Shown here: positions 1 to 64,000 of the stretch, piece by piece | Layout of the letters: each line of letters begins with the position of its first letter | How positions within the stretch are numbered: position 1 is the stretch's first letter | Assembly: GCA_030684355.1 (NCBI GenBank) | Contig: JAUXTN010000238.1 | Coordinates: forward strand, 106,690-170,689 | Source of the DNA: Pseudomonadota bacterium | GTDB taxonomy: Bacteria > Myxococcota_A > UBA796 > SXON01 | DNA length: 64,000 bases | Reading direction: 5' to 3' | Notes under the pieces: model-generated | The model's input: the letters and a program-made list of their open reading frames with translations, nothing else | Told to the model about the DNA's origin: nothing | Database searches by the model: none | Position numbers and translations under genes: made by a program

Positions 1-473
1 ACACTGCCGCGGGCGTGGAGCGCATCCAGGCCGTCCGCGAGCTGCCGGAGCGCGGATCGCCAGCGATCGCCGGCGGCCTCCCGAGCGGCCGGCAGCGAGG
101 ATGGCTCGGCGGGACTCGTGCTTGGCGGCGGAGCACCGTCGGAGGACCCGTCCCACGTGGGCTCACAGTTGGGAGCCTCCGGGCTGTCCCGGCGCAGCCA
201 GGTCAAGAGATCGAGGCCCTCCACGAGCTCCATCAACAGCCACCAGTCGTCGCTCCCGGCCTGCACGAGGCGCCGCGAGGAGACCAGGTTGGGGTGATCG
301 AGCTCGGCGAGCACCCGGAACTCTCGCTTGAACCGGAGGATCGACTGCGGGGTGGTCACCCGGAGTCGCTTCGCGGCGCAGGCGAACCCGCCCTCGGACG
401 CCCGGTAGACGTCACCGAACGTCCCGCGCCCGAGGAGCTCGCCGAGGGTGACCCCTTCGGGGGGAGCGATCAT
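1..473 (-). CDS. Ser/Thr protein kinase, N-terminal part (the gene runs off the left edge)
   Basis: Reverse-strand translation from ATG 473..471 gives MIAPPEGVTLGELLGRGTFGDVYRA..FACAAKRL..LDHPNLV..WLLMELVEG. This shows the Hanks glycine loop, the catalytic-Lys region and the hinge. It is absent from the ORF track because it has no stop inside the window. Confidence 0.8.
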   Translation of the reverse strand, partial: MIAPPEGVTLGELLGRGTFGDVYRASEGGFACAAKRLRVTTPQSILRFKREFRVLAELDHPNLVSSRRLVQAGSDDWWLLMELVEGLDLLTWLRRDSPEAPNCEPTWDGSSDGAPPPSTSPAEPSSLPAAREAAGDRWRSALRQLADGLDALHARGS

Positions 474-700
474 CGGGATGCCCGGGACTCGGAGGCGGGC
501 GCTTGCCGCTCCGAGCGGTCTTCGTTCGACAGGACTTCCACGCCCGACGCTACCACGAGAAGCCGGAGCCCATGTCACACGGTACGCGGCGGAGACGCCG
601 GAGGCTGGAGGCGGCGACGCGCGCGCCGTCGGCGGGCCGCGTCGAGGCGGTCCGCTCGCGCCGGGTTGCGCGGATCGCCGTCCCAGGTGCATGGTGGCGG

Positions 701-2254
701 ATGCTCACTCTCGTGCTCCTGGCCTGCTCCGGCGTTGGCGAAGCCCCGCCGGAGCCTCCCCCCGCCGAGGACCCCGGCGACACCGCGCCCCACGAGCTGC
801 TCGTCGCGCCCTTCCTCCAGTCCGTCACCCCCACGAGCGCGTGGATCTGCTGGGAGACGCTCGACGGGGAGGAGACGATCGTGGCGTTCGGCCCCACGGA
901 GGCCCTCGGCACGATCGTGACGGGCACGGCGCTCCCGAACGGCCACGGCGTGCAACACGAGACCCTCCTCGACGGCCTCGCGCCTGACACCTCCTACTGG
1001 TACACCGTCCGCACCGGCGCCACCGTCTCCGCGCCCGTCCGCTTCCGCACCGCGCCCGCCGCCGACTCCCGGAAGCCCTTCCAGTTGGTCGCGGTCAGCG
1101 ACATGCAGCGCGACGACGCCTGGCCCGACAAGTGGGCGGAGGTCGTCGAGGGCGGCATCCTCCCCTACGTCACCGGGACGTACGACGCCGAGCTGCCCGA
1201 GGCGCTCGGCCTGATGCTCCTCGCTGGCGATCTCGTCGACAACGGCTGGAACTACGCGGATTGGACGGGAGACTTCTTCGGTGGCGCCGCCCCGCTCATG
1301 GGCCAGGTGCCGCTCTACCCGGTGCTCGGGAACCACGAGGCCGGCTCCCCCGCGTACTTCCAGTACTTCCACCTCCCCGACAACGGCGTGCCCGACCACG
1401 AGGAGCAGTGGTGGGCGTTCGACTACGTCAACGTCCGGGTCATCGGCCTCGACTCCAACACGGTCCAGACCGTGCCCGAGCAGCTCGAGTGGCTCGACGG
1501 GGTGCTCGCCGAGACCTGCACCGACGACACCATCGAGTTCGTCTTCGCCGAGCTGCACCACCCCTGGAAGTCCGAGCTCTGGCCCGGTGGCGAGGCCTCC
1601 TTCTCCGGGGACGTGGTCCAGCGCCTCGAGGCGTTCAGCACCACGTGCGGCAAGCCCTCCATCCACTTCTTCGGGCACACCCACGGCTACAGCCGGGGCC
1701 AGTCGCGGGACCACACCCACCTCTGGGTGGACGTCGCCTCGGCGGGCGGCGCCCTCGACACGTGGACCTCGACGTCCACGGCGGACTACGAGGAACTCTC
1801 GGTCACCCAGGCCGAGTACGGCTTCGTCGTGGTCGAGGTCCAGCCCGGCGCGTTCACGCTGCGTCGCATCAGCCTGGGGAGCCCCGAGGCCCCGCGGGAC
1901 AGCGAGGTCACCGACGAGATCACCGTGCGCGTCGACGCCGTCCCGCCCACGACACCGACCGTGACGGCGTCGGAAGGCACCCTCGCCGCGAGCCCCTACG
2001 CCGGGAGCGGCGCCCACGGCTCCACCCATTGGCAGGTGAGCGCCGATTGTGACACGTTCGCCGATCCGGTCGTCGACCGATGGGTGCAACACGAGAATTG
2101 GTACCAGGGCATCGATACGCAGGTCGGCGCGGACCTGACCACCCTCCCGCTCGACCCCCTCGCGGCGGGGGACTGGTGCGGGCGCGCGCGCTACCGCGAT
2201 CGCGGGTTGGCCTGGTCGGAGTGGTCGGAGGCTGCGCGGTTCACGGTGCCCTGA
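701..2254 (+). CDS. Calcineurin-like metallophosphoesterase lipoprotein (purple-acid-phosphatase-like)
   Basis: Track ORF 503..2254. The internal ATG at 701 precedes a lipoprotein signal, MLTLVLLACSG. Motifs seen: VSDMQRD, AGDLVDNG, LGNHE, FFGHTHGY. Confidence 0.85.
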   Translation: MLTLVLLACSGVGEAPPEPPPAEDPGDTAPHELLVAPFLQSVTPTSAWICWETLDGEETIVAFGPTEALGTIVTGTALPNGHGVQHETLLDGLAPDTSYWYTVRTGATVSAPVRFRTAPAADSRKPFQLVAVSDMQRDDAWPDKWAEVVEGGILPYVTGTYDAELPEALGLMLLAGDLVDNGWNYADWTGDFFGGAAPLMGQVPLYPVLGNHEAGSPAYFQYFHLPDNGVPDHEEQWWAFDYVNVRVIGLDSNTVQTVPEQLEWLDGVLAETCTDDTIEFVFAELHHPWKSELWPGGEASFSGDVVQRLEAFSTTCGKPSIHFFGHTHGYSRGQSRDHTHLWVDVASAGGALDTWTSTSTADYEELSVTQAEYGFVVVEVQPGAFTLRRISLGSPEAPRDSEVTDEITVRVDAVPPTTPTVTASEGTLAASPYAGSGAHGSTHWQVSADCDTFADPVVDRWVQHENWYQGIDTQVGADLTTLPLDPLAAGDWCGRARYRDRGLAWSEWSEAARFTVP

Positions 2255-2405
2255 GTGGGGGTCGGGTGGAGGTCGGGGGGGGGGGGGCACTGCGGCAACT
2301 GGTTCGCGCGCTCCGTCGATGGACAGGCGCGGGAATGCGGGCTCGCGCCCGTGCCTCCGCGACGCCTCCCCACGGCTTCACGTCCGTGGGGAGGCGCGCG
2401 TCCCG

Positions 2406-4604
2406 TCACTCGTCCTGCGGATCCAGGGCGAGGAACGTGCCCAGGGGGGACCGCGAGCCGGCGGCGCCGACGGCGGGAACGGTGAGGAACTTGTCCGCAG
2501 CCCGGTCGTCGAGGAGGCTGGTGATCGCTTCCTCGTCGCCCGGGTGCCCGTTGGGCACCTTCAGCTCCGGGTGGTCGAACGGCGCCTGCTGGTACCGCAC
2601 CCGCTCGTCCGTGAGCGCGAGCAGGAACTCCACGAGAGCCTCCTCGGCGGTGACCTCGTACCCGTCGATCTCGCGCACGATCTCGTCCAGGCCGAGGGGC
2701 TGGATGTCGGGGTCGAGGTTGCTGTCCTCGTCGCCGAACCCGGTGGTGTCACGGTAGCGCAGGTTGATGCGGTCGCCGCCGCGATTGTAGAACGCCACGA
2801 CCTGGGCGAGCGTCGACCGCCCGCCGTTGTGGAAGTACGGGCCGGTGAGCTCGACGTTGCGCAGGCCGGGCACCTTGAACGCGCCGTCCACCGCCACGCG
2901 CTCCCCGAGGGCGACGGGGCCGGGGACCTCGAGCTCGTCCTCCTTCACGTTGAAGTCGTCGATGATGCTCCCCGTCGACAGCTGCCGCGAGAAGGCCAGC
3001 GGGAAGCCGTTGAACTCCGCGCCCAGGCCGAGGTCCTCGAACGTCGGGCGCACGCCGATGTTGTAGAAGCCACCGTCGTACAGCGCCACGCCGCCGTCGC
3101 CCATGACCATGCGCTCGACCGCCTCCTCGTTGCCGTCGGGCTGGTTCGCCCGCCTCCGCACCGACGCGCCCGTGAACTCCGAGCCGACGTGACAGTTGAC
3201 ACACTTGCCCGCGCCGAGGAAGGTCTCGAGCCCGAACTTCTGTACGTCGTCGAGCGCGTGCTCGTCGCCCGCCATGTAATCGTCGAAGGGTGTCTGGTCG
3301 GAGACCAACGTGGCCTCGTAGAGCTGCACCGCGAGGCCGAGGAACAACGGGAAGTTGACCTCGATCTGGCGGAAGCCGTCGCGGCTTCGCACCGGGTCGC
3401 CGTTGGCGTCGTACCGTCCCTCGCCCACCCAGTACTTGGGCTCGAATGCCCGCCGGATGAGGCCCTCGTAGGTCCCCACGAGCCCCACCCCGCTGCTCGC
3501 GCGGTACTGGGCAAGCACGCTGTCGGCCGAGTGTACCTTCTGAAAGGCGAGCGGGGCGCGGCCGAGGAGCTTGCGCCCGATGTCGGCGTTCGTGCGGCCC
3601 GCGCAGCTCATCTCGAAGTTGTTGGTCGGGGGGCCGACGGCCTGGGAGGCGAGGCTCGCGTTGTCGATGCGCGTCTGGACCTTGCGCACGTAGCCGTTCT
3701 CCAGCGCGAGCACCCCGGGGTAGGGGTTGTCCTGCGTGGACAGGAGGCCCCGCTCTCCGAGCGGGTTGACGCCGTTGAAGATGTTGCTGGCGCGCCCATC
3801 CCAGAAGTTGCGGTGGTTGAACACCGCGTTGATGACCGTGAGCGTGTTGCGCGGCTCGACCTTCCGCACCGGGTCGCCGTCGACGTTGAAGATCTCCCCG
3901 TCCGGGGGGTCGCACTCGTCGAAGAGGCCGTACGTGCGGTCGATCGAGTCGAACTCGCCGCCGAACGTGCCTTGGGAGCTCACCGAGTCGTTCATGTCGA
4001 AGCAGTCGTAGTCCTTGCGGTCCCGATATCCGTCGCCGTCGTTGTCCTTTCCGTCGTGACACGAGTTCCGGTCCTCCGGATCCTCGAGCCGGTGGAACGG
4101 GAAGTCCGCCGCCACCAGCGTGTAGTTGGATCCGGCCACGGCGCCGGAGGCGGTCAGCCCATAGACGGCGTCGCCGAAGTCCAGGTCCGGATCCGGCGCC
4201 CGCTCGGGATCTTCCACGATGTTCAAGCCCGGCGAGAGTTGGTTCTTCACGCGGGGATCGGCGCCCGCGTGGAAATGACAACTCGCGCAGGCTTGGGCGT
4301 CGCTCCCCGCCTGCGCATCCCAGAACAGCGCCTTCCCCAGCGCGATCGCGGCCTGTTCGTCGCGTACGAACTCGCTCAGGTTCGACGGCCGCGGGTTCGG
4401 CACCTCGGCGAGGGGGCCGAAGCCCTTCTCCTCCGCGTTCGCTCGTACATCTCCTTCCACTCCCTCGGCTTCTCCTGGCTGCTCCTCCGCTGGCGCCTCC
4501 GCCTCCTCCACGGGCTGCGTCTCCGCCCATGACAGCCCGCTCCACGTCGCGATGGCGAGCGCCAGTGATGACACACCCAACACCCCGATCCGCATCTCGA
4601 TCAT
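2406..4604 (-). CDS. Di-haem cytochrome c peroxidase / MauG-family protein (unusually long)
   Basis: Track ORF 2406..5240, trimmed to ATG 4604 (MIEMRIGVLGVSSLALAIA signal peptide). It has two CxxCH haem motifs (CASCH, CVNCH) and a C-terminal GLRNVELTGPYFHNGG motif. Confidence 0.9.
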   Translation of the reverse strand: MIEMRIGVLGVSSLALAIATWSGLSWAETQPVEEAEAPAEEQPGEAEGVEGDVRANAEEKGFGPLAEVPNPRPSNLSEFVRDEQAAIALGKALFWDAQAGSDAQACASCHFHAGADPRVKNQLSPGLNIVEDPERAPDPDLDFGDAVYGLTASGAVAGSNYTLVAADFPFHRLEDPEDRNSCHDGKDNDGDGYRDRKDYDCFDMNDSVSSQGTFGGEFDSIDRTYGLFDECDPPDGEIFNVDGDPVRKVEPRNTLTVINAVFNHRNFWDGRASNIFNGVNPLGERGLLSTQDNPYPGVLALENGYVRKVQTRIDNASLASQAVGPPTNNFEMSCAGRTNADIGRKLLGRAPLAFQKVHSADSVLAQYRASSGVGLVGTYEGLIRRAFEPKYWVGEGRYDANGDPVRSRDGFRQIEVNFPLFLGLAVQLYEATLVSDQTPFDDYMAGDEHALDDVQKFGLETFLGAGKCVNCHVGSEFTGASVRRRANQPDGNEEAVERMVMGDGGVALYDGGFYNIGVRPTFEDLGLGAEFNGFPLAFSRQLSTGSIIDDFNVKEDELEVPGPVALGERVAVDGAFKVPGLRNVELTGPYFHNGGRSTLAQVVAFYNRGGDRINLRYRDTTGFGDEDSNLDPDIQPLGLDEIVREIDGYEVTAEEALVEFLLALTDERVRYQQAPFDHPELKVPNGHPGDEEAITSLLDDRAADKFLTVPAVGAAGSRSPLGTFLALDPQDE

Positions 4605-4734
4605 CCCCCTACTCGGTGACCTGGGCGCCGGGCCAAAGGCTGAAACGCAGCCTTTCAGCAAAGTAAATAGTTGTCCGGCGTCCTCCCTCAGGGTAGGCGC
4701 CCGCTGCCGGGCAGACAAGCGGCCATGCCCCCGG

Positions 4735-6039
4735 CTACAAGGCCCCTGGTTCACCCGCCTCCTCCACCAGCGGCCGCCCCTCCACCAGCCGGCAAAGGTG
4801 GTCGTTGAGCAGCCGCCCATCGGGATCGTAGCGCCGCCGCACGGCGTCCCACCGGTCGAACTCCGGGAAGAGCGCGCGCGGGTTCTGGAACCCGAGCTTC
4901 CCCCAGTGGGGGCGCCCGCCGAGGGCGACGAGCCGCCGCTCCACCTCGCGCAGGACGCGGTCCCCTCCCCCGATCCCGGGGCTCCACGCCACGTCCACCC
5001 AGAACACGTCCCGCCCGAGCGCTGGCGACAAGAGCGCGCCGGTGTCCGCGGCGCTCCAACGCAGGTTGATCGGTACGTGCAGCGGCGTCCGGTGCGCCAG
5101 GTCGCGGATGGCGGCCAGCGCCTCGCCCGCCGCCTCGATCGGCACGGCGACCTCCGTGGAGACCGCCCGGTAGCGCCGCGGGCCGACGGAGAGGTGGTCC
5201 CAGCGCCCCACCTGCCGACGCGGGCGGAGCGGGCCGCCACCGAACCGCGCGAGCAGCGCCTGGGCGAGCCGCGGCGCGAAGCGCGCGAGCGTGGTGACGA
5301 GGTGGAGCGGGATGTCCTCGGCCCACAGGCGGTGGCGGGCGAGCGCGCGATGGTCGCGCACGTCCGGGGGCTCGGCGGAGAAGCGGCGGCGGGTGAGCAC
5401 GACGGCGTCGCTCCCCGGCAGCCACCACGCCTCCGTCTGATCGGCGCCGGCGCGCACCTCGGGGTCGAGCACCGCGTCGAGGGGGGCGTGCACCGTCTCC
5501 ACCGCGACCACCGCGCCGCAGGACACCGCCAGGCGCACCTCGGTCACGACGCCGAAGGCGCCGAGGTGGACCCGGAGCGCGGCGAGATCCTCGGCGTCTC
5601 CGGGGCGGTCGGCGTCCAGCTCCACGAGCGCGCCGTCGGGGCGCACCACCGCCATCCCCCGCACCGAGCCCGCGTCGGAGAGGCTCCCGTACCCGACCCC
5701 GGTGCCGTGCGAGGCGGTGGCGATGGCCCCGGCCACCGACGGGTAGGCGCTCGTGCCGACGCGGGGCAGCGACCAGCCGCGCTCCGCAAGCCAGGTGCCC
5801 AGCTCGCCGACGGTGAGGCCGGCGGGGGTGCGCACCTCGGCGCGTTGGGGGTCGAGGACCGGCTCGCCATGCAGGGCCCGCCCGTCGAGGAGCACGCCAT
5901 CGGTCGCGACGAGGCGGCTCGAGCTGCCGCCGACGCCGGCCACCCGGAACCGGGCCGGGAGCGGGCGTACGGTCGCCGGCATGCGCCCGGTCGGCGTGGC
6001 GCGTACGTTCGTGGCCCAGTTGCGCCACTCCGGGGTCAC
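4735..6039 (-). CDS. FAD-linked oxidase, D-arabinono-1,4-lactone / L-gulonolactone oxidase-like
   Basis: In-frame GTG at 6039 overlaps the upstream stop as GTGA. N-terminus VTPEWRNWATNV. It has an FAD-binding PCMH-type region and a C-terminal ALO signature, LGGRPHWGKL. Confidence 0.85.
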   Translation of the reverse strand: MTPEWRNWATNVRATPTGRMPATVRPLPARFRVAGVGGSSSRLVATDGVLLDGRALHGEPVLDPQRAEVRTPAGLTVGELGTWLAERGWSLPRVGTSAYPSVAGAIATASHGTGVGYGSLSDAGSVRGMAVVRPDGALVELDADRPGDAEDLAALRVHLGAFGVVTEVRLAVSCGAVVAVETVHAPLDAVLDPEVRAGADQTEAWWLPGSDAVVLTRRRFSAEPPDVRDHRALARHRLWAEDIPLHLVTTLARFAPRLAQALLARFGGGPLRPRRQVGRWDHLSVGPRRYRAVSTEVAVPIEAAGEALAAIRDLAHRTPLHVPINLRWSAADTGALLSPALGRDVFWVDVAWSPGIGGGDRVLREVERRLVALGGRPHWGKLGFQNPRALFPEFDRWDAVRRRYDPDGRLLNDHLCRLVEGRPLVEEAGEPGAL

Positions 6040-6635
6040 CGCCACACCCGCACGAGCATCCACACCCCGATGGCCGCGAGCCAGACGCCGCAGGCGCGCA
6101 CGAAGAGCCGGGCCCGCGGCGGCGAGAGCGGCCGTCGGCGCAGGAGGGCGGTCAGGATCGAGAACCAGGTGAACGCGCCGAGCCCGACGCCGAGCCCGAA
6201 CGCGGGCGCGGCGGCCGGGACGCGCGGGACCCACGGCGAGACCGCCGCGCAGACCGCCGACCACTGGAGCGGGATCGAGAGGTTCGACGCCATCGTCCCG
6301 AAGCCGAGGAGCAGCGAGCCGGCGCGCGACGGGGGCGTCGCCAGCTCGGGGGCGCCGTTCCGGACGAGGAAGCCGCCGAGGGCCACCACCACCAGCCCGC
6401 CGAGGACCTCGCCCACGTGCGCGGCGCCGGGCCAACGCGCGTAGGCGGCCTCCACCCCCACGAACGCGACGCCGGCGTACCCGGCCTCCGCCACGCTCGC
6501 GCCGATCGCGACCGCGATGGCCTCGCGCGGGCGCCCGGCCATCCCCAACGCGAGGACCAGCACGGCGATCGGCCCCGAGAACGGGATGGACCCGACGAAC
6601 GCGAGGCCGAAGCCGAACAGGAGCGCGATCAGCAC
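6036..6635 (-). CDS. LysE/RhtB-type small-molecule exporter (multi-pass membrane protein)
   Basis: 199-aa ORF made almost entirely of hydrophobic segments, with high third-position GC. Its stop overlaps the next gene's start (GTGA). Confidence 0.7.
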   Translation of the reverse strand: MLIALLFGFGLAFVGSIPFSGPIAVLVLALGMAGRPREAIAVAIGASVAEAGYAGVAFVGVEAAYARWPGAAHVGEVLGGLVVVALGGFLVRNGAPELATPPSRAGSLLLGFGTMASNLSIPLQWSAVCAAVSPWVPRVPAAAPAFGLGVGLGAFTWFSILTALLRRRPLSPPRARLFVRACGVWLAAIGVWMLVRVWR

Positions 6636-6665
6636 GACCGCCCCGCCGCGATGGGTGCAGGACGG

Positions 6666-7190
6666 CTACTCACGCTCCAGCCGCTCCGCGACGAGGGCCA
6701 GCGTGTCCCGCAGCGTGGCGCGGAGCTGGGCCACGACCAACCGCTCCAGCAGCGGGCGGACGGCCTCCCCCACGGCCGCCGGCACCCCGGGGACGCGCTC
6801 CGGGTACAGCGTCAGCTCGCCGTCCAGGCTCAAGAGGGTGTCCTCGCCGTTGGCCTCGAAGCGGTTCGTGCCGCGCGCGCGCATCGCGTCCGGCCAGCGC
6901 TCGTGCCGGTGGCCCCAGGTGACGCTGAAGTCGCTCTCGTCCCAGGTCGAGGTGTCGACCCACTGGAACGCGTTGGCCGGGAAGAGCCCGACCACCGACG
7001 CGGGGAGGCCCGCGGTGGCGCCCGTCCAGCGCTTCACGCCGCGCATCCGGGGCCCGTCGACGTGGACCTCGAGCGTCTCCACGGACGCGACGGACCGCAG
7101 GTCGGAGAGCAGCTCGGGCATCCGGTCCCGCTGGAAACGGAACACCCGCTCCCGTGGAAAGGCGACCGCCTCGGTCAGACTGAAGCGCAC
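6666..7190 (-). CDS. SRPBCC (START / polyketide-cyclase-like) ligand-binding protein
   Basis: This is the 3' part of track ORF 6666..8279. The GTG at 7190 (VRFSLTEAVAFPRERVF..) overlaps the end of the upstream GMC gene by 16 nt. The fold assignment rests on sequence pattern only. Confidence 0.6.
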   Translation of the reverse strand: MRFSLTEAVAFPRERVFRFQRDRMPELLSDLRSVASVETLEVHVDGPRMRGVKRWTGATAGLPASVVGLFPANAFQWVDTSTWDESDFSVTWGHRHERWPDAMRARGTNRFEANGEDTLLSLDGELTLYPERVPGVPAAVGEAVRPLLERLVVAQLRATLRDTLALVAERLERE

Positions 7191-8644
7191 GTGTCCTCCA
7201 CCAGTGCAAGAGCGTTTCGCCGGGCCAGGGCCATGCCCAGCAACATCGGGTTGGCGGCCGGAGAGTCGGGGAACAGGCTCGTGTCGGCCACGACGACCCC
7301 GTCGATGCCGTTCACGCGGCCGCAATCGTCGGTCGCGACACCCATGGCGAGCGTCCCGAAGGCGTGGTTGCTCGCGACGTCGAGATCGCGCGGGGTCAGG
7401 CGGAGCTCCCGGAGCCGGTCCACCTCGTTGGGGCGGATCGGCCCGAGCCCGTGCACCCCGTGCACGAATTCGCGGGCGCCCCCGGCGAAGGAGAGCTCGG
7501 CGAGGTGCACGATGCCGTCCTGGAGGCGGGCGAGGTCGGACGGCGAGATCTCGTAGCTGCGGTCGACGACGCCGCCCGGCAGGAGCCGGATCCGGCCGAA
7601 CGACGACCCCGTCGTCACCCATGTCGCGTAGGAGCCCATCTGGCGGGTGCGGGACAACCACCGCGAGAAGCCCGCGCCCTGCGGGAGCCGCGCGGCGAGG
7701 ATGCCATGCGGCACCCACAGGTCCTCGAGCTTGATCCCGCGCTCCATGTGCGCGGTGCTGTGCAGGCCCTGGGTCGCCCCGACCCACGGCAACACGTCCT
7801 CGTCGTAGAGCGCCATCGCGAACGACGAGGGGTGGAGCTGGAGCCGCTCGCCGATCCCGGGCCCGTCGAGCCCCGACCGGAGCAGGATCGCGGGGCTCGC
7901 CATGACCCCAGCGGCGAGCACGACGGCGTCCGCCGAGACGCGAAACGAGCCCCGCGCCGCGCGGGTCTCCGGGTCGATCGCCATCGCCTCGACCCCGCGC
8001 ACGCGCCCGCCCCGCACGATCAGGCGCTCGACCTCGGCGTGGGTGTAGACGCGTCCGCCGCGCGCGAGCAGCTCGGGTACGCCGCGACGGTCGGCGGAGC
8101 GCTTGGCACCGGTGCGGCAGCCGGTGAGGCACCGCCCGCTCCCGGTGCAGCCGGCGACCATCCGCGGCAGGGCGTCCACCTGCCAACCGAGAGCCTCGCA
8201 GCCCTGCCGGAACCGGGCCGAGCGCGCCCCGATCGCCCCCGCCTCGGTGGGGCGCACCTCGTAGAGCGCCTCGATCCAACGGAGGTACGGATCGAGGTCC
8301 CCTACCCTCACGCGGTGCTCGGCCTCCCAGCGCGCGGGGAGCTCCGCCGGCGGACGCATGCAGATCGCGCTGTTGAACACGCTCCCGCCGCCCAACGCCC
8401 GGGCCTGGAGCGTCGGGGTGGGCGTCGGGCCACGCAGGGCACGGAGGCCCCCATCGTGGAAGTACCGGGCCAGCGTCGTCGCGGTGTCATCCGTCCGCGC
8501 GGGATCGACCGGAGGCCCCGCCTCCAGCAGGATCACCGAGCGCCCGGCCTCCGCCAGCGTCAACGCGGCGACGACCCCGCACGGGCCCCCGCCGACCACG
8601 ACGACGTCGCAGCGCAGCGAGGTGCCGGGTTCAGCCCGCTCCAC
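7175..8644 (-). CDS. GMC-family FAD-dependent oxidoreductase
   Basis: N-terminal Rossmann motif DVVVVGGGPCG..LLEAG. The C-terminal ..VVADTSLFPDSPAANP.. is typical of choline-dehydrogenase-like enzymes. Confidence 0.9.
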   Translation of the reverse strand: MERAEPGTSLRCDVVVVGGGPCGVVAALTLAEAGRSVILLEAGPPVDPARTDDTATTLARYFHDGGLRALRGPTPTPTLQARALGGGSVFNSAICMRPPAELPARWEAEHRVRVGDLDPYLRWIEALYEVRPTEAGAIGARSARFRQGCEALGWQVDALPRMVAGCTGSGRCLTGCRTGAKRSADRRGVPELLARGGRVYTHAEVERLIVRGGRVRGVEAMAIDPETRAARGSFRVSADAVVLAAGVMASPAILLRSGLDGPGIGERLQLHPSSFAMALYDEDVLPWVGATQGLHSTAHMERGIKLEDLWVPHGILAARLPQGAGFSRWLSRTRQMGSYATWVTTGSSFGRIRLLPGGVVDRSYEISPSDLARLQDGIVHLAELSFAGGAREFVHGVHGLGPIRPNEVDRLRELRLTPRDLDVASNHAFGTLAMGVATDDCGRVNGIDGVVVADTSLFPDSPAANPMLLGMALARRNALALVEDTCASV

Positions 8645-8670
8645 CCTTTCGCTCGCCCTTCCCCCGCCGG

Positions 8671-10191
8671 TCAGCTCTCGCGAGTGTCCGTCGGGGGCGA
8701 GGATTTTTTTGGCATTGCCGGAGCCGGAGCGTCGGGCGACCAGGGTGGGGAGGTTGGCCGCGTCAGGAGCGCGCGCATCGCCCCCGCGAAGCCCGTGGTC
8801 GGCAGCGCCGCCGCCGCCTGCCCCAGGAGGGCGCCGCCGCTCGTGCGGACCAGGGCCGCGGCGGGCCCCGGGCCGTCGTACCAGGCGCCCAGCGTGTCAT
8901 CCAACGCGTCGAGGAACGCGCGGACGTCGTCCTGGGTGGTGCACACGGGCGGCAGGATCTTCACGGCGTCGAGGCCCGGGCCCGGGATCTGGACGAGGAT
9001 CTTGTGCTTCCGGTAGAGCTCCACGTGCACCGCGGCCCCGAAGGCGCCAGGATCCGCGGCGGCCAGGGCGGCCTGCTCGGCGCGCAGGCGCAGCGAGCTC
9101 GCGGAGGGGCGGAAGTACACGCAGGCCATCAGCCCGCGCCCGGCGAAACGCTCGATGCAATCGTAGCGCCGCGCCAACGTCTCGACCCCGTGTCGGAGCT
9201 GCTCGCCCAACGCCGCCGCGCGGGCGGGGGCGTCGATCTCGGCCAGGCCGTCCAGCGTGGCGAGCGCCGCGGCCATCGCCAGGTTGTTCTCGGCGAAGGT
9301 CGAGAAGTAGAAGGGGCCGGAGGTGAACGTCGAGAAGACCCGCTGGTACACCTCGTCGGAGACGAGCACCGCCCCCACCGGCACCTGCCCGCCCGAGAGC
9401 GTCTTGGACACCGTCATCATCGACGGCCGCACGCCCATCGCCGTGCTCGCGAACCAGCTCCCCGTGCGCCCGAGCCCGGTCTGGACCTCGTCGGCGACGA
9501 GCAGGGTGCCGTGCTCCTCGCACAGGAGCTGCGCCTCGCGCAGCCAGGCGCGGTCGGTGGCCTCGCAGGTCATGCCCTGCACCGGCTCGACCACCAGCGC
9601 CGCGACGTCCCCCATCCGGAGCTCCTGGCGGAGCTGCTTGAGATCGTTGCGGCGCAGCGGCGTGCACGTCGGCATCAGGGGGTCCTGCCCCTCCCGCAGC
9701 GCGGGGCTGCCACAGAGGGACACCGCCGCGTAGGAGCGCCCGTGGAACGCCCCTTCCAGGTAGAGGAAGCGCCGCCGCCGGGTCACGTACCGGGCGAAGC
9801 GCACGCACACCTCGGTGGTCTCCGAGCCGGTGTTCGCGAAGATCACCTTGGAGAAACCGGGGCCCGCCAGCTCGAGGAGCCGCTGCGCGACCAACCCCGA
9901 CAGGAGCGCCGGGTTGACGACGGTCAGGTTCGCGAGATCCCGCCCGAGCAGGGAGATCAGCGCCGCGTTCACGCCCGGGTGGTTTCGACCGAGGAAGTGC
10001 GCGCCGCCGCCCGAGAGGAAGTCGAGGTAGCGCGTGTCGTGGGCGTCCCACAGGTACTGCCCGTGGCCGCGCACGAAGGTGGCGTCCATCCCCGCGAGCT
10101 GGAACATCTTCAGCAGCTTCGGGTGGACGTGCTCCCCGTTGAGGTGGGCCGCCTCTTCCAACTGCCGGTCGAGGATCGCATCGAAGTCCAT
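8671..10191 (-). CDS. Class III PLP-dependent aminotransferase
   Basis: Track ORF trimmed to ATG 10191 (MDFDAILDRQ). Motifs: ANTGSETTE, ADEVQTGLGRTG, and the PLP-lysine context MTVSKTLSGG. A C-terminal tail of roughly 70 aa is rich in Ala and Pro. Confidence 0.9.
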   Translation of the reverse strand: MDFDAILDRQLEEAAHLNGEHVHPKLLKMFQLAGMDATFVRGHGQYLWDAHDTRYLDFLSGGGAHFLGRNHPGVNAALISLLGRDLANLTVVNPALLSGLVAQRLLELAGPGFSKVIFANTGSETTEVCVRFARYVTRRRRFLYLEGAFHGRSYAAVSLCGSPALREGQDPLMPTCTPLRRNDLKQLRQELRMGDVAALVVEPVQGMTCEATDRAWLREAQLLCEEHGTLLVADEVQTGLGRTGSWFASTAMGVRPSMMTVSKTLSGGQVPVGAVLVSDEVYQRVFSTFTSGPFYFSTFAENNLAMAAALATLDGLAEIDAPARAAALGEQLRHGVETLARRYDCIERFAGRGLMACVYFRPSASSLRLRAEQAALAAADPGAFGAAVHVELYRKHKILVQIPGPGLDAVKILPPVCTTQDDVRAFLDALDDTLGAWYDGPGPAAALVRTSGGALLGQAAAALPTTGFAGAMRALLTRPTSPPWSPDAPAPAMPKKSSPPTDTRES

Positions 10192-11324
10192 CACCAACCC
10201 CCGTCGCGTGAGTAGCCGAAGGCCGTGAAGGCCGATTCCCAGGCGCGGTCGACCCGCGCGCGATCCCGCTCGTCGAGGGCGAGCGCGTTGCGGGTGTACG
10301 GGCCGACGCCCGCCAGGTACGCCCGGAGCGCCGGTTCGCCGCGCTCCCAACCCTGGAGCCCGAGCGTGGCGAACACCTCCCCGAGCACGCCGACCTCGTC
10401 GGCGACGAGATCGTCGTAGCCGATCTCCGCGAGCTGGCCGGCGGGGATCAGGGCGCGATCCGCGAGGTACCGGTCGAAGATCCGCTCGCCGAGGGCGAGC
10501 GTCTGCCGTGCGCGCTCCTCCTCCCACCCCTCGCGCGGGACCTGGAAGAAGTTCTCCCAGTCGGTGTGTGCACGCAGGTGCAACGTGCTCGCGAACACCC
10601 GGTACGGGTGCCGGTGGATGAAGACGAACCGGGCGTCGGGCCAGAGTTGGAGCAAGAGCCGGATGCGCGCGGTGTGGGCGCAGCTCTTGAGCACCACCTG
10701 CCGGCCCTTCGCGGCGTACATCAGCTTCTTCACGAAGTAGCGGAGGGCGTCCTTCCAGGCGTCGACCTCGTCGGGAGCGGCCTCGAGGAAGTCGATGTAG
10801 CGCTCGTAGCGGGGGGCGTCGGCGGGGAACATCGCGCCCAGGTAGGGCGAGAGGCCGGTGAGCTTCGCGAGCGCGATCTCGTCCTCGGCGGCCTCGTCCC
10901 AGCCCATCTTCACGTTGTCGTAGCCGCGGGTCTCGGGGAGGAGCCCCGCGGTCAGCGGGCCGACCAACTCGCGCGTGCCGAGGAAGGAGCCGGGGAAGAC
11001 CACCTGGTAGGTGGTCGGGCAGGTGTAGTCCGGCATCCGGCCGATGCAATTCTGGAGGTGGGTCGTCCCCGAGCGCCAGTGGCCGAGGACGAACAGCGGC
11101 GACGGATCGATCTCGACCGAGGCGATCGCGCGCCCGAACCGGGCGTCCTCGGCGCGCGCCGCGAGCGTGCTCGCCGCCCCGAGCGCGGTGATCCAGGCCG
11201 CGCGCGGCACGTAGGCCGGATCGACCTTCCAGTGGGCGCGGCAGAGGGTGTCCCGCCAGGCGCCGAGCTCCATGCCGGCGAGGAGCTGGCCGGTAGCGAA
11301 CAGGTCGGGGAGAGAGCGTCGCAT
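10191..11324 (-). CDS. PAPS-dependent sulfotransferase family protein
   Basis: 377-aa ORF with a 5'-PSB loop, GHWRSGTTHL, and a later KSCAHTARI region. Both junctions with neighbouring genes overlap by 1 nt (TGATG). Confidence 0.85.
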   Translation of the reverse strand: MRRSLPDLFATGQLLAGMELGAWRDTLCRAHWKVDPAYVPRAAWITALGAASTLAARAEDARFGRAIASVEIDPSPLFVLGHWRSGTTHLQNCIGRMPDYTCPTTYQVVFPGSFLGTRELVGPLTAGLLPETRGYDNVKMGWDEAAEDEIALAKLTGLSPYLGAMFPADAPRYERYIDFLEAAPDEVDAWKDALRYFVKKLMYAAKGRQVVLKSCAHTARIRLLLQLWPDARFVFIHRHPYRVFASTLHLRAHTDWENFFQVPREGWEEERARQTLALGERIFDRYLADRALIPAGQLAEIGYDDLVADEVGVLGEVFATLGLQGWERGEPALRAYLAGVGPYTRNALALDERDRARVDRAWESAFTAFGYSRDGGW

Positions 11325-11713
11325 CAGTTACTCCCGAGGGCGCCGGAGGGGTCGAGCGCGTCGAGCACCGCCGGGCGCTCGGCGTAGTGGAGGAGCAGGA
11401 CGAAGCGCAGCGCCTCGAAGACCTTGCGGGCGGGCCACGCGGGGGCCTCCGAGACCGCGTCGATCCAGGCGCGCCGCTCGGCGGACGTGCCGTCGGCGAA
11501 GGACACGCTCCGGCCGCACCAGACGCCGAAGCCGGTGTCGAAGGCGGTCAGCGTCGCGAGGAACGCCGTACGTTGCGGGGCGGGGATCAAGCGCAGCCAA
11601 TCCTCGATGGACCCCGCCACCCCGGCGCCCGTGCCGTCGATCTCCAGGGGGCGCTCCGACGGCAGCAGGGTCCGCACCAGGGCCGCGAGCGTGCGCCGCT
11701 GCCCGCCCGTCAC
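11324..11713 (-). CDS. Small hypothetical protein (possibly an accessory subunit for the GMC oxidoreductase)
   Basis: This is the 3' part of track ORF 11324..12613. The GTG at 11713 overlaps the upstream stop (GTGA). The sequence VTGGQRRTLAALVRTLLPSE.. resembles small subunits found with GMC-type dehydrogenases, but this is pattern only. Confidence 0.5.
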   Translation of the reverse strand: MTGGQRRTLAALVRTLLPSERPLEIDGTGAGVAGSIEDWLRLIPAPQRTAFLATLTAFDTGFGVWCGRSVSFADGTSAERRAWIDAVSEAPAWPARKVFEALRFVLLLHYAERPAVLDALDPSGALGSN

Positions 11714-13215
11714 GCGCACCTCCGGCGGCGATCCGCGTCCCGCCAGTCGTCGACGATGTCCTTGGGGTGCACCGGCCCGTCGAACGGGCGCCGGGTGAGC
11801 GCGTCGAAGTCGGTCGGGCCGTAGGTCTGCACGAGGTAGCCCTGGCGGAGCACCGGCAGGAACCAAGGCAGCCACAAGAAGAGGCTCTTGACCACCACGA
11901 TGTCCGCCCGCCACACGGAGAGCCCGAGCGCGCTCCAGAAGGCGGGCCGGATTGCGAAGGGCGGCCCCTCCGTGATCGCCAGCGCGACGTGCCCGAGCTC
12001 CAGGAGCACGATGCGCCCGAACGCCTCGGTCTCCCGACGCGCCCGGAGGGTCCCGGTCACGCGCAGCGGGGGCGCGTACTCGCCGGTCAGGTAGCCGCCC
12101 ACGTCGAGGTCCACGCGCTCGCCGTCGGCCTGACGCCAGAGCGCCGCGACCGCGGCCGGATCGCGGATGGGCAGGTAGCTCCGGAGCCCCTCCCCGTGGG
12201 CGAGCAGCGCGCGCAGCAGGCCGGTGTGGTCGCCGGTCGAGCCGGCGCCGACGACGTCGCTCGTGTCGACGAGGCAGGCGCAGCCGAGCTTCCGGAGCCA
12301 CCAGCGCCGCCGCACCGTGCCGATGGCCTCCTCCGCCGACCGCGTCCGGGGCGGCATGGCGCCGCGCACCTGCCACGCCGCGTCGGCCAGCATCTCGGCC
12401 ACGCGCTCGGCGAGCGCGGGGTCCCCATCGGTCACCACGTGGGTCGCCCAGCCGAGATCGGGCGCGACGGACCAGGGATGACAGAGAAAAAGGTTCGCCG
12501 TGACCACCCCCGGCATGCGCCGGGCGCGCGCGAGGGCCCGGTGCAGCGGCAGCATCGCGAGGCCGAAGTCCATGGTCGTGCCGCCGCCGAGGATCATCGG
12601 GAGCGCGCGCCACGCGGTCACCGGGCGGAGGCGCCCCGCCAGCATGCGCAGCAGGAGCTGCATGCCCTCCGCGCCGGTGCGGAAGTGGTCACGATGCGGG
12701 TTGGTGCGGAACGCGACGAGGAGGTCCGCGGCCTTCACCTTCGCCTTGGTGATGTGCGCGTGCAGATCGAGGCACACCGCCAACGCGCCGTCGGCCCCGA
12801 GCGCCGCGCGCGCATCCGCCATGAGCAGGGTCTCGGGATCCTCCACCCCGTCGGCGACCAGCGCGCCGTGGAGCACGAACACCATGCCGTCGAGCGGCCC
12901 CGCCGCGGCGAGCCCGTCGACGAGGAGGCGACGGAGCGCCGAGAACGTCTGGTGCGAGAGCGGGCCGCCCGGCAGGGTCCAGGCGGAGACGATCGGGACG
13001 ATCTCGACCCCGCCGTGCCGCGCCGCCTCGTGCATCGCGCCCGCGAGCTCGGCGCGCCGGATGTAGCCGGGCACCTCCTGCCCGCCGGGGCCGCAGGCGG
13101 CGAGGATCTCGGCACCGACGAGGAGGTGGTGGCGCTGGAAGTCCTGCAGCTCCGCGCGAACCGGGCACAGCGCGTTGGTCTCCTGGGAGATGCGGGCAAT
13201 GGCGATTCGAAGCAT
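11710..13215 (-). CDS. M81-family metallopeptidase (MlrC / microcystinase-C-like)
   Basis: 501-aa ORF. The N-terminus MLRIAIARISQETN.. and the overall layout (DUF1485-like N-terminal domain plus MlrC C-terminal domain) were recognised by eye. Confidence 0.85.
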   Translation of the reverse strand: MLRIAIARISQETNALCPVRAELQDFQRHHLLVGAEILAACGPGGQEVPGYIRRAELAGAMHEAARHGGVEIVPIVSAWTLPGGPLSHQTFSALRRLLVDGLAAAGPLDGMVFVLHGALVADGVEDPETLLMADARAALGADGALAVCLDLHAHITKAKVKAADLLVAFRTNPHRDHFRTGAEGMQLLLRMLAGRLRPVTAWRALPMILGGGTTMDFGLAMLPLHRALARARRMPGVVTANLFLCHPWSVAPDLGWATHVVTDGDPALAERVAEMLADAAWQVRGAMPPRTRSAEEAIGTVRRRWWLRKLGCACLVDTSDVVGAGSTGDHTGLLRALLAHGEGLRSYLPIRDPAAVAALWRQADGERVDLDVGGYLTGEYAPPLRVTGTLRARRETEAFGRIVLLELGHVALAITEGPPFAIRPAFWSALGLSVWRADIVVVKSLFLWLPWFLPVLRQGYLVQTYGPTDFDALTRRPFDGPVHPKDIVDDWRDADRRRRCA

Positions 13216-13318
13216 GTTCGCCTCGTAGCCAGCGCGATCCGGGCACGTGGTTGCAGGGCTGTTGCAACCACGTTGGGAGTCCGCGCGGGAGGGTCAGCGC
13301 GTGCGTGTCACGGACGGA

Positions 13319-15727
13319 TCACACGAACGTGCAGAGGCGCTCCTGCATGCGCACCTCGTGGTCGCGCAGCTCGGGCGGCCGGCGGTCGAGCACGGCGGCG
13401 AGGCTACGCGTGAGGGCGTCCTCCGCCCGCGCCGCGGCACGCTCGCTGGGGTCGAGGGCCGCGAGCACCCACTGCCCGATCCCGGCGCCGCGGCTGTCGC
13501 CGGCCGACGCCGTCATCCGGATGCCTTGCCGCACGAACGCGAGCCCGTCCCCACCGGTGAGCACCAGCGCGCGCCCCCAGCGCCACCGCGCCCACCCCTC
13601 GAAGCGCACGTCTCCCGCGCTCCCGAGCCGCGCCGCGGCGGTGGCGAAGTGCTGGAGCGCGTCGAGGTCCCCCTCCTCGGCGGCGATGTCACCCAGGGTC
13701 ATCAGCGCCAGCGCCTCGCTCCGGAGGTTGCCGAGCTGCCGGTGCACGGAGAGCGCCTCGGCCACCACGACGCGGGCATCGGACAACGCACCGGCGTCCA
13801 GGTGGCGCACCGCCCGGTTGCCGAGGAGCTGCCCGAGGCACATGCGGTCGTTCGCCTCGCGGAAGCTACGCTCGGCGAGCCCGTCGTGGAGGTCGGACCG
13901 CTCGGGCTGCGCGCGGCGCAGGTAGAGCGTCGCGAGGTTCGCGTGCAACCGCCCCCGGTTCGCGGCGCGGGCGGTGCCCTCCATGTCGCCCAGCGCGAGG
14001 AGGAGCTGCTCCTCGGCGGCGACGAGATCGCCGCGCCCCAGCCACGCGGCGCCGAGGTTCGCGCGGAAGGTGGCCGCCTGGCCGCGATCCCCGAGCCGGA
14101 CGAGCCGCGTGACCGCTTGTTCGTAGAGCACCACCGCCCGCGCCGAGTCGCCGGAGTAGGCCGCGACGTTACCGAGCTGCCCCTCGATCTTGCCGAGGAG
14201 GCGCTCGTCCTCAGCGCCCGCCGCGAGCCGCGCGCCGGTCTCCAGCGCCGTGGCGGCCTCCGCGCGCGCCCCGGACATCGCGCACGCCATCCCGAGCGCC
14301 CAGTGCAGGTGCGCCTGATCGGGGAACCAGGCGAGGAGGGCGCGCAGGCGAGCGGCCCGGGCCGCCATCGACTCGTCGGGGGCGAACTCGTCGGCGGGGA
14401 GCGCGAGGGCCAGGGTCAGCCGCGTGTCGGCGTCCCGGGCGCGGTCGAAGGCGCGGATGCGGTCGGCCAGCGGTGCGCGCGGCCCCAGGCACCAACGCGT
14501 GTGCCGCGCGAGCGCCTCCGCCGGGGCCTCCCCGAGCCACGCGCGGACGGGCGGCGCCAGGCGGAAGCGGCCGTCCGGCTGCCGGGCGAGCCAGTGGTGG
14601 CGCTCTGCCTCGGCGAGCCCGTCGGCCACCTCGACGGCGTCCAGGGCGCCGATCTCCTCGATGGCGTCGAACTCGAACGGGGTCGCGAACACCACGCTGG
14701 CGCGCAGCAGCGCGCGTGAGGGCTCTCCGAGCAGCGCCCAGGACCACGCGAGCAGCGCGTCCAGGCTCCCCTGCCGGCCCCCGCCCTCCCGGCGCAGCAG
14801 GCGGACGTTCCCCTCGACCAGCCGCCGGGCGAGCGACTCGGCCGGGACGGTCGCCAACCGCGCCGCGGCGAGCTCCAGCGCGAGCGGCAGGCCGTCGAGG
14901 GCGTCCACTAGCGTGCGGCCGACTGTGTCATCGAGATCGGGTTGGCGCCGACGCAGGAGGCGGAGGCCGTCCTCCGGGCCGAGCGGCGACAGGCCCAGGG
15001 TGCGCGCGCTGTCAGGGGAGACCCGCGAGGTCACCAACACGCGGTACGCGAGCGCGGTCGAGAGCCACGTCACGACCGCGTCGTGGACGTGCTCCGCGTT
15101 GTCGAGCACGAGCAGCGCGCCGGGCGTGAGCGGCCCGCCCGTGGCGCTCCGGACCGACGCCGCCACGTCGAGCGACGCCGCGTCGGACAGCGACAGGTCG
15201 ACGAACACCCCTTCCTCACGCAGGGCCAGGAGCGCCCGCGCGAGCCGCGTCTTGCCGATGCCGCCGGGGCCCACCAGGAAGAGCTGCCCGGGGGGACCGT
15301 CGGCCCACGTGCAGAGCTCCGCCAGCTCGTCGATGCGGCCGAGGAGCAGCGGATCGGCGGAGGGGGGCGGCACGGGAGACGGGGCGGGTACGGAGGCCGT
15401 GGGCGCGCCCTCGTCCGGTTGCAGCCCGTCGAGCCGGTAGCCGTGGCCGGGGGACGACACGAGGTGCGCCGGCCGCGACGGCTCCGACTCGAGCTTGCGA
15501 CGCAGCCGGTGGACGGTGAAGTCCACCGCGCGGCTCTCCACGCCGGGGTGGTACCCGAACACCTCGCGCAGGAGCTCCGCCCGGGAGACATCGGCCCCCG
15601 CGCGATCCGCGAGGAAGCCGAGCAGCGCTGCCTCGCGTCCCGTCAGGTGGGCGACGGTCGGCCCTCTACGGAGCTCGTTCCGAACGAGGTCGACCTGCGT
15701 GGGGCCGAGCCAGAAGCGGGCGGGCAT
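13319..15727 (-). CDS. Transcriptional regulator: OmpR/PhoB-type winged helix + STAND P-loop NTPase + TPR repeats
   Basis: Track ORF 13319..15802, trimmed to ATG 15727. The winged helix is LTGREAALLGFLA..VDFTVHRLRRKLE..GYRL. The Walker A motif is LVGPGGIGKTRLA. The C-terminal half is repetitive and TPR-like. Confidence 0.85.
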   Translation of the reverse strand: MPARFWLGPTQVDLVRNELRRGPTVAHLTGREAALLGFLADRAGADVSRAELLREVFGYHPGVESRAVDFTVHRLRRKLESEPSRPAHLVSSPGHGYRLDGLQPDEGAPTASVPAPSPVPPPSADPLLLGRIDELAELCTWADGPPGQLFLVGPGGIGKTRLARALLALREEGVFVDLSLSDAASLDVAASVRSATGGPLTPGALLVLDNAEHVHDAVVTWLSTALAYRVLVTSRVSPDSARTLGLSPLGPEDGLRLLRRRQPDLDDTVGRTLVDALDGLPLALELAAARLATVPAESLARRLVEGNVRLLRREGGGRQGSLDALLAWSWALLGEPSRALLRASVVFATPFEFDAIEEIGALDAVEVADGLAEAERHHWLARQPDGRFRLAPPVRAWLGEAPAEALARHTRWCLGPRAPLADRIRAFDRARDADTRLTLALALPADEFAPDESMAARAARLRALLAWFPDQAHLHWALGMACAMSGARAEAATALETGARLAAGAEDERLLGKIEGQLGNVAAYSGDSARAVVLYEQAVTRLVRLGDRGQAATFRANLGAAWLGRGDLVAAEEQLLLALGDMEGTARAANRGRLHANLATLYLRRAQPERSDLHDGLAERSFREANDRMCLGQLLGNRAVRHLDAGALSDARVVVAEALSVHRQLGNLRSEALALMTLGDIAAEEGDLDALQHFATAAARLGSAGDVRFEGWARWRWGRALVLTGGDGLAFVRQGIRMTASAGDSRGAGIGQWVLAALDPSERAAARAEDALTRSLAAVLDRRPPELRDHEVRMQERLCTFV

Positions 15728-15824
15728 CAGGTCGGACCATAACTCCTGCGCCGGCAGGCCGGGGGTCGGCCGCGCGCCCGGCAGGCCACCGCGGGGTGAC
15801 AAGCCGGGCGCGGGCCGCGCGCCT

Positions 15825-18713
15825 TCAGGGGCAGGTCAACGCGTCCCAGGTCCCCTCGTTGTTGGTCTCGTCGGCTTCGGTGTGGGCGCCCGCCCCGACG
15901 CCGTCGTCGTCCACGACCACCACCAGCCCGTCGGTGCCCAGGTCGCCGACGGCCACCGAGAACGTGAGCGGGGCGAGACGGTCACCGGGGTACGCGACGT
16001 CGCTCGTCTGCTGCACGTCGAGGAGGGTGCGGGTGCCGCCGCTGTCGGCGTAGAGCGCCACGTTCACGCCCGCCGGGACGAACACCGCGCCGGTGTTGTC
16101 CAGGACGACGTAGACCTCGAGGCCGGAGGACGAGCAGGCCTCGCACACGCCGATGACCGCCGTCTCCAGATCGGGCGCGCCCGCGGGATCGTCGGACCAG
16201 CTCACCTGGCCGCGGAAGTTCTGGTGGTCGAGCCAGCTCGATGCGAGCGAGGTCGGGATCGACAGATCGTCGTTGACGTTGTCGGAGCTGTACGCGTGCT
16301 GGTTCCAGACGTTCCGCGCGCTCGCCCAGAGGTCGTTCTCCTCGCCCAACACCACGACGCCCTGCCAGCCGGCGACGCTGTAGTTGTTGGCCGGCACCAC
16401 GAGCTCCGCGGCGCCGTCGTTGTCCACGTCCGCGATGACCGCGTTCTCGTAGATCGAGCCCGAGGCCATCGACTCGTTGGTGTAGAGCTCGGTCCCCGTC
16501 GCGCCGTCCCAGATGAAGAGGTTGGTGCGGTCGATGTAGACCACCTCGCTGGCGCCGTCCCCGTCGAAGTCGAAGGCGGAGCAGGTCATCGTGCCGGAGC
16601 TCGGATCGTAGGTGGTGGCCGTCCAGAGCGTCGCGCCGTCGGTGTCGACGAGGGAGAATTCCGACGCGGAGGCGACGCCGATCTCCGGGCTGCCGTCGCC
16701 GTCGAAGTCCGCCACGCACGGCGGCGTGTTGCCCGTGCTCGCGACGGTGGACGTCCAGAGGAGGCTGCCGTCCCCGTCGACGACGGAGAGGACCCCGCCC
16801 TGGTACGCCACCAGCTCCGCGGCGTCGTCACTGTCGAAGTTCCCGACGGCGCCCATCGACCCCGAGGACATCGAGGAGCGGATCTCCACCGCGCCCGCGA
16901 TGTCCCACGTGGCATCGCCCGTGACCACCTCGGGGGTCCCGTCGAGATCGACGTCGGCGGCGAAGCTCACGGTCCCGCCCGTGGAGCCCAGCGCGGCGAG
17001 GGTGGCACCGGTGCAGTCCAGTACCAGGCCGCTCGCGATGATCTCCACGCAGCCGTCGGCGTCCATGTCGTGAAGGGCGGGGGAGCTGTACATGCTGGCC
17101 GTGTCCGTGGACACCCACTTCAGCGTGCCGTCGTGCTCGAGGGCCATGACGTGGCCCCCCGTGGACATCGTGAGGATGTCGGGCGAGCCGTCGCCTTCGA
17201 TGTCCCCGACGGCCACCCCGGCCGCGCCGTTGACGCTGTAGCCGCCGACGGAGGTGAGCGACCAATGCTCGCCGGTGCCGTCGCCCGAGAAGGCGCGCAG
17301 GTAGCCGGCACCGCCGTAGGACGAGCCGGTGAAGGCGGTGAAGAGCACGTCGGGCATGTCGCGCTCGTCGATGTCGCCGTCGCCGTCGTCGTCGGTCACC
17401 TGGCCGACCACCGGCGTCATCATCACCTCGGTGTAGGCGCTGCCCGCGCTGTATCCGAAGTCGTCGGTCTGCCACTCGATCGCCACGCTCCAGTCCAGGG
17501 GCGACGTGGTGACGGTCGCGCCGGTGTCGTAGGCCACGGTCGCGGCCCCGGGGAGCCCGTCGCAGGGATCGGGATCCTCGGCACCGTCGCAGTCGCTGTC
17601 AACGCCGTCGTACCAACTCTCGGCCGCGCCCGGGTACACATCCACGGCGTCATCGTCGCAATCGGTGCTGTCCACGATGCCGGCGGCGTCGCAAGAGAGG
17701 GTCGCGCTGCCGGCGTCGCCGAAGCCGTCCCCGTCGATGTCGGCGTACCAGGTAGAAGCGTCGGCGGCGTCGGGCTCGTCGACCGTGCCGTCGCAATCGT
17801 TGTCGACGGTGTCACACACCTCGGTGGCGTCCGGGTTGGTGGCAGCCACGGCGTCGTCGCAGTCCGTGGCGTCGGCCACGCCCGTCGCGTCGCAGGAGAC
17901 ACTGGAGCTGCTGGGATCCCCGAAGCCGTCGGCGTCGGTGTCGGCGTACCAGGTGGCGGCATCCGCGGCGTCCGGCTCGTCGACGGTGCCGTCGCAGTCG
18001 TTGTCGAGGGTGTCACACAGCTCGGTGGCGTCGGGGTTCACGTCGACCAGCGCATCGTCGCAGTCGCCGCCCAGGGCCGCGTAGCCCGCGGGCAGCTCGC
18101 ATGCCGCGGTCACGACGGCGTCGTCGCCCCAGCCGTCGCCGTCGGCGTCCTGCCAGTACGTGGCGGTCACCCCCTCGTCGACGACACCGTCACAATTGTT
18201 GTCGATCGCGTCGCACACCTCGATCGCGACGGGGTTGACATCGATATCGGCGTCGTCACACTCCGCGCAGGCCGCGTACCCGTCGCCGTCCGCGTCGGCG
18301 TATCCGACGCTGCCATCGCAGTTGTAGTCGTTGGGATCCGCGCAGTCCGCCTCAGCGGCGCCGGGGTTGTAGGCGATGTCGCCGTCGTCACAGTCGTCGG
18401 CGCCCGCGACGTGGCCCTCCGGGGCCTCGCACGCCGTGGTCGCGGTCGACGCGTCGCCGTACCCGTCGCCATCGACATCGGCGTACCAGGTGGAGGCGTC
18501 GGTCGCGTCCTCGTCGGACTCGCCGTCGCAGTCGTTGTCCACACCGTCGCAGAGCTCGGGGGCGCCGGGGAAGCTGGTGGCGACGTCGTCGTCGCAATCG
18601 TCCGCGGCGCTGACGCCGTCCCCGTCCTCGTCGATCCCCACGTCGGGGACGTCCACCTTGTCTTTCGTCGGATCGCAGCCGAGGGTGCAGAGGAGGAGCA
18701 GGGAAAGGCGCAT
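15825..18713 (-). CDS. Large lipoprotein with MopE-like Cys/Asp metal-binding repeats and FG-GAP/VCBS repeats
   Basis: Track ORF trimmed to ATG 18713 (lipobox MRLSLLLLCTLGC). It has about six repeats of ..CDDxDxxxxPGAxExCDxxDNDCDGxxDE..WYADxDGDGxGD.., followed by FG-GAP-type DxDGDG blades. Confidence 0.9.
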   Translation of the reverse strand: MRLSLLLLCTLGCDPTKDKVDVPDVGIDEDGDGVSAADDCDDDVATSFPGAPELCDGVDNDCDGESDEDATDASTWYADVDGDGYGDASTATTACEAPEGHVAGADDCDDGDIAYNPGAAEADCADPNDYNCDGSVGYADADGDGYAACAECDDADIDVNPVAIEVCDAIDNNCDGVVDEGVTATYWQDADGDGWGDDAVVTAACELPAGYAALGGDCDDALVDVNPDATELCDTLDNDCDGTVDEPDAADAATWYADTDADGFGDPSSSSVSCDATGVADATDCDDAVAATNPDATEVCDTVDNDCDGTVDEPDAADASTWYADIDGDGFGDAGSATLSCDAAGIVDSTDCDDDAVDVYPGAAESWYDGVDSDCDGAEDPDPCDGLPGAATVAYDTGATVTTSPLDWSVAIEWQTDDFGYSAGSAYTEVMMTPVVGQVTDDDGDGDIDERDMPDVLFTAFTGSSYGGAGYLRAFSGDGTGEHWSLTSVGGYSVNGAAGVAVGDIEGDGSPDILTMSTGGHVMALEHDGTLKWVSTDTASMYSSPALHDMDADGCVEIIASGLVLDCTGATLAALGSTGGTVSFAADVDLDGTPEVVTGDATWDIAGAVEIRSSMSSGSMGAVGNFDSDDAAELVAYQGGVLSVVDGDGSLLWTSTVASTGNTPPCVADFDGDGSPEIGVASASEFSLVDTDGATLWTATTYDPSSGTMTCSAFDFDGDGASEVVYIDRTNLFIWDGATGTELYTNESMASGSIYENAVIADVDNDGAAELVVPANNYSVAGWQGVVVLGEENDLWASARNVWNQHAYSSDNVNDDLSIPTSLASSWLDHQNFRGQVSWSDDPAGAPDLETAVIGVCEACSSSGLEVYVVLDNTGAVFVPAGVNVALYADSGGTRTLLDVQQTSDVAYPGDRLAPLTFSVAVGDLGTDGLVVVVDDDGVGAGAHTEADETNNEGTWDALTCP

Positions 18714-18848
18714 GGTTTTCTCCGGTGCGCGAGTATGCACGTTCTCGAAATGTTTGCGAGCACCGGGCGGGAGATCGACGATCGCCCCGCGGTCGAGGAG
18801 GTGTCGTCGAAGATGGCGGCATGGCACGCAGCTTGCGAGAGGGCAGGC

Positions 18849-19427
18849 ATGTCCGACATCCCCCGCCTCCTCGACGCCATCCTGGTCCACCATGCCTTCC
18901 TGCGCCGCGAGCTCGATCGCCTCGACACCGAGCTCGTCGGCGCCCCGCGGCAGATCGCGGCGCCGTTCGCCCACTTCCGGCGCTCGATGATCGAGCACAT
19001 GGACCACGAGGAGGCGGAGATCTTCCCCGCGATCCGCGCCTTCGCCGCGGGCCACCTCGCCGCCGCGGACCTGCCCGCGCTCCACGAGGAGCGGGACGCC
19101 ATCGGCACCTTCGAGCTGTCGCTGCGGGAGGCCGCGCGCGACGCCGGACGGCTCGAAGCCGATCTGCTCGCCATGCTCGACGACCTGGCCGAGCACGTGC
19201 GCAAGGAGGACGAGGAGCTCGTGCCAGCCGTCGCCGCCCTGGTGCGGGAGCGCGCGGGTCCGGCGGCCGCGATGCGTCCCCCGACCGCGGCGCCTCCCCC
19301 GACCGGAAGGCCCGCACCGCGCCCGATCCCGATCCCGCCGCCGGCACCGGCACGCGCCGGCCTGCGCGGGGGGCTGGTTGGCCTCGCACGACGGATGTGG
19401 GGGAAGGCCCACGGCCCCGTCGAATGA
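18849..19427 (+). CDS. Hemerythrin (HHE cation-binding) domain protein
   Basis: This is the 3' end of the 1310-aa track ORF. ATG 18849 gives MSDIPRLLDAILVHHAFLRRELDRL..HMDHEEAEIFP..LAEHVRKEDEEL. The start could be 18813. The C-terminal tail is Pro-rich. Confidence 0.75.
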   Translation: MSDIPRLLDAILVHHAFLRRELDRLDTELVGAPRQIAAPFAHFRRSMIEHMDHEEAEIFPAIRAFAAGHLAAADLPALHEERDAIGTFELSLREAARDAGRLEADLLAMLDDLAEHVRKEDEELVPAVAALVRERAGPAAAMRPPTAAPPPTGRPAPRPIPIPPPAPARAGLRGGLVGLARRMWGKAHGPVE

Positions 19428-19494
19428 ACGGGGCGTCCGGACACCTCGGGGTGGACGAGCTCGCACGCGACCGCGCCCGTCGATACCTTCGGGC

Positions 19495-20745
19495 ATGCTG
19501 CTCCTCCTCGCCTGCACGCCTCCCGACGAAGCCGCGCCTCCCGACGAGACCGCGGCGCCGCGCACGTGTCCCGCCGCCGTGGCGCCGCCCCCCGCCGATC
19601 TCGACGGGGACGGGCACGCCGACCTCGCCTGGGCGCAGACCGAGGACGCGGAGGGCACCTACGACGCCACGTCGATCGTGACCTTCGGCCCCGACTTCAC
19701 CCGCCGCCAGGAGTTCCCTACCCTCGGGGCGGACGGCGTCGCGGTCGCGGATCTCGACGGCGACGGCTGGCCGGAGCTCGTGTACGCCTCGGTCTCCGAC
19801 GGCGAGGCCCGCGCCGTCGACAGCTTCGTGTACCGCGGCGCCCCGGGCGGCCCCACGGTGGCGGATCCGGTGCGCCTGCCGGGCATCGGCGCCTCCGCCG
19901 TGACCATCGACGACGTCGACGGCGACGGCGCCCTCGACCTCTTCCTCTCGAACCGGTACGACGGCGAGGGCTTCTCCGAGGCCGCCTACACCGTGGACTC
20001 CGCGCTCTACCTCGGTGCGGCGGGTGGGGTCTCCCCGGACCGGGTCGCGCACGTGGAGACGTTGGGCGCGGGGGACGCCCGCTTCGCCGACCTCGACCAG
20101 GACGGATGGACCGACCTCGTCGTCGCGAGCGGAACCCTGTTCGCCGACGCGAGTCGCATCTACTACGGGGGTCCGGACGGCTACTCGCGCGACGCGACGG
20201 TGGAGCTCCCCACCGCCGCGCCCGAGGGCGTGGTGGTCGCGGACTGGAACGGCGACGGGTGGCTCGACCTCTTCTTCTCGAACTTCTACGACGCGCTCGA
20301 GCTCGACATCGACTCGCCGCTCTACTGGGGCTCGCCCGACGGCTACTCCGCCGACGCCGTGCAGTGGATCGCCACCCACGGCGCCACCGACGCCCTCGCG
20401 GCCGATCTCGACGGCGACGACTGCCTCGAGCTGGTGGTCGCGAACAGCATGACGGGGAGCTTCGCCGAATTGGAATTCGAGGTGGCCAGCGAGGTGTGGG
20501 CGGGCAGCCCGGACGGCCCGACGACGGTGCGCGCGCGCCTCCCCACGATCTCGGCGGCGGCGGTCTCGGCCGCGGATCTCGACGGGGACGGCGACACGGA
20601 CCTCGTCTTCGCGAACCGCTACGACGCCGACGGGGCGCCGACGTCGGCCTCGTACGTCTACTGGAACGACGGCGGGTTCTCGGAGGACGACCGGACGGAG
20701 ATCCCCACGGTGGGGGCGGCGGGGGTCACGGCGACGGCGCGGTAG
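19495..20745 (+). CDS. FG-GAP/VCBS repeat lipoprotein
   Basis: Track ORF 19378..20745, trimmed to ATG 19495 (MLLLLACTPP). It has repeated ADLDGDGxxDLV blades. Confidence 0.85.
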   Translation: MLLLLACTPPDEAAPPDETAAPRTCPAAVAPPPADLDGDGHADLAWAQTEDAEGTYDATSIVTFGPDFTRRQEFPTLGADGVAVADLDGDGWPELVYASVSDGEARAVDSFVYRGAPGGPTVADPVRLPGIGASAVTIDDVDGDGALDLFLSNRYDGEGFSEAAYTVDSALYLGAAGGVSPDRVAHVETLGAGDARFADLDQDGWTDLVVASGTLFADASRIYYGGPDGYSRDATVELPTAAPEGVVVADWNGDGWLDLFFSNFYDALELDIDSPLYWGSPDGYSADAVQWIATHGATDALAADLDGDDCLELVVANSMTGSFAELEFEVASEVWAGSPDGPTTVRARLPTISAAAVSAADLDGDGDTDLVFANRYDADGAPTSASYVYWNDGGFSEDDRTEIPTVGAAGVTATAR

Positions 20746-20822
20746 CCGCGATGCGTGGCTCCAACCGGAGCTACGGGTGGCAGGCGCGAAGGACGGAGTG
20801 GGGCGGCTAGCCTTCCGGCCCC

Positions 20823-22154
20823 CTACTCGCCCCCGACCGCCCGCTCGAGCGCCGCGTTCGCCCGCCAGGCATCCGTGAGCGCGGTCGCCTCGTTCGAGCG
20901 GGCCCGCAGGAGCGTCACCTCCGCGTCGAGCACCTCCTGCATCGTGCCGCTCCCGGCCTCCTGGCGTGCCGCCTGGATCTTCAGGTTCTCCTCGGCCTGC
21001 GCGATGCTCCCCTTCGCCACCTCCCAACCCGCCACGGCCGCGGCGAGCGAGCGCGCGCGCGTGCGGACCTCGAGACGCGCGCCGGCCTCGGCCGCATCGA
21101 GCTGGGCGGCGATCTGGGTCGCCCCCGCGTTGGCCGCACGCACCCCGGCGGCGGCCCTGCCCCACGCCCACACGGTCCAATCCAACGTGGCACCGGCGTA
21201 CATCGTGTCCGGCTCGCCGAAGAGCCCGTTGCCCTCGGCATGCTGGTAGACGGCCATCGCGGACACCGACGGGAGGCGGCTCCAGGACTGGGCAGCGGCG
21301 GACGCCCGGGCGGCGTCGACCCGGTGGCGGAGCGCGACGAGGTCGGGGCGAGCCCCCACGGCCCGCTCCGAGAGCGCGTCCACGTCGGCGCGCGCGGAGG
21401 GCGCCTCCGCGGGGGCGGATCCCGGGCGCGCGGGCTCGTCCGTCGTGCCGATCGCGAGGCCCAGCGCCCCGTAGGCCGCGTCGCGTCCGGCCTCCAACTG
21501 GAGCACGCCCTGCTTCGCCTGCGCGAGCGCCAATTCGGCGAGGAGCAGGTCGTTCCGGGTGAGGGCGCCCGCCGCGTGGGTGGCCTGGGCCGTGCGGACG
21601 CGCGTAGCGAGGCTCCCCTCCTGCGCCTGCGCGTTGGCGAGCTGCCGCTCGGCCTGCAACGCCGCGTACCACGCGTCCTCCGCGCGCCAGCGCGCGTCGA
21701 GCACGGCGGAATCGACGGAGGAGCGCCCCGCGTCCCGGTTCGCCTTCGCGGCCGCCACCTGCCGATCGATCGCGAACTGCCCGGTGAGCGGGAGCGTGGC
21801 GCGCGCCGAGATGCTCGAGGTCACCTGCTCGCGGACCACGACGTCCACCCCCGGCGCCAGCTCGAAGCTCTGCTCTTCCGGGTAGACGAGCACGTTCCCC
21901 GAGGCCGACAGCGACGGCAGCCGGGCCGACCACGCCTGGTTGAGCTGCGCCTGCGCGGCGTCCGCACCCGCCTCGGCCGCGTAGACGGTCGGCGTCCGCG
22001 TCTCCGCCAGCTTGACCGCGTCCTCCAGCGTCACGACGGGGGCGTCGGCCAGCGCGGGCGCGGCCAGCGCGATCGTGGCCAGGACCGACGACAGCAGGGT
22101 GAGGACCGTCCGCCCGATGAACCGGCGGCTGATGTGCTGAGGCATGCCTTGCAT
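20823..22154 (-). CDS. TolC-family outer-membrane efflux protein
   Basis: The 454-aa ORF has a signal peptide ending ..LAAPALADA and two alpha/beta repeat halves typical of outer-membrane factors. The start could be 22154, 22145 or 22187. Confidence 0.85.
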   Translation of the reverse strand: MQGMPQHISRRFIGRTVLTLLSSVLATIALAAPALADAPVVTLEDAVKLAETRTPTVYAAEAGADAAQAQLNQAWSARLPSLSASGNVLVYPEEQSFELAPGVDVVVREQVTSSISARATLPLTGQFAIDRQVAAAKANRDAGRSSVDSAVLDARWRAEDAWYAALQAERQLANAQAQEGSLATRVRTAQATHAAGALTRNDLLLAELALAQAKQGVLQLEAGRDAAYGALGLAIGTTDEPARPGSAPAEAPSARADVDALSERAVGARPDLVALRHRVDAARASAAAQSWSRLPSVSAMAVYQHAEGNGLFGEPDTMYAGATLDWTVWAWGRAAAGVRAANAGATQIAAQLDAAEAGARLEVRTRARSLAAAVAGWEVAKGSIAQAEENLKIQAARQEAGSGTMQEVLDAEVTLLRARSNEATALTDAWRANAALERAVGGE

Positions 22155-22176
22155 CCGTGAGCCCGCCAGGTAATGT

Positions 22177-22191
22177 GTGAACGTCATTCAC
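22177..22191. promoter_or_regulatory. Candidate TetR operator (inverted repeat GTGAA-CGTCA-TTCAC)
   Basis: A perfect 5-5-5 palindrome lies in the short divergent region between the TolC and TetR genes. ACGTCA also occurs twice here. Confidence 0.4.
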
Positions 22192-22213
22192 GTCAAGAAG
22201 GACGGCTCACGAC

Positions 22214-22843
22214 ATGGACCAGCCCGACAAGCTCCCCCGCCGCGAGCGCGAGCGCCTCCGCCACCGCCAGGAGATCCTCGATGCCGCGCGCAAAATCCTC
22301 GCGGTACGCGGGATCGACGGCATCACCGTCGAGCAGGTCGCACGGGAGGCCGAGTTCGCGGTGGGCTCGATCTACCGGCACTTCCGCTCCAAGGAGGAGC
22401 TGATCGAGGTGCTGATCTCCGAGCTCGCGGTGCCCCTGTTCGAGGAGCTCGAGGCCCTCCCCGCCTCGGGCCTCCCCTTCGAGGAGATGCTGGCGGAGTT
22501 CGTGCGTACCGTCCACGACACCCACATCGAGAACCTCCCCGTCGTGCGGGCCTTCCTCGCCGCGCCGGGCAACCTCCCGGCGATCGACGGCGAATTCGGT
22601 GAACGGATGCGCACGTTCTGGCAGCGCTACTTCGCCGCCTTCGACGCGCTGCTCCGGGTCGGCCAGGAGGCGGGGATCCTCACGCCCGGCGATCGCCTCC
22701 CGCTGACCCTCGCCCTCGCCGGGCTCCTCGAGAGCTTCAACAAGTGGGCCCTCCTCGTGCCCAACTCGACGATCCCCGACGCGCCGGCCCTCATCTGCCG
22801 CATCTTCCTGGACGGGTCCCGCGCCCGTGGAGCCTCCCGATGA
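22214..22843 (+). CDS. TetR/AcrR-family transcriptional regulator
   Basis: The N-terminal HTH is ILDAARKILAVRGIDGITVEQVAREAEFAVGSIYRHFRSKEEL. Its stop overlaps the next start (ATGA). Confidence 0.95.
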   Translation: MDQPDKLPRRERERLRHRQEILDAARKILAVRGIDGITVEQVAREAEFAVGSIYRHFRSKEELIEVLISELAVPLFEELEALPASGLPFEEMLAEFVRTVHDTHIENLPVVRAFLAAPGNLPAIDGEFGERMRTFWQRYFAAFDALLRVGQEAGILTPGDRLPLTLALAGLLESFNKWALLVPNSTIPDAPALICRIFLDGSRARGASR

Positions 22844-23970
22844 AACGCCTGACCCTGGTTGCCGGCCTCCTGTTCGGCAGCGCCGCCCTGTGCGGGCTGA
22901 CCGCCTGGCGCGTCGGGGACGCCATGACCCGCCGCGCGGACGCCGCCGAGGCCACCGCGGTCGCCACCTCCGTCCCGGTGGACGTGATGGTCGCGGCCCC
23001 CCGCGATCTCGTCGAGACCGTGCGGGTCGCGGGGACGCTGCGCGCCCGGCACGAAGCGGACGTGGTCGCCGACGTGCCGGGGCGCGTCGAGGCCATCCTG
23101 GCCGACGTCGGCACGCAGGTTCGCAAGGGGGACATCCTCGCGCGGCTGGAGTCGCGGGACGCGGCGCTCCAGGTCGAGCAGGCGCAGGCCTCGCTGGCGA
23201 TGGCCGAGGCCGGGCGGGAGACGGCGCTCCGCGACTACACGGTCGCCCAGGCCGTCGCCGGGGTCGGCGGCATCACCGACGCGCAGCTCGTGGCGGCCAG
23301 GAGCCGCTCCGCGTCGTCGGATGCCCAGGTGCTCCAGGCGAAGGCGGCCCTCGGCATGGCGCGCGAGCGGCTCGCCGACGCGACCCTCCGCAGCCCCATC
23401 GACGGCGTGGTGACCCACCGCGCGACCGACGTGGGCCGCATGGTGAGCCCCGGCGTGGCGGCGTTCGTCGTCCAGGACCTCGGCGCGCTCGAGCTCGTCG
23501 TCTCGGTGGACGAGCGCACCGCTGCCCGGCTCCAGGCCGGCGGCGGCGTGACCATCGTGAGCGACCACGCCACCGACATCCCCGCGGCCTCAGTGCGGAC
23601 GGTGTCCCCCGCGCTCGACGCGCAGACCCGGAAGGCCGAAGTGGTCATCGAGCTCGGCGCGGTCGCGGGGCTCCTCCCGCACGGCACCGCCACCGCCGTC
23701 CTCCTCCTCGGCCAACGCGCCGGCGCCGTCGCGGTCCCCGCGCGCGCGGTGCTCGAGGGCGACGACGGCGCCTACCTCTACGTGGTGGACGGCACCCTCG
23801 CGCGCCGCACGCCCGTGCGCCCTGGCCTTCGGGACGGGGAGTGGCTGGAGGTCGACGGCCTCCCCGCCGGCGCCACCGTCGTCGTGGCCGGCCAGACCTT
23901 CCTCACGGACGGCGGGGCCGTCTCCCCGCGCACCCCGGCGCCCACCCCCGTGGCGACGGTGCCCTCGTGA
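22840..23970 (+). CDS. RND efflux periplasmic adaptor (membrane fusion protein)
   Basis: ATG 22840 gives MKRLTLVAGLLFGSAALCG. Lipoyl/hairpin motifs: GDILARLES.., LRSPIDGVV... Confidence 0.9.
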   Translation: MKRLTLVAGLLFGSAALCGLTAWRVGDAMTRRADAAEATAVATSVPVDVMVAAPRDLVETVRVAGTLRARHEADVVADVPGRVEAILADVGTQVRKGDILARLESRDAALQVEQAQASLAMAEAGRETALRDYTVAQAVAGVGGITDAQLVAARSRSASSDAQVLQAKAALGMARERLADATLRSPIDGVVTHRATDVGRMVSPGVAAFVVQDLGALELVVSVDERTAARLQAGGGVTIVSDHATDIPAASVRTVSPALDAQTRKAEVVIELGAVAGLLPHGTATAVLLLGQRAGAVAVPARAVLEGDDGAYLYVVDGTLARRTPVRPGLRDGEWLEVDGLPAGATVVVAGQTFLTDGGAVSPRTPAPTPVATVPS

Positions 23971-26900
23971 ACCTCAGCGACATCGCCATCCGGCGCCCCG
24001 TCTTCACGACCATGGTCATGGTCGCGATGATGATCCTCGGGATGGTCGGCTACAGCCGGCTCTCCGTCGAGCTGTTCCCCGACATCTCGTTCCCCGTCGT
24101 CACCGTCACCACCCCCTACCCGGGCGCCGGCCCCGAGGAGGTGGAGCAGATGGTCACGCGCCCCATCGAGGACGCCGTCGGCTCCCTCGAAGGCGTCGAC
24201 TCGGTGCGCTCCTTCTCGCGAGAGGGGGTCTCCGTCGTCGTCGTGATGTTCGACATCGGCACCGACGTGAAGATGGCCAACGTCGACGTGCGCGACCGCG
24301 CCACCGCCGTGCACCGCCGGATGCCGGACGACGTGGAGGAGTCGACCTTCATGCGGCTCGACCCGTCGGCCGCGGCGGTCATGACCCTCGTGATCTCCGG
24401 CAACGCCGATCCCCGCGCCGTGCGCACGCTCGCGGACGACGTGATCAAGCCCATCCTCGAGCGCTCGGACGGCGTCGCCGCGGTCACCGTGCGCGGCGGC
24501 GAGGAGCGCGAGATCCAGGTCCAGCTCTCGGCCGAGAAGCTCGCGCGGTGGGGCCTCACCGTCGCCCAGGTCAGCCAGGCGCTCGCGCTCGAGAACGCCA
24601 ACGTGCCCACGGGCCGGCTCGACCAGGGCGCCCAGGAGGCCTCGCTCCGCCTCGTCGGCGAGGTCGAGAGCGTCGCGGCCCTCGCCGCCCTCCCCGTCGC
24701 GACCATCGGGGACACCACGGTCACCGTGGGAGATCTCGGCGTGGTGGTGGACACCTCCAAGGAGCGCCGCTCGCTCGTGCGGGTCGACGGCAAGGAGGCC
24801 GTCGCCTTCGACATCATGAAGCAGAGCGGCGGGAACAGCGTCGCCGCGGCGGACGGCGTCAAGGAGATGCTGCCCGTGGCGCGTGCGGCGCTCCCCCCCG
24901 GCATCACGCTCGACGTCATCCTCGACACCTCGCTGTTCATCAGCGAGAACGCGGATCACGTCCAGCAGGAGCTGATCATCGGGGCGCTCTCGGCCATCGC
25001 CATCATCTTCCTGTTCATGCTCGACTGGCGCTCGACGTTCATCTCGGCGCTCGCGTTGCCGACCTCGATCGTCACCACGTTCTTCGGCATGTACCTCGCC
25101 GGCTTCTCCCTCAACATGATGTCGCTGATGGGGCTCTCCCTCTCCGTCGGCTTCCTCGTCGACGACGCCATCGTCGTGCGCGAGAACATCTTCCGACACA
25201 TCGAGATGGGAGAGGATCCGTTCACCGCCGCGAGCAAGGGCACGAAGGAGATCGCCCTCGCCGTGCTCGCCACCACCGCGACCATCCTTGCGGTGTTCAT
25301 CCCCGTCGGCTTCACGAGCGGGATGATCGGGCAGATGTTCCAGCAGTTCGCGCTCACCGTCGCGATCGCGGTGTCCGTGTCGCTCTTCGTCGCCTTCACG
25401 GTCGATCCGATGCTCTCGGCGCGCCTCGTGAAGCCCCACGAGCCGCACGGCACCGTCCGCAGCTGGCCCGTCCGCCACTGGCTCGCCTTCCTCGACGGCC
25501 TGGACGAGGGCTACCGCTCGCTCCTCGCCCGCGCGCTGCGCCACCGCTGGAAGGTGCTCGCCGCTGCCACGATGGCCTTCGTGGCCAGCTTCGGCGCGAT
25601 CTCGATGACCGGCTCCGAGTTCTTCCCCAAGGCCGACCGCGGCGAGTTCGTCGCCAACATCACCCTGCCGCCCGGCACCTCGCTGGATCGCACCACCGAG
25701 GTGGTGGCCGACCTCGAGGGCATCCTCCGCGCCGACCCCGAGACCCGGCTCGTCTACGCGACCATCGGCGCGAGCGGCGAGGCCCGCAAGGCGTCGCTCC
25801 GCGTGCGGATGATCGACAAGGGCGAGCGCAGCCGCAGCCTGGAGGAGGTCACCAACGACTTCCGCGCGAAGTTCGGCACGGTGCCCGGCATCGGTTTTGC
25901 CTTCACCGAGGCGGGGCTGATGGAGGGGGACTCCGAGTTCCGCCAGGCCCCGATCATGGTGAACGTGCGCGGCGCCGACTTCGCCGAGCTCTCGCGGATC
26001 GCCGAGGAGGTGCGGGCCATCGTGGCGGCCACGCCGGGCACCACCGACATCGACACGAGCTTCGCGCCCGGGCTGCCCGAGCTCCAGGTGCACCTCGATC
26101 GCGACCGCGCCGCCGCCCTCGGCATCACCGCGGTCCAGGCCGGCTCCGCGCTCCGCAGCGCCGTCGTCGGCGACACCCCCACGCGGTTCCGCGAGGGCGA
26201 GGAGGACTACGACGTGCGCGTCGGGCTCCGCGAGGCGGACCGCGGCGACATCGGCACGCTCGAGTCCCTCTCGCTCCTCACCCGCAAGGGCCCCGTGCCG
26301 CTACGCCAGGTGGCCACCGTCGAGCACAGCACCGGCCCCGCCACCATCGAGCGCGAGGCCCGGCAGCGCCAGATCACCGTGTCGGCGGGCACCCTCGGGC
26401 GCTCGCTCGGCGAGGTCGTCGCGGAGATCGAGAGCAAGACCGACAAGCTCGATCTGCCCGAGGGCTACGTCATCCTCTTCGGCGGCCAGGCCGAGCAGAT
26501 GGCGGAGTCGGGCGCCGCGTTCGGCATGGCGCTGGTGCTCGCGATCATCTTCATCTACGTGGTGCTCGCCAGCCAGTTCGAGAGCTTCATCCACCCGGTC
26601 ACCATCATGGTGTCCCTCCCGCTCGCCATCGTCGGGGCGTTCGTCGCCCTGTTCCTCACCGGCAGCCCGATGGGCATGTCCACCTTCATCGGCGTCATCC
26701 TGCTGATGGGCCTGGTCACCAAGAACGCCATCCTCCTGGTCGACCGCACGAACCAGCTCCGGGACGAGCAGGACTACGGCGTGATGGACGCGCTGCTCGA
26801 GGCCGGCCCCACGCGGCTCCGCCCGATCATCATGACCTCGGCCACCATCGTGCTCGGCATGCTGCCCACCGCGATCAGCGACGCCGCGGGCTCCGAGTTC

Positions 26901-27092
26901 CGCGCGCCCATGGCGATCGCGGTCATCGGCGGCGTGGTCGTGTCGACCGTGCTCACGCTCGTGGTGGTGCCGGTCGTGTACACGATGCTCGACCGCTTCA
27001 CGGGGCGGGCACGCGCGGCGCGGAAGGCCGAGGCGGCGGGCGGGTCCGGGACGAGCGACGCGGTCGGGATGGACGCGGCGACGGCGAAGTAG
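23967..27092 (+). CDS. RND multidrug efflux transporter (AcrB/HAE1-type)
   Basis: The GTG at 23967 overlaps the adaptor gene's stop (GTGA). The N-terminus VNLSDIAIRRPVFTTMVMVAMMILG is followed by about 1040 aa with a 12-TM RND architecture. Confidence 0.95.
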   Translation: MNLSDIAIRRPVFTTMVMVAMMILGMVGYSRLSVELFPDISFPVVTVTTPYPGAGPEEVEQMVTRPIEDAVGSLEGVDSVRSFSREGVSVVVVMFDIGTDVKMANVDVRDRATAVHRRMPDDVEESTFMRLDPSAAAVMTLVISGNADPRAVRTLADDVIKPILERSDGVAAVTVRGGEEREIQVQLSAEKLARWGLTVAQVSQALALENANVPTGRLDQGAQEASLRLVGEVESVAALAALPVATIGDTTVTVGDLGVVVDTSKERRSLVRVDGKEAVAFDIMKQSGGNSVAAADGVKEMLPVARAALPPGITLDVILDTSLFISENADHVQQELIIGALSAIAIIFLFMLDWRSTFISALALPTSIVTTFFGMYLAGFSLNMMSLMGLSLSVGFLVDDAIVVRENIFRHIEMGEDPFTAASKGTKEIALAVLATTATILAVFIPVGFTSGMIGQMFQQFALTVAIAVSVSLFVAFTVDPMLSARLVKPHEPHGTVRSWPVRHWLAFLDGLDEGYRSLLARALRHRWKVLAAATMAFVASFGAISMTGSEFFPKADRGEFVANITLPPGTSLDRTTEVVADLEGILRADPETRLVYATIGASGEARKASLRVRMIDKGERSRSLEEVTNDFRAKFGTVPGIGFAFTEAGLMEGDSEFRQAPIMVNVRGADFAELSRIAEEVRAIVAATPGTTDIDTSFAPGLPELQVHLDRDRAAALGITAVQAGSALRSAVVGDTPTRFREGEEDYDVRVGLREADRGDIGTLESLSLLTRKGPVPLRQVATVEHSTGPATIEREARQRQITVSAGTLGRSLGEVVAEIESKTDKLDLPEGYVILFGGQAEQMAESGAAFGMALVLAIIFIYVVLASQFESFIHPVTIMVSLPLAIVGAFVALFLTGSPMGMSTFIGVILLMGLVTKNAILLVDRTNQLRDEQDYGVMDALLEAGPTRLRPIIMTSATIVLGMLPTAISDAAGSEFRAPMAIAVIGGVVVSTVLTLVVVPVVYTMLDRFTGRARAARKAEAAGGSGTSDAVGMDAATAK

Positions 27093-27107
27093 GCAGGCCG
27101 GCGGTGG

Positions 27108-28295
27108 CTACACCCCTTCGAGCACCAGCCGGGAGATCCCGAGCAGCGTGCCGTCGGCGTCGAGGCGCGGCGGATCGGCGTCGCACGGCCGGAGGCGGGT
27201 CAACGGGTCGAGCAGCGCGTCGAGCGCCACCCGGGCCTCGAGGCGGGCGAGCGGGGCGCCGAGGCAGAAGTGGACGCCCAGGCCGAACGCGAGGTGGGGG
27301 TTCGGCCGGCGCTGGACATCGAAGCGGTCGGGGTCGATGAACATCCGCGGGTCCCGGCTCGCGGAGGCGAGCCAGGCGACGACGCGCTGCCCCTCGGCGA
27401 TGTCGATGCCCCCGAGGGTGACGGGCTTCGCGGCCACGCGGACCACGTCCTGCGCGGGCCCGACGAAGCGGAGCACCTCCTCCACGGCGTCCACGACCAG
27501 CGCGCGATCCCGCTCGACCAGCGCGAGCTGATCCGGGTAGCGCAGGAGGCAGAACGTCGCGTTGGCGATGAGGTTGACTGTGGTGACGTGGCCCGCCATG
27601 AGCAGGAGCGAGCAGAACGCGAGGACCTCCGCCTCCGTGAGCGGCTCGCCGTCGGCGCGGCCGGAGAGGAGCGCCCCGAGGAGATCGTCCTGGTCGGCGC
27701 GTCCGGGCCGACGGCACTCCTCCGCGAACCAGGCGTTCATCTCCGCGCGGGCAGCGACGGCCTCGGGGGTGGGCGCGGTGCCCTGCCGGCGCCCCGCGAA
27801 CTCGCCGGCGAGGATGGCGGCGGCCCAGCGGCGGTAGCGCGGGCGCTCGGACGCGGGGACGCCGAGCATCTCGGCGATCACCGTGACGGGCAGCGGGTGG
27901 GCGAAGTCCGCGACCACGTCGAATCGGCCCCGGGCGAGCGCGGCCGCGAGGAGCTCGTCGGTGATGGCGCGGATCCGCGGCTCCAGCCTGGCGATCGTGC
28001 CGGGGGTGAATTCCTTCGCGAGCACGCGCCGCAGCGCGGCGTGCCGCGGCGGGTCCATGTCGAGCAGGTTCCGGTGCGGCCCCTCGCGCAGCGTCGCCCG
28101 CTCCGACGAGAAGGTCTCCCAGTCCATGCAGACGCGCTTCACCTCGGCGTAGCGGTACACGCCCCACGCCTGGAGGTCGGTCTCCCACGAGACGGCCCCC
28201 GCGGCGCGGCGCGCGGCATACCGGGCGTAGAGCGTGGCCAGCTCGGCCTCCGCCTGCGTGCCGGGCAGGCCGTGAAGCTCGAATTGCTCTTCCAC
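27108..28295 (-). CDS. Cytochrome P450
   Basis: The haem-thiolate loop FGLGVHFCLGAPLA, the EEVLR (ExxR) motif and the I-helix AGHVTT are all present. Confidence 0.95.
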   Translation of the reverse strand: MEEQFELHGLPGTQAEAELATLYARYAARRAAGAVSWETDLQAWGVYRYAEVKRVCMDWETFSSERATLREGPHRNLLDMDPPRHAALRRVLAKEFTPGTIARLEPRIRAITDELLAAALARGRFDVVADFAHPLPVTVIAEMLGVPASERPRYRRWAAAILAGEFAGRRQGTAPTPEAVAARAEMNAWFAEECRRPGRADQDDLLGALLSGRADGEPLTEAEVLAFCSLLLMAGHVTTVNLIANATFCLLRYPDQLALVERDRALVVDAVEEVLRFVGPAQDVVRVAAKPVTLGGIDIAEGQRVVAWLASASRDPRMFIDPDRFDVQRRPNPHLAFGLGVHFCLGAPLARLEARVALDALLDPLTRLRPCDADPPRLDADGTLLGISRLVLEGV

Positions 28296-28625
28296 TTGGG
28301 ACCCCCTCGTGCACTCAGGGGGATCGGCACGGGGCGGTGCCGGTCAAGAGCGAGGCCGCCATGTTCTCCGATGAGCGAGCGCCGGCCCGGCTCCGCCTGC
28401 CCCCGCCACCCACCCGGAGCCCGACTTGGATCCGGTGCCGGGCGCTGTCCTGGCCGCCGCTTCGGTGGTCCTCGACACCCGGCCGCAGACGCCCAGGCCC
28501 TCGCGTTTGGAGAGGGATTGTGTCACCAATCCCAACGCCCAAGCCATCAACTACCGTTTCAACGCCCTCCGGCCGAGCAGGTGCGGACTCACGATGGCCC
28601 CACGCGGCCTCGCCCACATCCTGGG

Positions 28626-29366
28626 CTAGAGGTCGGCCAGGTCCGTGAGTCGGGCGACGTCGAGGATCAGGATGCCCTCCTTGACGACGGCGATCATCTC
28701 GTTGACGTCCTCTCGGCGGAGAACCCGCACCAACGTCTCCAATCTGCACCCCAACAGCGCCGCGAGGCGCGTGCGGCTGATGGGCATCGGGATGAGGACG
28801 CCCCGAGCGTCCGCCAGCCCTTCGGTGTCCACGAAGTGCAACATCAGTCGTGCCAAACGTTGCTCGACCGTGCCATATCCAACTTCCCGCACCCGGCGTG
28901 CCAGGCTGATGGTGCACCGCAGCGCCAGTCCGGCGAACGCCACCGCGCCCCGGCCACCGCCCTCCACGACATCGCGCACGGCGTCCAGGCGGACGGCCAT
29001 CGCGGTGCCGCCCAACATCACCTCGGCATCATAGTCCCGCCGCGCGGGCACCAACCCCTCGGTCGTGCCCAGCACCGTGCCCCGGGAGGCAATCCCTACG
29101 ATCTGCTGCTGGCCTGCGGCGCTGTAGGTGGAGAGCGCCGCCATGCCGCCGCACAGGATCAACACATGGTCGGCAGGGTCGCCGCTCCCCCACAGGCGTT
29201 GCCGCGGGCGCAAACGCGTCCTCTCACCGCCCGCGCACAGGGTCTCGGACAGCGCCGCACAGATGCAGGGGTGGTTGCAGAAGGAAATTAGGGCCTCCGT
29301 AAATCCGCATGTACCACCGAATGGTCGGTAGGGTGGCAGGCGTCGCCGATATCTTTTTCCTATCAA
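28626..29366 (-). CDS. CRP/FNR-family transcriptional regulator with a Cys-rich N-terminus
   Basis: The C-terminal HTH is ISRTRLAALLGCRLETLVRVLRRE. The effector-domain core is ..LILCGGMAALS... The N-terminus contains CGFTEALISFCNHPCICAALSETLC. The track ORF extends to TTG 29456, but the first ~30 codons have poor third-position GC, so I prefer TTG 29366. The start remains uncertain. Confidence 0.8.
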   Translation of the reverse strand: MIGKRYRRRLPPYRPFGGTCGFTEALISFCNHPCICAALSETLCAGGERTRLRPRQRLWGSGDPADHVLILCGGMAALSTYSAAGQQQIVGIASRGTVLGTTEGLVPARRDYDAEVMLGGTAMAVRLDAVRDVVEGGGRGAVAFAGLALRCTISLARRVREVGYGTVEQRLARLMLHFVDTEGLADARGVLIPMPISRTRLAALLGCRLETLVRVLRREDVNEMIAVVKEGILILDVARLTDLADL

Positions 29367-29384
29367 ATTGTTGATCGATCGCAA
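29362..29384. promoter_or_regulatory. Candidate CRP/FNR-type boxes in the divergent promoter region
   Basis: ATCAA-ATTG-TTGAT (29362..29375) overlaps TTGAT-CGAT-CGCAA (29371..29384). The FNR consensus is TTGAT-N4-ATCAA. The boxes sit in a locally AT-richer stretch. Confidence 0.3.
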
Positions 29385-29426
29385 GGTGTCGTCCCGTCGT
29401 GAGCCGGTAGCATCTGCTCGTTCAAC

Positions 29427-30467
29427 ATGTTCACGCTCCTCCCCCCATCGCTGCAAGGCGGGCCGTCGCCTGGTGGCTCGTCGCTGCGCGCCATCACGCG
29501 TCTCTGGGTCGCCGGAGCCACGGGCGTGCTCCGCTGGCCGGGCGGCGAGCAGCGGGGCATCCGCGTGTGCCGGGGTGGGATTGTCAACGCCGCCGACTCA
29601 CAACCTCTGCGCGGAGCGCTGCGCGCCCCACGTGTCCAGTTCGATCCCAGCGCTGTCCCCGGGCCGACCGACCGGAGAGCGGTCGCCCGCTGTATCCTGG
29701 CGGAGGCGTTGCGCCTCGTGGGAGAGTCGGCTCCCGAGGGGGAGTTCGATGAGTTCACGCTCCTCGCGCCAGCCGCCCTCCTCGACGAGTTGGGCTTACA
29801 CCCTACGCTTCGTTGGCCCTTCGACGAGGAGCTGGATCTCGACCAGTTCGAGCCCAGGCGTATCCTCGCGCTGCGCATCCAGGCGCTCGCCTGTCTCGGG
29901 CTCGCGCGTGTCCGGACGGTCGCCCCGCCGCCGCCCGAGACCCGGTTCCAACCCGTGTCCGTCGCCCCCATGCCTTGCGCGCCCCCACCCATGCCGGCCG
30001 CGCCCCCTCCGGCGCCCAGCGTTGACCCGCTGGAGGGGTGGTCCCTCGACCCGGACCTGCTCGCCACCCAGGATGGCGAGGACGACCGGCTCGACGACCA
30101 GCTCCAACTGGCGCTCCAGCACGTCCAGCGCGAGCGCTGGGACGCGGCGGAGCAGCTCCTGGCGGAGTTGCGCAACCGGCGCCTGGACAACCCCCGGGTG
30201 CTCGCGCTCCTCGCTCTCGCCCGCGTCGGGGACCTCGCCCGGGTGACTACGGAGCGCGTCACCGACGCCCGACGTTGGATCCACCTCGCACAGGCGCTCG
30301 GCTCGGACGCAGCGGACACGGACAGGGTGTTGGACAGGGCGCGGGCACGCGTCGAGGAAGCGGAACGGGAGTTGGATGTGGCAGCCGTCGTCCCCTCTCC
30401 CCTGCCCCGTGCCCCGGCGGCGGAGGATACCGTGTCATCCACCTACTCCGTTGGGAGAACCTCATGA
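29427..30467 (+). CDS. DUF4388/PATAN-like N-terminal domain protein with a Pro-rich linker and TPR-like C-terminus
   Basis: 346-aa ORF. The sequence ..SLRAITRLWVAGATGVLRWPGGEQRGIRVCRGGIVNA.. fits the DUF4388 pattern. Its stop overlaps the next start (ATGA at 30464). Confidence 0.7.
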   Translation: MFTLLPPSLQGGPSPGGSSLRAITRLWVAGATGVLRWPGGEQRGIRVCRGGIVNAADSQPLRGALRAPRVQFDPSAVPGPTDRRAVARCILAEALRLVGESAPEGEFDEFTLLAPAALLDELGLHPTLRWPFDEELDLDQFEPRRILALRIQALACLGLARVRTVAPPPPETRFQPVSVAPMPCAPPPMPAAPPPAPSVDPLEGWSLDPDLLATQDGEDDRLDDQLQLALQHVQRERWDAAEQLLAELRNRRLDNPRVLALLALARVGDLARVTTERVTDARRWIHLAQALGSDAADTDRVLDRARARVEEAERELDVAAVVPSPLPRAPAAEDTVSSTYSVGRTS

Positions 30468-31078
30468 GGATCAACCGAGCCTCGCGCGAGATTTCGCTCA
30501 AGGTCGTCTATTATGGGCCCGGCTTGGGTGGCAAGACCACCAACCTCGTCCGGCTCCACGCCCGCTACGCGGCGGAGCAGCGCGGGGAGCTCATCAAGCT
30601 CGACACCGAAACGGAGCGCACGCTCTTCTTCGACTACTTCCCGCTCGCCTTCGGCGCGATCGCCGGGCATCGGGTCAAGATCGATTTCTTCACCGTGCCC
30701 GGCCAGTCCTTCTACCAGGCGACGCGGCAGGCGGTGCTGGAGGGGGTGGACGGCATCGTGTTCGTGGCAGACTCCCACCCGGACCGCGAGGAAGCGAACC
30801 TCGTGTCACGTGAGGACCTGGCGCGCAGCCTGGAGACGCGCGGGCGCTCGCTGGGCGCCGTGCCACACGTCTATCAATGGAACAAGCGTGACGTGCGCAA
30901 GCCGATCCCGGTGTCGATCCTGGGCCGGCTCCTCAACCCCGAGGGCGCCCCGGCCCTCGAGGCCGTTGCGACCACCGGCGTGGGCGTGTGGGAGACCCAG
31001 GCAGAGATCGTCAAGCTCGTGCTCCAGGGGCTGCGCGGCGCCCCCCGGCCCACGGCGATGGGAGCGGAGCGTGTCTGA
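30464..31078 (+). CDS. MglA-family Ras-like small GTPase
   Basis: MRINRASREISLKVVYYGPGLGGKTTN..ERTLFFDYFP..FTVPGQSFY..GIVFVADS..WNKRD.. is near-collinear with Myxococcus MglA (P-loop, switch I, PGQ, NKRD). Confidence 0.95.
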   Translation: MRINRASREISLKVVYYGPGLGGKTTNLVRLHARYAAEQRGELIKLDTETERTLFFDYFPLAFGAIAGHRVKIDFFTVPGQSFYQATRQAVLEGVDGIVFVADSHPDREEANLVSREDLARSLETRGRSLGAVPHVYQWNKRDVRKPIPVSILGRLLNPEGAPALEAVATTGVGVWETQAEIVKLVLQGLRGAPRPTAMGAERV

Positions 31079-31772
31079 GATCCTGCGCGGCCTCGGCGAC
31101 CGGATCGGCCTGTCCACGGTGCTCCAGCTCGCCGAGATGGAGTGCCTTAGCGGGCGGGTGTCGCTCACGTCCGGGGAGGTCGGCCTGCACGTCGGCACCA
31201 TCGTCCGCGCGCGGTGCGGGTCCCTCACCGGCGTGGAGGGCCTCCTCGAGCTCCTGCTCCGGCCCCCAGGCGGCTTCACGTTGGAGGTGACGGACCAGGC
31301 GGCCGCGCCGCCGCTGGGGAACCTCGCGAGCCTCATCCTGGAGGGGTGCCGGCTGCAGGACGAGTGGCGACGCGTAGAGGCGCGGGTGTTCGTCCCGGCC
31401 CGGCCCGACGCCCTCTCCGGGCCCCTCGCGGCGCTGCGGCCGGTGCTCGACGGTCGCCGCCGTATCGCGGAGGCGGTGACGCTCGCCCGCCTCGCCTGTT
31501 GCCGGGTCGCGGACCCGCTCGTCCAAGCGGTGGAAGCGGGAGATCTGCTCGAGCGCCCGGCGCCCCCCGTCCCCGCTGGCTCCAACGGGAGCGGACCGCC
31601 CGGCGGGACCTCGGTCGACTTCGACACGGCGATCGCCGAGGGGCGCCGGTGCGTCCGGGAGGGACGCCTCGACGTGGCCCGGGCCGCGTTCGAGCGCGCG
31701 CTCGGGGAGCGGCCCGACGATCGCATCGCTTTGCAGAACTTGCGGCGCCTCGCCGCCATCCAGGGGGCCTGA
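31071..31772 (+). CDS. DUF4388/PATAN domain protein with a TPR-like C-terminus
   Basis: The GTG at 31071 overlaps the GTPase gene's 3' end by 8 nt. Sequence: VSEILRGLGDRIGLSTVLQLAEMECLSGRVSLTSGEVGLHVGTIVRA.., with C-terminal ..AIAEGRRCVREGRLDVARAAFERALGERPDD... Confidence 0.8.
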   Translation: MSEILRGLGDRIGLSTVLQLAEMECLSGRVSLTSGEVGLHVGTIVRARCGSLTGVEGLLELLLRPPGGFTLEVTDQAAAPPLGNLASLILEGCRLQDEWRRVEARVFVPARPDALSGPLAALRPVLDGRRRIAEAVTLARLACCRVADPLVQAVEAGDLLERPAPPVPAGSNGSGPPGGTSVDFDTAIAEGRRCVREGRLDVARAAFERALGERPDDRIALQNLRRLAAIQGA

Positions 31773-32188
31773 TGGCCGGGATCGGGTTGGAACAACGAAT
31801 CACCAGGCTCCTCTCGGCGGGAAACGCCGAGGGTGGGTTTCCCATGGCGCTGGTGTGCACCGAGCAGGGCCTCCTCGTGGCGGCGTCAGGTGACCTGTCA
31901 CCGTGCGAGGACCTGGCGGCCCTGGCCAGCCTGTTCGACGATGTCGTCTCACGCATGCGGCGTGACATGGAAATGACGGCCATCGACGAGCTCGCGGTCC
32001 GTGACGGCCGCGTCGGCCGCTTCGTCATCCGGCCGTTGGTCCTGCGCACCCACGAGCGGATGTTCCTGGTCGTCCACGTGCCGCCCGCGCTGACCTGGCG
32101 CCGCACCACCAATCGGCTCTGCGTGGCGCTCCTCGCCGAGCTCGACCAACTGTGTGTCAACGAATCCGGAGGCCCCGATGACGCTTGA
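31772..32188 (+). CDS. Roadblock/LC7 (MglB-like) domain protein
   Basis: ATG 31772 shares 1 nt with the upstream stop. The 138-aa protein reads ..FPMALVCTEQGLLVAASGD..GRFVIRPLV..MFLVVHVP.., which is Roadblock-like. Confidence 0.8.
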   Translation: MAGIGLEQRITRLLSAGNAEGGFPMALVCTEQGLLVAASGDLSPCEDLAALASLFDDVVSRMRRDMEMTAIDELAVRDGRVGRFVIRPLVLRTHERMFLVVHVPPALTWRRTTNRLCVALLAELDQLCVNESGGPDDA

Positions 32189-33041
32189 GGTCGAACCCAT
32201 TCCACCCGGGCCGAGCCCCGCCATCCAGGAGCTCGGGAGCGTCAGCTTCGAATTGGACGACGAGGAGATCTACGCCCTCCTGAGCGAATCGCGGCCCGCC
32301 CCGGTGATGCATGCCGCCGATCTCGCCCCATCCGGCGAACTCCTGGCGGTGACACGGCGCATCGCCACCCAATACCTGGAGGTGCTGCAGGTGAGCGCCG
32401 CGGGCCTGTTCGCGGGCCACGATCCGCGTGGCAGCGCCGCCCAGTTGGTGACCGTGCTCGACGCGCTCGATCGGCTCGCCGCCGCGGGCAACGACGCGCC
32501 GCAGCGCGAGCTGCTCGCCGAGATTCGCCGCGCCGCGGACGCATTCCTGGCGGACCCACGGGGACAGGCGCGCAACCGCTTCCTCGCCCGGCTGCGCCCG
32601 TGGATCGTCCGGTACGCCGATCACCTCGGCGACGATGAGGGTCAACGGCTGCGGGCGTTGGTCTCCTTCGACATGGGCGAAGTCCCCCTCTTCTCCGAGC
32701 TCGCGGCGATCCCCGGCATCGGCCCGCGCCGCCTCGATCGCCTCTTCTGCGCGGGGTTGTACGCGGTGGAGGTCGTGAGCGGATCCAACCCCGTCGAGGT
32801 GGCCCAGGTCACCGGGCTGCCACGGGCCCTGGCGGAGGACGTGGTGGCCCGCGCCCGGGACTTCGCCGCCGAGCGGCGCCGCCGCTGTGTCGTCGAGATC
32901 CGAAACCACCTCGCGGAGTTCAGTCGCATCCTGGAAGGTATCGACGCGAACACCAACCCCGATCTCCACGCCCTCGCGCTCGGCGCGTTCCATGAAATGC
33001 ACGCGGTGGTGACCAGCCACCGGACGGAGTCCACCCGATGA
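32178..33041 (+). CDS. Hypothetical protein with a helix-hairpin-helix motif
   Basis: ATG 32178 is preceded by GGAGG at 5-nt spacing (the track start is GTG 32154). The HhH-like motif is LAAIPGIGPRRLDRLFCAGLY. The gene overlaps the upstream gene by 11 nt. Confidence 0.7.
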   Translation: MTLEVEPIPPGPSPAIQELGSVSFELDDEEIYALLSESRPAPVMHAADLAPSGELLAVTRRIATQYLEVLQVSAAGLFAGHDPRGSAAQLVTVLDALDRLAAAGNDAPQRELLAEIRRAADAFLADPRGQARNRFLARLRPWIVRYADHLGDDEGQRLRALVSFDMGEVPLFSELAAIPGIGPRRLDRLFCAGLYAVEVVSGSNPVEVAQVTGLPRALAEDVVARARDFAAERRRRCVVEIRNHLAEFSRILEGIDANTNPDLHALALGAFHEMHAVVTSHRTESTR

Positions 33042-33589
33042 CATGGCGAGCGATCGCGGAGCAGGTCTCCACGCGGACGGAGACACCCTATGCAACCACG
33101 CGCGCCGTGCTGGATGTCCTCTTGGAGGAGGTCGCCGCGCGCCTCGCGTTCGGAGAGCCCGTGTCCCTCCCCGGGATCGGCGTCCTGGACGGCCGATGGG
33201 CACCCGAGCGGGTCGTCCGGTCCGTGCACGACGGCCGGAAGGTGGCCATCGACGCGCGGTACCAACCCACGTTCCGGCCCTCGGCGCACCTCCGGGAGGT
33301 GCTGAGGAGCCGCTCGCCCCAGATGCTCCAGGATCCAGCCCACCAGCGGGCATGGCGCCTCGCCGAAGCCGTGATCGGCGACCTCGCCCTCTACCACGAG
33401 CAAGACGCCCCCCGCGATCTCAAAGGGGACACCGATCTCGCGACGGTGAACGCGCGATGCGCCCGGTCGCTCGGCGACGCCTGGACGCGCGCGCGGCGGA
33501 CCCACGACGACCAGACCTCACCGGCGGTGCGGGAGGCGCGGGATCACCTCGCGCTCGCCGCGCGTCGCCGGTGGGCCGACGCGGACTGA
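33038..33589 (+). CDS. HU/IHF-like DNA-binding protein with a C-terminal extension of about 90 aa
   Basis: ATGA overlap with the upstream gene. ..TRAVLDVLLEEVAARLAFGEPVSLPGIGVL..RVVRSVHDGRKVAIDARYQPTFRPSAHLREVL matches the HU fold pattern (dimerisation helices plus a beta-arm). Confidence 0.75.
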   Translation: MTWRAIAEQVSTRTETPYATTRAVLDVLLEEVAARLAFGEPVSLPGIGVLDGRWAPERVVRSVHDGRKVAIDARYQPTFRPSAHLREVLRSRSPQMLQDPAHQRAWRLAEAVIGDLALYHEQDAPRDLKGDTDLATVNARCARSLGDAWTRARRTHDDQTSPAVREARDHLALAARRRWADAD

Positions 33590-33633
33590 CACCAGCTCCC
33601 CGTCTCCACCCACGCCAACACCCGGAGATACAA

Positions 33634-34173
33634 TTGCCAGATCCAAAGGCCGTATTCGAACAGATGAAGTCGTTCCTCGACTTCGGTGACACGGACATCG
33701 CAAACCTGGCCAGCCTCGGCCCGGTGTTCGCCGAGCACGGCGGCAAGATCACCGACGAGTTCTACGAGATCCTCGACCGCTATCCGGAGACCGCGAAGCT
33801 GCTCGTGGGGCGCATCGATGCGCTCAAGACCACGCACAAGCGCTATCTCGGCGAGCTCTTCGCGGGTGACTACGGCGAGACCTACTTCCAGAACCGCATG
33901 CGCGTCGGCCACACCCACGTACGCGTAGGGCTCGATCCCTACTTCGTCGAGGCGGTGATGAGCTTCCTCCGCACCGCGGGGATGCTCACGATCCGTGGGG
34001 CCTTCGCCGACCCCGCCCAGGCCACCGCCTTGACCGCCAGCTACATGAAGGTCCTCGACCTGGACCTCCTGGTCATCAACCTCGCGTACAGCGAAGAGCG
34101 CCTGTCGCGCCTGACCAAGTTCACCGGCATGAGCCGCAAGCTCCTCGAGACTTGCATCCAACGCGCCACCTGA
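33634..34173 (+). CDS. Stand-alone protoglobin / globin-coupled-sensor-type haem domain
   Basis: ..ITDEFYEILDRYPETAKLL..KRYLGELFAGDYGETYFQNRMRVGHTHVRVGLDPYFVEAVMSFL.. places a proximal His in GHTHVRVGL. The start is either TTG 33634 (GGAGA upstream) or ATG 33664. There is no output domain. Confidence 0.8.
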   Translation: MPDPKAVFEQMKSFLDFGDTDIANLASLGPVFAEHGGKITDEFYEILDRYPETAKLLVGRIDALKTTHKRYLGELFAGDYGETYFQNRMRVGHTHVRVGLDPYFVEAVMSFLRTAGMLTIRGAFADPAQATALTASYMKVLDLDLLVINLAYSEERLSRLTKFTGMSRKLLETCIQRAT

Positions 34174-34209
34174 TCCGCCCCACTCCGAGCCACCCGTAGA
34201 GGTACCCAA

Positions 34210-34578
34210 ATGTCACGCGCCGACAACATCACCAAGCTCATCAAGACCCTGTCCAACACCACCCCCGACGTCGAGGCGTCCGCGGTCATCGACAACGACG
34301 GCCTCGTCATCGCGAGCGCCCTGCCCGCCGACATCGACGACGACGCCGTCGCGGCGATGAGCGCCGCCCTGCTCGGCATCGGCGAGCGCATCGTCTCCGA
34401 GCTCCGCCGTGGGAGCTTCGAGCTCGTCATGGTGCGCGGTGACGCCGGATACCTCATCCTCGCCCGTTGCGGGCCCGACGCGGTGCTGGCGATCCTGGCG
34501 GCGAAGAGCGCGAAGCTGGGGCTGATCTTCCTCGACGCGGCCCGCGCGGCGAAGGAAATCACCCGCAATCTCGGGTAG
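34210..34578 (+). CDS. Roadblock/LC7 (MglB-like) domain protein
   Basis: 122-aa ORF: ..VEASAVIDNDGLVIASALP..AAMSAALLGIGERIV..FELVMVRGDAGYLILARCG... AGAGG lies upstream of the ATG. Confidence 0.9.
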   Translation: MSRADNITKLIKTLSNTTPDVEASAVIDNDGLVIASALPADIDDDAVAAMSAALLGIGERIVSELRRGSFELVMVRGDAGYLILARCGPDAVLAILAAKSAKLGLIFLDAARAAKEITRNLG

Positions 34579-34633
34579 CACCGAGCGGGCGTTCTGGCGC
34601 CCTGGACCTTGACAAGGCGCTTGGGAGGGGGAC

Positions 34634-35659
34634 GTGGCGAGATCGGGGCGATTCCGGCGAAACCAAAGCTGGCCGTTCCTCGGCGCGGTCGCGGGTCGGC
34701 TGGGCCGGCTCGCCACGTCCGGCCTCTCCCTCCTGGCATCCAACGTGACAGGCCCTCCGCCCGAGGGCCTGTCACGTTCGGAGCGGACCACCGGGCCGAA
34801 TCGGGGTGCCAACCTCCAGTCATCAACCTGTCACATCGCGCGGCTCCGGAGTCAGTTGGGGGAGGATCTCGGCGATTGCGTCGCCGGGGGTTGTCTGCAG
34901 GTGCTGTGGCAACCGCAGGTCGAGATCGCGACCGGCCGCGTCGTCGCCATGGAGGCCCTCGCGCGGTGGTGCCACCCGCGGCACGGCGCCGTGTCGCCCG
35001 CCGTGTTCATCCCGATCGCCGAGGCGACGGGTAGTATCGTCCCCCTCGGTCGGCACGTGCTCGATCTCGCCATCCGCCAGCTGGCCTCATGGCAACGCCT
35101 GCATCCGACGCTCGCGCCGCCACGGATCGCGGTCAACCTGTCGGCGTGTCAGCTCCGGGATGACGCGACGCTCGGCGAGTGGGTGCAGGAGCGGCTCGGC
35201 GCGCACGGCGTGGCGCCGGGCCGCCTCGAGCTGGAGGTCACCGAGAGCACGCTCGTCGAACACCGCGCGCTGGCCGGTGCCCTGCTCGCCGAGATGCGCG
35301 CCGGGGGAGTCCGGGTCGCCATCGACGACTTCGGGACGGGCTACTCCAACCTCGCAAACCTGGCCGGGCTCCCATTCGACGTGATCAAGGTGGATCGCAC
35401 CTTTGTCGCGAGCATCGGCCTGGATCCGCGAGGCACCGCGGTGACGCGCCTCATCCTGGAGCTCGCGGAGCGCCTGGGCGCCGAGACGATCGCCGAAGGC
35501 GTCGAGACGGACGACCAGTTGGCATGGCTCGCGCGGATGGGCGCCACCCACGTGCAGGGATACCGGTTCAGCGAGCCACTCGACACGCCCGGCGCGACGA
35601 ACGTGTGGCTCCGCCAACCCTGGCTCCGTGCCGAGGGGCTCCGAGGCGTTCTCGACTGA
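34634..35659 (+). CDS. Stand-alone EAL-domain protein (c-di-GMP phosphodiesterase)
   Basis: Motifs: QPQVEIATGRVVAMEALARW, NLSACQL, ELEVTES, DDFGTGYSNL, IKVDR, AEGVET, HVQGYRF. The conserved domain starts near 34835. The start codon is uncertain: GTG 34634 or GTG 34745. Confidence 0.85.
   Translation: MARSGRFRRNQSWPFLGAVAGRLGRLATSGLSLLASNVTGPPPEGLSRSERTTGPNRGANLQSSTCHIARLRSQLGEDLGDCVAGGCLQVLWQPQVEIATGRVVAMEALARWCHPRHGAVSPAVFIPIAEATGSIVPLGRHVLDLAIRQLASWQRLHPTLAPPRIAVNLSACQLRDDATLGEWVQERLGAHGVAPGRLELEVTESTLVEHRALAGALLAEMRAGGVRVAIDDFGTGYSNLANLAGLPFDVIKVDRTFVASIGLDPRGTAVTRLILELAERLGAETIAEGVETDDQLAWLARMGATHVQGYRFSEPLDTPGATNVWLRQPWLRAEGLRGVLD
34745..34775 (+). promoter_or_regulatory. Perfect 13-bp stem / 5-nt loop hairpin (GTGACAGGCCCTC-CGCCC-GAGGGCCTGTCAC)
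   Basis: Read directly from the sequence. It lies between the second Roadblock gene and the conserved part of the EAL gene. No T-tract follows it. Confidence 0.6.
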
Positions 35660-35683
35660 TCCGGTTCGACGCCCTCCACGCCC

Positions 35684-36151
35684 TCACGTGAAGATGATCT
35701 GCGCCCCGTCGGCCAGGTCGTAGAAGTCGCCCGCGGTGATCACGTCGCGCACCTGGGGCAGGAGATCCGCCTTCGTGCGGCCGAACATCTTCATCGCGAG
35801 CTCGCACGCGTACAGCTCGGCGCCCGAGTCGTCGAGGATCTGGATGAATTCGCGCGCCCCGGGCAGGTCGAGCTCCTCCATCTTCCGCTTCATCATCGAC
35901 GCCGCGACGCTCTCCATGCCCGGCAGCCCCGCGATCATCGTCGGCAGGGGGCTCGTCGGGTTGCCTGCCATGTTGACGTGCAGGTGGTCGACCTTGCTCT
36001 CGGTGATGGCGTCGAGGCCCCAGAACGTGAAGAACACGAAGCAGTCGATGCCGGACTGGCGGGCGGCGTTGGCCAGGATGAGGGCCGGGTAGACCTCGTC
36101 GAGGCCCCCGTGGGAGCAGATGATGGCGATCTTGCGGTCGGGCGTGTCCAT
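35684..36151 (-). CDS. DsrE/DsrF-like sulfur-relay family protein
   Basis: 155-aa ORF: MDTPDRKIAIICSHGGLDEVYPALILANAA..CFVFFTFWGL..ELYACELAM... Confidence 0.9.
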   Translation of the reverse strand: MDTPDRKIAIICSHGGLDEVYPALILANAARQSGIDCFVFFTFWGLDAITESKVDHLHVNMAGNPTSPLPTMIAGLPGMESVAASMMKRKMEELDLPGAREFIQILDDSGAELYACELAMKMFGRTKADLLPQVRDVITAGDFYDLADGAQIIFT

Positions 36152-36169
36152 GAGGTCCTCCGATGGGCG

Positions 36170-37141
36170 TCAGATGCAGCCGGCCGGCTTGGGGATGCCG
36201 GCGAGGCGGGCGATGGTCTTGCCGGGCGCCTTCGTGAAGAGCGCGTAGATGTCCCTGGTGGCCATCCCGGTGCCGGCGGTGAGGCGGCGGATGTTGGGCG
36301 ACACACCCGTCTCCTGCCACTCCTGGCGCGCGAAGCCGATCAGCTTCCAACGGGCCTCTTCGAGTTGGATGCCCGACGTGGCGGCCATCGCCTCGGCCAG
36401 CTCGCGCGTCCACTGGGTCGGATCGGAGAGGAACCCGTCGTTGGTGTAGCCAACCCCGTCGAGGGTCGCCGCGGCGGCGCCGGGGGCGGTCGGCTTGCAC
36501 GAGGCGCCAGGCTTCGCGAACTTGCCAGAGCTGCCCGTGCCAGGGATGGCGCGCTTCGCGGGAACCGGCGCGGGCTCCGCGGCGGGGCGGGCCACGGTCC
36601 GGGGAGCGGCCTTCGGGGCAGCCGGGGTGGCCTTCGAGGCGGGCCGGGGGCTATTGGCCATGCGGTCGGCGGCGCGGCCGACGTGGCGGAGGAGCTCCAT
36701 CATCGTCGCCATGCCACGTTGCACGTCCTGGTCGCCCGCGGCGCGGACCATGCCGAACACGCCGAGCGGCTCGAGCCGATCGCGGTTCTGCACCACCTCG
36801 CCGGCCTCGCTCGCGAGCGCCAGGACCTCGGGCTGGGTGAGCGCGCGGACCGTGTCGAGCAGTGTGCTCACGTTCGCCGCGAAGGCATCGAGCTCCTCCT
36901 GGTCGTAGCGCTCCACCACGCGGTCGGCGACGGTCATCGCGGCGCGGCCGAAGCGGAAGTAGCCCTGGGTCTCCATCGCCGCGAGCCGCTCGGCGGCCAC
37001 GCCCATCGCCTGCTTCGCGATGGGCATCATCTCGTCGACCAGCTCCTCCATCCGGCGCTGGCGCTCGGCGACGTAGGCGAGGTCGGTGGCGATGCGGTCG
37101 AGCCGATCCTCGATGGTGAGGGGCGTCTGTTCGTGTGTCAT
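36170..37141 (-). CDS. DUF1641 domain fused through an Ala/Pro linker to a TusE/DsrC-family sulfur carrier
   Basis: This is the 3' part of track ORF 36170..38506. ATG 37141 gives MTHEQTPLTIEDRL... The C-terminus ..GFLSDPTQWTRELAEAMA..SPNIRRL..IARLAGIPKPAGCI has the penultimate Cys typical of DsrC/TusE. Confidence 0.85.
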   Translation of the reverse strand: MTHEQTPLTIEDRLDRIATDLAYVAERQRRMEELVDEMMPIAKQAMGVAAERLAAMETQGYFRFGRAAMTVADRVVERYDQEELDAFAANVSTLLDTVRALTQPEVLALASEAGEVVQNRDRLEPLGVFGMVRAAGDQDVQRGMATMMELLRHVGRAADRMANSPRPASKATPAAPKAAPRTVARPAAEPAPVPAKRAIPGTGSSGKFAKPGASCKPTAPGAAAATLDGVGYTNDGFLSDPTQWTRELAEAMAATSGIQLEEARWKLIGFARQEWQETGVSPNIRRLTAGTGMATRDIYALFTKAPGKTIARLAGIPKPAGCI

Positions 37142-37143
37142 CG

Positions 37144-38373
37144 TCAACTCCACTTCCCCGCCATCGCCATGCGGTGGTCGAGCGGCAGATCCTCCCCGCG
37201 GAGGAGCAGGTTCCAGTACACCCACCGGAAGCCGAGCTTGCCCCAGTGGTTCACATAGGATTCTTCGAGCAGCGTGAACGGCCCGACCCCGGGCAGGGGG
37301 AAGCGGCCGGGGAGCGGCTCGGTGTCGTAGTTGAAGTCGATCAACATCGCCTTGCCGTGGCCAGTCTCGATGAAGCAGTTGGCGTGCCCGTCGAAGGCGG
37401 GAAGGAGCTCCCTCTGCGCGATGAAGCGGAGCACGTTCTCTACCAGCACCTCCGATTGGAAGTGCGCCACCGCCCCCGCCTTGGATGCGGGCAGGTTGGT
37501 GCAGTCTCCCAACGCGAAGACCTCGGGGTGGGCGAGCGTCTGGAGCGTGTGCTTGTGCGTGGGGACGAACCCGGCGGTGTCCCCCATCCCGGAGCGGGCG
37601 ATGGCGTCGCTCCCCTTGTGCAAGGGGATGGTGACGAGCAGGTCGTAGTCGAGCTCGCGGCCGTCGAAGCCGACGAGCTTCCGCGCCTCGCCGTCCACCT
37701 TCGCCGCGGCGAAATCCGCCTCGACGGCGATCTTGCGCTCGGTGAGCATCCCACCCAGCGCCTGCGAGGCCCGCGGCTTGGTGAACGCGCCGTCGAGCGG
37801 CGTGGCGTAGACGATCTCGACCCGGTCGCGGATTTTCCGCTCGGTGAAGTACGCATCCGCGAGGAAGAGGAACTCCAGCGGCGCCACCGGGCACTTGATC
37901 GGCATCTCCACGACGTTGAGGAGGAGCCGCCCCCCGGTGAAGCCGTCGAGCGCCTTCGCCAGCGCCTTCGCACCGTCGAGGGTGTAGAAGTCGGACGCCG
38001 TCTGGCGCCAGCCGTGGCCGGTGAGGCCCTCGGTGGCCGCGGGGTCGACCTCGGTGCCGGTGGCGACGATCAGCACGTCGTAGGAGAGCGACCGGCCGTC
38101 GGCGAGGCGCACCGTGCGGGTGTCGGGCTCGACGCGGTCGAGGCCGGCGAGGTCGAGCGTGACCCCCGCGGGACAGTAGCGGCGGCGGCGGCGGACGATG
38201 TCGTCGGCGGCGTACATCCCGAACGGCACGAACAGGAGCCCGGGTTGGTAGACGTGGTCGTCGTCGCGGTCGACCAGGGTGATCCGCCAGCCGTCGGGGG
38301 CGAGCTCCCGGGACAGGCGGGCCGCCATCATGGTGCCGGCGGTGCCGGCGCCGAGGATGACCAGGTTCTTCAT
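37144..38373 (-). CDS. sqr: Sulfide:quinone oxidoreductase-type FAD-dependent oxidoreductase
   Basis: ATG 38373 gives MKNLVILGAGTAGTMMA. Motifs: MPIKCPVAPLEF, FALGDCTNLPASKAG. The stop lies 2 nt before the next start. Confidence 0.85.
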   Translation of the reverse strand: MKNLVILGAGTAGTMMAARLSRELAPDGWRITLVDRDDDHVYQPGLLFVPFGMYAADDIVRRRRRYCPAGVTLDLAGLDRVEPDTRTVRLADGRSLSYDVLIVATGTEVDPAATEGLTGHGWRQTASDFYTLDGAKALAKALDGFTGGRLLLNVVEMPIKCPVAPLEFLFLADAYFTERKIRDRVEIVYATPLDGAFTKPRASQALGGMLTERKIAVEADFAAAKVDGEARKLVGFDGRELDYDLLVTIPLHKGSDAIARSGMGDTAGFVPTHKHTLQTLAHPEVFALGDCTNLPASKAGAVAHFQSEVLVENVLRFIAQRELLPAFDGHANCFIETGHGKAMLIDFNYDTEPLPGRFPLPGVGPFTLLEESYVNHWGKLGFRWVYWNLLLRGEDLPLDHRMAMAGKWS

Positions 38374-38530
38374 GCAGGTGCCTCGCGGTGGGAGCGGGCC
38401 GATTGCACGCGACGTGCCAACGACCGGATCCGCCTCCAACGCCACGTTCGCCCACACCCGAGGTCGCGCCTGGGCTAGCTGCCGCAGTTCGGATGTGCGA
38501 TAGCACACAGTGGGGCGGGCGGCTTGCGCT

Positions 38531-38584
38531 CTACCGCGCCAGGGCGCCCCCGCTACCGCGCCAGGGCGCCCCCGCTACCGCGCC
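38531..38584. repeat. 22-bp direct tandem repeat, about 2.5 copies (CTACCGCGCCAGGGCGCCCCCG)
   Basis: Copies at 38531..38552 and 38553..38574, plus a partial third copy at 38575..38584 that contains the stop codon and last codons of the EEP gene. Confidence 0.9.
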
Positions 38585-39636
38585 TCCTCGAACCCCGCCT
38601 CGATCTTCTCCTCCGCCTCCTCGACGTCCTCCGGCTCCGGCAGCGGGTGTGGCTGCTCCGGCGCGGCCGCGGGCTCGTACGAGAGCTCTGCCAGCACGGG
38701 GAAGTGGTCGGAGCCGACGTAGGGCAGGAGGCGTAGCGAGGAGAGGCGGAAGTCGGGGGTGTGGAACACGTGGTCCAACGGGAAACGGAGCACCGGGTTG
38801 TTTGCGTCGAAGCTGTTGAACATGCCACGCCCCAGGCGCGGATCCAATGTCCCGCTCACCTTCCGGAAGAGCCTGGTGGTGGCGGACCACGCCACGTCGT
38901 TGAGGTCTCCGATGACGATGGCAGGGAGCTTCTCCTCGCGCACCAGGGCGCCCACGACGACCAACTCGGCGTCGCGTGGGCCCGAAGGTTGGCCCTGGGG
39001 CCCCGGCGGCCGCGGGTGCAGCCCGTGGAGCCGGATGGGGGACCCGTCGATGCGGAGGGTCGCGTGCACGGAGGGGACGTCGGACTCCACGAGGTACTGC
39101 ACCGAGGCGGCCTCGAGCGGCAGGCGCGAGTAGAGGATCATCCCGTAGGTGTTCGGCAGCGGCGCGGAGAGGCGATGCGGGTACTCCGCGTGGAGCGGAG
39201 AGAGGGCGTCCGCCCACCACGCGTCCGTCTCCATGGCGAGGAAGATGTCGGGGTCACTCTCCGCCACCGCCTCGAGGAGCAACCCGGCGTCCCGGTTGTC
39301 CTGGAACACGTTGGACACGAGGAGCCGGAGGCGCGGGGCGCCCTCGCGCGCGGGCTCGACCTCCCGAGGGCCCAGCGGCGTGAACGGCAGGACGGCGCCG
39401 CTCTGCCACGCGACGCAGGCCCCCACCCCGACGAGCCACGGGCGATCCCGCCGCTCGAAGCCGAGGGCGGCCAGGGCGAGCGTGCCGACGCCCACCGCCG
39501 CGATCTGGAGGCGGGGGAAGTCGAAGATGCGCACCCACCAGGCGGTCGCGCCCACGAACGGCAGCACGGTGGTCGTCACCACCACCCCCGCGAGCGCGAT
39601 CCCGACTACGCGCGCAGCCGTGTGGAGGCGCCCCAT
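38575..39636 (-). CDS. Membrane-anchored endonuclease/exonuclease/phosphatase (EEP) family protein
   Basis: The N-terminus has three hydrophobic segments. EEP motifs: LLVSNVFQDN, FLAMETD, VIGDLNDVAWS, SDHFPVLAEL. Confidence 0.85.
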   Translation of the reverse strand: MGRLHTAARVVGIALAGVVVTTTVLPFVGATAWWVRIFDFPRLQIAAVGVGTLALAALGFERRDRPWLVGVGACVAWQSGAVLPFTPLGPREVEPAREGAPRLRLLVSNVFQDNRDAGLLLEAVAESDPDIFLAMETDAWWADALSPLHAEYPHRLSAPLPNTYGMILYSRLPLEAASVQYLVESDVPSVHATLRIDGSPIRLHGLHPRPPGPQGQPSGPRDAELVVVGALVREEKLPAIVIGDLNDVAWSATTRLFRKVSGTLDPRLGRGMFNSFDANNPVLRFPLDHVFHTPDFRLSSLRLLPYVGSDHFPVLAELSYEPAAAPEQPHPLPEPEDVEEAEEKIEAGFEEAR

Positions 39637-39678
39637 GAGGGAAACGTAGGCACCGGCGGGCGCGGGTGCGAGCGCCCC

Positions 39679-42588
39679 TCACCCCCCGCCGAGCGCCGCC
39701 TCCAGCGAGAGCCCCCAACGCTCGGCGGCGCTGGTGACGAGCACCTCGGCCGGGGTGTCGAGCCCCGCGAGGTCCCAGACGCGGGCGGTGCCGTCCCAGC
39801 TCGCGCTCACGAGCCAACGGCCGTCGGGCCCGAACTCGACCGAGCTGACCCGCCCGGTGTGCCCGCGGAGCACGGCCAGCGTCGCGCCCGTCCGCGCGTA
39901 GAGCAGCCGCACGCCGCCCGTCAGCGTCGTGACCGCTACGTGCTCCCCGAACAGGGCGACGTCCACGATGTCGTCCCCCACGTCCACGCAGGCCTCGTCC
40001 ACGCAGACCTCCCGCCGCCGTGCGACGACGATGGGGGCGCCGCCGTCGCCCACGTCGACGGCGGTCGCGTCGGGGACCCGCCGCACCTCGCGCCAGGCCG
40101 AGCCCTCGAGGAGCCAGACGCCGCCGCGCGTGTCGAGGAGCACGGCGGTGCCGCCGTCGGGGCTGCTGGATCCGTCGAAGGGCGCCGGGCCGATCGGCTG
40201 GACGGTGGTGCCACCGTCGGGCTCGACGAGCAACGCCGCATCCCCGTAGGGCAGCGCCCAGACGCGCCCGTCGGACAGCCGCCCGGCGCGGCGCAGCGTG
40301 TCCGGTGCCTCCAGGGGTCGCACCTCTCCGTCCGGGCCGAGCCGTTGGCCCGGCGCCCCCATCGCCGAGGCGACGAGCCCGTCGTTGCGCGCGTACGCCA
40401 CGCACTTGGCGACCTCGCCCCCCCACCGCCACCGCCGCAGCTCGCGCCCGTCCGCGAGGCGCCGCTCCACCACGTCGCCGGTGCCGAGCGCGACGGCGAG
40501 CGCGTCGCCGGCGGGGGAGACCGTGACCTGCGAGATGCCCGCGTCGAACTGGAGCGTCGCGGGCCTGGGAGTCGGCGCGAGGCGCCAGCGTTCGAGCGCC
40601 TCGCCGAGGAGCAGCACCTCGCCGTCCGCGCCCCCGGGTGCCAGCCGGCTCGCGCCCGCCGGGAGCGCACCCGCCCAGGCGCCGACCACCGTGTTCCAGA
40701 TCCGCGGCCCCCCCCGCTCCCCGAGCGCGAGGACGAGCGCGGTGCCGGGGACGGGCAACAAGGCGCGGACGGCCCCCGAGAGCCCGCGGAGCGGCGCGCC
40801 CCAGCGGCCGTCGAGCAACGAGAGGATCTGCACCGTCCCGTCCTGGTGCCCCACGAGGAGGCCGTCCGCGCCCGGCGTGGCCACCGACCACGGGGGCCGC
40901 TCGCCGAGCGGCACCACCCGCCGCAGGACGCCGTCTTCGCCGTAGGCGCGGAGCTGCCCGTCGTCGCAGCCCACGAGGAGCTCTCCGTCCGCGACGAGGG
41001 TGGTGGCGCGGGTCGCCGCGCACGTCTCGAAGGCGACCGGGGCCTGGCCGGGCTTCAGCGCGCGCCCGGAGGCTCCGCGCAGCACGAACGCCCCCGTGTC
41101 GGACGCGAGCGGCCAGCCTCCACGGTCGACGGTGCCCGCGACCTCGCCGCCCTCGACCCAGGCGAGCGCGTCGGTGGTGGCGACGAGGAGCCGGTCGCCC
41201 ACCCACGCCGGGCGCTCGACGGCGTGCATCGCGAGCGACGCGCGGAGGACGAGGGGCTCGAGTCCCCAGATCTCGAGCCGGCCCTCGCCGTGGCAGGCCA
41301 TCGCGCTGGCGTCGGGGGCGACGACCCCGGTGTGGCGGCAGATCGCGGGCAGCGGGGTGCGCGTGACGAGGGTGGCGCTGGTGTGGGGCGTGCCCGCGAT
41401 CACGCCGCGCGCCTCCGGGGACGGGCCGAGGCGCAGCGCGTGCGCCGCGAGCACGTGCGCCTCCGGGATGCGGTCCTCCGCGAGGGCCGTACGCGCCTGC
41501 TGGGTGAGCGCCAGGGCAAGGTTCGCGTCGGCGGCGGCGCGCTCCCGGGCGGTGCGGTGCAGCGCGACCCCCACGACCACCGCGAGCACGACGAGCGCGG
41601 CGCCCCCCACGGCGAGCGGCGCGCGCCAGGCCTTCACCAGCCTGGAGAGGAGCTCGATGGGCTGGTAGTCGTGGGCTTCGACCCGCCGTCCGGAGAGCCA
41701 GCGGCCGAGATCCTCGGCCAGCTCGACGGCGGAGGGATAGCGCGCGCCGGGATCCGCCTGGAGGCAGCGGCGGGCGATGGCCACGAGCTCCCGCGGGACC
41801 TCGACGGGGAGGTCGTCCGCGAGGGGCGGCGCCCCCGACCGTTCCCCGGGCGCGGGGTCGGGGGGTGGACGCCCGCCGAGCAGCTCGTAGAGCGCCCCAC
41901 CCAGGCCGTACACGTCCGACGCGGGGCTCGCCACGTCGCCGCGCGCCTGCTCGGGGCTCATGTAGCGGGGGGTCCCCGCCACCCCGCCGCCACCGTCGGG
42001 CACGATCCGCTTCCAGTCCGAAAGCGCCGCGTCGGTGGGGCGCGCGAGCCCCCAGTCCGCCACCTGGGTCTCGCCGAACTCGCCGACCATGATGTTCGAG
42101 GGCTTCAGATCCCGGTGCACGATCCCCATGGCGTGCGCGTAGGCGACGGCCTGGCAGGCCGCGTGCAGGTGCGGGACGAGCGCGAGGCGCGCCGGCAGGT
42201 CCGGACACGCGGCGATCCGCTCCCGCAACGTGCGACCGCGGATGAGGCGCATCGCGTACCAGGCCTGCCCGTCGGTCACGCCGGCGTCGTAGACCGCCAC
42301 GATGCCGGGGTGCTCGAGCTGCGCGGTGATCCGGGCCTCGCACGCCAGCCGCCCGGCCAACTCGGGGGTCGCGGCGACCTTCAGGGCGACCTGCCGCTGG
42401 AGGCGGGCATCCCGCGCGGCGTACACCCGGCCCATGCCACCCAGGCCCAGGAGCCCCTCCCGCGCGTAGCGCGTGCCCACGGCCGCTCCGCTCGCGGCGC
42501 CGCCGCTGGCATCGCCGCCGCTGGCATCGCCGTCGCTCGGCACGTCGCCGGGGTCGCTCGCGAAGGGCACCGTCTCGTCGGCGTTCAC
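39679..42588 (-). CDS. Ser/Thr protein kinase with one TM segment and a WD40/beta-propeller C-terminal region
   Basis: The GTG at 42588 overlaps the upstream stop (GTGA). Motifs: GLGGMGRVY, VALKV, HRDLKPSNIM, ADWGLA, GTPRYMSPE. A TM segment (LAVGGAALVVLAVVVGVAL) is followed by WD-like repeats ending ..GHTGRVSSVEFGPDGRWLVSASWDGTARVWDL. Confidence 0.9.
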   Translation of the reverse strand: MNADETVPFASDPGDVPSDGDASGGDASGGAASGAAVGTRYAREGLLGLGGMGRVYAARDARLQRQVALKVAATPELAGRLACEARITAQLEHPGIVAVYDAGVTDGQAWYAMRLIRGRTLRERIAACPDLPARLALVPHLHAACQAVAYAHAMGIVHRDLKPSNIMVGEFGETQVADWGLARPTDAALSDWKRIVPDGGGGVAGTPRYMSPEQARGDVASPASDVYGLGGALYELLGGRPPPDPAPGERSGAPPLADDLPVEVPRELVAIARRCLQADPGARYPSAVELAEDLGRWLSGRRVEAHDYQPIELLSRLVKAWRAPLAVGGAALVVLAVVVGVALHRTARERAAADANLALALTQQARTALAEDRIPEAHVLAAHALRLGPSPEARGVIAGTPHTSATLVTRTPLPAICRHTGVVAPDASAMACHGEGRLEIWGLEPLVLRASLAMHAVERPAWVGDRLLVATTDALAWVEGGEVAGTVDRGGWPLASDTGAFVLRGASGRALKPGQAPVAFETCAATRATTLVADGELLVGCDDGQLRAYGEDGVLRRVVPLGERPPWSVATPGADGLLVGHQDGTVQILSLLDGRWGAPLRGLSGAVRALLPVPGTALVLALGERGGPRIWNTVVGAWAGALPAGASRLAPGGADGEVLLLGEALERWRLAPTPRPATLQFDAGISQVTVSPAGDALAVALGTGDVVERRLADGRELRRWRWGGEVAKCVAYARNDGLVASAMGAPGQRLGPDGEVRPLEAPDTLRRAGRLSDGRVWALPYGDAALLVEPDGGTTVQPIGPAPFDGSSSPDGGTAVLLDTRGGVWLLEGSAWREVRRVPDATAVDVGDGGAPIVVARRREVCVDEACVDVGDDIVDVALFGEHVAVTTLTGGVRLLYARTGATLAVLRGHTGRVSSVEFGPDGRWLVSASWDGTARVWDLAGLDTPAEVLVTSAAERWGLSLEAALGGG

Positions 42589-43481
42589 GTGCGGTCCTCG
42601 ACCTCGTCGCCGTCGCGCAGGAACAGCTCCACGTGCCCGAATCCGTCCGAGCGGACCACGTCGGGGCGCACCCCGCCCTCCCGCAAGCGCGCGCGCAGGC
42701 GAGACAGGTTCACGTCGAGCTTGTGCCGGAGCAGGTGCGGGTCGTCCTCGTCGCGCCAGAGCTCCCGCGCGAGCACCTCCCACGGGACCGGCCGACCGAA
42801 GGCCACCACCTCGCTCACGAGGCGCGCCGCCAGCCCGCTCAACACCAGGGGCTCGCCGCCGCGGGGATGGACGTGGACCGTCTCGAAGCTCGCGACGACG
42901 CGCAGCGGCCGCGACACGCCGCCGTCGAGGCGGGTGGCCGTGCGCCCGGTCTCGTCCAGCGACATCGCCGCGGCGCGGAACGTGCGCCCGTCCAGCTCCC
43001 AGGTGTCCCCGGGCTTGACCGCGCGCGCGACGCCGCCGATGGAGAGGCGCCACTCCTCGCCGTCTCCCCACACCCACGCCGGCGCGTCCGGCACGAGGCG
43101 CGGGACCAGCTCCGGGCGGGGCCGGGTCAGGAGGCTGCACACCCCGGTCACGACGACGCGCGGCAGGCCGTCCCCCTCGATGGCGAACACGGCCGCCGGC
43201 AGCACCACCTCCTCGACGACGAGCTCGAGGCCCTCCGCGAGGGCGATGCGTTGGCCCGTCGCCAGCGGCAGGGCGCCGCGGCTCTTGCCGTCCACCGCGA
43301 AGCGACCGCGCAGCGCGAGCAGCATGAGCTCCTGGCCGCGCAGGCTCACCATCGCGTGGGCTTCCGACACCCGCGCGTCGGCGATCTGGGCGGCGGCGGA
43401 CCAGAGGCGGCCGACGAGGTCGCCGTGGCCGAGCTCCACGGTGGCGCCGTCTGGCAGGCGGAGGCGGACGAAGGCGCGCAC
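42585..43481 (-). CDS. FHA-domain protein with a C-terminal OmpR-type winged helix
   Basis: 298-aa ORF. The N-terminus ..VELGHGDLVGR..DARVSEAHAMV.. is FHA-like. The C-terminus ..LSGLAARLVSEVVAFGRPVPWEVLARELW..LDVNLSRLRARLRE..GHVEL is winged-helix-like. Confidence 0.85.
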   Translation of the reverse strand: MRAFVRLRLPDGATVELGHGDLVGRLWSAAAQIADARVSEAHAMVSLRGQELMLLALRGRFAVDGKSRGALPLATGQRIALAEGLELVVEEVVLPAAVFAIEGDGLPRVVVTGVCSLLTRPRPELVPRLVPDAPAWVWGDGEEWRLSIGGVARAVKPGDTWELDGRTFRAAAMSLDETGRTATRLDGGVSRPLRVVASFETVHVHPRGGEPLVLSGLAARLVSEVVAFGRPVPWEVLARELWRDEDDPHLLRHKLDVNLSRLRARLREGGVRPDVVRSDGFGHVELFLRDGDEVEDRT

Positions 43482-43606
43482 GTCGGGAGCCTACCACCAC
43501 GCGCCGCTCGGCGAGGACCTCGTCTGTCCGTGACCGCTGAGAGACAGCTGAGAGGTCCGGTGCCGTCGCGCCCCCGGTACGGTGTGCTCCCTTCCCCAAG
43601 TGGCCC

Positions 43607-45307
43607 ATGAACCGTCGCATCGCCCCCCTCCTTCTCCTCCTGGCGGGCTCCTCCGCCGTGTCCGCGCCCGCCTTCGCGTTCACGGACCTCTTCGCCTCCG
43701 GCCACATCCGGGGCGACCGCGGCGGCCGGGCTGGGCAGCGGGTCTCCGTGGTCGTGGGCGAAGCCGCGCCCGGCACGGTCGCGAGCGTGACCGCGGACGT
43801 GTCGTCCGATGGCGGCCGGGAGACCCTCACGCTCACCGAGTTCGACGCCTGGCTCCACGGCGCCGCCACGCTCCCCGCGCTCCCGGCCGGGAACGCGGAG
43901 CTCGCCCTCACCCTCTACGACGGCGCCAGCGCCTCGCTGATGTCGTTCTCCGGCACCCTCGCCGCCGACGGGTCGGTGACCTTGAAGGCGGACCCGTCCA
44001 CCGACACGAGCGGCTGCACCTCGCGCCTCGGCTGTACCGTCACCGAGGCCCGGGACATCGAGCTCCTCGCCGCGGACGTGTTCGCGGCGTCGAGCGGGTA
44101 CGACGTGGCCATCGACCTCGCGGGCGCCGACGCGTACGACGTGGCCTACGCCGCCCTCCGCGTGACGCCGTGCGACCTGAACGCGGACACCGGCATCTGC
44201 CTCTACAACGGACAGAAGGTCACGACGGCCGAGGTGGGCTGGGACACGATCGGCACGGTGTGGGAGGCGGACCTCGCCCTCGAGCACGACGGTCCCGTGG
44301 ACCTGAAGGTCAAGGTGCGGGCCGAGGACGGGCCGACCGAGTCGCTGAAGTCCTCGCTCGGCCTCCCCTGGATCGACGGCGGCGACGGCGTCGCCACGCT
44401 CGCCGCGGACGCGGATCCGCTCACGACGCTGGGCCTCCTCTACGGGCGTGAAGGCGCTCGGGTCCAGACCGTGCGCTCCGCGCAGCTCGCCGTGGTCTCC
44501 GAGGGCTGGACCCTCGACACGGCGCCCACCCACGCCGAGGTGGAGCTCACCAACGGCGAGACGATCACCATCCCCGCGAACAGCTACCAGCGCCGCAAGC
44601 GGCCGGACATGCTCACCGCGGAGTGGGACGAGCTTCTTGACGAGAGCCTCTCCAGCTTGAGCGACAACCCCCTCTTCCGCCTCGTCATCGACGGCAGCAC
44701 GATGACCATCGACGGCGGCAGCGTCACGTTGGCCGACCTCTCCTCCCCGCTCTGCGCGGAGGGCACGTGTGTCACGCTCGTGGAGGACGAGACGGGCAGC
44801 TACGGCCTGTCCGTCACCCAATATCGGTGGGACACCGCTTTCGTCGCGGGCGAGGTCGATGTCAGTTTGGCGCTGCTCGACGCGGACGGTGCGGAGCTGA
44901 TCGCGGCGGAGAGCGTCGTCACCTTCGACGACGCCGACGTGACCGTCGTGTTCGCCAACGATGTGAGCTTCTCCGGGGATCCGCTCCACGCCGCGCTCAG
45001 TGGCCGGGTGAACCTGCTTGGCGCGGCCGATGGGCACGGCACCCAGGACACCCTGGCGTCGGGCCGGTTCTTCAGCACGGTCACGCGCGACGGCGAGGGG
45101 GACCTCGGCCTCTCCGGCGTGGGCGTCGACGACGTCGCGTCCATGCCGGCCACGAGCTTCGCGGTCCTGCTCGGCGGGGAGCGGTCCTCCTGCGGAGACG
45201 ACGACGGCGGATTCCTCGCGCCGCCGCCGCTCGCCGCGGTCTTCGGCAACGGCTCGGGCACGAAGAACGCGACCACCACGACGAGCACCAGGCCCGAGCT
45301 GCTGTGA
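43607..45307 (+). CDS. Secreted hypothetical protein
   Basis: 566-aa ORF with signal peptide MNRRIAPLLLLLAGSSAVSAPAFA and high third-position GC. I recognised no domain. Confidence 0.8.
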   Translation: MNRRIAPLLLLLAGSSAVSAPAFAFTDLFASGHIRGDRGGRAGQRVSVVVGEAAPGTVASVTADVSSDGGRETLTLTEFDAWLHGAATLPALPAGNAELALTLYDGASASLMSFSGTLAADGSVTLKADPSTDTSGCTSRLGCTVTEARDIELLAADVFAASSGYDVAIDLAGADAYDVAYAALRVTPCDLNADTGICLYNGQKVTTAEVGWDTIGTVWEADLALEHDGPVDLKVKVRAEDGPTESLKSSLGLPWIDGGDGVATLAADADPLTTLGLLYGREGARVQTVRSAQLAVVSEGWTLDTAPTHAEVELTNGETITIPANSYQRRKRPDMLTAEWDELLDESLSSLSDNPLFRLVIDGSTMTIDGGSVTLADLSSPLCAEGTCVTLVEDETGSYGLSVTQYRWDTAFVAGEVDVSLALLDADGAELIAAESVVTFDDADVTVVFANDVSFSGDPLHAALSGRVNLLGAADGHGTQDTLASGRFFSTVTRDGEGDLGLSGVGVDDVASMPATSFAVLLGGERSSCGDDDGGFLAPPPLAAVFGNGSGTKNATTTTSTRPELL

Positions 45308-45489
45308 CCCGGTTGCTCGCACCCGGAAGGGTGTGAGATCCGTGAGGGGTGTGGCCGCGCACCCCGAACGCTACGATACAGGCACGATCCAACCGATGGA
45401 TCGCCCGGCCCCCCGCCGGATCCAACCCAACCGACACCAGGCCCGCCCGCCCGACGGGGTGGGTGAGGTGCGCCTCCCGGAGTCCTCCC

Positions 45490-46221
45490 ATGAACGTGCT
45501 ATTTCTAATCGCCCTCCCCGCCCTCGCCGGCACCCCCGACGGGGAGACACCGGCCGTCGAGTCCGTCTGCGACGACTACAGCGGCGCCGCGGGCGGTATC
45601 TGCGTGGCCTATTGCGAGGCGACCGACTGTGACGCCGACCCCAACGCCTCCGAGACCGCCTGCGACCGCCTGTACGACCGCTTCGTCGACCTCACCGGCG
45701 ACGAGCCCCCCTGCCTGTCCACCGACTACGCCGTCGAGCTGGTCTACTCCGCGGACGACATCGTCACCGAGCTCTACATCGACGGCGTCGCGCTCGCCGA
45801 CGACGGGCACCACCTGGGCTGGAGCCTCGAGAGCTTCCAGAGCCTGACGCTGTCCTCGGGCACCCACACCATCGCGGTGCGCGTCGACGACATCGCGCGT
45901 TCCCTCGCCGGCCTCAACATGTCCGTGAGCGTGGACGGGCTGGAGACCTGGGTCACGGGCGACAGCGCCTGGAAGGTCAGCGACAACGCCCCGATGGGCG
46001 CCTGGACCGACGTCGCCTACGACGACTCCACCTGGACCACGCCGGTGGTCTGCCCGAACGGCTGGGGCTCCCCGGCGAGCCTCTCCACCCTCAACGCCGG
46101 CAGCTCGGAGTGGGTGTGGGACGACCTGACGTTCGGGTCCTGCCGCCCGTACGACTACACCGGTGGCGCCTACGTCGTGGACGCGACGAGCTGGTTCCGC
46201 CTGACGTTCACGCTGCCGTAG
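45490..46221 (+). CDS. Secreted hypothetical protein (Cys-rich N-terminal module plus a beta-rich domain)
   Basis: ATG 45490 gives MNVLFLIALPALAG. The Cys-rich module is VCDDYSGAAGGICVAYCEATDCDADPNASETACD. Confidence 0.8.
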   Translation: MNVLFLIALPALAGTPDGETPAVESVCDDYSGAAGGICVAYCEATDCDADPNASETACDRLYDRFVDLTGDEPPCLSTDYAVELVYSADDIVTELYIDGVALADDGHHLGWSLESFQSLTLSSGTHTIAVRVDDIARSLAGLNMSVSVDGLETWVTGDSAWKVSDNAPMGAWTDVAYDDSTWTTPVVCPNGWGSPASLSTLNAGSSEWVWDDLTFGSCRPYDYTGGAYVVDATSWFRLTFTLP

Positions 46222-46240
46222 CCCGCGCGGCTCAGCGCCA

Positions 46241-46267
46241 GGGGAGGCCGAAGCGCTCGGCCTCCCC
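46241..46267. terminator. Candidate bidirectional terminator hairpin (11-bp stem GGGGAGGCCGA / TCGGCCTCCCC, 5-nt loop)
   Basis: Read directly from the sequence. It sits in the 104-bp gap between two convergent genes (one ending at 46221, the other at 46326). Confidence 0.5.
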
Positions 46268-46325
46268 GCTCGGCGTCCTCGGCCTGCCGCTCCCCGATAG
46301 GCCTCCCCACCCAGCCGCTCCCCGA

Positions 46326-47285
46326 TCAGCCGCTCCCCGTCGTGTCGCACAACGCAACGGCGTAGTCGATCTCGGCGGAAGACGGCGCGGCGAGGAACGG
46401 AAAGAGCTCCACGACGCAACACCCGTCTCCCCGGGGCGCCACCACGCGTGCACCGCTCGCGAAGGCCACGCCGTCCCGCGCCGACCGTGCCTGCCGCGCG
46501 TACGCCGGCCCTGACGCGGAGTCGTGGCGGGTGACGGCGACCTCGACCTCCCCTTCCCCGGCGGCGCCGAGCGTGGCGAAGTCCGCGGGGCAGTTGGTGT
46601 GGGCGAGCCCGAACCAGCCGGTGTAGATCCGCGGCGCGTAGGGGCCGAGAAGCGAGTCGCCCACCATCTCCGCGCGGGAGGGCTCCACCCACGCACCCGT
46701 CGGCACCGCCGTTCCGCTCGGCTTCGCCACGGCGGGCCCCCACGGCCCCACGGGCGGCAGGCGGAGGCTCGCGCAGATCGTGAAGGCCTCGTCGATGAAG
46801 CCACGGTCGAACGGCCCCAGCTCGACGACACACCGGGCGCCGCGGGCGTAGCCGGACACACGCACGCCGCCGTCGGGGAGCGAGGTCTGCCACGTGACAT
46901 TGTCGGTGGTGATGCGGACCTGATCCACGTCGACGCCGCCGACGCGCGCGGGCGTGGTCGTGGCGCCGAGCACCGACCAGGCGGAGCCCGGGCTGTAGGA
47001 GACATCGGCGGTCACGGCGCGGTGCTCGATGCGGACGAACGGGGCCTCGGCGTCGTCGTCGCTCTCGGTCACATGGGCGTCGTCGGGCACGAGCAGGCGC
47101 GCGTGGACCGTCTTCCGCCGCAGGGTCTGCCAACTGTAGCCGGGCGGCGGCGCCTCTTCGGCGATGACCGTCGGCCAGGCGGGCTCGGGGCCGGTGGGAA
47201 CGGGGGGGGTCACCGTCGTCTGGTCGGTCGCGCACCCGACGAGGCAGAGCAGGAGGGATCCGAGCGAGCAGGAGACAAGGCGCAT
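46326..47285 (-). CDS. Hypothetical lipoprotein
   Basis: Track ORF trimmed to ATG 47285 (lipobox MRLVSCSLGSLLLCLVGC). I recognised no domain. Confidence 0.8.
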   Translation of the reverse strand: MRLVSCSLGSLLLCLVGCATDQTTVTPPVPTGPEPAWPTVIAEEAPPPGYSWQTLRRKTVHARLLVPDDAHVTESDDDAEAPFVRIEHRAVTADVSYSPGSAWSVLGATTTPARVGGVDVDQVRITTDNVTWQTSLPDGGVRVSGYARGARCVVELGPFDRGFIDEAFTICASLRLPPVGPWGPAVAKPSGTAVPTGAWVEPSRAEMVGDSLLGPYAPRIYTGWFGLAHTNCPADFATLGAAGEGEVEVAVTRHDSASGPAYARQARSARDGVAFASGARVVAPRGDGCCVVELFPFLAAPSSAEIDYAVALCDTTGSG

Positions 47286-47341
47286 CGTGGGGCGCTGTAT
47301 CACAGGGGGCGCGGCGCGCGTGCGCTGGCCGACGGGCGGCT

Positions 47342-47986
47342 CTACGGCGTCGGCCAGCTCCCGCGGTCGACGAACCGGCCGTAGTGCACCCGCCACGCGG
47401 CGAGCATCGCGTCGAGCGGCACGTCCACATGGCTGCCGTGGTCCTCGACGTACTCCATGAAGCGCCCTGCCACGCGATCGTAGGGCTGGAAGACCGCGTC
47501 CTCCACGCCGTCGAACTCGAGCGGCTCGACCCCGAGCTTCTCGCAGAGCTCGCGGTTGAAGGCCGGCGTGGCCGCCACCCACCGGGCGCCGAGGAACAGC
47601 TCGGTGTAGCCGTGGTAGACGAGCAGGTCGGTGCCGAGCTTCGCCTCGAGCTTCGCGGTGCCGATGTGGTTGCGCACCGTCGCGAAGTGCAGGCGGCTGG
47701 GGATGCCGAGCGCGCGGGCCGCGCCGGCGAGGAGCAAGGCCTTGTCGATGCAGTGGCCGCCGTCCGCCGGATCGCGCAACACGACGCTGCTCGCGGTGTA
47801 GTCCTCGGCGGTGTACCGGACCCGCCACGGGTTGTAGCGCAGGCGCTCGCGCACGGCGTAGAACAGCGCCACGGCGGCCTCCCGCGGCGGGAGCCCCGCT
47901 CCGTGCTCCCTGGCGAACGCGATCACCGCCGGGTGGTCGCTGTCCACGAAACGATTGGCCCGGAGCGTCGCGGGGTCATGCGCCAT
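47342..47986 (-). CDS. Transglutaminase-like cysteine protease-fold protein
   Basis: Track ORF trimmed to ATG 47986 (MAHDPATL). The catalytic-Cys context is ..DGGHCIDKALLLAGAARALGIPSRL.., followed by ..VYHGYTELF... Confidence 0.8.
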   Translation of the reverse strand: MAHDPATLRANRFVDSDHPAVIAFAREHGAGLPPREAAVALFYAVRERLRYNPWRVRYTAEDYTASSVVLRDPADGGHCIDKALLLAGAARALGIPSRLHFATVRNHIGTAKLEAKLGTDLLVYHGYTELFLGARWVAATPAFNRELCEKLGVEPLEFDGVEDAVFQPYDRVAGRFMEYVEDHGSHVDVPLDAMLAAWRVHYGRFVDRGSWPTP

Positions 47987-48039
47987 GGGCCCGTCTATCG
48001 CGGCCTGGGGGTGGGCGCGCTCGCGCCGGACGACGCGGG

Positions 48040-48474
48040 TCAGCCGCCGGTGTCGAAGAACTCCTGGTCTTCCAGCCGGGGGCGGATCCGGGTCTCGAGG
48101 GCGGAGGGCTGCGGGATGAGCCCGGTGAGGCCGCCCCACGGGAGGGTCGCCGCGACCTCGAGGAACCGCTCGCCGGCGGTGCCGACCACGGTGGCGCTGG
48201 CGTCGACGGACCCGCTGCTGAAGCCGCCGCTGGTGAGGCCGTCCGCCAGCGCGGTGGCAAAGGCGGCCTCCGGATCGTCCTCGAGGCTCGTGGACGCCGC
48301 GACGCGGGCGGCGCGGTGGACGACGTGCCGGAAGCTCGCGTCCCGCGAGAAGTAGTACGAGTAGTCCATCACCCCCGTGATCAACGCCAGGAAGACGGGC
48401 GTGACCAGCGCGAACTCGATGGCCTGCGAACCGCGCCGGGCGCGACGCCTCGGAGGGAGCGGTGGCGCGCTCAT
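48040..48474 (-). CDS. TadE-like pilus/pseudopilin assembly protein
   Basis: ATG 48474. The sequence ..RRGSQAIEFALVTPVFLALITGVMDYSYYF is the TadE N-terminal signature. Confidence 0.85.
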   Translation of the reverse strand: MSAPPLPPRRRARRGSQAIEFALVTPVFLALITGVMDYSYYFSRDASFRHVVHRAARVAASTSLEDDPEAAFATALADGLTSGGFSSGSVDASATVVGTAGERFLEVAATLPWGGLTGLIPQPSALETRIRPRLEDQEFFDTGG

Positions 48475-48890
48475 GGTTGATCCTCCATGCGCATGGTGAC
48501 GACCGCGCGGAGCGAGGGGAGCGTCGGCACCAGGCCGACGAGCGCGGTGAACGGCACCGTCACATCGCACGTGAGCATCTCTTCCGGCGTGGCGCCCACG
48601 GGGGTCGCGACCAACGTGGCGGTGGTCCCGCTGATCCCCTGCTCGGTCAGGGCGGCGCTGCCCGCGGCCTCGGCGGTGCCCTCGGGATCCTCGGCCTGAT
48701 CCGTGGCCACGCCCGTGCGCGCGCAGACCTTGGCCGCGGTCTGCACCTTGTATTCCTGCGAGAAGTACCAGCCCCAATCCAGTACGCCCCCGCCGAGGGC
48801 GACGAAGATCGGCAGCACGAACGCGAACTCGATCGCGTAGGAGCCACGCCGACGGGACACCGGGCGCGTCTGGCAGCGGCGCGGGCTCAT
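48471..48890 (-). CDS. TadE-like pilus/pseudopilin assembly protein
   Basis: ..RRGSYAIEFAFVLPIFVALGGGVLDWGWYF. The gene has ATGA overlaps at both ends. Confidence 0.85.
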   Translation of the reverse strand: MSPRRCQTRPVSRRRGSYAIEFAFVLPIFVALGGGVLDWGWYFSQEYKVQTAAKVCARTGVATDQAEDPEGTAEAAGSAALTEQGISGTTATLVATPVGATPEEMLTCDVTVPFTALVGLVPTLPSLRAVVTMRMEDQP

Positions 48891-49942
48891 TGCACCACCA
48901 TCGCAGCGGGCTGGTAGATCACGCCGGCGTCGACCGCGCCCCCGCCCGACGTGCCGTAGTCCATCGCGACGTTGTTGTTGATCCGGAGCTTGATGGTCTT
49001 GGCGCCGCCAGCCGCCCGCACGTCGTACACGACGCCCCAGGCGAAGCCGACGAGCGGGTAGCCCTGCACGTAGCTGATGCTGTCACAGGCGACGTTGCCT
49101 TGGTCGAACACGAGGATCGGCCCCTCGAGCGTCCCCCCGTAGCCGCTCGCGCTCACCGCGCTCTGCGTCATGCGGTCGGGCTGCGTTCCGAGCGTCGCGG
49201 GATCCCAACGCGTCGCGGAGCCCTCGATCACGTTGGCGATCTCCTGCAGGCCCGACGAGACCTCGCCGTTGTTCACGTTCACGGAGTCCCCGACGCGGGC
49301 CGCGCCCTGCGCCTCGCAGTTGTTGAGGAAGCCCCGGATCTCGATGGAGGACGGGTTGGCGACCAGCGTGCCCCACGCCGAGTTGTCCACCCCCGCGACG
49401 CTGAATTGGAAGTCGATGCTCGCCAACGTCCCCGCGGGGTGGGCTTGCAAGGCGCAGAGCGGGACGGCGAACGGCAGGAAACAATCGACCGAGCCCGGCA
49501 TGTCCGTGGCCGGCATCACGGCGATGGCGGACGCGCTCGGGTTGATCTCCTCGACGCCGAACGCGACCTGGCCGAAGAAGGCCGAGAGGTTCGCGCGGGC
49601 GGTCACCTTGACGGCGTTCACGACCTCCGCGGAGGTGCTCGGCGTGAACGACCCACCGCTCCAGATGCCGGTGACCACGTCCGCCTCCGCGAGCGCCACG
49701 GGGCTGCCGTTCGCCTGGTTGGCGGCTGCCACGGCAAACGCGCTGGCACGTGCGCTCGCCACGCCGGCCTCCGTCCCGTCGAGGAACGGGGCGGCGGCGT
49801 GGACGGCGGCGTCCGCCGCGGCCTCGAGCTGATAGTGGACGGTGCGTCCGTACCCGATGTCGACCACGAGGGCGGCGAAGCCCGCGAGCGTCACCAGGAG
49901 GAGCGTGGAGACGAGGGCGTTGCCTCGGCGACGATGCGTCAT
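48887..49942 (-). CDS. TadG-like (putative Flp pilus assembly) protein
   Basis: Track ORF trimmed to ATG 49942: MTHRRRGNALVSTLLLVTLAGFAALVVDIGY... Confidence 0.8.
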   Translation of the reverse strand: MTHRRRGNALVSTLLLVTLAGFAALVVDIGYGRTVHYQLEAAADAAVHAAAPFLDGTEAGVASARASAFAVAAANQANGSPVALAEADVVTGIWSGGSFTPSTSAEVVNAVKVTARANLSAFFGQVAFGVEEINPSASAIAVMPATDMPGSVDCFLPFAVPLCALQAHPAGTLASIDFQFSVAGVDNSAWGTLVANPSSIEIRGFLNNCEAQGAARVGDSVNVNNGEVSSGLQEIANVIEGSATRWDPATLGTQPDRMTQSAVSASGYGGTLEGPILVFDQGNVACDSISYVQGYPLVGFAWGVVYDVRAAGGAKTIKLRINNNVAMDYGTSGGGAVDAGVIYQPAAMVVQ

Positions 49943-50177
49943 TCCAACATCCTGGTAGACAAGATGGGAATAAACCGCAGCCACCAGGAAGCCAGGGCAG
50001 CGTAAGGACGCGGTAACTACGGCAGCTCGCGATGAGGTCGAGAGGGGGCGCCGGCGACACCGGGATCCGCCGAGGGGGAGGTGCCGGCGGCCCGGGGGTG
50101 CCGAGCGGAAGCTGGCACAACCCGCGTGCGATCCGGCCCTGCGTCATTTGGAGGAGGCGATCGTGGCCGAGCCGGCG

Positions 50178-50744
50178 CTACTTCGCCGGCGGCAGCAGCA
50201 CGGCATCCACCACGTGCACCACGCCGTTCATCCCCTGCACGGATGCGATCACGTTGGCATCGTCGATCATCACCTTGCCGTCCTTCAGGTGCACGGTGAC
50301 CGAGGTGCCGTCCGACATCCCGATGACCTGCCCGTCCTTCAGATCCTTGATCGTCATGACGGGGACCGCCGCGTGGTGCTGCACGATCTTCTTCAGATCG
50401 GCCTTCTTCTCGGGCTTGAGGAGCGAGTCGAGGGTGCCGGCCGGCAGCTTGTCGAACGCCGCGTTGGTGGGCGCGAACACGGTGTAGATGCCACCCGGGC
50501 TGCCGAGCGCGGGCGCGAGGTCGGTCGCCTTGACCGCCGCCACGAGCGTGGTGTGGTCGGCCGAGCCGAGCGCGATGTCGAGCACGGTCTTCTCGGCGTC
50601 CGACTTGGGAGCAGCCGGCTTGGGCGGAGGCGCGGGGGCCGCTGCGACGGCGGGCGCCGCGGTGGCCCCGGCAGTCGGGGCGGGCTGCGAGTTGGAGCAA
50701 CCGATCAGCGCGGCAAGTGAGAACATCGACAGCAAAGCAGGCAT
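50178..50744 (-). CDS. Fasciclin (FAS1) domain lipoprotein
   Basis: Lipobox LAALIGCS. FAS1 motifs: YTVFAPTNAAF and GVVHVVDAVLLP. Confidence 0.9.
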   Translation of the reverse strand: MPALLSMFSLAALIGCSNSQPAPTAGATAAPAVAAAPAPPPKPAAPKSDAEKTVLDIALGSADHTTLVAAVKATDLAPALGSPGGIYTVFAPTNAAFDKLPAGTLDSLLKPEKKADLKKIVQHHAAVPVMTIKDLKDGQVIGMSDGTSVTVHLKDGKVMIDDANVIASVQGMNGVVHVVDAVLLPPAK

Positions 50745-50876
50745 GTGGCCTCGGGGTGGAGGAGACCCGAAGCAATTGCCGTGCCACGGGAGAGGTCGTC
50801 CTCCCCCCCCGCCATCGGCGCCCCGCCAACCAGGCGCGCCCCGGGCACTCGAGGCCCGGAGCCGCCGACATCGACC

Positions 50877-51584
50877 CTACTCGTACTGCGCGAGGAGCCG
50901 TTCGACCTCACGGCTGCCGGCTTGCTCGTCCGCCGAGGTGATGACCATGCCGTGGTCGATGAGCACCACCATGGGCCAGGCGCTGTACCGGCTGAAGGTC
51001 CAGAAGAAGGCGCCGTCGCCATCCCCCACGACGGGGTGGGTCAGCCCGAAGTCGTCCGCCCAGCCCGCCAGGTCACCCGTGGAGTCCCCGTCAAGGGCGG
51101 TGATCACGATGAAGCCGCGATCGACATTGCGCTCGTAAAGCTCTTGGAGGCCGCCGGCCTCCGCCATGCAGGTGCCTCACGTGAAGCCCGCACCCACCAC
51201 GAGCACCACCTGGTCGCAGAAGTCGTGCAGATGGAGGCGCTCCCCGAATTGGTCGCCGAACTCGAAGTTCTCGACCACGTCCCCCACGTCCGAGCCAGTG
51301 GATTCCGTGTCATTGCGGCACGCGTCGATCTGCCAACCCGCCTGGTACGGCTTGTCGTCCGCGTCCAACGGATCGGTGTGGCCGTCGACCTCCGCCCCAT
51401 CCTCGTAGCCGTCCTCGTCGGAGTCCACGTTCGCGGGATCCGAGCCGATCTCCGCCTCCTCGGAGTCGAGCAGGCCGTCTCCGTCACCGTCGACCTCCTC
51501 CTCGTCGGCGTCCTTCTTCGGCGCGCCCGCGCAGGCGAGCGCGAAGGCGAGGGCAAGGCCCAATGGAAATTCAAGGCGCATCAT
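50877..51584 (-). CDS. TlpA/ResA-like thioredoxin-fold lipoprotein with an in-frame TGA at the first redox position (candidate Sec UxxC, or a pseudogene)
   Basis: Track ORFs 51177..51611 and 50877..51167 are in the same frame, separated only by TGA 51179..51177 plus three codons. Joined, they read ..VVLVVGAGFT-[TGA]-GTCMAEAGGLQELYERNVDRGFIVITALDGD... The N-terminus has a lipobox (ALAC) and thrombospondin-type-3-like Asp repeats. Confidence 0.6.
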
Positions 51585-51693
51585 GCTGCACTCCAGGTAG
51601 CGCAGCGACACTACCCCATCGCCGCGCCGACGTCAGCGAAACCATCCGATGGGCGCGCGCGCCGACCCGGATCCCCGGGTTACCGGCTTCGCC

Positions 51694-51825
51694 ATGCTGC
51701 CGAGAGCCATGAACCAGGACGACTGGCTGCGGAAGCGGGCGCGCGGAAAGACCCGGCCGGGCTGCGGCGCGGAGATCGGCGCCTTCCTGGTCTTCGTCGG
51801 GGTCCTGATCTACGCGCTGTCGTAG
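51694..51825 (+). CDS. Possible 43-aa membrane peptide
   Basis: Small ORF MLPRAMNQDDWLRKRARGKTRPGCGAEIGAFLVFVGVLIYALS, with high third-position GC and one hydrophobic helix. It is not in the track because of its size, and I have no other support for it. Confidence 0.25.
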   Translation: MLPRAMNQDDWLRKRARGKTRPGCGAEIGAFLVFVGVLIYALS

Positions 51826-51925
51826 GGAACACCCCGCGAGTCGGGTGGCCCGGCGGCGCTGACTCGCCTGCCCGAGCGCCTGGCACGCGCCTTGCTCCAC
51901 GTTGCGGTGAACGAGGAGAATCAAG

Positions 51926-52105
51926 ATGTGTCGTCGCGTGACCTGTCAGAAGTGCGGAAAGCCCGACTGGGCCGGCTGCGGTGCCCACGTGGAGCAGGTG
52001 CTCGGAGACGTCCCGGGCAAGGACCGCTGCCAGTGCCGTGAGAACGCCGGTCCCCCGCCAACTTCGGGGTGGAGCCTCGCCTCGCTCTTCGGAAAGAAGG
52101 GCTGA
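51926..52105 (+). CDS. Small Cys-rich protein (59 aa)
   Basis: GAGGAG lies upstream of ATG 51926. The product is MCRRVTCQKCGKPDWAGCGAHVEQVLGDVPGKDRCQCRENAG... It has high third-position GC, and its stop overlaps the next ATG (TGATG). It is too short for the track. Confidence 0.6.
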   Translation: MCRRVTCQKCGKPDWAGCGAHVEQVLGDVPGKDRCQCRENAGPPPTSGWSLASLFGKKG

Positions 52106-52359
52106 TGCCGACTCCCCTCCCCGCTGGGCGCGCGGGGCAACGCCCGCTGGTGGGGCTCGGCGCGCCCCTCCTCGCGGCGTTGTCCCTCGGACTTGCGCCG
52201 TTCCTCCCGGAGCCCCACCTCGTGGGGAAGCTCCGGTGGGTCGCCGGGGGCGCACACGGAATGGTCGCGATGGACTGGATGGACCTGGCGTTCCACGGCG
52301 CGCCCTGGGTCTGGCTCTTCGGGGCGCTCGCCGCATGGGCGTGGCGCCGCGCGCGCTGA
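52105..52359 (+). CDS. Small membrane protein (84 aa)
   Basis: Track ORF 52069..52359, trimmed to ATG 52105: ..LSLGLAPFLPEPHLVGKLRWVAGGAHGMVAMDWMDLAFHGAPWVWLFGAL... Confidence 0.6.
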   Translation: MPTPLPAGRAGQRPLVGLGAPLLAALSLGLAPFLPEPHLVGKLRWVAGGAHGMVAMDWMDLAFHGAPWVWLFGALAAWAWRRAR

Positions 52360-52394
52360 AGGGCCCCGGTACACGTCCGTCCGTCGGAGCGCGC

Positions 52395-52414
52395 GGAGCC
52401 TCGCGGGAGGCTCC
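52395..52414 (+). terminator. Candidate terminator hairpin (GGAGCCTC-GCGG-GAGGCTCC)
   Basis: A perfect 8-bp stem lies 36 nt after the stop at 52359. A second hairpin (GCGTTTC-GCGCGT-GAAACGC) is at 52447..52466. Confidence 0.4.
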
Positions 52415-52554
52415 GTTCCGGCAAAGCCACCGTTCGGGTTTCGGTCGCGTTTCGCGCGTGAAACGCAACGAAACACTCCCGCCCGAGCGCGTCGCCTCGA
52501 TCTCGGCGAGCGGGATGTGGATCGCCCCGCCTTACGGCGCCGCCCTTGCTCGAA

Positions 52555-52584
52555 TGAAGAATACCTCATATGATAGATTCTTCA
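52555..52584. promoter_or_regulatory. Candidate ArsR/SmtB operator: 30-bp imperfect palindrome TGAAGAATACCTCATATGATAGATTCTTCA
   Basis: 12 of 15 positions are symmetric, including perfect 8-bp outer arms (TGAAGAAT/ATTCTTCA). It is the most AT-rich spot of the region, about 110 nt upstream of the ArsR-family start. Confidence 0.45.
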
Positions 52585-52692
52585 ACCAAGTCACCGGATG
52601 CCCTCGGATCGCCTGCTCCTGCCTTCGGCCGCTCGGACCGGCCCCCTCCTCCCGGGCGTGGGGACCGTCGGGCCCGCCGCAGCGAGCGCGTG

Positions 52693-53022
52693 ATGGCCCC
52701 CGTCGTCCACCCATCCGACCTGGCCGTCGAGCGCGCCGTCGACCTGCTCGCCGCGATGGCGCATCCGGCCCGGCTCGCGGTGCTCTCGTGGCTGCACCGG
52801 CGCGGCCCCACCGCCGTGGGGGACCTCGTCGAGGCCCTCGGCATCGAGCAGACGGCGATGTCGCACCACCTCCGCCACCTCCGTGACGCCCGGCTCGTCG
52901 AGACGGAGCGCCAGGGGAAGCGCGTGGTCTACCGCCTGGTGGACGACCACGTCGGCTGCATCGTCGAGGACGCGATCGGCCACGCCGCCGAAGGCGTCGG
53001 CGCGCAGGAGGAGGCGCGATGA
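52693..53022 (+). CDS. ArsR/SmtB-family metalloregulator
   Basis: Track ORF trimmed to ATG 52693: ..LAAMAHPARLAVLSWLHRRGPTAVGDLVEALGIEQTAMSHHLRHLRDARLVETERQGKRVVYRL. It has an ATGA overlap with the ATPase gene. Confidence 0.9.
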   Translation: MAPVVHPSDLAVERAVDLLAAMAHPARLAVLSWLHRRGPTAVGDLVEALGIEQTAMSHHLRHLRDARLVETERQGKRVVYRLVDDHVGCIVEDAIGHAAEGVGAQEEAR

Positions 53023-55358
53023 GCACCGAGAAGGAGAGCTGCGGCTGCGGCACCCCCTGCCCCCCGGAAGCACCGGCCTCGGGCGCCGAGGCACGCCCCG
53101 TCACCGTCGGCGTTCGCATGCCGACCCGGAAGGGCGCCGCCCCTCCGCCGGCGCCCGCCACACCCGGCGCCCCGGCCCTCGACTTCCGCATCCACGGCAT
53201 GGACTGCGCCGAGGAGGTCGGCATCCTCCGGCGCGCCCTCCGAGGCGTGGTGCCCGAGGACGCACTGGAGTTCGACGCCCTCCACGGCCGGATGCGGGTC
53301 CGCGCCGCCGTCCCCGCCGAGCGCGTGACGGCCGCCGTCGCCGTCACGGGGATGCGCGCGGAGCCGTGGGTGGAGGCTCCCGCCGCCGCCGCCCCCCAGA
53401 AGCACGCCTGGGGGCTCCGCGACGGGCTCGTCGTCGCCAGCGGGCTCGGCACCGCCGTCGGCTTCGGCACCCACGTCGCGCTCGGCGGACTCGCCGCCGC
53501 GGTCGGCTCCGAGGGGGCGGGCGTCGCGGAGAGCGTCCCGTGGGCTGCCGGGATCGCCTACGCCGTCGCCATCGCCGCCGGGCTCTGGATCGTGCTCCCG
53601 AAGGCCTGGTACGCCGCGCGGTCCCTGCGGCCGGACATGAACCTGCTCATGACCGTCGCGGTGGTGGGCGCGCTCGCGCTCGGCGAGTGGTTCGAGGCGG
53701 CCACGGTCTCCTTCCTGTTCGCGCTCTCCCTCGCGATGGAGGCCTGGAGCGTCGGCCGCGCACGCCGGTCGGTCGCGGCGCTCCTGCGGCTCGCGCCCGA
53801 GCGCGCGCGGGTCGTACGCGACGGCGTGGAGGTGGAGGTCGAGCCCGCGTCGGTCGCCCCCGGGACCTTGTTCCACGTCTACCCAGGCGAACGCTTCCCC
53901 CTCGACGGCCGCGTGGAGGCGGGGGCGAGCGAGGTGAACCAGGCGCCCATCACGGGCGAGAGCGTGCCGGTCTCCAAGCAGCAGGGAGACGAGGTGTTCG
54001 CCGGCACCATCAACGGGAGCGGCTCCCTGGAGGTCGTGTCGACCAAGGCGTCGGCCGACACCACGCTCGCGCGCATCGTGCGGATGGTCGCGGACAGCCA
54101 GGCGCGGCGCTCGGAGTCCGAGCAGTGGGTGGACCGCTTCGCCCGCGTCTACACGCCCGTCGTCTTCGGCCTCGCGCTCGCCGTGGCGGTGCTCCCGCCG
54201 CTCCTCCTCGGCGCGGCGTGGGACGCGTGGATCTACCGGGGGCTCGTGCTCCTCGTCATCGGCTGCCCGTGCGCGCTGGTGATCGCGACGCCGGTGAGCA
54301 TCGTCGCCGCCTTGACCGCGGCCGCGACCCACGGCGTGCTGCTCAAGGGAGGGCGGCTCGTGGAGGTGCCCGCGTCGCTCCGCGTACTCGCGTTCGACAA
54401 GACCGGCACGCTCACCGAGGGCCGTCCGCGGGTCGTCGAGGTGGTCCCGCTCTCCGAGCACGACGACCGCGCGCTCCTCGCACGCGCCGCCGCCGTCGAG
54501 GCCCGCTCGGAGCACCCCCTCGCGGTCGCGGTCCTCGACCATGCGCGCAGCCTGGGCGTGACCCCGGTGCCCGCGAACGACGTCCGCTCGGTCGCCGGCC
54601 GGGGCGCGGAGGGATGGATCGACGGGCGCAGGTTCTGGGTCGGTTCGCACCGGTGGCTCGAAGAGAGCGGCCTGGAGACACCGGCCGTCCGCGAGCGGCT
54701 CCTCGCGCTGTCCTCGGCAGGGCGGACCGTCGTCGTCGTCGGGAACGAGACGCACGTGTGCGGGCTCCTGGCCGTCGCGGATGCCGTGCGGCCGGGCGCC
54801 GCGGCGGCCGTCGCGGCGCTGAAGAAGGAGATCGGACACGTCGTCGTGCTCACGGGCGACAACCGGGCGACGGCGGAGGCGGTGGCGCGCGCAGTCGGCG
54901 TCGACGACGTGCGGGCCGAGCTCCTCCCGGCCGACAAGGTCCGCGAGGTCGAGGCGCTGGAACGCCGATACGGCGCGGTGGCGATGGTCGGCGACGGCGT
55001 GAACGACGCCCCCGCGCTCGCCCGTGCGTCCTTCGGCATCGCGATGGGCGCGGCCGGCAGCGACGTCGCAATCGAGACGGCCGACGTGGCGCTGATGGGC
55101 GACGACCTCGCCAAGATCGCCTGGCTCGTGCGCCACTCGCGCCGGACGCTGCGGGTCATCCGCGCGAACGCCGCCTTCGCGCTCGGGATCAAGGCGATCT
55201 TCGTGGTGCTGACGTTCGCGGGCGTGGCGTCTCTCTGGGGCGCGATCGCGGCGGACATGGGGGCGTCGTTGCTCGTGGTGTTCAACGCCCTTCGGTTGCT
55301 GCGGTCGCCGCAGGAGCAGCCCGCCGCTCCGGTTGCGGTGCGGTCCCGAGCCGCATAG
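53019..55358 (+). CDS. P1B-type heavy-metal-translocating ATPase (Zn/Cd/Pb/Co class likely)
   Basis: Motifs: ITGESVPV, IGCPCALVIATP (CPC), FDKTGTLTEG, GDGVNDAPAL. The N-terminus is Cys-rich (ESCGCGTPCP) and is followed by an HMA-like domain. Confidence 0.95.
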   Translation: MSTEKESCGCGTPCPPEAPASGAEARPVTVGVRMPTRKGAAPPPAPATPGAPALDFRIHGMDCAEEVGILRRALRGVVPEDALEFDALHGRMRVRAAVPAERVTAAVAVTGMRAEPWVEAPAAAAPQKHAWGLRDGLVVASGLGTAVGFGTHVALGGLAAAVGSEGAGVAESVPWAAGIAYAVAIAAGLWIVLPKAWYAARSLRPDMNLLMTVAVVGALALGEWFEAATVSFLFALSLAMEAWSVGRARRSVAALLRLAPERARVVRDGVEVEVEPASVAPGTLFHVYPGERFPLDGRVEAGASEVNQAPITGESVPVSKQQGDEVFAGTINGSGSLEVVSTKASADTTLARIVRMVADSQARRSESEQWVDRFARVYTPVVFGLALAVAVLPPLLLGAAWDAWIYRGLVLLVIGCPCALVIATPVSIVAALTAAATHGVLLKGGRLVEVPASLRVLAFDKTGTLTEGRPRVVEVVPLSEHDDRALLARAAAVEARSEHPLAVAVLDHARSLGVTPVPANDVRSVAGRGAEGWIDGRRFWVGSHRWLEESGLETPAVRERLLALSSAGRTVVVVGNETHVCGLLAVADAVRPGAAAAVAALKKEIGHVVVLTGDNRATAEAVARAVGVDDVRAELLPADKVREVEALERRYGAVAMVGDGVNDAPALARASFGIAMGAAGSDVAIETADVALMGDDLAKIAWLVRHSRRTLRVIRANAAFALGIKAIFVVLTFAGVASLWGAIAADMGASLLVVFNALRLLRSPQEQPAAPVAVRSRAA

Positions 55359-55370
55359 CCGACCCGAAGC

Positions 55371-55715
55371 GTGTTCCGCCTCCTCCGCCTCTTCGTTGCC
55401 GTCTTCGTCCTCTTCGGGCTGATCCCCGGCGGCGTGGAGCTCTTCGAGAACCTGGAGCACGTCATCCACGACGGGCACCTCGCCCACGCAGAGGACCATC
55501 TCGACGAGGAGGAGCACGGCGCCGCGAGCGATGAGCACGGCTGCACGCCCATGATGCACGTGTGCGGTTGCCACGCGTCGCTCTCCGCGCTTCCGAGTGT
55601 GGACGCCCCGGAGCTCCGCCCCCCCCACTCCGACGAGGCCCCGAGTCCCGTCGCTCTGGACGATCGCCCGCTCGCCCGCGCCACCGCGCCGCCGACGCCG
55701 CCCCCCGACGCCTGA
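55371..55715 (+). CDS. His/Cys-rich small membrane-anchored protein (putative metal-binding accessory protein)
   Basis: GTG start and a hydrophobic N-terminus (LLRLFVAVFVLFGLIPGG), followed by ..HVIHDGHLAHAEDHLDEEEHGAASDEHGCTPMMHVCGCHAS... Confidence 0.6.
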   Translation: MFRLLRLFVAVFVLFGLIPGGVELFENLEHVIHDGHLAHAEDHLDEEEHGAASDEHGCTPMMHVCGCHASLSALPSVDAPELRPPHSDEAPSPVALDDRPLARATAPPTPPPDA

Positions 55716-55791
55716 CCCCGATCCGGAACCCAAGGTCCGCGACGTCGCCTGACGTCCGCGATGTTCCTCCCCTTCCGTTCGAGGTCACCTC

Positions 55792-55929
55792 GTGTCCCAC
55801 ATCCGTTCGCGCGGCGCGGCCGTCGCGCTCCTGCTCCTGTTCACGGGGGCGGCCGCCGCCGCCGCCGCTCGCATCGACCACCTCCTGGCGTCCGAGAGCG
55901 ACACGCCGATCCCCGGGGGTGTGGAATGA
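55792..55929 (+). CDS. Possible 45-aa signal-peptide-like sORF coupled to the adaptor gene
   Basis: GAGG lies 7 nt before GTG 55792. The product is VSHIRSRGAAVALLLLFTGAAAAAAARIDHLL... Its stop overlaps ATG 55926 (ATGA). It is speculative. Confidence 0.25.
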   Translation: MSHIRSRGAAVALLLLFTGAAAAAAARIDHLLASESDTPIPGGVE

Positions 55930-57137
55930 GGACGTTGACAATCGCCTGGTTCGCTCAGGCCGTCGCATGCGCCGGGAGCCCAGGGGAAGCAGGGAAGGCC
56001 CAGGCGGGGCAGGAGCACGCCGAAAGGGAGCACGGAGAGGAACGACACGAGGAGAACGGTCACGGCGAGGAGCACGAGGAGTTCGTCAAGCTCTCGCCCG
56101 AGGCGCTGACGGTCGCCGCCCTCCGGGTCGAGTCCGCCTCATCGCGTTCGTCGTCCGGCTCCTTCGCGACCAGCGCCCGGATTGCGCTCGATCCACGTCG
56201 CGAGGCGCAGGTGAGCGCGGCCACGGCGGGGCAGGTCGACCGGATCCTCGTCCGTACGGGCGAAACCGTTCGGGATGGTCAGACGCTCGCGACCGTGGTG
56301 TCCGCAGAGCTCGGCGAGGCGGTCGCGGCCTTCCACACGTCGCATGCGCGCCGTGAGGTGGCCTCTGCCCGCGCCGAACGCCTGCGGGGCCTGGAGGGGC
56401 AGGGCGTCTCGTCCAAGGCCGACGTCGCCGAGGCCGACGCGGAGCTGAAGGTAGCGGCAGCCGAGTTCGAGGCGGCGGAGGAACGCCTGCGGGTCCTCGG
56501 TGTTCGCCCGGACGCCAGTTCAGCCGGTCACTACCCCTCGCAGTTTCCCGTTCGCTCGCCGATCGCGGGCGAGGTGCTCGCCGCCGAGGCTCGGGTCGGG
56601 CAGTCCGTGCAGCCCGGCGCCGGGCTCTTTCACATCGGGAACCTGGACGAAGTCTGGCTGTTGCTCGACGTCTACGAGCGCGACCTCGCGAAGGTGGGGA
56701 AGGGCCAGGAGGTGCGCTTCCGCGTGGACGCCTGGCCTGACGTCGCCTTCGAAGGGACCGTCGACTGGGTCGGTGCCGTCGTCCAACCGGACAGCCGCAC
56801 GGTCGAGTTGCGCGTCGTCGTCCCCAACGCTGACCATCGCCTGAAGCCGGGGATGTTCGCGCGCGCGGACCTCGGACTCGCGCCCCACGCGAACGGCGGA
56901 GCGCTCGTGGTCGTGCCCGCGGAGGCCGTCCAGGAGTTCGAGGGGCGGAGCGTCGTGTTCGTCCAGTCGGCACCCGACACCTTCGCGGCGCGCACCGTCC
57001 GCATCGCTTCGCGGCACGGGAGCGACGTCCACCTCGCCGAGGGCGTGACCCCCGGCGAGCCGATCGTCGTCGAAGGGGCCTTCACCCTGAAGAGCGAGCT
57101 CGCGAAGGGCGAGCTCGGGGAACGCCATGCCCACTGA
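55926..57137 (+). CDS. Heavy-metal RND efflux adaptor (CzcB/CusB-like), with a His/Glu-rich N-terminal region
   Basis: Track ORF trimmed to ATG 55926 (MRTLTIAWFAQAVACAG). EHAEREHGEERHEENGHGEEHEE is followed by the membrane-fusion core ..VRSPIAGEVL... Confidence 0.9.
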   Translation: MRTLTIAWFAQAVACAGSPGEAGKAQAGQEHAEREHGEERHEENGHGEEHEEFVKLSPEALTVAALRVESASSRSSSGSFATSARIALDPRREAQVSAATAGQVDRILVRTGETVRDGQTLATVVSAELGEAVAAFHTSHARREVASARAERLRGLEGQGVSSKADVAEADAELKVAAAEFEAAEERLRVLGVRPDASSAGHYPSQFPVRSPIAGEVLAAEARVGQSVQPGAGLFHIGNLDEVWLLLDVYERDLAKVGKGQEVRFRVDAWPDVAFEGTVDWVGAVVQPDSRTVELRVVVPNADHRLKPGMFARADLGLAPHANGGALVVVPAEAVQEFEGRSVVFVQSAPDTFAARTVRIASRHGSDVHLAEGVTPGEPIVVEGAFTLKSELAKGELGERHAH

Positions 57138-60100
57138 CCCCATGAAGGCGGACGATCTGCTGGGCGGCGGAGGCCCGCACCTGATCGATCGCATCATCGC
57201 CGCCGCGATCCGGGACCGACTGCTCGTCCTGATTGGCGTAGTGCTCCTGATCGCGGCGGGTGTGCGGAGCGCCCTGTCACTCCCGATCGATGCCGTCCCC
57301 GACGTCACGAACGTGCAGGTGCAGATCCTCACGAACTCGCCGGGGCTCGGTCCCGAGGAGATCGAGCGGTTCATCACCACGCCCGTGGAGGCCGCCATGG
57401 GCGGTGTACCGGACGTCGTGGAGCTACGTTCGCTGTCCCGCTTCGGCCTCTCCGTCGTCACCGTGGTGTTCGAGGAGGGCACGGACATCTGGTGGGCGCG
57501 GCAGGCCATCGGGGAGCGCCTCGTCGAGGCGCGGGAGGCCATCCCGGAGGGCTACGGCGAGCCGGAGATGGGGCCGATCTCCTCGGGCTTGGGCGAGATC
57601 TACCAGTTCGAGGTGCGAGGCGAGGGCCTGTCCCTCATGGAGCTCCGCGACATCCTCGACTGGCAGATCGCACCGCGCCTCCGGGGCGTGCCGGGCGTCG
57701 TCGAGGTCAACTCCTTCGGCGGCCAGCTCCGCACCTACGAGGTCAGCATCCGCCCGGACGCCCTCGCGGCGCACGGGCTCGTGCTGGGGGACCTGTACGA
57801 GGCCCTGGAGCAGAACAACGCAGCGGCGGGAGGCGGCTACCTCCAGAAGGGCCGCGAGCAGGTCCTCGTGCGCGGCGAGGCGCTCCTTGGCTCCCTGGAG
57901 GACATCGCCGCGGTGGTCGTCGACGCGACCGACGACGGCACGCCCATCACGATCGGGGCCCTCGGCGAGGTGCGGTTCGCCCCGATGATCCGCCAGGGCG
58001 CGGTCACCCGCGACGGGCGCGGAGAGGCCGTGACCGGCATCGTCATGATGCTCCTCGGCGAGAACTCCCGAACCGTCGTGGAGCGGGTGAAGGAGCGGAT
58101 GGCGGAGATCGAACCGACCCTCCCGCAGGGGGTGACGGTCGAGGTCTTCTACGACCGGGCCGACCTCATCGCGCGGACGATCGGGACGGTCGAGACGAAC
58201 CTCCTGGAAGGCGGCCTCCTCGTCGTCGGAGTGCTGCTCCTCACCCTCGGGAATCTCCGCGGTGGCCTCATCGTCGCGACCGCAATCCCACTCTCGATGC
58301 TCTTCGCGTTCGTCGGGATGCGGGCCGCGGGCGTGTCCGGCAACCTGATGTCGCTCGGCGCGATCGACTTCGGGCTCCTGGTCGACGGCTCGGTCGTCAT
58401 GGTCGAGAACATCGTCCGCGTGGTCGGCCACCGCCGGAAGCAGGGGCTCCCGGTGGATCGCGGCACCGTGCTCGAGGCCGCCCGCGAGGTGGGCCGCCCC
58501 ATCGTCTTCGCGGTGGGGATCATCATCCTCGTGTACCTGCCCCTCCTGACGCTCACGGGCATCGAGGGGAAGATGTTCCGGCCCATGGCGCTGACCGTGG
58601 TGTTCGCGCTCCTCGGATCGCTCGTGCTCGCGCTCACCCTCATGCCCGTCCTTGGGACCTTCTTCCTGCTGAAGGCGGAGGAGAAGGAGACATGGTTCCT
58701 CCGGGTGGTCCACACCGCGTACGTGCCTCTCCTCGGGAAGGCCATGTCCTGGCGGCGCCTCACCTTCGGCGCGGCCGTGGCGGTGTTCGCGGCGAGCCTT
58801 GTCATCATCCCGTTCCTGGGCGCGGAGTTCGTGCCGCGCCTCGATGAGGGCGCCATCGCCCTCCAGATCGCGCGCCTCCCCTCCGTGTCGCTGGAGGAGT
58901 CGATCCGCCAAGCGGGCGAGGCCGAGCGTGTCATCCTGGTGGCGTACCCCGACGAGGTGGCCACGGTTGTCTCGAAGACCGGGCGAGCGGAGATCGCGAC
59001 CGACCCGATGGGGGTCGACTTCTCCGACGTCTTCGTGATGCTGAAGCCGATCGACGGATGGACGAAGGTGGTGGACAAGGCCGAGTTGGTAGAGGGCCTT
59101 CAGGAGCTGCTCGGGAGGTCGGTGCCCGGCGCCAACTTCTCGTTCTCCCAGCCCATCGAGCTGCGGGTGAACGAGCTGATCGAGGGGGTCCGTTCGGACG
59201 TCGCCGTGCAGATCTACGGGGACGACACCGCCGAGCTGGCTCGCGTCGGCAACGCCGCGGCTGCCGTGCTGCGGACGGTGGAGGGCGCGGAGGACGTGAA
59301 GGTCGAGCAGGTGGCCGGCTTGCCGGTGCTGCGCATCGTGGCGGACCGCCCGGCCCTCGCCCGACTGGGGATCGACGGCACGGCGATCCTCGACGCCGTG
59401 GAGGCGATCGGCGGGAGGCCCGTCGGCGTCGTGGTGGACGGGCCCCGTCGGTTCGACATCCAGGTCCGGTTCGCCGAGGAGGTGCGCGCCAACATCGACC
59501 GCGTGGGCGAGATCGTGGTCGGCGAGCCGAGCGGGGTGCGGGTGCCGTTGAAGCAGGTGGCGACGCTCACCGAGGAGCCCGGGCCCGCGCAGATCAGTCA
59601 CGAGGACCTTCGCCGGAAGCTCACCGTCGAGCTCAACGTGCGGGGCCGGGACATCGCGAGCTTCGTGGCCGAGGCCCAGGAGAAGTTGGACGGGGAGGTC
59701 GAGATCCCGACCGGCTACGAGACCGCGTGGGGCGGGCAATTCGAGAACCTCCAGGAGGCCTCGGCGCGCCTGGCAGTCGTCGTCCCGCTCGTGCTCCTGC
59801 TGATCTTCGTGCTGCTCCAGGCCGCGTTCGGCTCGGTGCGGCTGGCGGCGCTCGTCTACGCCAACGTCCCCCTCGCCATCAGCGGCGGCGTGTTCGCGCT
59901 CGCCCTCCGAGGCCTCCCCTTCTCGATCTCGGCGGGCGTGGGCTTCATCGCGCTGTTCGGCATCGCCGTGATGAACGGCGTCGTGCTCGTCACCTACATC
60001 CGCAAGCTCCACGAGGAGGGCGGCGCGACGGCCGCTGAGGCTGCCCGCGCGGGTGCGGAGGTTCGGCTTCGACCAGTCCTGATGACGGCGCTCGTCGCTG

Positions 60101-60423
60101 CACTCGGGTTCCTCCCGATGGCGCTCGCGACTTCTGCCGGCGCCGAGGTCCAGCGTCCGCTCGCGACCGTGGTCATCGGCGGCCTCGTCACGAGCACGTT
60201 GCTCACCCTGGTCGTGTTGCCGTCGCTGTACGCATGGGCGATGGGGAGGCTCGAGGTAGCCGGCGGCGCGGTCCGGGCTATCGCCCCCCCTCCCCCCACC
60301 GGGAGGGGGAAACCAGCCACGCCCGCGCCCCCTCCGACGACCACTCCCGCGCCCCGTCGATCCGCTCGACGAGCCGGCCATCCTCGACGCGGAACGTGGC
60401 GGGCAGGTCCCGAACGCCCGTGA
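57127..60423 (+). CDS. czcA: CzcA/CusA-family heavy-metal efflux RND transporter (HME)
   Basis: ..IDRIIAAAIRDRLLVLIGVVLLIAAG..LPIDAVPDVTNVQVQI.. is the typical HME-RND N-terminus. The protein is about 1098 aa, and its last ~50 aa form a Pro-rich tail encoded antisense to the convergent thioredoxin gene. Confidence 0.95.
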   Translation: MPTDPMKADDLLGGGGPHLIDRIIAAAIRDRLLVLIGVVLLIAAGVRSALSLPIDAVPDVTNVQVQILTNSPGLGPEEIERFITTPVEAAMGGVPDVVELRSLSRFGLSVVTVVFEEGTDIWWARQAIGERLVEAREAIPEGYGEPEMGPISSGLGEIYQFEVRGEGLSLMELRDILDWQIAPRLRGVPGVVEVNSFGGQLRTYEVSIRPDALAAHGLVLGDLYEALEQNNAAAGGGYLQKGREQVLVRGEALLGSLEDIAAVVVDATDDGTPITIGALGEVRFAPMIRQGAVTRDGRGEAVTGIVMMLLGENSRTVVERVKERMAEIEPTLPQGVTVEVFYDRADLIARTIGTVETNLLEGGLLVVGVLLLTLGNLRGGLIVATAIPLSMLFAFVGMRAAGVSGNLMSLGAIDFGLLVDGSVVMVENIVRVVGHRRKQGLPVDRGTVLEAAREVGRPIVFAVGIIILVYLPLLTLTGIEGKMFRPMALTVVFALLGSLVLALTLMPVLGTFFLLKAEEKETWFLRVVHTAYVPLLGKAMSWRRLTFGAAVAVFAASLVIIPFLGAEFVPRLDEGAIALQIARLPSVSLEESIRQAGEAERVILVAYPDEVATVVSKTGRAEIATDPMGVDFSDVFVMLKPIDGWTKVVDKAELVEGLQELLGRSVPGANFSFSQPIELRVNELIEGVRSDVAVQIYGDDTAELARVGNAAAAVLRTVEGAEDVKVEQVAGLPVLRIVADRPALARLGIDGTAILDAVEAIGGRPVGVVVDGPRRFDIQVRFAEEVRANIDRVGEIVVGEPSGVRVPLKQVATLTEEPGPAQISHEDLRRKLTVELNVRGRDIASFVAEAQEKLDGEVEIPTGYETAWGGQFENLQEASARLAVVVPLVLLLIFVLLQAAFGSVRLAALVYANVPLAISGGVFALALRGLPFSISAGVGFIALFGIAVMNGVVLVTYIRKLHEEGGATAAEAARAGAEVRLRPVLMTALVAALGFLPMALATSAGAEVQRPLATVVIGGLVTSTLLTLVVLPSLYAWAMGRLEVAGGAVRAIAPPPPTGRGKPATPAPPPTTTPAPRRSARRAGHPRRGTWRAGPERP

Positions 60424-60756
60424 CCGCCGCGATGCCGGGGTCGCGGACGACCTCCCCGGGGACCTCGCCCCCGAAGAACGCGGACACCGACGCCGGGTTC
60501 TCGTCCACGGACACCGCGACCAGCGGCACGCCCGCCTCGTGCGCGGCCGCCAGGAGCCCGGGCAGCTCGTCCCTGCACGGCACGCACCAGGTCGCCCAGA
60601 CGTGGAGGAGGCCGTCGCGCGGGGCCACGGCGGGCGCGTCGCCCGAGGTCGCCGTCGTGAGGAACGGTGCTGCCGGCTCCCGATCGAACGCGCGCCAGGC
60701 CAGCCACGCGCCGCCCTGGAGCGCGGCGAGGATCGCGAGGACGAGGAGGGCCCGCC

Positions 60757-60760
<4 letters not shown>
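60278..60760 (-). CDS. TlpA-like thiol:disulfide oxidoreductase (membrane-anchored thioredoxin)
   Basis: The GTG at 60760 overlaps the upstream stop (GTGA). A TM segment (ALLVLAILAAL) is followed by LLHVWATWCVPCRDELP, which contains the CxxC motif. Confidence 0.85.
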
Positions 60761-63852
<3,092 letters not shown>

Positions 63853-63855
63853 CGG

Positions 63856-64000
63856 CTACTCCACGTCGCAGCAGCCGGCGCCGATGCTGTCCTTCAGGGT
63901 CTCCGTCTTGAGCAGGAAGCTGCCTTCGGTGACCACGTCCTCCCCCGGCGCGACGCCCCGCCGGAGCACCACCGTGCCGCCCTGGCGGGCCGCGACCTCG
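63856..64000 (-). CDS. RND efflux adaptor (CzcB/CusB-like), C-terminal end only
   Basis: Reverse translation ends ..GEDVVTEGSFLLKTETLKDSIGAGCCDVE*, with the stop at 63858..63856, 3 nt upstream of the transporter start. The gene continues beyond the window. Confidence 0.7.
   Translation of the reverse strand, partial: EVAARQGGTVVLRRGVAPGEDVVTEGSFLLKTETLKDSIGAGCCDVE

Follow-up and report, generated by a model that had tools for sequence, protein, structure and literature searches.

An eight-gene operon built around a recurrent sulfotransferase-aminotransferase cassette, predicted to make and export a sulfated amine

The conversion of an alcohol to an amine in two steps, by a GMC enzyme and a class III aminotransferase, is known from the biosynthesis of neomycin and butirosin (NeoQ/NeoB), while the clusters responsible for bacterial azasugars contain a class III aminotransferase, a dehydrogenase and a phosphatase. 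In methanobactin operons, a di-haem cytochrome c peroxidase gene can accompany those for a sulfotransferase and an aminotransferase. The operon described here also has a GMC-family enzyme and a class III aminotransferase, together with a sulfotransferase, a putative ligand-binding protein and an exporter. Six of its genes form a cassette that recurs in distant bacteria, and for which a literature search found no describing paper. This recurrence suggests that the six central genes probably make, and export, an undescribed sulfated amine.

Organisation of the operon and its flanks

The window, i.e. the whole stretch of 64,000 nucleotides that was analysed, carries eight genes (G1 to G8) between positions 4735 and 13215 of its minus strand. 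The families and junctions given for them in the original prediction were confirmed by gene models and Pfam, except that the 129 aa protein, correctly listed as a gene, had been left unnamed and can now be assigned to a family. The features are as follows.

13319-15727, minus strand: G0, regulator candidate with a Trans_reg_C winged helix, an AAA ATPase and a long C-terminal region, 802 aa
13245-13273, no strand: perfect 11-bp inverted repeat, ACGTGGTTGCA, 7-nt spacer, TGCAACCACGT
11710-13215, minus strand: G1, M81 (MlrC-like) metallopeptidase, 501 aa
11324-11713, minus strand: G2, gluconate 2-dehydrogenase subunit 3 family, 129 aa
10191-11324, minus strand: G3, PAPS-type sulfotransferase, 377 aa
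8671-10191, minus strand: G4, class III aminotransferase, PigE/putrescine-aminotransferase type, 506 aa
7175-8644, minus strand: G5, GMC-family FAD oxidoreductase, 489 aa
6666-7190, minus strand: G6, DUF2505/SRPBCC (Bet v1-like) protein, 174 aa
6036-6635, minus strand: G7, LysE-type membrane exporter, 199 aa
4735-6039, minus strand: G8, divergent ALO/alditol-oxidase-type flavoenzyme (VAO fold), 434 aa
4635-4655, minus strand: short hairpin, AAAGGCTG, 5-nt loop, CAGCCTTT

Five junctions are overlaps: GTGA overlaps of 4 nt join G1 to G2 (11710-11713) and G7 to G8 (6036-6039), single nucleotides are shared by G2 and G3 (11324) and by G3 and G4 (10191), and G5 and G6 overlap by 16 nt (7175-7190). 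The other two are gaps, of 26 nt between G4 and G5 (8645-8670) and of 30 nt between G6 and G7 (6636-6665). A GC3 frame plot shows minus-strand coding to be unbroken between about 4740 and about 13200, the frame changes falling exactly on the junctions, and a scan of the 4735-13215 block found neither promoter-like nor minus-strand terminator-like sites. These observations uphold the tight coupling originally proposed; judged from the sequence, the block is a real eight-gene operon, translationally coupled and predicted to be co-transcribed. An alternative open reading frame at 6670-7209 was rejected as the SRPBCC gene in favour of the frame ending at 6666. Signal peptides and membrane segments were found in none of the operon proteins except G7. 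As had also been claimed, neither PKS nor NRPS genes were detected near the operon when the flanking genes were scanned.

The stop codon of G0 (start ATG at 15727; Trans_reg_C 62.6 bits, with a weak AAA_16 match) is 103 nt upstream of G1 on the same strand. A 791 aa protein of identical domain architecture is encoded upstream of the operon on contig P0002, which has a sulfotransferase 85% identical to G3; this contig excepted, a G0-type protein is absent at the remaining cassette loci. G0 is thereby a likely regulator candidate for the pathway next to it. The 11-bp inverted repeat sits inside the 103-nt gap between the stop of G0 and the start of G1; it could serve as an operator or form a hairpin in RNA. 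At the other end, the 4635-4655 hairpin lies approximately 80 nt beyond the G8 stop in an A+T-richer stretch; it is a possible end of the operon, has no T-run and was not called by a consensus terminator scan. A CCP_MauG gene is found just downstream (2406-4604).

A conserved central cassette with lineage-specific end genes

Linkage was surveyed at the 25 loci whose sulfotransferase shares 50% identity or more with G3. At all 25, the aminotransferase gene lies no more than 7 kb from the sulfotransferase gene and on its strand, and a reverse query with the aminotransferase retrieved two further contigs with the order sulfotransferase, aminotransferase, GMC, LysE. Sulfotransferases of 42% identity or less are found without either the cassette aminotransferase or the GMC enzyme; close to a few of them is an unrelated aminotransferase of about 33% identity. 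The G2 and GMC genes are present together in 18 of the 25 loci and jointly absent from six, while the contig end cuts a nineteenth locus with G2 (L018). The six loci retaining the sulfotransferase, aminotransferase and DUF2505 genes without GMC or G2 imply that alcohol oxidation is not obligatory, and that the source of the carbonyl may lie elsewhere. Fusions of a G4-type aminotransferase to a GMC enzyme are also found (L084, of 1015 aa, P0189, P0248 and P0253).

The arrangement varies in detail. Extra genes separate the sulfotransferase from the aminotransferase in L003, L008 and L019, and the DUF2505 gene is divergent at some loci and co-directional at others: G6 orthologues adjoin the sulfotransferase in 12 other loci, mostly with divergent transcription, and that of L091, from the window's own lineage, is co-directional. 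The cassette is distributed across Myxococcota, Oligoflexia, MAGs labelled Alphaproteobacteria and Actinomycetota, in many uncultured and few cultured bacteria; among the latter, Enhygromyxa salina is open to testing the cassette. Hence the core genes, rather than being scattered in related genomes, stay together across phylum-level labels and are in places fused. On this comparison the central cassette is composed of the PF13618 protein, Stf-like sulfotransferase, aminotransferase, GMC enzyme, DUF2505/SRPBCC protein and LysE exporter (G2 to G7).

The distribution of the end genes is quite different from what one conserved eight-gene pathway, as originally envisaged, would require, because no M81 or ALO-type genes were found beside the cassette outside the close lineage of the window. 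The layout of the window is repeated in L091 and on contig P0002, relatives of G1 adjoin the cassette on P0002 and in L001 only, and the G8 orthogroup has just four members. In L090, an M81 relative (47% identical to G1) overlaps an ALO relative by 4 nt, at a locus that has a TonB-dependent receptor ahead of the pair and no cassette. The existence of such a separate pair implies that the operon is composite, G1 and G8 being, from these gene distributions, lineage-specific additions to the cassette.

Relationships of the individual proteins

G3 (Sulfotransfer_3, 106 bits) has an N-terminal helical extension of 75 residues, followed by an HWRSGTTH loop (residues 82-89) that is nearly invariant among 17 homologues. 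The best fold matches of its AlphaFold model (pLDDT 86.6) are the mycobacterial enzymes Stf1 (2zq5) and Stf9 (2z6v), with a TM of approximately 0.65 and merely 18-20% identity. G4 (Aminotran_3, 227 bits) has a low-complexity C-terminal tail, and carries DEVQTG at position 234 and the lysine of the SK motif at 263. Among NCBIfam models it matches PigE best (292 bits, short of the cutoff of 850), and the nearest solved structures are PigE (4ppm; 4e-52) and YgjG (4uox); its closest relatives, by homology, are enzymes that either add an amino group to an aldehyde or remove one from a terminal amine.

G5 (GMC_oxred_N, 134 bits; GMC_oxred_C, 53 bits) has a GGGPCG motif at residue 18, with the His427 of NHAFGT and the Asn465 of AANP near its C terminus. 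G2 matches PF13618, gluconate 2-dehydrogenase subunit 3, from residue 5 (25 bits, cutoff 23.4), as do its orthologues in L085 and L086, and has neither a signal peptide nor a hydrophobic stretch; its joint distribution with the GMC gene suggests that it is a partner subunit of G5. G8 (ALO, 98 bits; FAD_binding_4, 48 bits) scores 174 bits against TIGR01679, below the cutoff of 292, and has 8ot8 and xylitol oxidase 2vfr as its nearest solved structures. Compared with alditol oxidase, its orthogroup has lost the covalent-FAD histidine of GxGHSF and about 10 residues, while retaining HGTG and RPHWGK. Small-subunit partners are typical of dehydrogenase complexes. Given the partner of G5 and the histidine missing from G8, the enzymes first described as two FAD oxidases may be dehydrogenases instead. 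G1 matches the M81 families DUF1485 (237 bits) and MlrC_C (95 bits), and of the solved structures microcystinase C (7ylq; 1.7e-36) and 3iuu are nearest to it.

The match of G6 to DUF2505 (17.9 bits) falls below the cutoff, as does that of G7, which has at least four hydrophobic segments, to LysE (16.7 bits); both assignments are aided by relatives. DUF2505 is detected in 11 of the 12 members of the G6 family and Polyketide_cyc2 in four of the 12, consistent with a ligand-binding or carrier protein. Clear LysE matches are found in the G7 orthologues of L011, L014, L015 and L087-L089, at the same position, and of contig P0002, and at other loci this slot is filled by EamA or SMR-like transporters. 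That different exporter families share one slot across lineages argues for export over uptake.

The predicted pathway and its alternatives

From the gene families, conserved catalytic motifs, linkage and fusions observed, we infer the order of the reactions, their biosynthetic direction, the kind of substrate and the position that is sulfated. The reading favoured here, with moderate confidence, is of an operon of two units. In the first, the conserved cytoplasmic cassette (G2 to G7), G5 and G2 would oxidise one of the substrate's alcohol groups, most likely to an aldehyde, and G4 would convert the resulting carbonyl to a primary amine. G3 would then transfer sulfate from PAPS, forming an amino-alkyl sulfate ester if a different hydroxyl is the acceptor or a sulfamate if the new amine is, with G6 binding the substrate or an intermediate and G7 exporting the product. 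The second unit, the M81 hydrolase and ALO-type flavoenzyme, would be a separate two-gene module placed at the cassette's ends, probably for supply of the substrate or its further modification, e.g. amide cleavage and a second alcohol oxidation, although these roles are guesses.

The product classes originally proposed, a sulfated amino-sugar, amino-polyol or lipid, are not told apart by the sequences. The clues to the polarity of the substrate conflict. LysE, EamA and SMR-type transporters move small polar or cationic molecules, and exporters of the LysE and EamA families point to a polar amine of small size. A lipid-like molecule is suggested instead by the SRPBCC protein, by the Stf-like character of the sulfotransferase and by an MMPL transporter upstream at some loci. 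In a possible but unlikely alternative, the same chemistry would act on a lipid of the membrane or envelope, for example an isoprenoid or long-chain alcohol, and leave a sulfated amino-lipid in the envelope rather than export a small metabolite. The similarity of G3 to the mycobacterial Stf enzymes, the JGI label of omega-hydroxy-beta-dihydromenaquinone-9 sulfotransferase on some of its homologues, the link of the SRPBCC family with lipid binding and the use of a medium-chain aldehyde by PigE, the nearest aminotransferase, would all fit. However, the cassette enzymes all lack a membrane anchor, the transporters within the cassette are of the polar-cargo types, and neither a fatty-acyl reductase nor lipid synthesis genes are conserved with them. 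The MMPL gene, approximately 3.5 kb upstream in the Nannocystaceae-type loci L011, L087, L088 and L089 and about 9 kb away in L014, is confined to one clade, which shared descent may explain.

The direction of the G4 reaction could also be reversed. Class III aminotransferases work in both directions, and a catabolic putrescine aminotransferase is among the nearest relatives of G4; G4 might then turn an amine into an aldehyde, the GMC enzyme oxidise the aldehyde hydrate to an acid in the manner of choline oxidase, and sulfation tag the result for export. The M81/ALO pair of L090, behind its TonB-dependent receptor and a phosphoesterase, does resemble an uptake and breakdown locus. Such a catabolic or detoxifying role is nevertheless improbable, since PAPS-dependent sulfation is expensive and we know of no bacterial catabolic route that uses it, and the cassette conserves exporter families only, with neither an uptake transporter nor downstream assimilation genes.

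Slightly less probable again is an iminosugar, in which a keto-sugar or polyol would be aminated, its distal alcohol oxidised by the GMC and ALO-type enzymes, and the amino-carbonyl cyclised to an imine and later sulfated. The pairing of a class III aminotransferase with a dehydrogenase is shared with azasugar clusters, G8 is nearest to alditol and xylitol oxidases, and GMC-type enzymes with small subunits are typically sugar dehydrogenases, PF13618 itself being defined on gluconate 2-dehydrogenase; the weak matches of G5 include the large subunits of glucose and fructose dehydrogenases. Yet neither a phosphatase nor a sugar kinase is conserved in the cassette, nearly all cassettes lack G8, and G4 is nearer to aldehyde or terminal-amine enzymes than to any known sugar-acting enzyme.

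A modified peptide like those of some ribosomal natural products, e.g. the methanobactins, sulfated on a residue, modified at a terminus by the aminotransferase and trimmed by the M81 peptidase, appears very improbable. The peptidase heads the operon, tyrosylprotein sulfotransferases occur among the fold matches of G3 (TM about 0.45), and the downstream CCP_MauG gene is reminiscent of such operons, but intergenic gaps of no more than 30 nt leave no room for a precursor-peptide gene, MbnB- and MbnC-like genes were not found among the flanking genes scanned, and nearly all cassettes are without the peptidase. The methanobactin sulfotransferase and most methanobactin aminotransferases also belong to Pfam families other than those of G3 and G4. 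Least credible of all are genes made neighbours by chance or common descent and without joint function, an idea that suits the M81 and ALO genes, linked to the cassette in one narrow lineage only, but is already contradicted for the core by linkage kept at merely 50-60% protein identity under several phylum-level labels, surviving DUF2505 reorientation and the insertions at three loci, and by the aminotransferase-GMC fusions.

Solved GMC enzymes are only distant matches to G5, the weak ones including 7dve, an oxidase of the NeoQ/NeoB-like alcohol-to-amine conversion type. In G4, Lys411, invariant in 19 orthologues, occupies a position at which PigE has an arginine, implying that its binding of donor or substrate may differ from that of its characterised relatives.

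Organisation of the operon and its surroundings

Mechanical ORF lists of the window are full of false frames because its G+C content is approximately 73%. A plot of codon-position G+C shows minus-strand coding running unbroken from about 4740 to 13200, with the frame switching exactly at the proposed junctions, and all eight gene models (G1 to G8, numbered from 13215 down to 4735) give clean translations. The eight-gene block of the original prediction is borne out, as are its junctions: two GTGA overlaps, two overlaps of 1 nt, one of 16 nt, and gaps of 26 and 30 nt. A purine-rich stretch lies 6-11 nt 5' of most of the eight starts, and a consensus scan of the block found neither a promoter-like site nor a minus-strand terminator-like site inside it.

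Features of the operon region, in window coordinates

13319-15727, minus strand (that of the operon): G0, candidate regulator, a Trans_reg_C/AAA protein upstream of G1 across a 103-nt gap
13245-13273, within the 103-nt gap between G0 and G1: perfect 11-bp inverted repeat, ACGTGGTTGCA / 7-nt spacer / TGCAACCACGT
11710-13215, minus strand: G1, M81/MlrC-type peptidase (full-length Pfam and NCBIfam matches)
11324-11713, minus strand: G2, gluconate 2-dehydrogenase subunit 3 family, PF13618 (just over cutoff)
10191-11324, minus strand: G3, Sulfotransfer_3 (Pfam)
8671-10191, minus strand: G4, class III aminotransferase (top NCBIfam model PigE, far under the equivalog cutoff)
7175-8644, minus strand: G5, GMC oxidoreductase (Pfam)
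6666-7190, minus strand: G6, DUF2505 (weak Pfam match)
6036-6635, minus strand: G7, LysE (weak Pfam match)
4735-6039, minus strand: G8, FAD_binding_4 and ALO domains (Pfam)
4635-4655, downstream of the operon: short hairpin
2406-4604, immediately after the operon: CCP_MauG gene, di-haem cytochrome c peroxidase-like, with a long N-terminal extension

The six inner genes, G2 to G7, are referred to here as the cassette, and the outer two, G1 and G8, as the end genes. The inverted repeat may serve as an operator or form a hairpin for attenuation; a sigma-54 promoter at the same site was considered and dropped on inspection by eye, as the spacing from GG to GC is wrong. The region of the CCP_MauG gene is lower in G+C than its surroundings (about 68%, against 73-78%).

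None of the operon enzymes reaches the cutoff of an NCBIfam equivalog model. Membrane segments are confined to G7 and no operon protein has a signal peptide, which argues that the enzymes are cytoplasmic; a PAPS-dependent step requires cytoplasmic enzymes. A scan of the window genes agrees with the original prediction that no PKS or NRPS lies near the operon.

The wider window holds several other systems. A large secreted-type protein at 15825-18728 carries FG-GAP repeats as well as five metal-binding repeats of the MopE-like type (CDGxDNDCDG), and is of a kind typical of Myxococcota. Taken together, the genes of the window suggest that it comes from a member of this phylum. The region 20823-27092 encodes a TolC-like protein of the outer membrane, a divergently oriented TetR regulator and, after them, a probable RND pump, as judged by translation only; two more pumps of the AcrB family, at 57091-60423 and 60757-63855, bring the number of RND systems in the 64 kb to three. 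A purple-acid-phosphatase-like metallophosphoesterase (452-2254), a cytochrome P450 (27108-28343), an EAL-domain protein (34613-35659), a TadG-like pilus protein with a fasciclin protein (48887-50876) and a P-type ATPase (52887-55358) are also encoded; in other genomes the cassette is not accompanied by any of these genes.

Linkage of the cassette and of the end genes in other genomes

Relatives of the sulfotransferase G3 number in the hundreds, and the best 120 are all at least 51% identical to it and about 378 aa long, originating from Myxococcota, Oligoflexia and MAGs labelled as Alphaproteobacteria. Eighty loci from species-representative genomes, and ten contigs reached via exact protein look-up, were compared using the window proteins as queries, by tblastn first and by iterated profiles afterwards. 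An all-against-all clustering of six-frame ORFs was set aside, as it was overwhelmed by spurious high-GC ORFs and its GC3-filtered version merged adjacent genes.

In every one of the 25 loci with a sulfotransferase at least 50% identical to G3, an aminotransferase of the G4 type (49-64% identical by tblastn) lies within 7 kb in the same orientation, usually right after the sulfotransferase. By contrast, where the sulfotransferase is no more than 42% identical, as in Verrucomicrobiota, Planctomycetota and others, tblastn of the fetched loci detected neither the cassette aminotransferase nor the GMC enzyme nearby; a few of these sulfotransferases have an unrelated aminotransferase, about 33% identical, in the vicinity. 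Two sulfotransferases at 47% identity likewise have no G4-type aminotransferase at their locus. One of these two belongs to a MAG, Myxococcota TF_7, that carries two sulfotransferase copies (loci L010 and L022), one 53% identical to G3 with the full cassette and the other 47% identical with no aminotransferase or GMC enzyme nearby, a pair that marks the edge of the cassette clade. The reverse search, from the aminotransferase, agrees with this distribution, and two contigs picked by it carry the sulfotransferase, aminotransferase, GMC and LysE genes in order.

The small PF13618 protein G2 and the GMC enzyme are present or absent together: both are found in 18 loci and both missing in six, and one further locus has G2 but is truncated by the edge of its contig. 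In all six loci that are without the pair, a DUF2505 gene lies divergently beside the sulfotransferase. Aminotransferase-GMC fusions of 720-1015 aa were also found, at L084 (10137-13184, 1015 aa) and in the homologues P0189, P0248 and P0253, the last of which comes from a MAG of Mycobacterium and is named 3-acetyloctanal aminotransferase by NCBI. The existence of these fusions implies that the aminotransferase and GMC activities are coupled. The slot 3' of the GMC gene is occupied by a LysE, EamA or small SMR-like transporter, depending on the lineage.

Rather than being scattered in related genomes, the cassette genes stay together as a core across loci. Conservation of the block, which the original prediction proposed to check, holds for G2 to G7, but not for the end genes: M81 and ALO relatives are found beside the cassette only on the P0002 contig, of which the sulfotransferase is 85% identical to G3, on the fragment L001 and at L091. 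The finding is real, and broader than could be seen from the window sequence. The plasmid collection held only distant relatives of the sulfotransferase, at no more than 38% identity, and no description of the cassette was found in the literature.

Further genes recur near the cassette in particular lineages. An MMPL-type transporter of 874-911 aa lies approximately 3.5 kb upstream of the sulfotransferase in L011, L087, L088 and L089, and approximately 9 kb upstream of it in L014; these MMPL-bearing loci are of the Enhygromyxa/Nannocystaceae type, and in L087 an acyl-carrier-like PP-binding gene stands beside the MMPL gene. L003 and L019 (17-20 kb region) are cassette loci that lack the GMC enzyme; there the gene after the aminotransferase codes for an amidotransferase of the asparagine-synthase type, and one for a TPR protein of 690-760 aa separates the sulfotransferase and aminotransferase genes. 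Tad pilus genes, DUF1571, TPR proteins, AsnB-like genes and large FAD/Fe-S oxidases were rejected as parts of the system, as they recur only within sub-clades.

The end genes have a distribution of their own. At L090, an ALO relative (46% identical to G8) and an M81 relative (47% identical to G1) overlap by 4 nt, with no cassette. Since this pair lies apart from any cassette, M81 and ALO constitute an independent module that has been wrapped around the cassette in the lineage of the window. A simple insertion would not explain this arrangement, because the order is ALO-M81 in L090 and M81-cassette-ALO in the window. The L090 contig (1-6733) encodes, in an operon-like row, a TonB-dependent receptor, an Exo_endo_phos phosphoesterase, ALO, M81, FxsA and a TPR protein, and the ALO and M81 genes there possibly belong to a module for uptake and breakdown. 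The orthogroup of G8 has four members, beyond which similarity drops to no more than 39% identity, with generic actinobacterial ALO proteins. A metagenome scan with the M81 protein returned no confirmed relative, and one with the ALO alignment mainly recovered generic ALO homologues (29-39% identity), with M81 near none of them. On a 1.9-kb contig (L092, 32-1833), an ALO relative at 44% identity is convergent with a distant sulfotransferase-like gene (32% identical to G3 over 166 aa).

Enzyme families and a proposed pathway

G3 matches Sulfotransfer_3 over residues 76-327 with 106.2 bits, against a Pfam cutoff of 27, and its PAPS/phosphosulfate loop, HWRSGTTH (residues 82-89), is near-invariant across 17 homologues. 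Every top fold match of its structure model (pLDDT 86.6) is a sulfotransferase, such that profile, motif and modelled fold all place G3 in the PAPS-dependent sulfotransferase family. The best of these matches are the mycobacterial Stf1 (2zq5) and Stf9 (2z6v), which align with a TM score of about 0.65 along almost the entire chain, N-terminal helices included, and have the PAPS-binding loop in common with G3, but are only 18-20% identical to it. A likeness to Stf3 rests on the automated JGI naming of some G3 homologues.

The match of G4 to Aminotran_3 scores 227 bits in Pfam, and both the DEVQTG motif at residue 234 and the lysine of the SK motif, Lys263, are invariant in 19 orthologues. With the profile match, the PLP lysine and the aspartate to the pyridine nitrogen all present, G4 is predicted to be a class III (fold-type I) aminotransferase. 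Its nearest solved relatives are PigE (4ppm, E-value 4e-52 over residues 19-364) and the putrescine aminotransferase YgjG, enzymes that handle aldehydes and terminal amines, not alpha-amino acids. PigE, of prodigiosin MAP biosynthesis, is both the nearest characterised relative and the best NCBIfam model, and an insertion before the C-terminal domain is common to the two proteins. However, G4 scores only 292 bits against the 850-bit cutoff of the PigE equivalog (NF053554), and only the aminotransferase half of the two-domain PigE (about 840 aa) has a counterpart in it, the N-terminal domain of PigE (about 370 residues) being absent; G4 is related to PigE without being a PigE itself. A further difference is that Lys411 of G4, at what we take to be the position that binds the substrate carboxylate in class III enzymes, is found in all 19 aligned cassette aminotransferases where PigE has arginine (VKILPP against IRIQPP, or A-x-K-x-L-P-P against VIRIQPP). 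This signature of the clade may alter the binding of donor or substrate.

GMC enzymes oxidise alcohols. Both GMC domains of G5 exceed their Pfam cutoffs (134 bits for the N-terminal and 53 for the C-terminal domain), and the protein has the GxGxxG motif for FAD (GGGPCG at residue 18) as well as His427 and Asn465 towards the C terminus, presumably the active-site pair of the family. The 129-aa protein that the original prediction had listed without a name is G2, which matches PF13618 with 25 bits, against a cutoff of 23.4, as do its orthologues. That G2 and G5 strictly co-occur, together with the PF13618 match, suggests that the two would form a two-subunit flavoenzyme. An FAD subunit paired with a small PF13618 subunit is also the arrangement of the small-subunit sugar dehydrogenases, namely gluconate 2-dehydrogenase, fructose dehydrogenase and Burkholderia glucose dehydrogenase. 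The classical complexes have a Tat signal and a cytochrome c, and are periplasmic and membrane-bound, whereas G2 and G5 have neither and are predicted to be cytoplasmic: the G2 domain begins at residue 5, leaving no room for a signal peptide, the protein has no hydrophobic region, and no gene for a cytochrome subunit was found in the cassette at the loci examined. Matches of G5 to the dehydrogenase large subunits are confined to the N-terminal stretch that binds FAD. The comparison indicates a putative cytoplasmic counterpart of the periplasmic sugar dehydrogenases with a small subunit, rather than a classical complex.

The family assignments of G6 and G7 fall under the Pfam cutoffs (17.9 bits against 26.9 for DUF2505, and 16.7 bits against 25.6 for LysE), and it is their orthologues that favour them. 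Eleven of twelve G6 relatives match DUF2505 (best E-value 1e-7) and four of the twelve match Polyketide_cyc2, both being Bet v1-like (SRPBCC) families; a profile search of solved structures with G6 returned nothing significant. G7 has several hydrophobic segments, and its orthologues at other loci are clear LysE matches.

G1 matches the two M81 domains at near full length (1-287 of 290 positions of the DUF1485 profile and 1-171 of 178 of MlrC_C in Pfam), which makes it a predicted member of peptidase family M81. Its nearest solved relative is the microcystinase MlrC (7ylq, E-value 1.7e-36). The G1 locus differs in that its score against the NCBIfam MlrC model (NF041767) is 131 bits, for a cutoff of 999, in that no other mlr genes are present, and in that its partner is an ALO-type enzyme. 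G8 matches FAD_binding_4 (48 bits) and ALO (98 bits), with an invariant RPHWGK motif and a retained HGTG, and its nearest solved relatives are the alditol (xylitol) oxidase AldO (2vfr) and an unnamed FAD-binding protein (8ot8). In G8 and three orthologues the covalent-FAD histidine of the AldO motif GxGHSF (GSGHSF in AldO) is replaced, giving GVGGSS, and about ten adjacent residues are deleted; generic ALO homologues keep both. Together with a score of 174 bits against TIGR01679 (cutoff 292), these features mark a divergent ALO subfamily, possibly one of dehydrogenases.

Beyond the observed families, motifs, linkage and fusions, we infer an order of reactions, a biosynthetic direction, the kind of substrate and where sulfation takes place. 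The proposal of alcohol to aldehyde to amine, followed by sulfation and export, is based on the affinities of the enzymes, the precedent for GMC-aminotransferase pairs and the fusions. G5 with G2 would oxidise a substrate alcohol to the aldehyde, which G4 would convert to the amine; G3 would carry out sulfation from PAPS, the predicted SRPBCC protein G6 would act in binding and the LysE-like G7 in export. In the lineage of the window, G1 and G8 would act before or after these core steps. The six loci without the GMC pair imply that the carbonyl can also arise in another way. Clues to polarity conflict: a small polar amine would fit the LysE, EamA and SMR exporters, whereas an amphiphile would fit the Stf-like sulfotransferase, the SRPBCC protein, the affinity to PigE and the MMPL transporter. 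It is also conceivable, though we consider it improbable, that three consecutive reactions act on one carbon, from alcohol to aldehyde (GMC enzyme and G2), to primary amine (aminotransferase) and to N-sulfate (sulfotransferase). If true, exported alkyl or polyol sulfamates would have a widespread biosynthetic route in bacteria, and we know of no bacterial pathway to metabolites of this kind.

Comparison with known pathways

Few sulfated small molecules are known from bacteria, and the pathways are mostly within large natural-product clusters. The cassette, by contrast, would probably be missed by standard cluster finders because it has no PKS/NRPS core, yet well over a hundred protein clusters, from lake, soil and marine samples, include it. 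If the product were identified, bacterial sulfur and nitrogen chemistry would gain a class of metabolite, namely a sulfated amine or, possibly, a sulfamate. The same identification would at once give a function to five poorly annotated families: the Stf-like sulfotransferase clade, the PigE-like aminotransferase clade with lysine in place of arginine, the cytoplasmic GMC/PF13618 pair, DUF2505 and the histidine-less ALO subfamily. The cultured carriers include two Enhygromyxa salina assemblies, which makes the cassette directly testable; in strain SWB005 of this species the genes for the small protein, sulfotransferase, aminotransferase, GMC enzyme and LysE exporter lie around ENSA5_27370.

Methanobactin operons can hold a sulfotransferase, an aminotransferase and a di-haem peroxidase, and a CCP_MauG gene adjoins the operon in the window. 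However, the methanobactin sulfotransferase and most methanobactin aminotransferases belong to Pfam families other than those of the cassette. An operon of this type was rejected, as MbnA, MbnB and MbnC are required and the gaps between the operon genes are too short for a precursor gene; among the flanking genes scanned, no match to other methanobactin components was found.

A parallel is the 6'-amination in neomycin, butirosin and lividomycin, in which NeoQ and NeoB (BtrQ/BtrB, LivQ/LivB) convert CH2OH to CH2NH2. A GMC-family FAD enzyme oxidises the primary alcohol to the aldehyde and a class III aminotransferase forms the primary amine, the same pair of families as G5 and G4. The similarity between G5 and the NeoQ-type oxidase 7dve is marginal, being limited to the last 60 or so residues (E-value 5e-7). 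The cassette also differs from the neomycin-type systems in having no aminoglycoside genes and in adding a sulfotransferase, a PF13618 subunit, an SRPBCC protein and an exporter. We rate it as a compact tailoring-type pathway in which the alcohol-to-amine logic of these systems would be combined with sulfation and export, each enzyme coming from a known superfamily.

Follow-up and report, generated by a model that had tools for sequence, protein, structure and literature searches.

Does the in-frame TGA at 51179..51177 on the minus strand end a gene, or does it encode selenocysteine (Sec) within a single longer protein? The question arises in a 64-kb window (the whole stretch of DNA that was analysed, 64,000 nucleotides with a GC content of 72.5%), where the open reading frames 51177..51611 and 50877..51167 lie in one frame with this TGA as the sole stop between them. 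A sequence-only reading of the window had described this arrangement, and the minus-strand sequence confirms it, the codons across the junction being GTG GTG GGT GCG GGC TTC ACG TGA GGC ACC TGC ATG GCG GAG GCC GGC GGC CTC CAA. Translation around the codon gives VVLVVGAGFT-TGA-GTCMAEAGGLQELYER, and on read-through the Sec peptide that bridges it is LHLHDFCDQVVLVVGAGFT-U-GTCMAEAGGLQELYER. The gene is delimited as follows.

50877..51584, minus strand: proposed selenoprotein coding sequence, complete, 235 codons including Sec136, with the TAG stop at 50877..50879

51591..51594, minus strand: Shine-Dalgarno-like GGAG, 6 nt upstream of ATG 51584, as judged from the sequence

The start codon is likely ATG 51584 rather than the mechanical GTG at 51611, and the same ATG is where NCBI begins its 135-residue fragment P0012. 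That N-terminal fragment (Q8P41_28990, 'hypothetical protein') is all that the NCBI annotation contains for the gene, which gene callers break into pieces of 135 and 96 residues. The expectation that automatic annotation would split the gene is thus borne out by the NCBI, JGI, ENA and Logan calls for this family, which give two 'hypothetical' fragments.

Several features of the encoded protein can be placed on either side of the TGA and across it.

51531..51584, minus strand: predicted signal peptide ending in the lipobox Cys18 (MMRLEFPLGLALAFALA-C), recognised by eye and from the alignment

51357..51494, minus strand: two bacterial TSP3 repeats (thrombospondin type-3-like, Ca-binding DxDxDG), Pfam PF18884

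50916..51287, minus strand: ResA/TlpA-like thioredoxin-fold (AhpC-TSA/Redoxin) domain that spans the TGA, from Pfam and a PDB match

51177..51179, minus strand: UGA, proposed Sec codon (residue 136) at the first position of U-G-T-C, from the alignment with homologues and ResA

51168..51170, minus strand: TGC, resolving Cys139 of UxxC, kept in every motif-bearing homologue

The N-terminus is hydrophobic, as seen by eye and in the alignment, and Cys18 is invariant among the homologues, whose lipoboxes read L-A-G-C, V-G-C or L-V-A-C; this signal and this Cys suggest that the read-through product is a lipoprotein. The TSP3_bac model (PF18884) matches two stretches of the protein at 37.8 bits against a cutoff of 25. 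With U entered as C, the Pfam matches to AhpC-TSA (34.6 bits against a cutoff of 26, residues 100-216) and Redoxin (31 bits against a cutoff of 26.6, residues 100-223) both run across residue 136. The best PDB sequence match in a phmmer search is ResA 4nmu (E = 3.9e-6), and in the alignments from this search U136 falls on the first Cys of the CKPC/CEPC motif in ResA while W-P of the window protein falls on the cis-Pro L-P.

For structural comparison we used an AlphaFold (AF2) model of the full-length Cys homologue P0014 (pLDDT 86). The top Foldseek match of this predicted structure is ResA (E = 9e-12, TM(target) 0.79), the best matches are ResA, DsbE and Etrx2 with TM(target) of 0.75-0.81, and Cys130, the equivalent of U136, directly precedes the modelled helix 131-147. 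By these sequence matches and this model, the domain is a thioredoxin fold of the TlpA/ResA/DsbE type, with a CxxC-type motif at the N-terminus of helix alpha1 and a cis-Pro loop, and the first position of that motif is Sec, not Cys. The label 'TlpA-like' given to the protein earlier is a fair one, its closest solved relatives being ResA, DsbE and TlpA-type reductases, and the claim that the TGA sits on the first redox Cys to give U-G-T-C agrees with the Cys aligned there in both ResA and the Cys homologues. We further note two more family-invariant cysteines, in the GWxIDACR and LHDFC motifs, which lie N-terminal to the active site (51180..51287, minus strand, residues ~84-123) and may be joined to each other by a disulfide of structural kind.

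The position of the TGA within this domain bears on the possibility that the locus makes two polypeptides, translation stopping at the TGA and restarting at ATG 51167 to give a TSP3 lipoprotein and a 96-residue protein. Gene callers predict exactly such a split, and the ATG lies 9 nt after the TGA with a GAGG 7 nt upstream of it that overlaps the stop. The split would, however, fall between strand beta1 and helix alpha1, breaking up one thioredoxin fold and taking away its nucleophile, and the Pfam matches cross the junction. Nor is ATG 51167 conserved: Q, V, E, T, S, L, R or I is found there elsewhere, and because the codon differs in other members, separate translation from it is excluded for the family. 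We therefore regard two separate products as extremely improbable.

A protein search returned 64 relatives. Dozens of these database homologues (50-88% identity) are split, with N-terminal fragments of ~127 residues that end in ...GAGFT, ...AAFW or ...GAFT and C-terminal fragments of ~96 residues that begin with MAEAGG, and in a few relatives of full length the TGA column falls in WCGPCQ, WCGNCQ or WCVPCQ. At the DNA level we compared two GTDB genomes (L001, L002), 40 metagenome contigs (L081-L120) and nine further contigs (L123-L131); in a genome scan for relatives, L001-L014 were informative and the remainder matched largely through the TSP3 pattern. These comparisons yielded ~50 homologous loci from other MAGs and metagenomes, with ~27-84% protein identity to the window protein. 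About 45 loci have an in-frame stop at the column, and this stop is always TGA, with no case of TAA or TAG. The TGA loci comprise two from the compared genomes, ~35 from metagenomes, the nine further contigs and three from distant genomes (L003, L004, L013), beyond which still more distant loci have Cys at the column.

TGC occurs at the column in a minority form, WCGPC, in L089, L099 and L109, and the residue aligned with U in these three loci and in P0009, P0014, P0016 and P0023 is the first Cys of a WCGPC, WCGNC or WCVPC motif. The first Cys is lost and the second kept in L113 (WHPVC) and L114 (WEGSC). Separately, P0051, P0053 and P0064 have lost the redox motif altogether (VVSMQTNPYQEMDD); to judge from their sequences, these three and L113 and L114 are possibly non-catalytic derivatives. 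Clades that differ by at least 50% in protein sequence share the TGA, and so does a paralogue at another locus of the same MAG (Q8P41_01030, P0022). The column is thus TGA in ~45 loci or Cys, as TGC, in a few, which is the pattern that a search of homologues had been proposed to look for, and the TGA is not strain-specific, being common to divergent clades and to the paralogue.

The paralogous copy lies at 10001..10681 of contig L123, from the same sample as the window, and its locus recurs in L124, L125, L127, L128 and L130, with the TGA in all copies. The gene order of this locus, common to many MAGs, is a sigma-54 activator, a small ORF, the UxxC gene and a Big_1/invasin-like protein of ~940 residues. 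The marine contig L087 has two tandem copies of the gene (at 1678 and 2568), each with a TGA and a hairpin.

These comparisons weigh on the explanation that a strain-specific nonsense mutation killed a Cys-type TlpA-like gene and left a pseudogene. A single in-frame stop does split the gene, and NCBI records only the 135-residue 'hypothetical protein'; set against this, TGA, never TAA or TAG, is shared at the column by some 45 loci of many organisms and by the paralogue, and the relatives are excluded as assembly chimeras of one sequence by their 27-84% protein identity to the window protein. The part of the gene beyond the TGA is also intact, with an open frame of 97-111 codons in each of the 40 complete loci, and it evolves under constraint. 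In close marine pairs pN/pS after the TGA is 0.00-0.16, and L102 and L108 differ by no nonsynonymous change there at a pS of 0.24. In high-GC relatives the ratio is 0.3-0.7, with synonymous sites saturated or biased and hence uninformative. On these substitution patterns the C-terminal ORF is under purifying selection, and a dead gene is very hard to credit.

An error of sequencing or assembly, with TGC or TGT as the real codon, had been named by the sequence-only reading as a way in which its claim could fail. The sequence comes from a MAG, and one base change is enough to turn TGA into either Cys codon. The concern is answered by a second, Logan assembly of the source reads (SRR13727518), which also has the TGA and is 100% identical over 4408 nt that include it, and by the recurrence of the TGA across independent samples and projects. 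The probability that we would assign to such an error is vanishingly small.

It remains to consider whether the UGA is read as a standard amino acid (Trp, Gly or Cys), by reassignment or by a suppressor tRNA, in a selenium-free product. One gene caller did render a homologue's TGA as Trp: the apparent Trp in P0015 (L132) is a TGA read through by the JGI gene call, which presumably used an alternative genetic code. This contig of 930 nt thereby acquired a spurious full-length 'peroxiredoxin' with the motif FWWGSC. Furthermore, the Sec machinery was not found in the sequence covered, which also counts against Sec. Searches with E. coli SelA, SelB and SelD (tblastn) against the 64-kb window and the fetched loci gave a sole match, EF-like and at an unrelated locus; ARAGORN found no tRNA in the window and no tRNA-Sec in any of the fetched loci; and selA, selB, selC and selD were not found within the window or the ~0.5 Mb of fetched flanks. 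Sec decoding by the host is suggested by its two conserved Sec-type genes.

Against a standard amino acid stand three observations. Most ordinary genes of the window end in TGA, their commonest stop, and the codon is therefore not reassigned. The codons that alternate with TGA at the redox-active position are specifically those for Cys. Simple suppression would leave no role for the hairpin described below, which is conserved and covaries and stands at SECIS distance. We consider decoding as a standard amino acid to be highly unlikely. Taken together, the comparative data and the second assembly rule out a pseudogene confined to one strain, an error of sequencing and global recoding.

Other sites of the window were inspected as further TGA candidates. 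The in-frame pair 55359..55715 and 55716..57137 was rejected as two adjacent genes, and a [WFY]-TGA-xx-C site at 37445 was rejected because its frame is non-coding. Sec forms are also known among DsrE-like proteins. The window encodes a DsrE_2-family protein near a pyridine-nucleotide disulfide oxidoreductase (35684..36169 and 37144..38574, both on the minus strand), and this DsrE_2 gene has no in-frame TGA.

In bacterial Sec insertion, a SECIS hairpin recruits SelB·GTP·Sec-tRNA(Sec) at the UGA. A perfect hairpin, GGAGGCC-GGC-GGCCUCC, had been noticed beginning 15 nt after the TGA, and it is present in the minus-strand transcript at 51162..51146.

51146..51162, minus strand: candidate SECIS core hairpin, from the bSECIS consensus and covariation

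Its stem of 7 bp pairs 51162..51156 with 51152..51146 around the loop GGC (51155..51153), at a UGA-to-loop spacing of 21 nt and with a free energy of -12.4 kcal/mol. The published bSECIS consensus calls for an apical loop of 3-9 nt, a stem of 4-16 bp, a G in the first two loop positions, a distance of 16-37 nt from the UGA and an MFE of at most -7.5 kcal/mol (PMC13188914). The hairpin, for which a check against SECIS rules had been suggested, agrees with every one of these. Perfect hairpins of 7 bp or more that obey the SECIS spacing and loop rules follow only 1.7% of window positions and 1.5% of window TGA trinucleotides. The 63-nt region folds no better than shuffles of the same composition (z = -0.93, not significant), so that thermodynamics alone is unconvincing, and an Rfam search of the 64-kb window matched no RNA family. 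For the assignment as SECIS, the evolutionary evidence is decisive.

Among the 14 distinct sequences of the window's clade, the stem codons GAG, GCC, GGC/AGC and CTC have zero third-position entropy, while variation is seen in the flanking codons and in the loop Gly codon (GGT in 9, GGG in 3 and GGC in 2). The pair at the base of the stem covaries (G-C in 9 sequences, C-G in 2 and U-A in 2), tying a synonymous site in an Ala codon to position 1 of a Q/E/N codon; the other stem pairs are mostly invariant, and direct covariation in this clade is that of one pair. In a marine clade of 19 sequences the counterpart is a 7-bp hairpin, CAGAGCU-GGA-AGCUCUG, with GGA as its loop. It lies 8 nt further downstream, at +25 from the UGA against +17 in the window's clade, with the protein alignment ungapped. 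This marine hairpin is 99.2% paired, with compensatory changes in 3 of its 7 pairs, and none of 500 shuffles reaches the observed values. In L093 and L095, two of the marine loci (L086-L111), the Glu and Ala codons are swapped (GAG..GCU to GCU..GAG) and two base pairs are preserved. The encoded peptide may thus have co-evolved with the RNA hairpin, as in this exchange of E and A. A small clade with the motif W-U-x-G-C-R-AETPGLAEMY has only a weak 4-bp stem of -6.1 kcal/mol.

We conclude that 50877..51584 on the minus strand is very probably one gene, which, to judge from comparison of sequences, would encode a 235-residue, lipid-anchored, extracytoplasmic oxidoreductase of the ResA/TlpA type with Sec as its nucleophile (U-G-T-C). 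The earlier proposal of a Sec-containing periplasmic thiol-disulfide oxidoreductase gains support from the conservation of TGA with Cys as its alternate, from selection downstream of the codon and from the conserved, covarying hairpin.

By analogy with known bacterial Sec insertion, the mRNA hairpin 15 nt past UGA-136 would recruit SelB·GTP·Sec-tRNA(Sec), and the UGA would then be decoded as Sec, not stop. The signal and lipobox sequences suggest that the protein is exported and acylated at Cys18. The mature protein, with its two Ca-binding TSP3 repeats, could act as a reductase along the lines of ResA/TlpA chemistry: Sec136 would attack a disulfide or sulfenic acid of the substrate, Cys139 would resolve the intermediate to a selenenylsulfide, and a membrane electron shuttle of the CcdA/DsbD type might re-reduce it.

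Downstream of the gene lie a fasciclin lipoprotein (50178..50744) and a TadG-like protein. Upstream and divergent from it is a further group of genes.

52570..60423, plus strand: metal-resistance cluster

This cluster holds an ArsR-family regulator, a heavy-metal P-type ATPase, a small His/Cys-rich ORF (55371..55715), a CusB/HlyD adaptor and an AcrB/CzcA pump. At the paralogous locus the neighbours are a sigma-54 regulator/activator and a Big_1 adhesin-like gene. The thioredoxin-like ORF 60278..60793 (minus strand, WATWCVPC), to which the sequence-only reading had compared the protein, matches Pfam Thioredoxin marginally (24.2 bits against 23.5). An AcrB-family gene (60757..63852) immediately precedes this ORF, which also seems to run into the 3' end of the CzcA-like gene (57127..60423) transcribed towards it. 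Elsewhere in the window are a 1277-codon ORF with five MopE-type Cu-binding motifs and FG-GAP repeats (15825..19658, minus strand) and a 1045-codon ORF with a di-haem cytochrome c peroxidase (MauG-like) domain (2406..5543, minus strand).

For annotation, reading the two fragments as one gene corrects a systematic error, in which NCBI, JGI, ENA and Logan show two 'hypothetical' proteins and, once, a Trp read-through. Because of such fragmented calls, selenium use is under-counted in dozens of environmental genomes, and the organism of the window can, on the evidence of its two UxxC genes, be flagged as a likely Sec user. The prokaryotic selenoproteome would gain a Sec-dominated ResA/TlpA-like subfamily predicted to be exported and lipid-anchored. 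The two hairpin registers offer a natural example of in-ORF SECIS drift constraining the encoded amino acids. The understanding of Sec decoding and of thioredoxin-fold selenoproteins is unchanged by this gene.

UxxC thioredoxin-fold proteins are the commonest class of predicted bacterial selenoproteins. TlpA-like and Prx-like members with UxxC have been known since 2005, and the gene described here belongs to that kind. The Sargasso Sea and GOS surveys list a 'Prx-like' family (PF00578 and PF08534, UxxC) and a 'thiol-disulfide isomerase-like' family (cd02966, UxxC) (PMC1088965, PMC2398784; inventory PMC13188914). Like these, the window family has a thioredoxin fold with AhpC-TSA/Redoxin matches, Sec at the first Cys, Cys homologues and an in-ORF bacterial SECIS hairpin, and is abundant in marine metagenomes. 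What appears to set it apart is the combination of a predicted lipoprotein signal with two TSP3 repeats and a PYxxGWxIDACR...HDFC module that is conserved. A peroxiredoxin proper was considered and rejected: the motif is [FW]-[TWGS]-U-x-x-C, PxxxTxxC(U) is absent, and the matches to GSHPx and BCP fall below their cutoffs.

ResA of Bacillus and the TlpA/CcmG/DsbE proteins are extracytoplasmic CxxC reductases in the maturation of cytochrome c and Cu centres. The window protein resembles ResA, TlpA and DsbE in the motif at the N-terminus of helix alpha1 and the cis-Pro loop, and like them it is predicted to be exported and membrane- or lipid-anchored. It differs from them in having Sec as the nucleophile and an N-terminal Ca-binding TSP3 extension, and, unlike for ResA and TlpA, no cytochrome c maturation, Sco or CcdA/DsbD genes were seen near either copy. 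The hairpin is likewise close to the SECIS of the E. coli fdhF type, a stem-loop that follows the UGA closely inside the ORF and opens its small apical loop with G-G. It departs from that type in its minimal loop of 3 nt and in that a bulged U is not evident; SelB binding is putative. A further difference is that the marine clade places the hairpin 8 nt further downstream despite an ungapped protein alignment.

No NCBIfam model reaches its cutoff for the family. The best, ResA, gives 32-55 bits against 170, and the model for ResA-like selenoproteins, WAxxUGC_long, gives 24 bits against 300. None of six peptide strings typical of the family occurs in the sequence files that supplement GOS, a weak negative given that these files are possibly line-wrapped or incomplete. 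Since the NCBIfam models miss their cutoffs and the peptide strings are absent from the GOS supplements, the family is perhaps uncatalogued. We hold it possible, though somewhat doubtful, that this is a distinct selenoprotein family, spread widely through marine, freshwater and groundwater samples and not included in the curated inventories of today. If so, it would consist of lipid-anchored, Ca-binding (TSP3), extracytoplasmic Sec-dependent reductases in which Sec forms outnumber Cys forms by ~10 to 1. The gene adds a member to the well-known UxxC thioredoxin-fold selenoproteins and probably represents a new subfamily of them.
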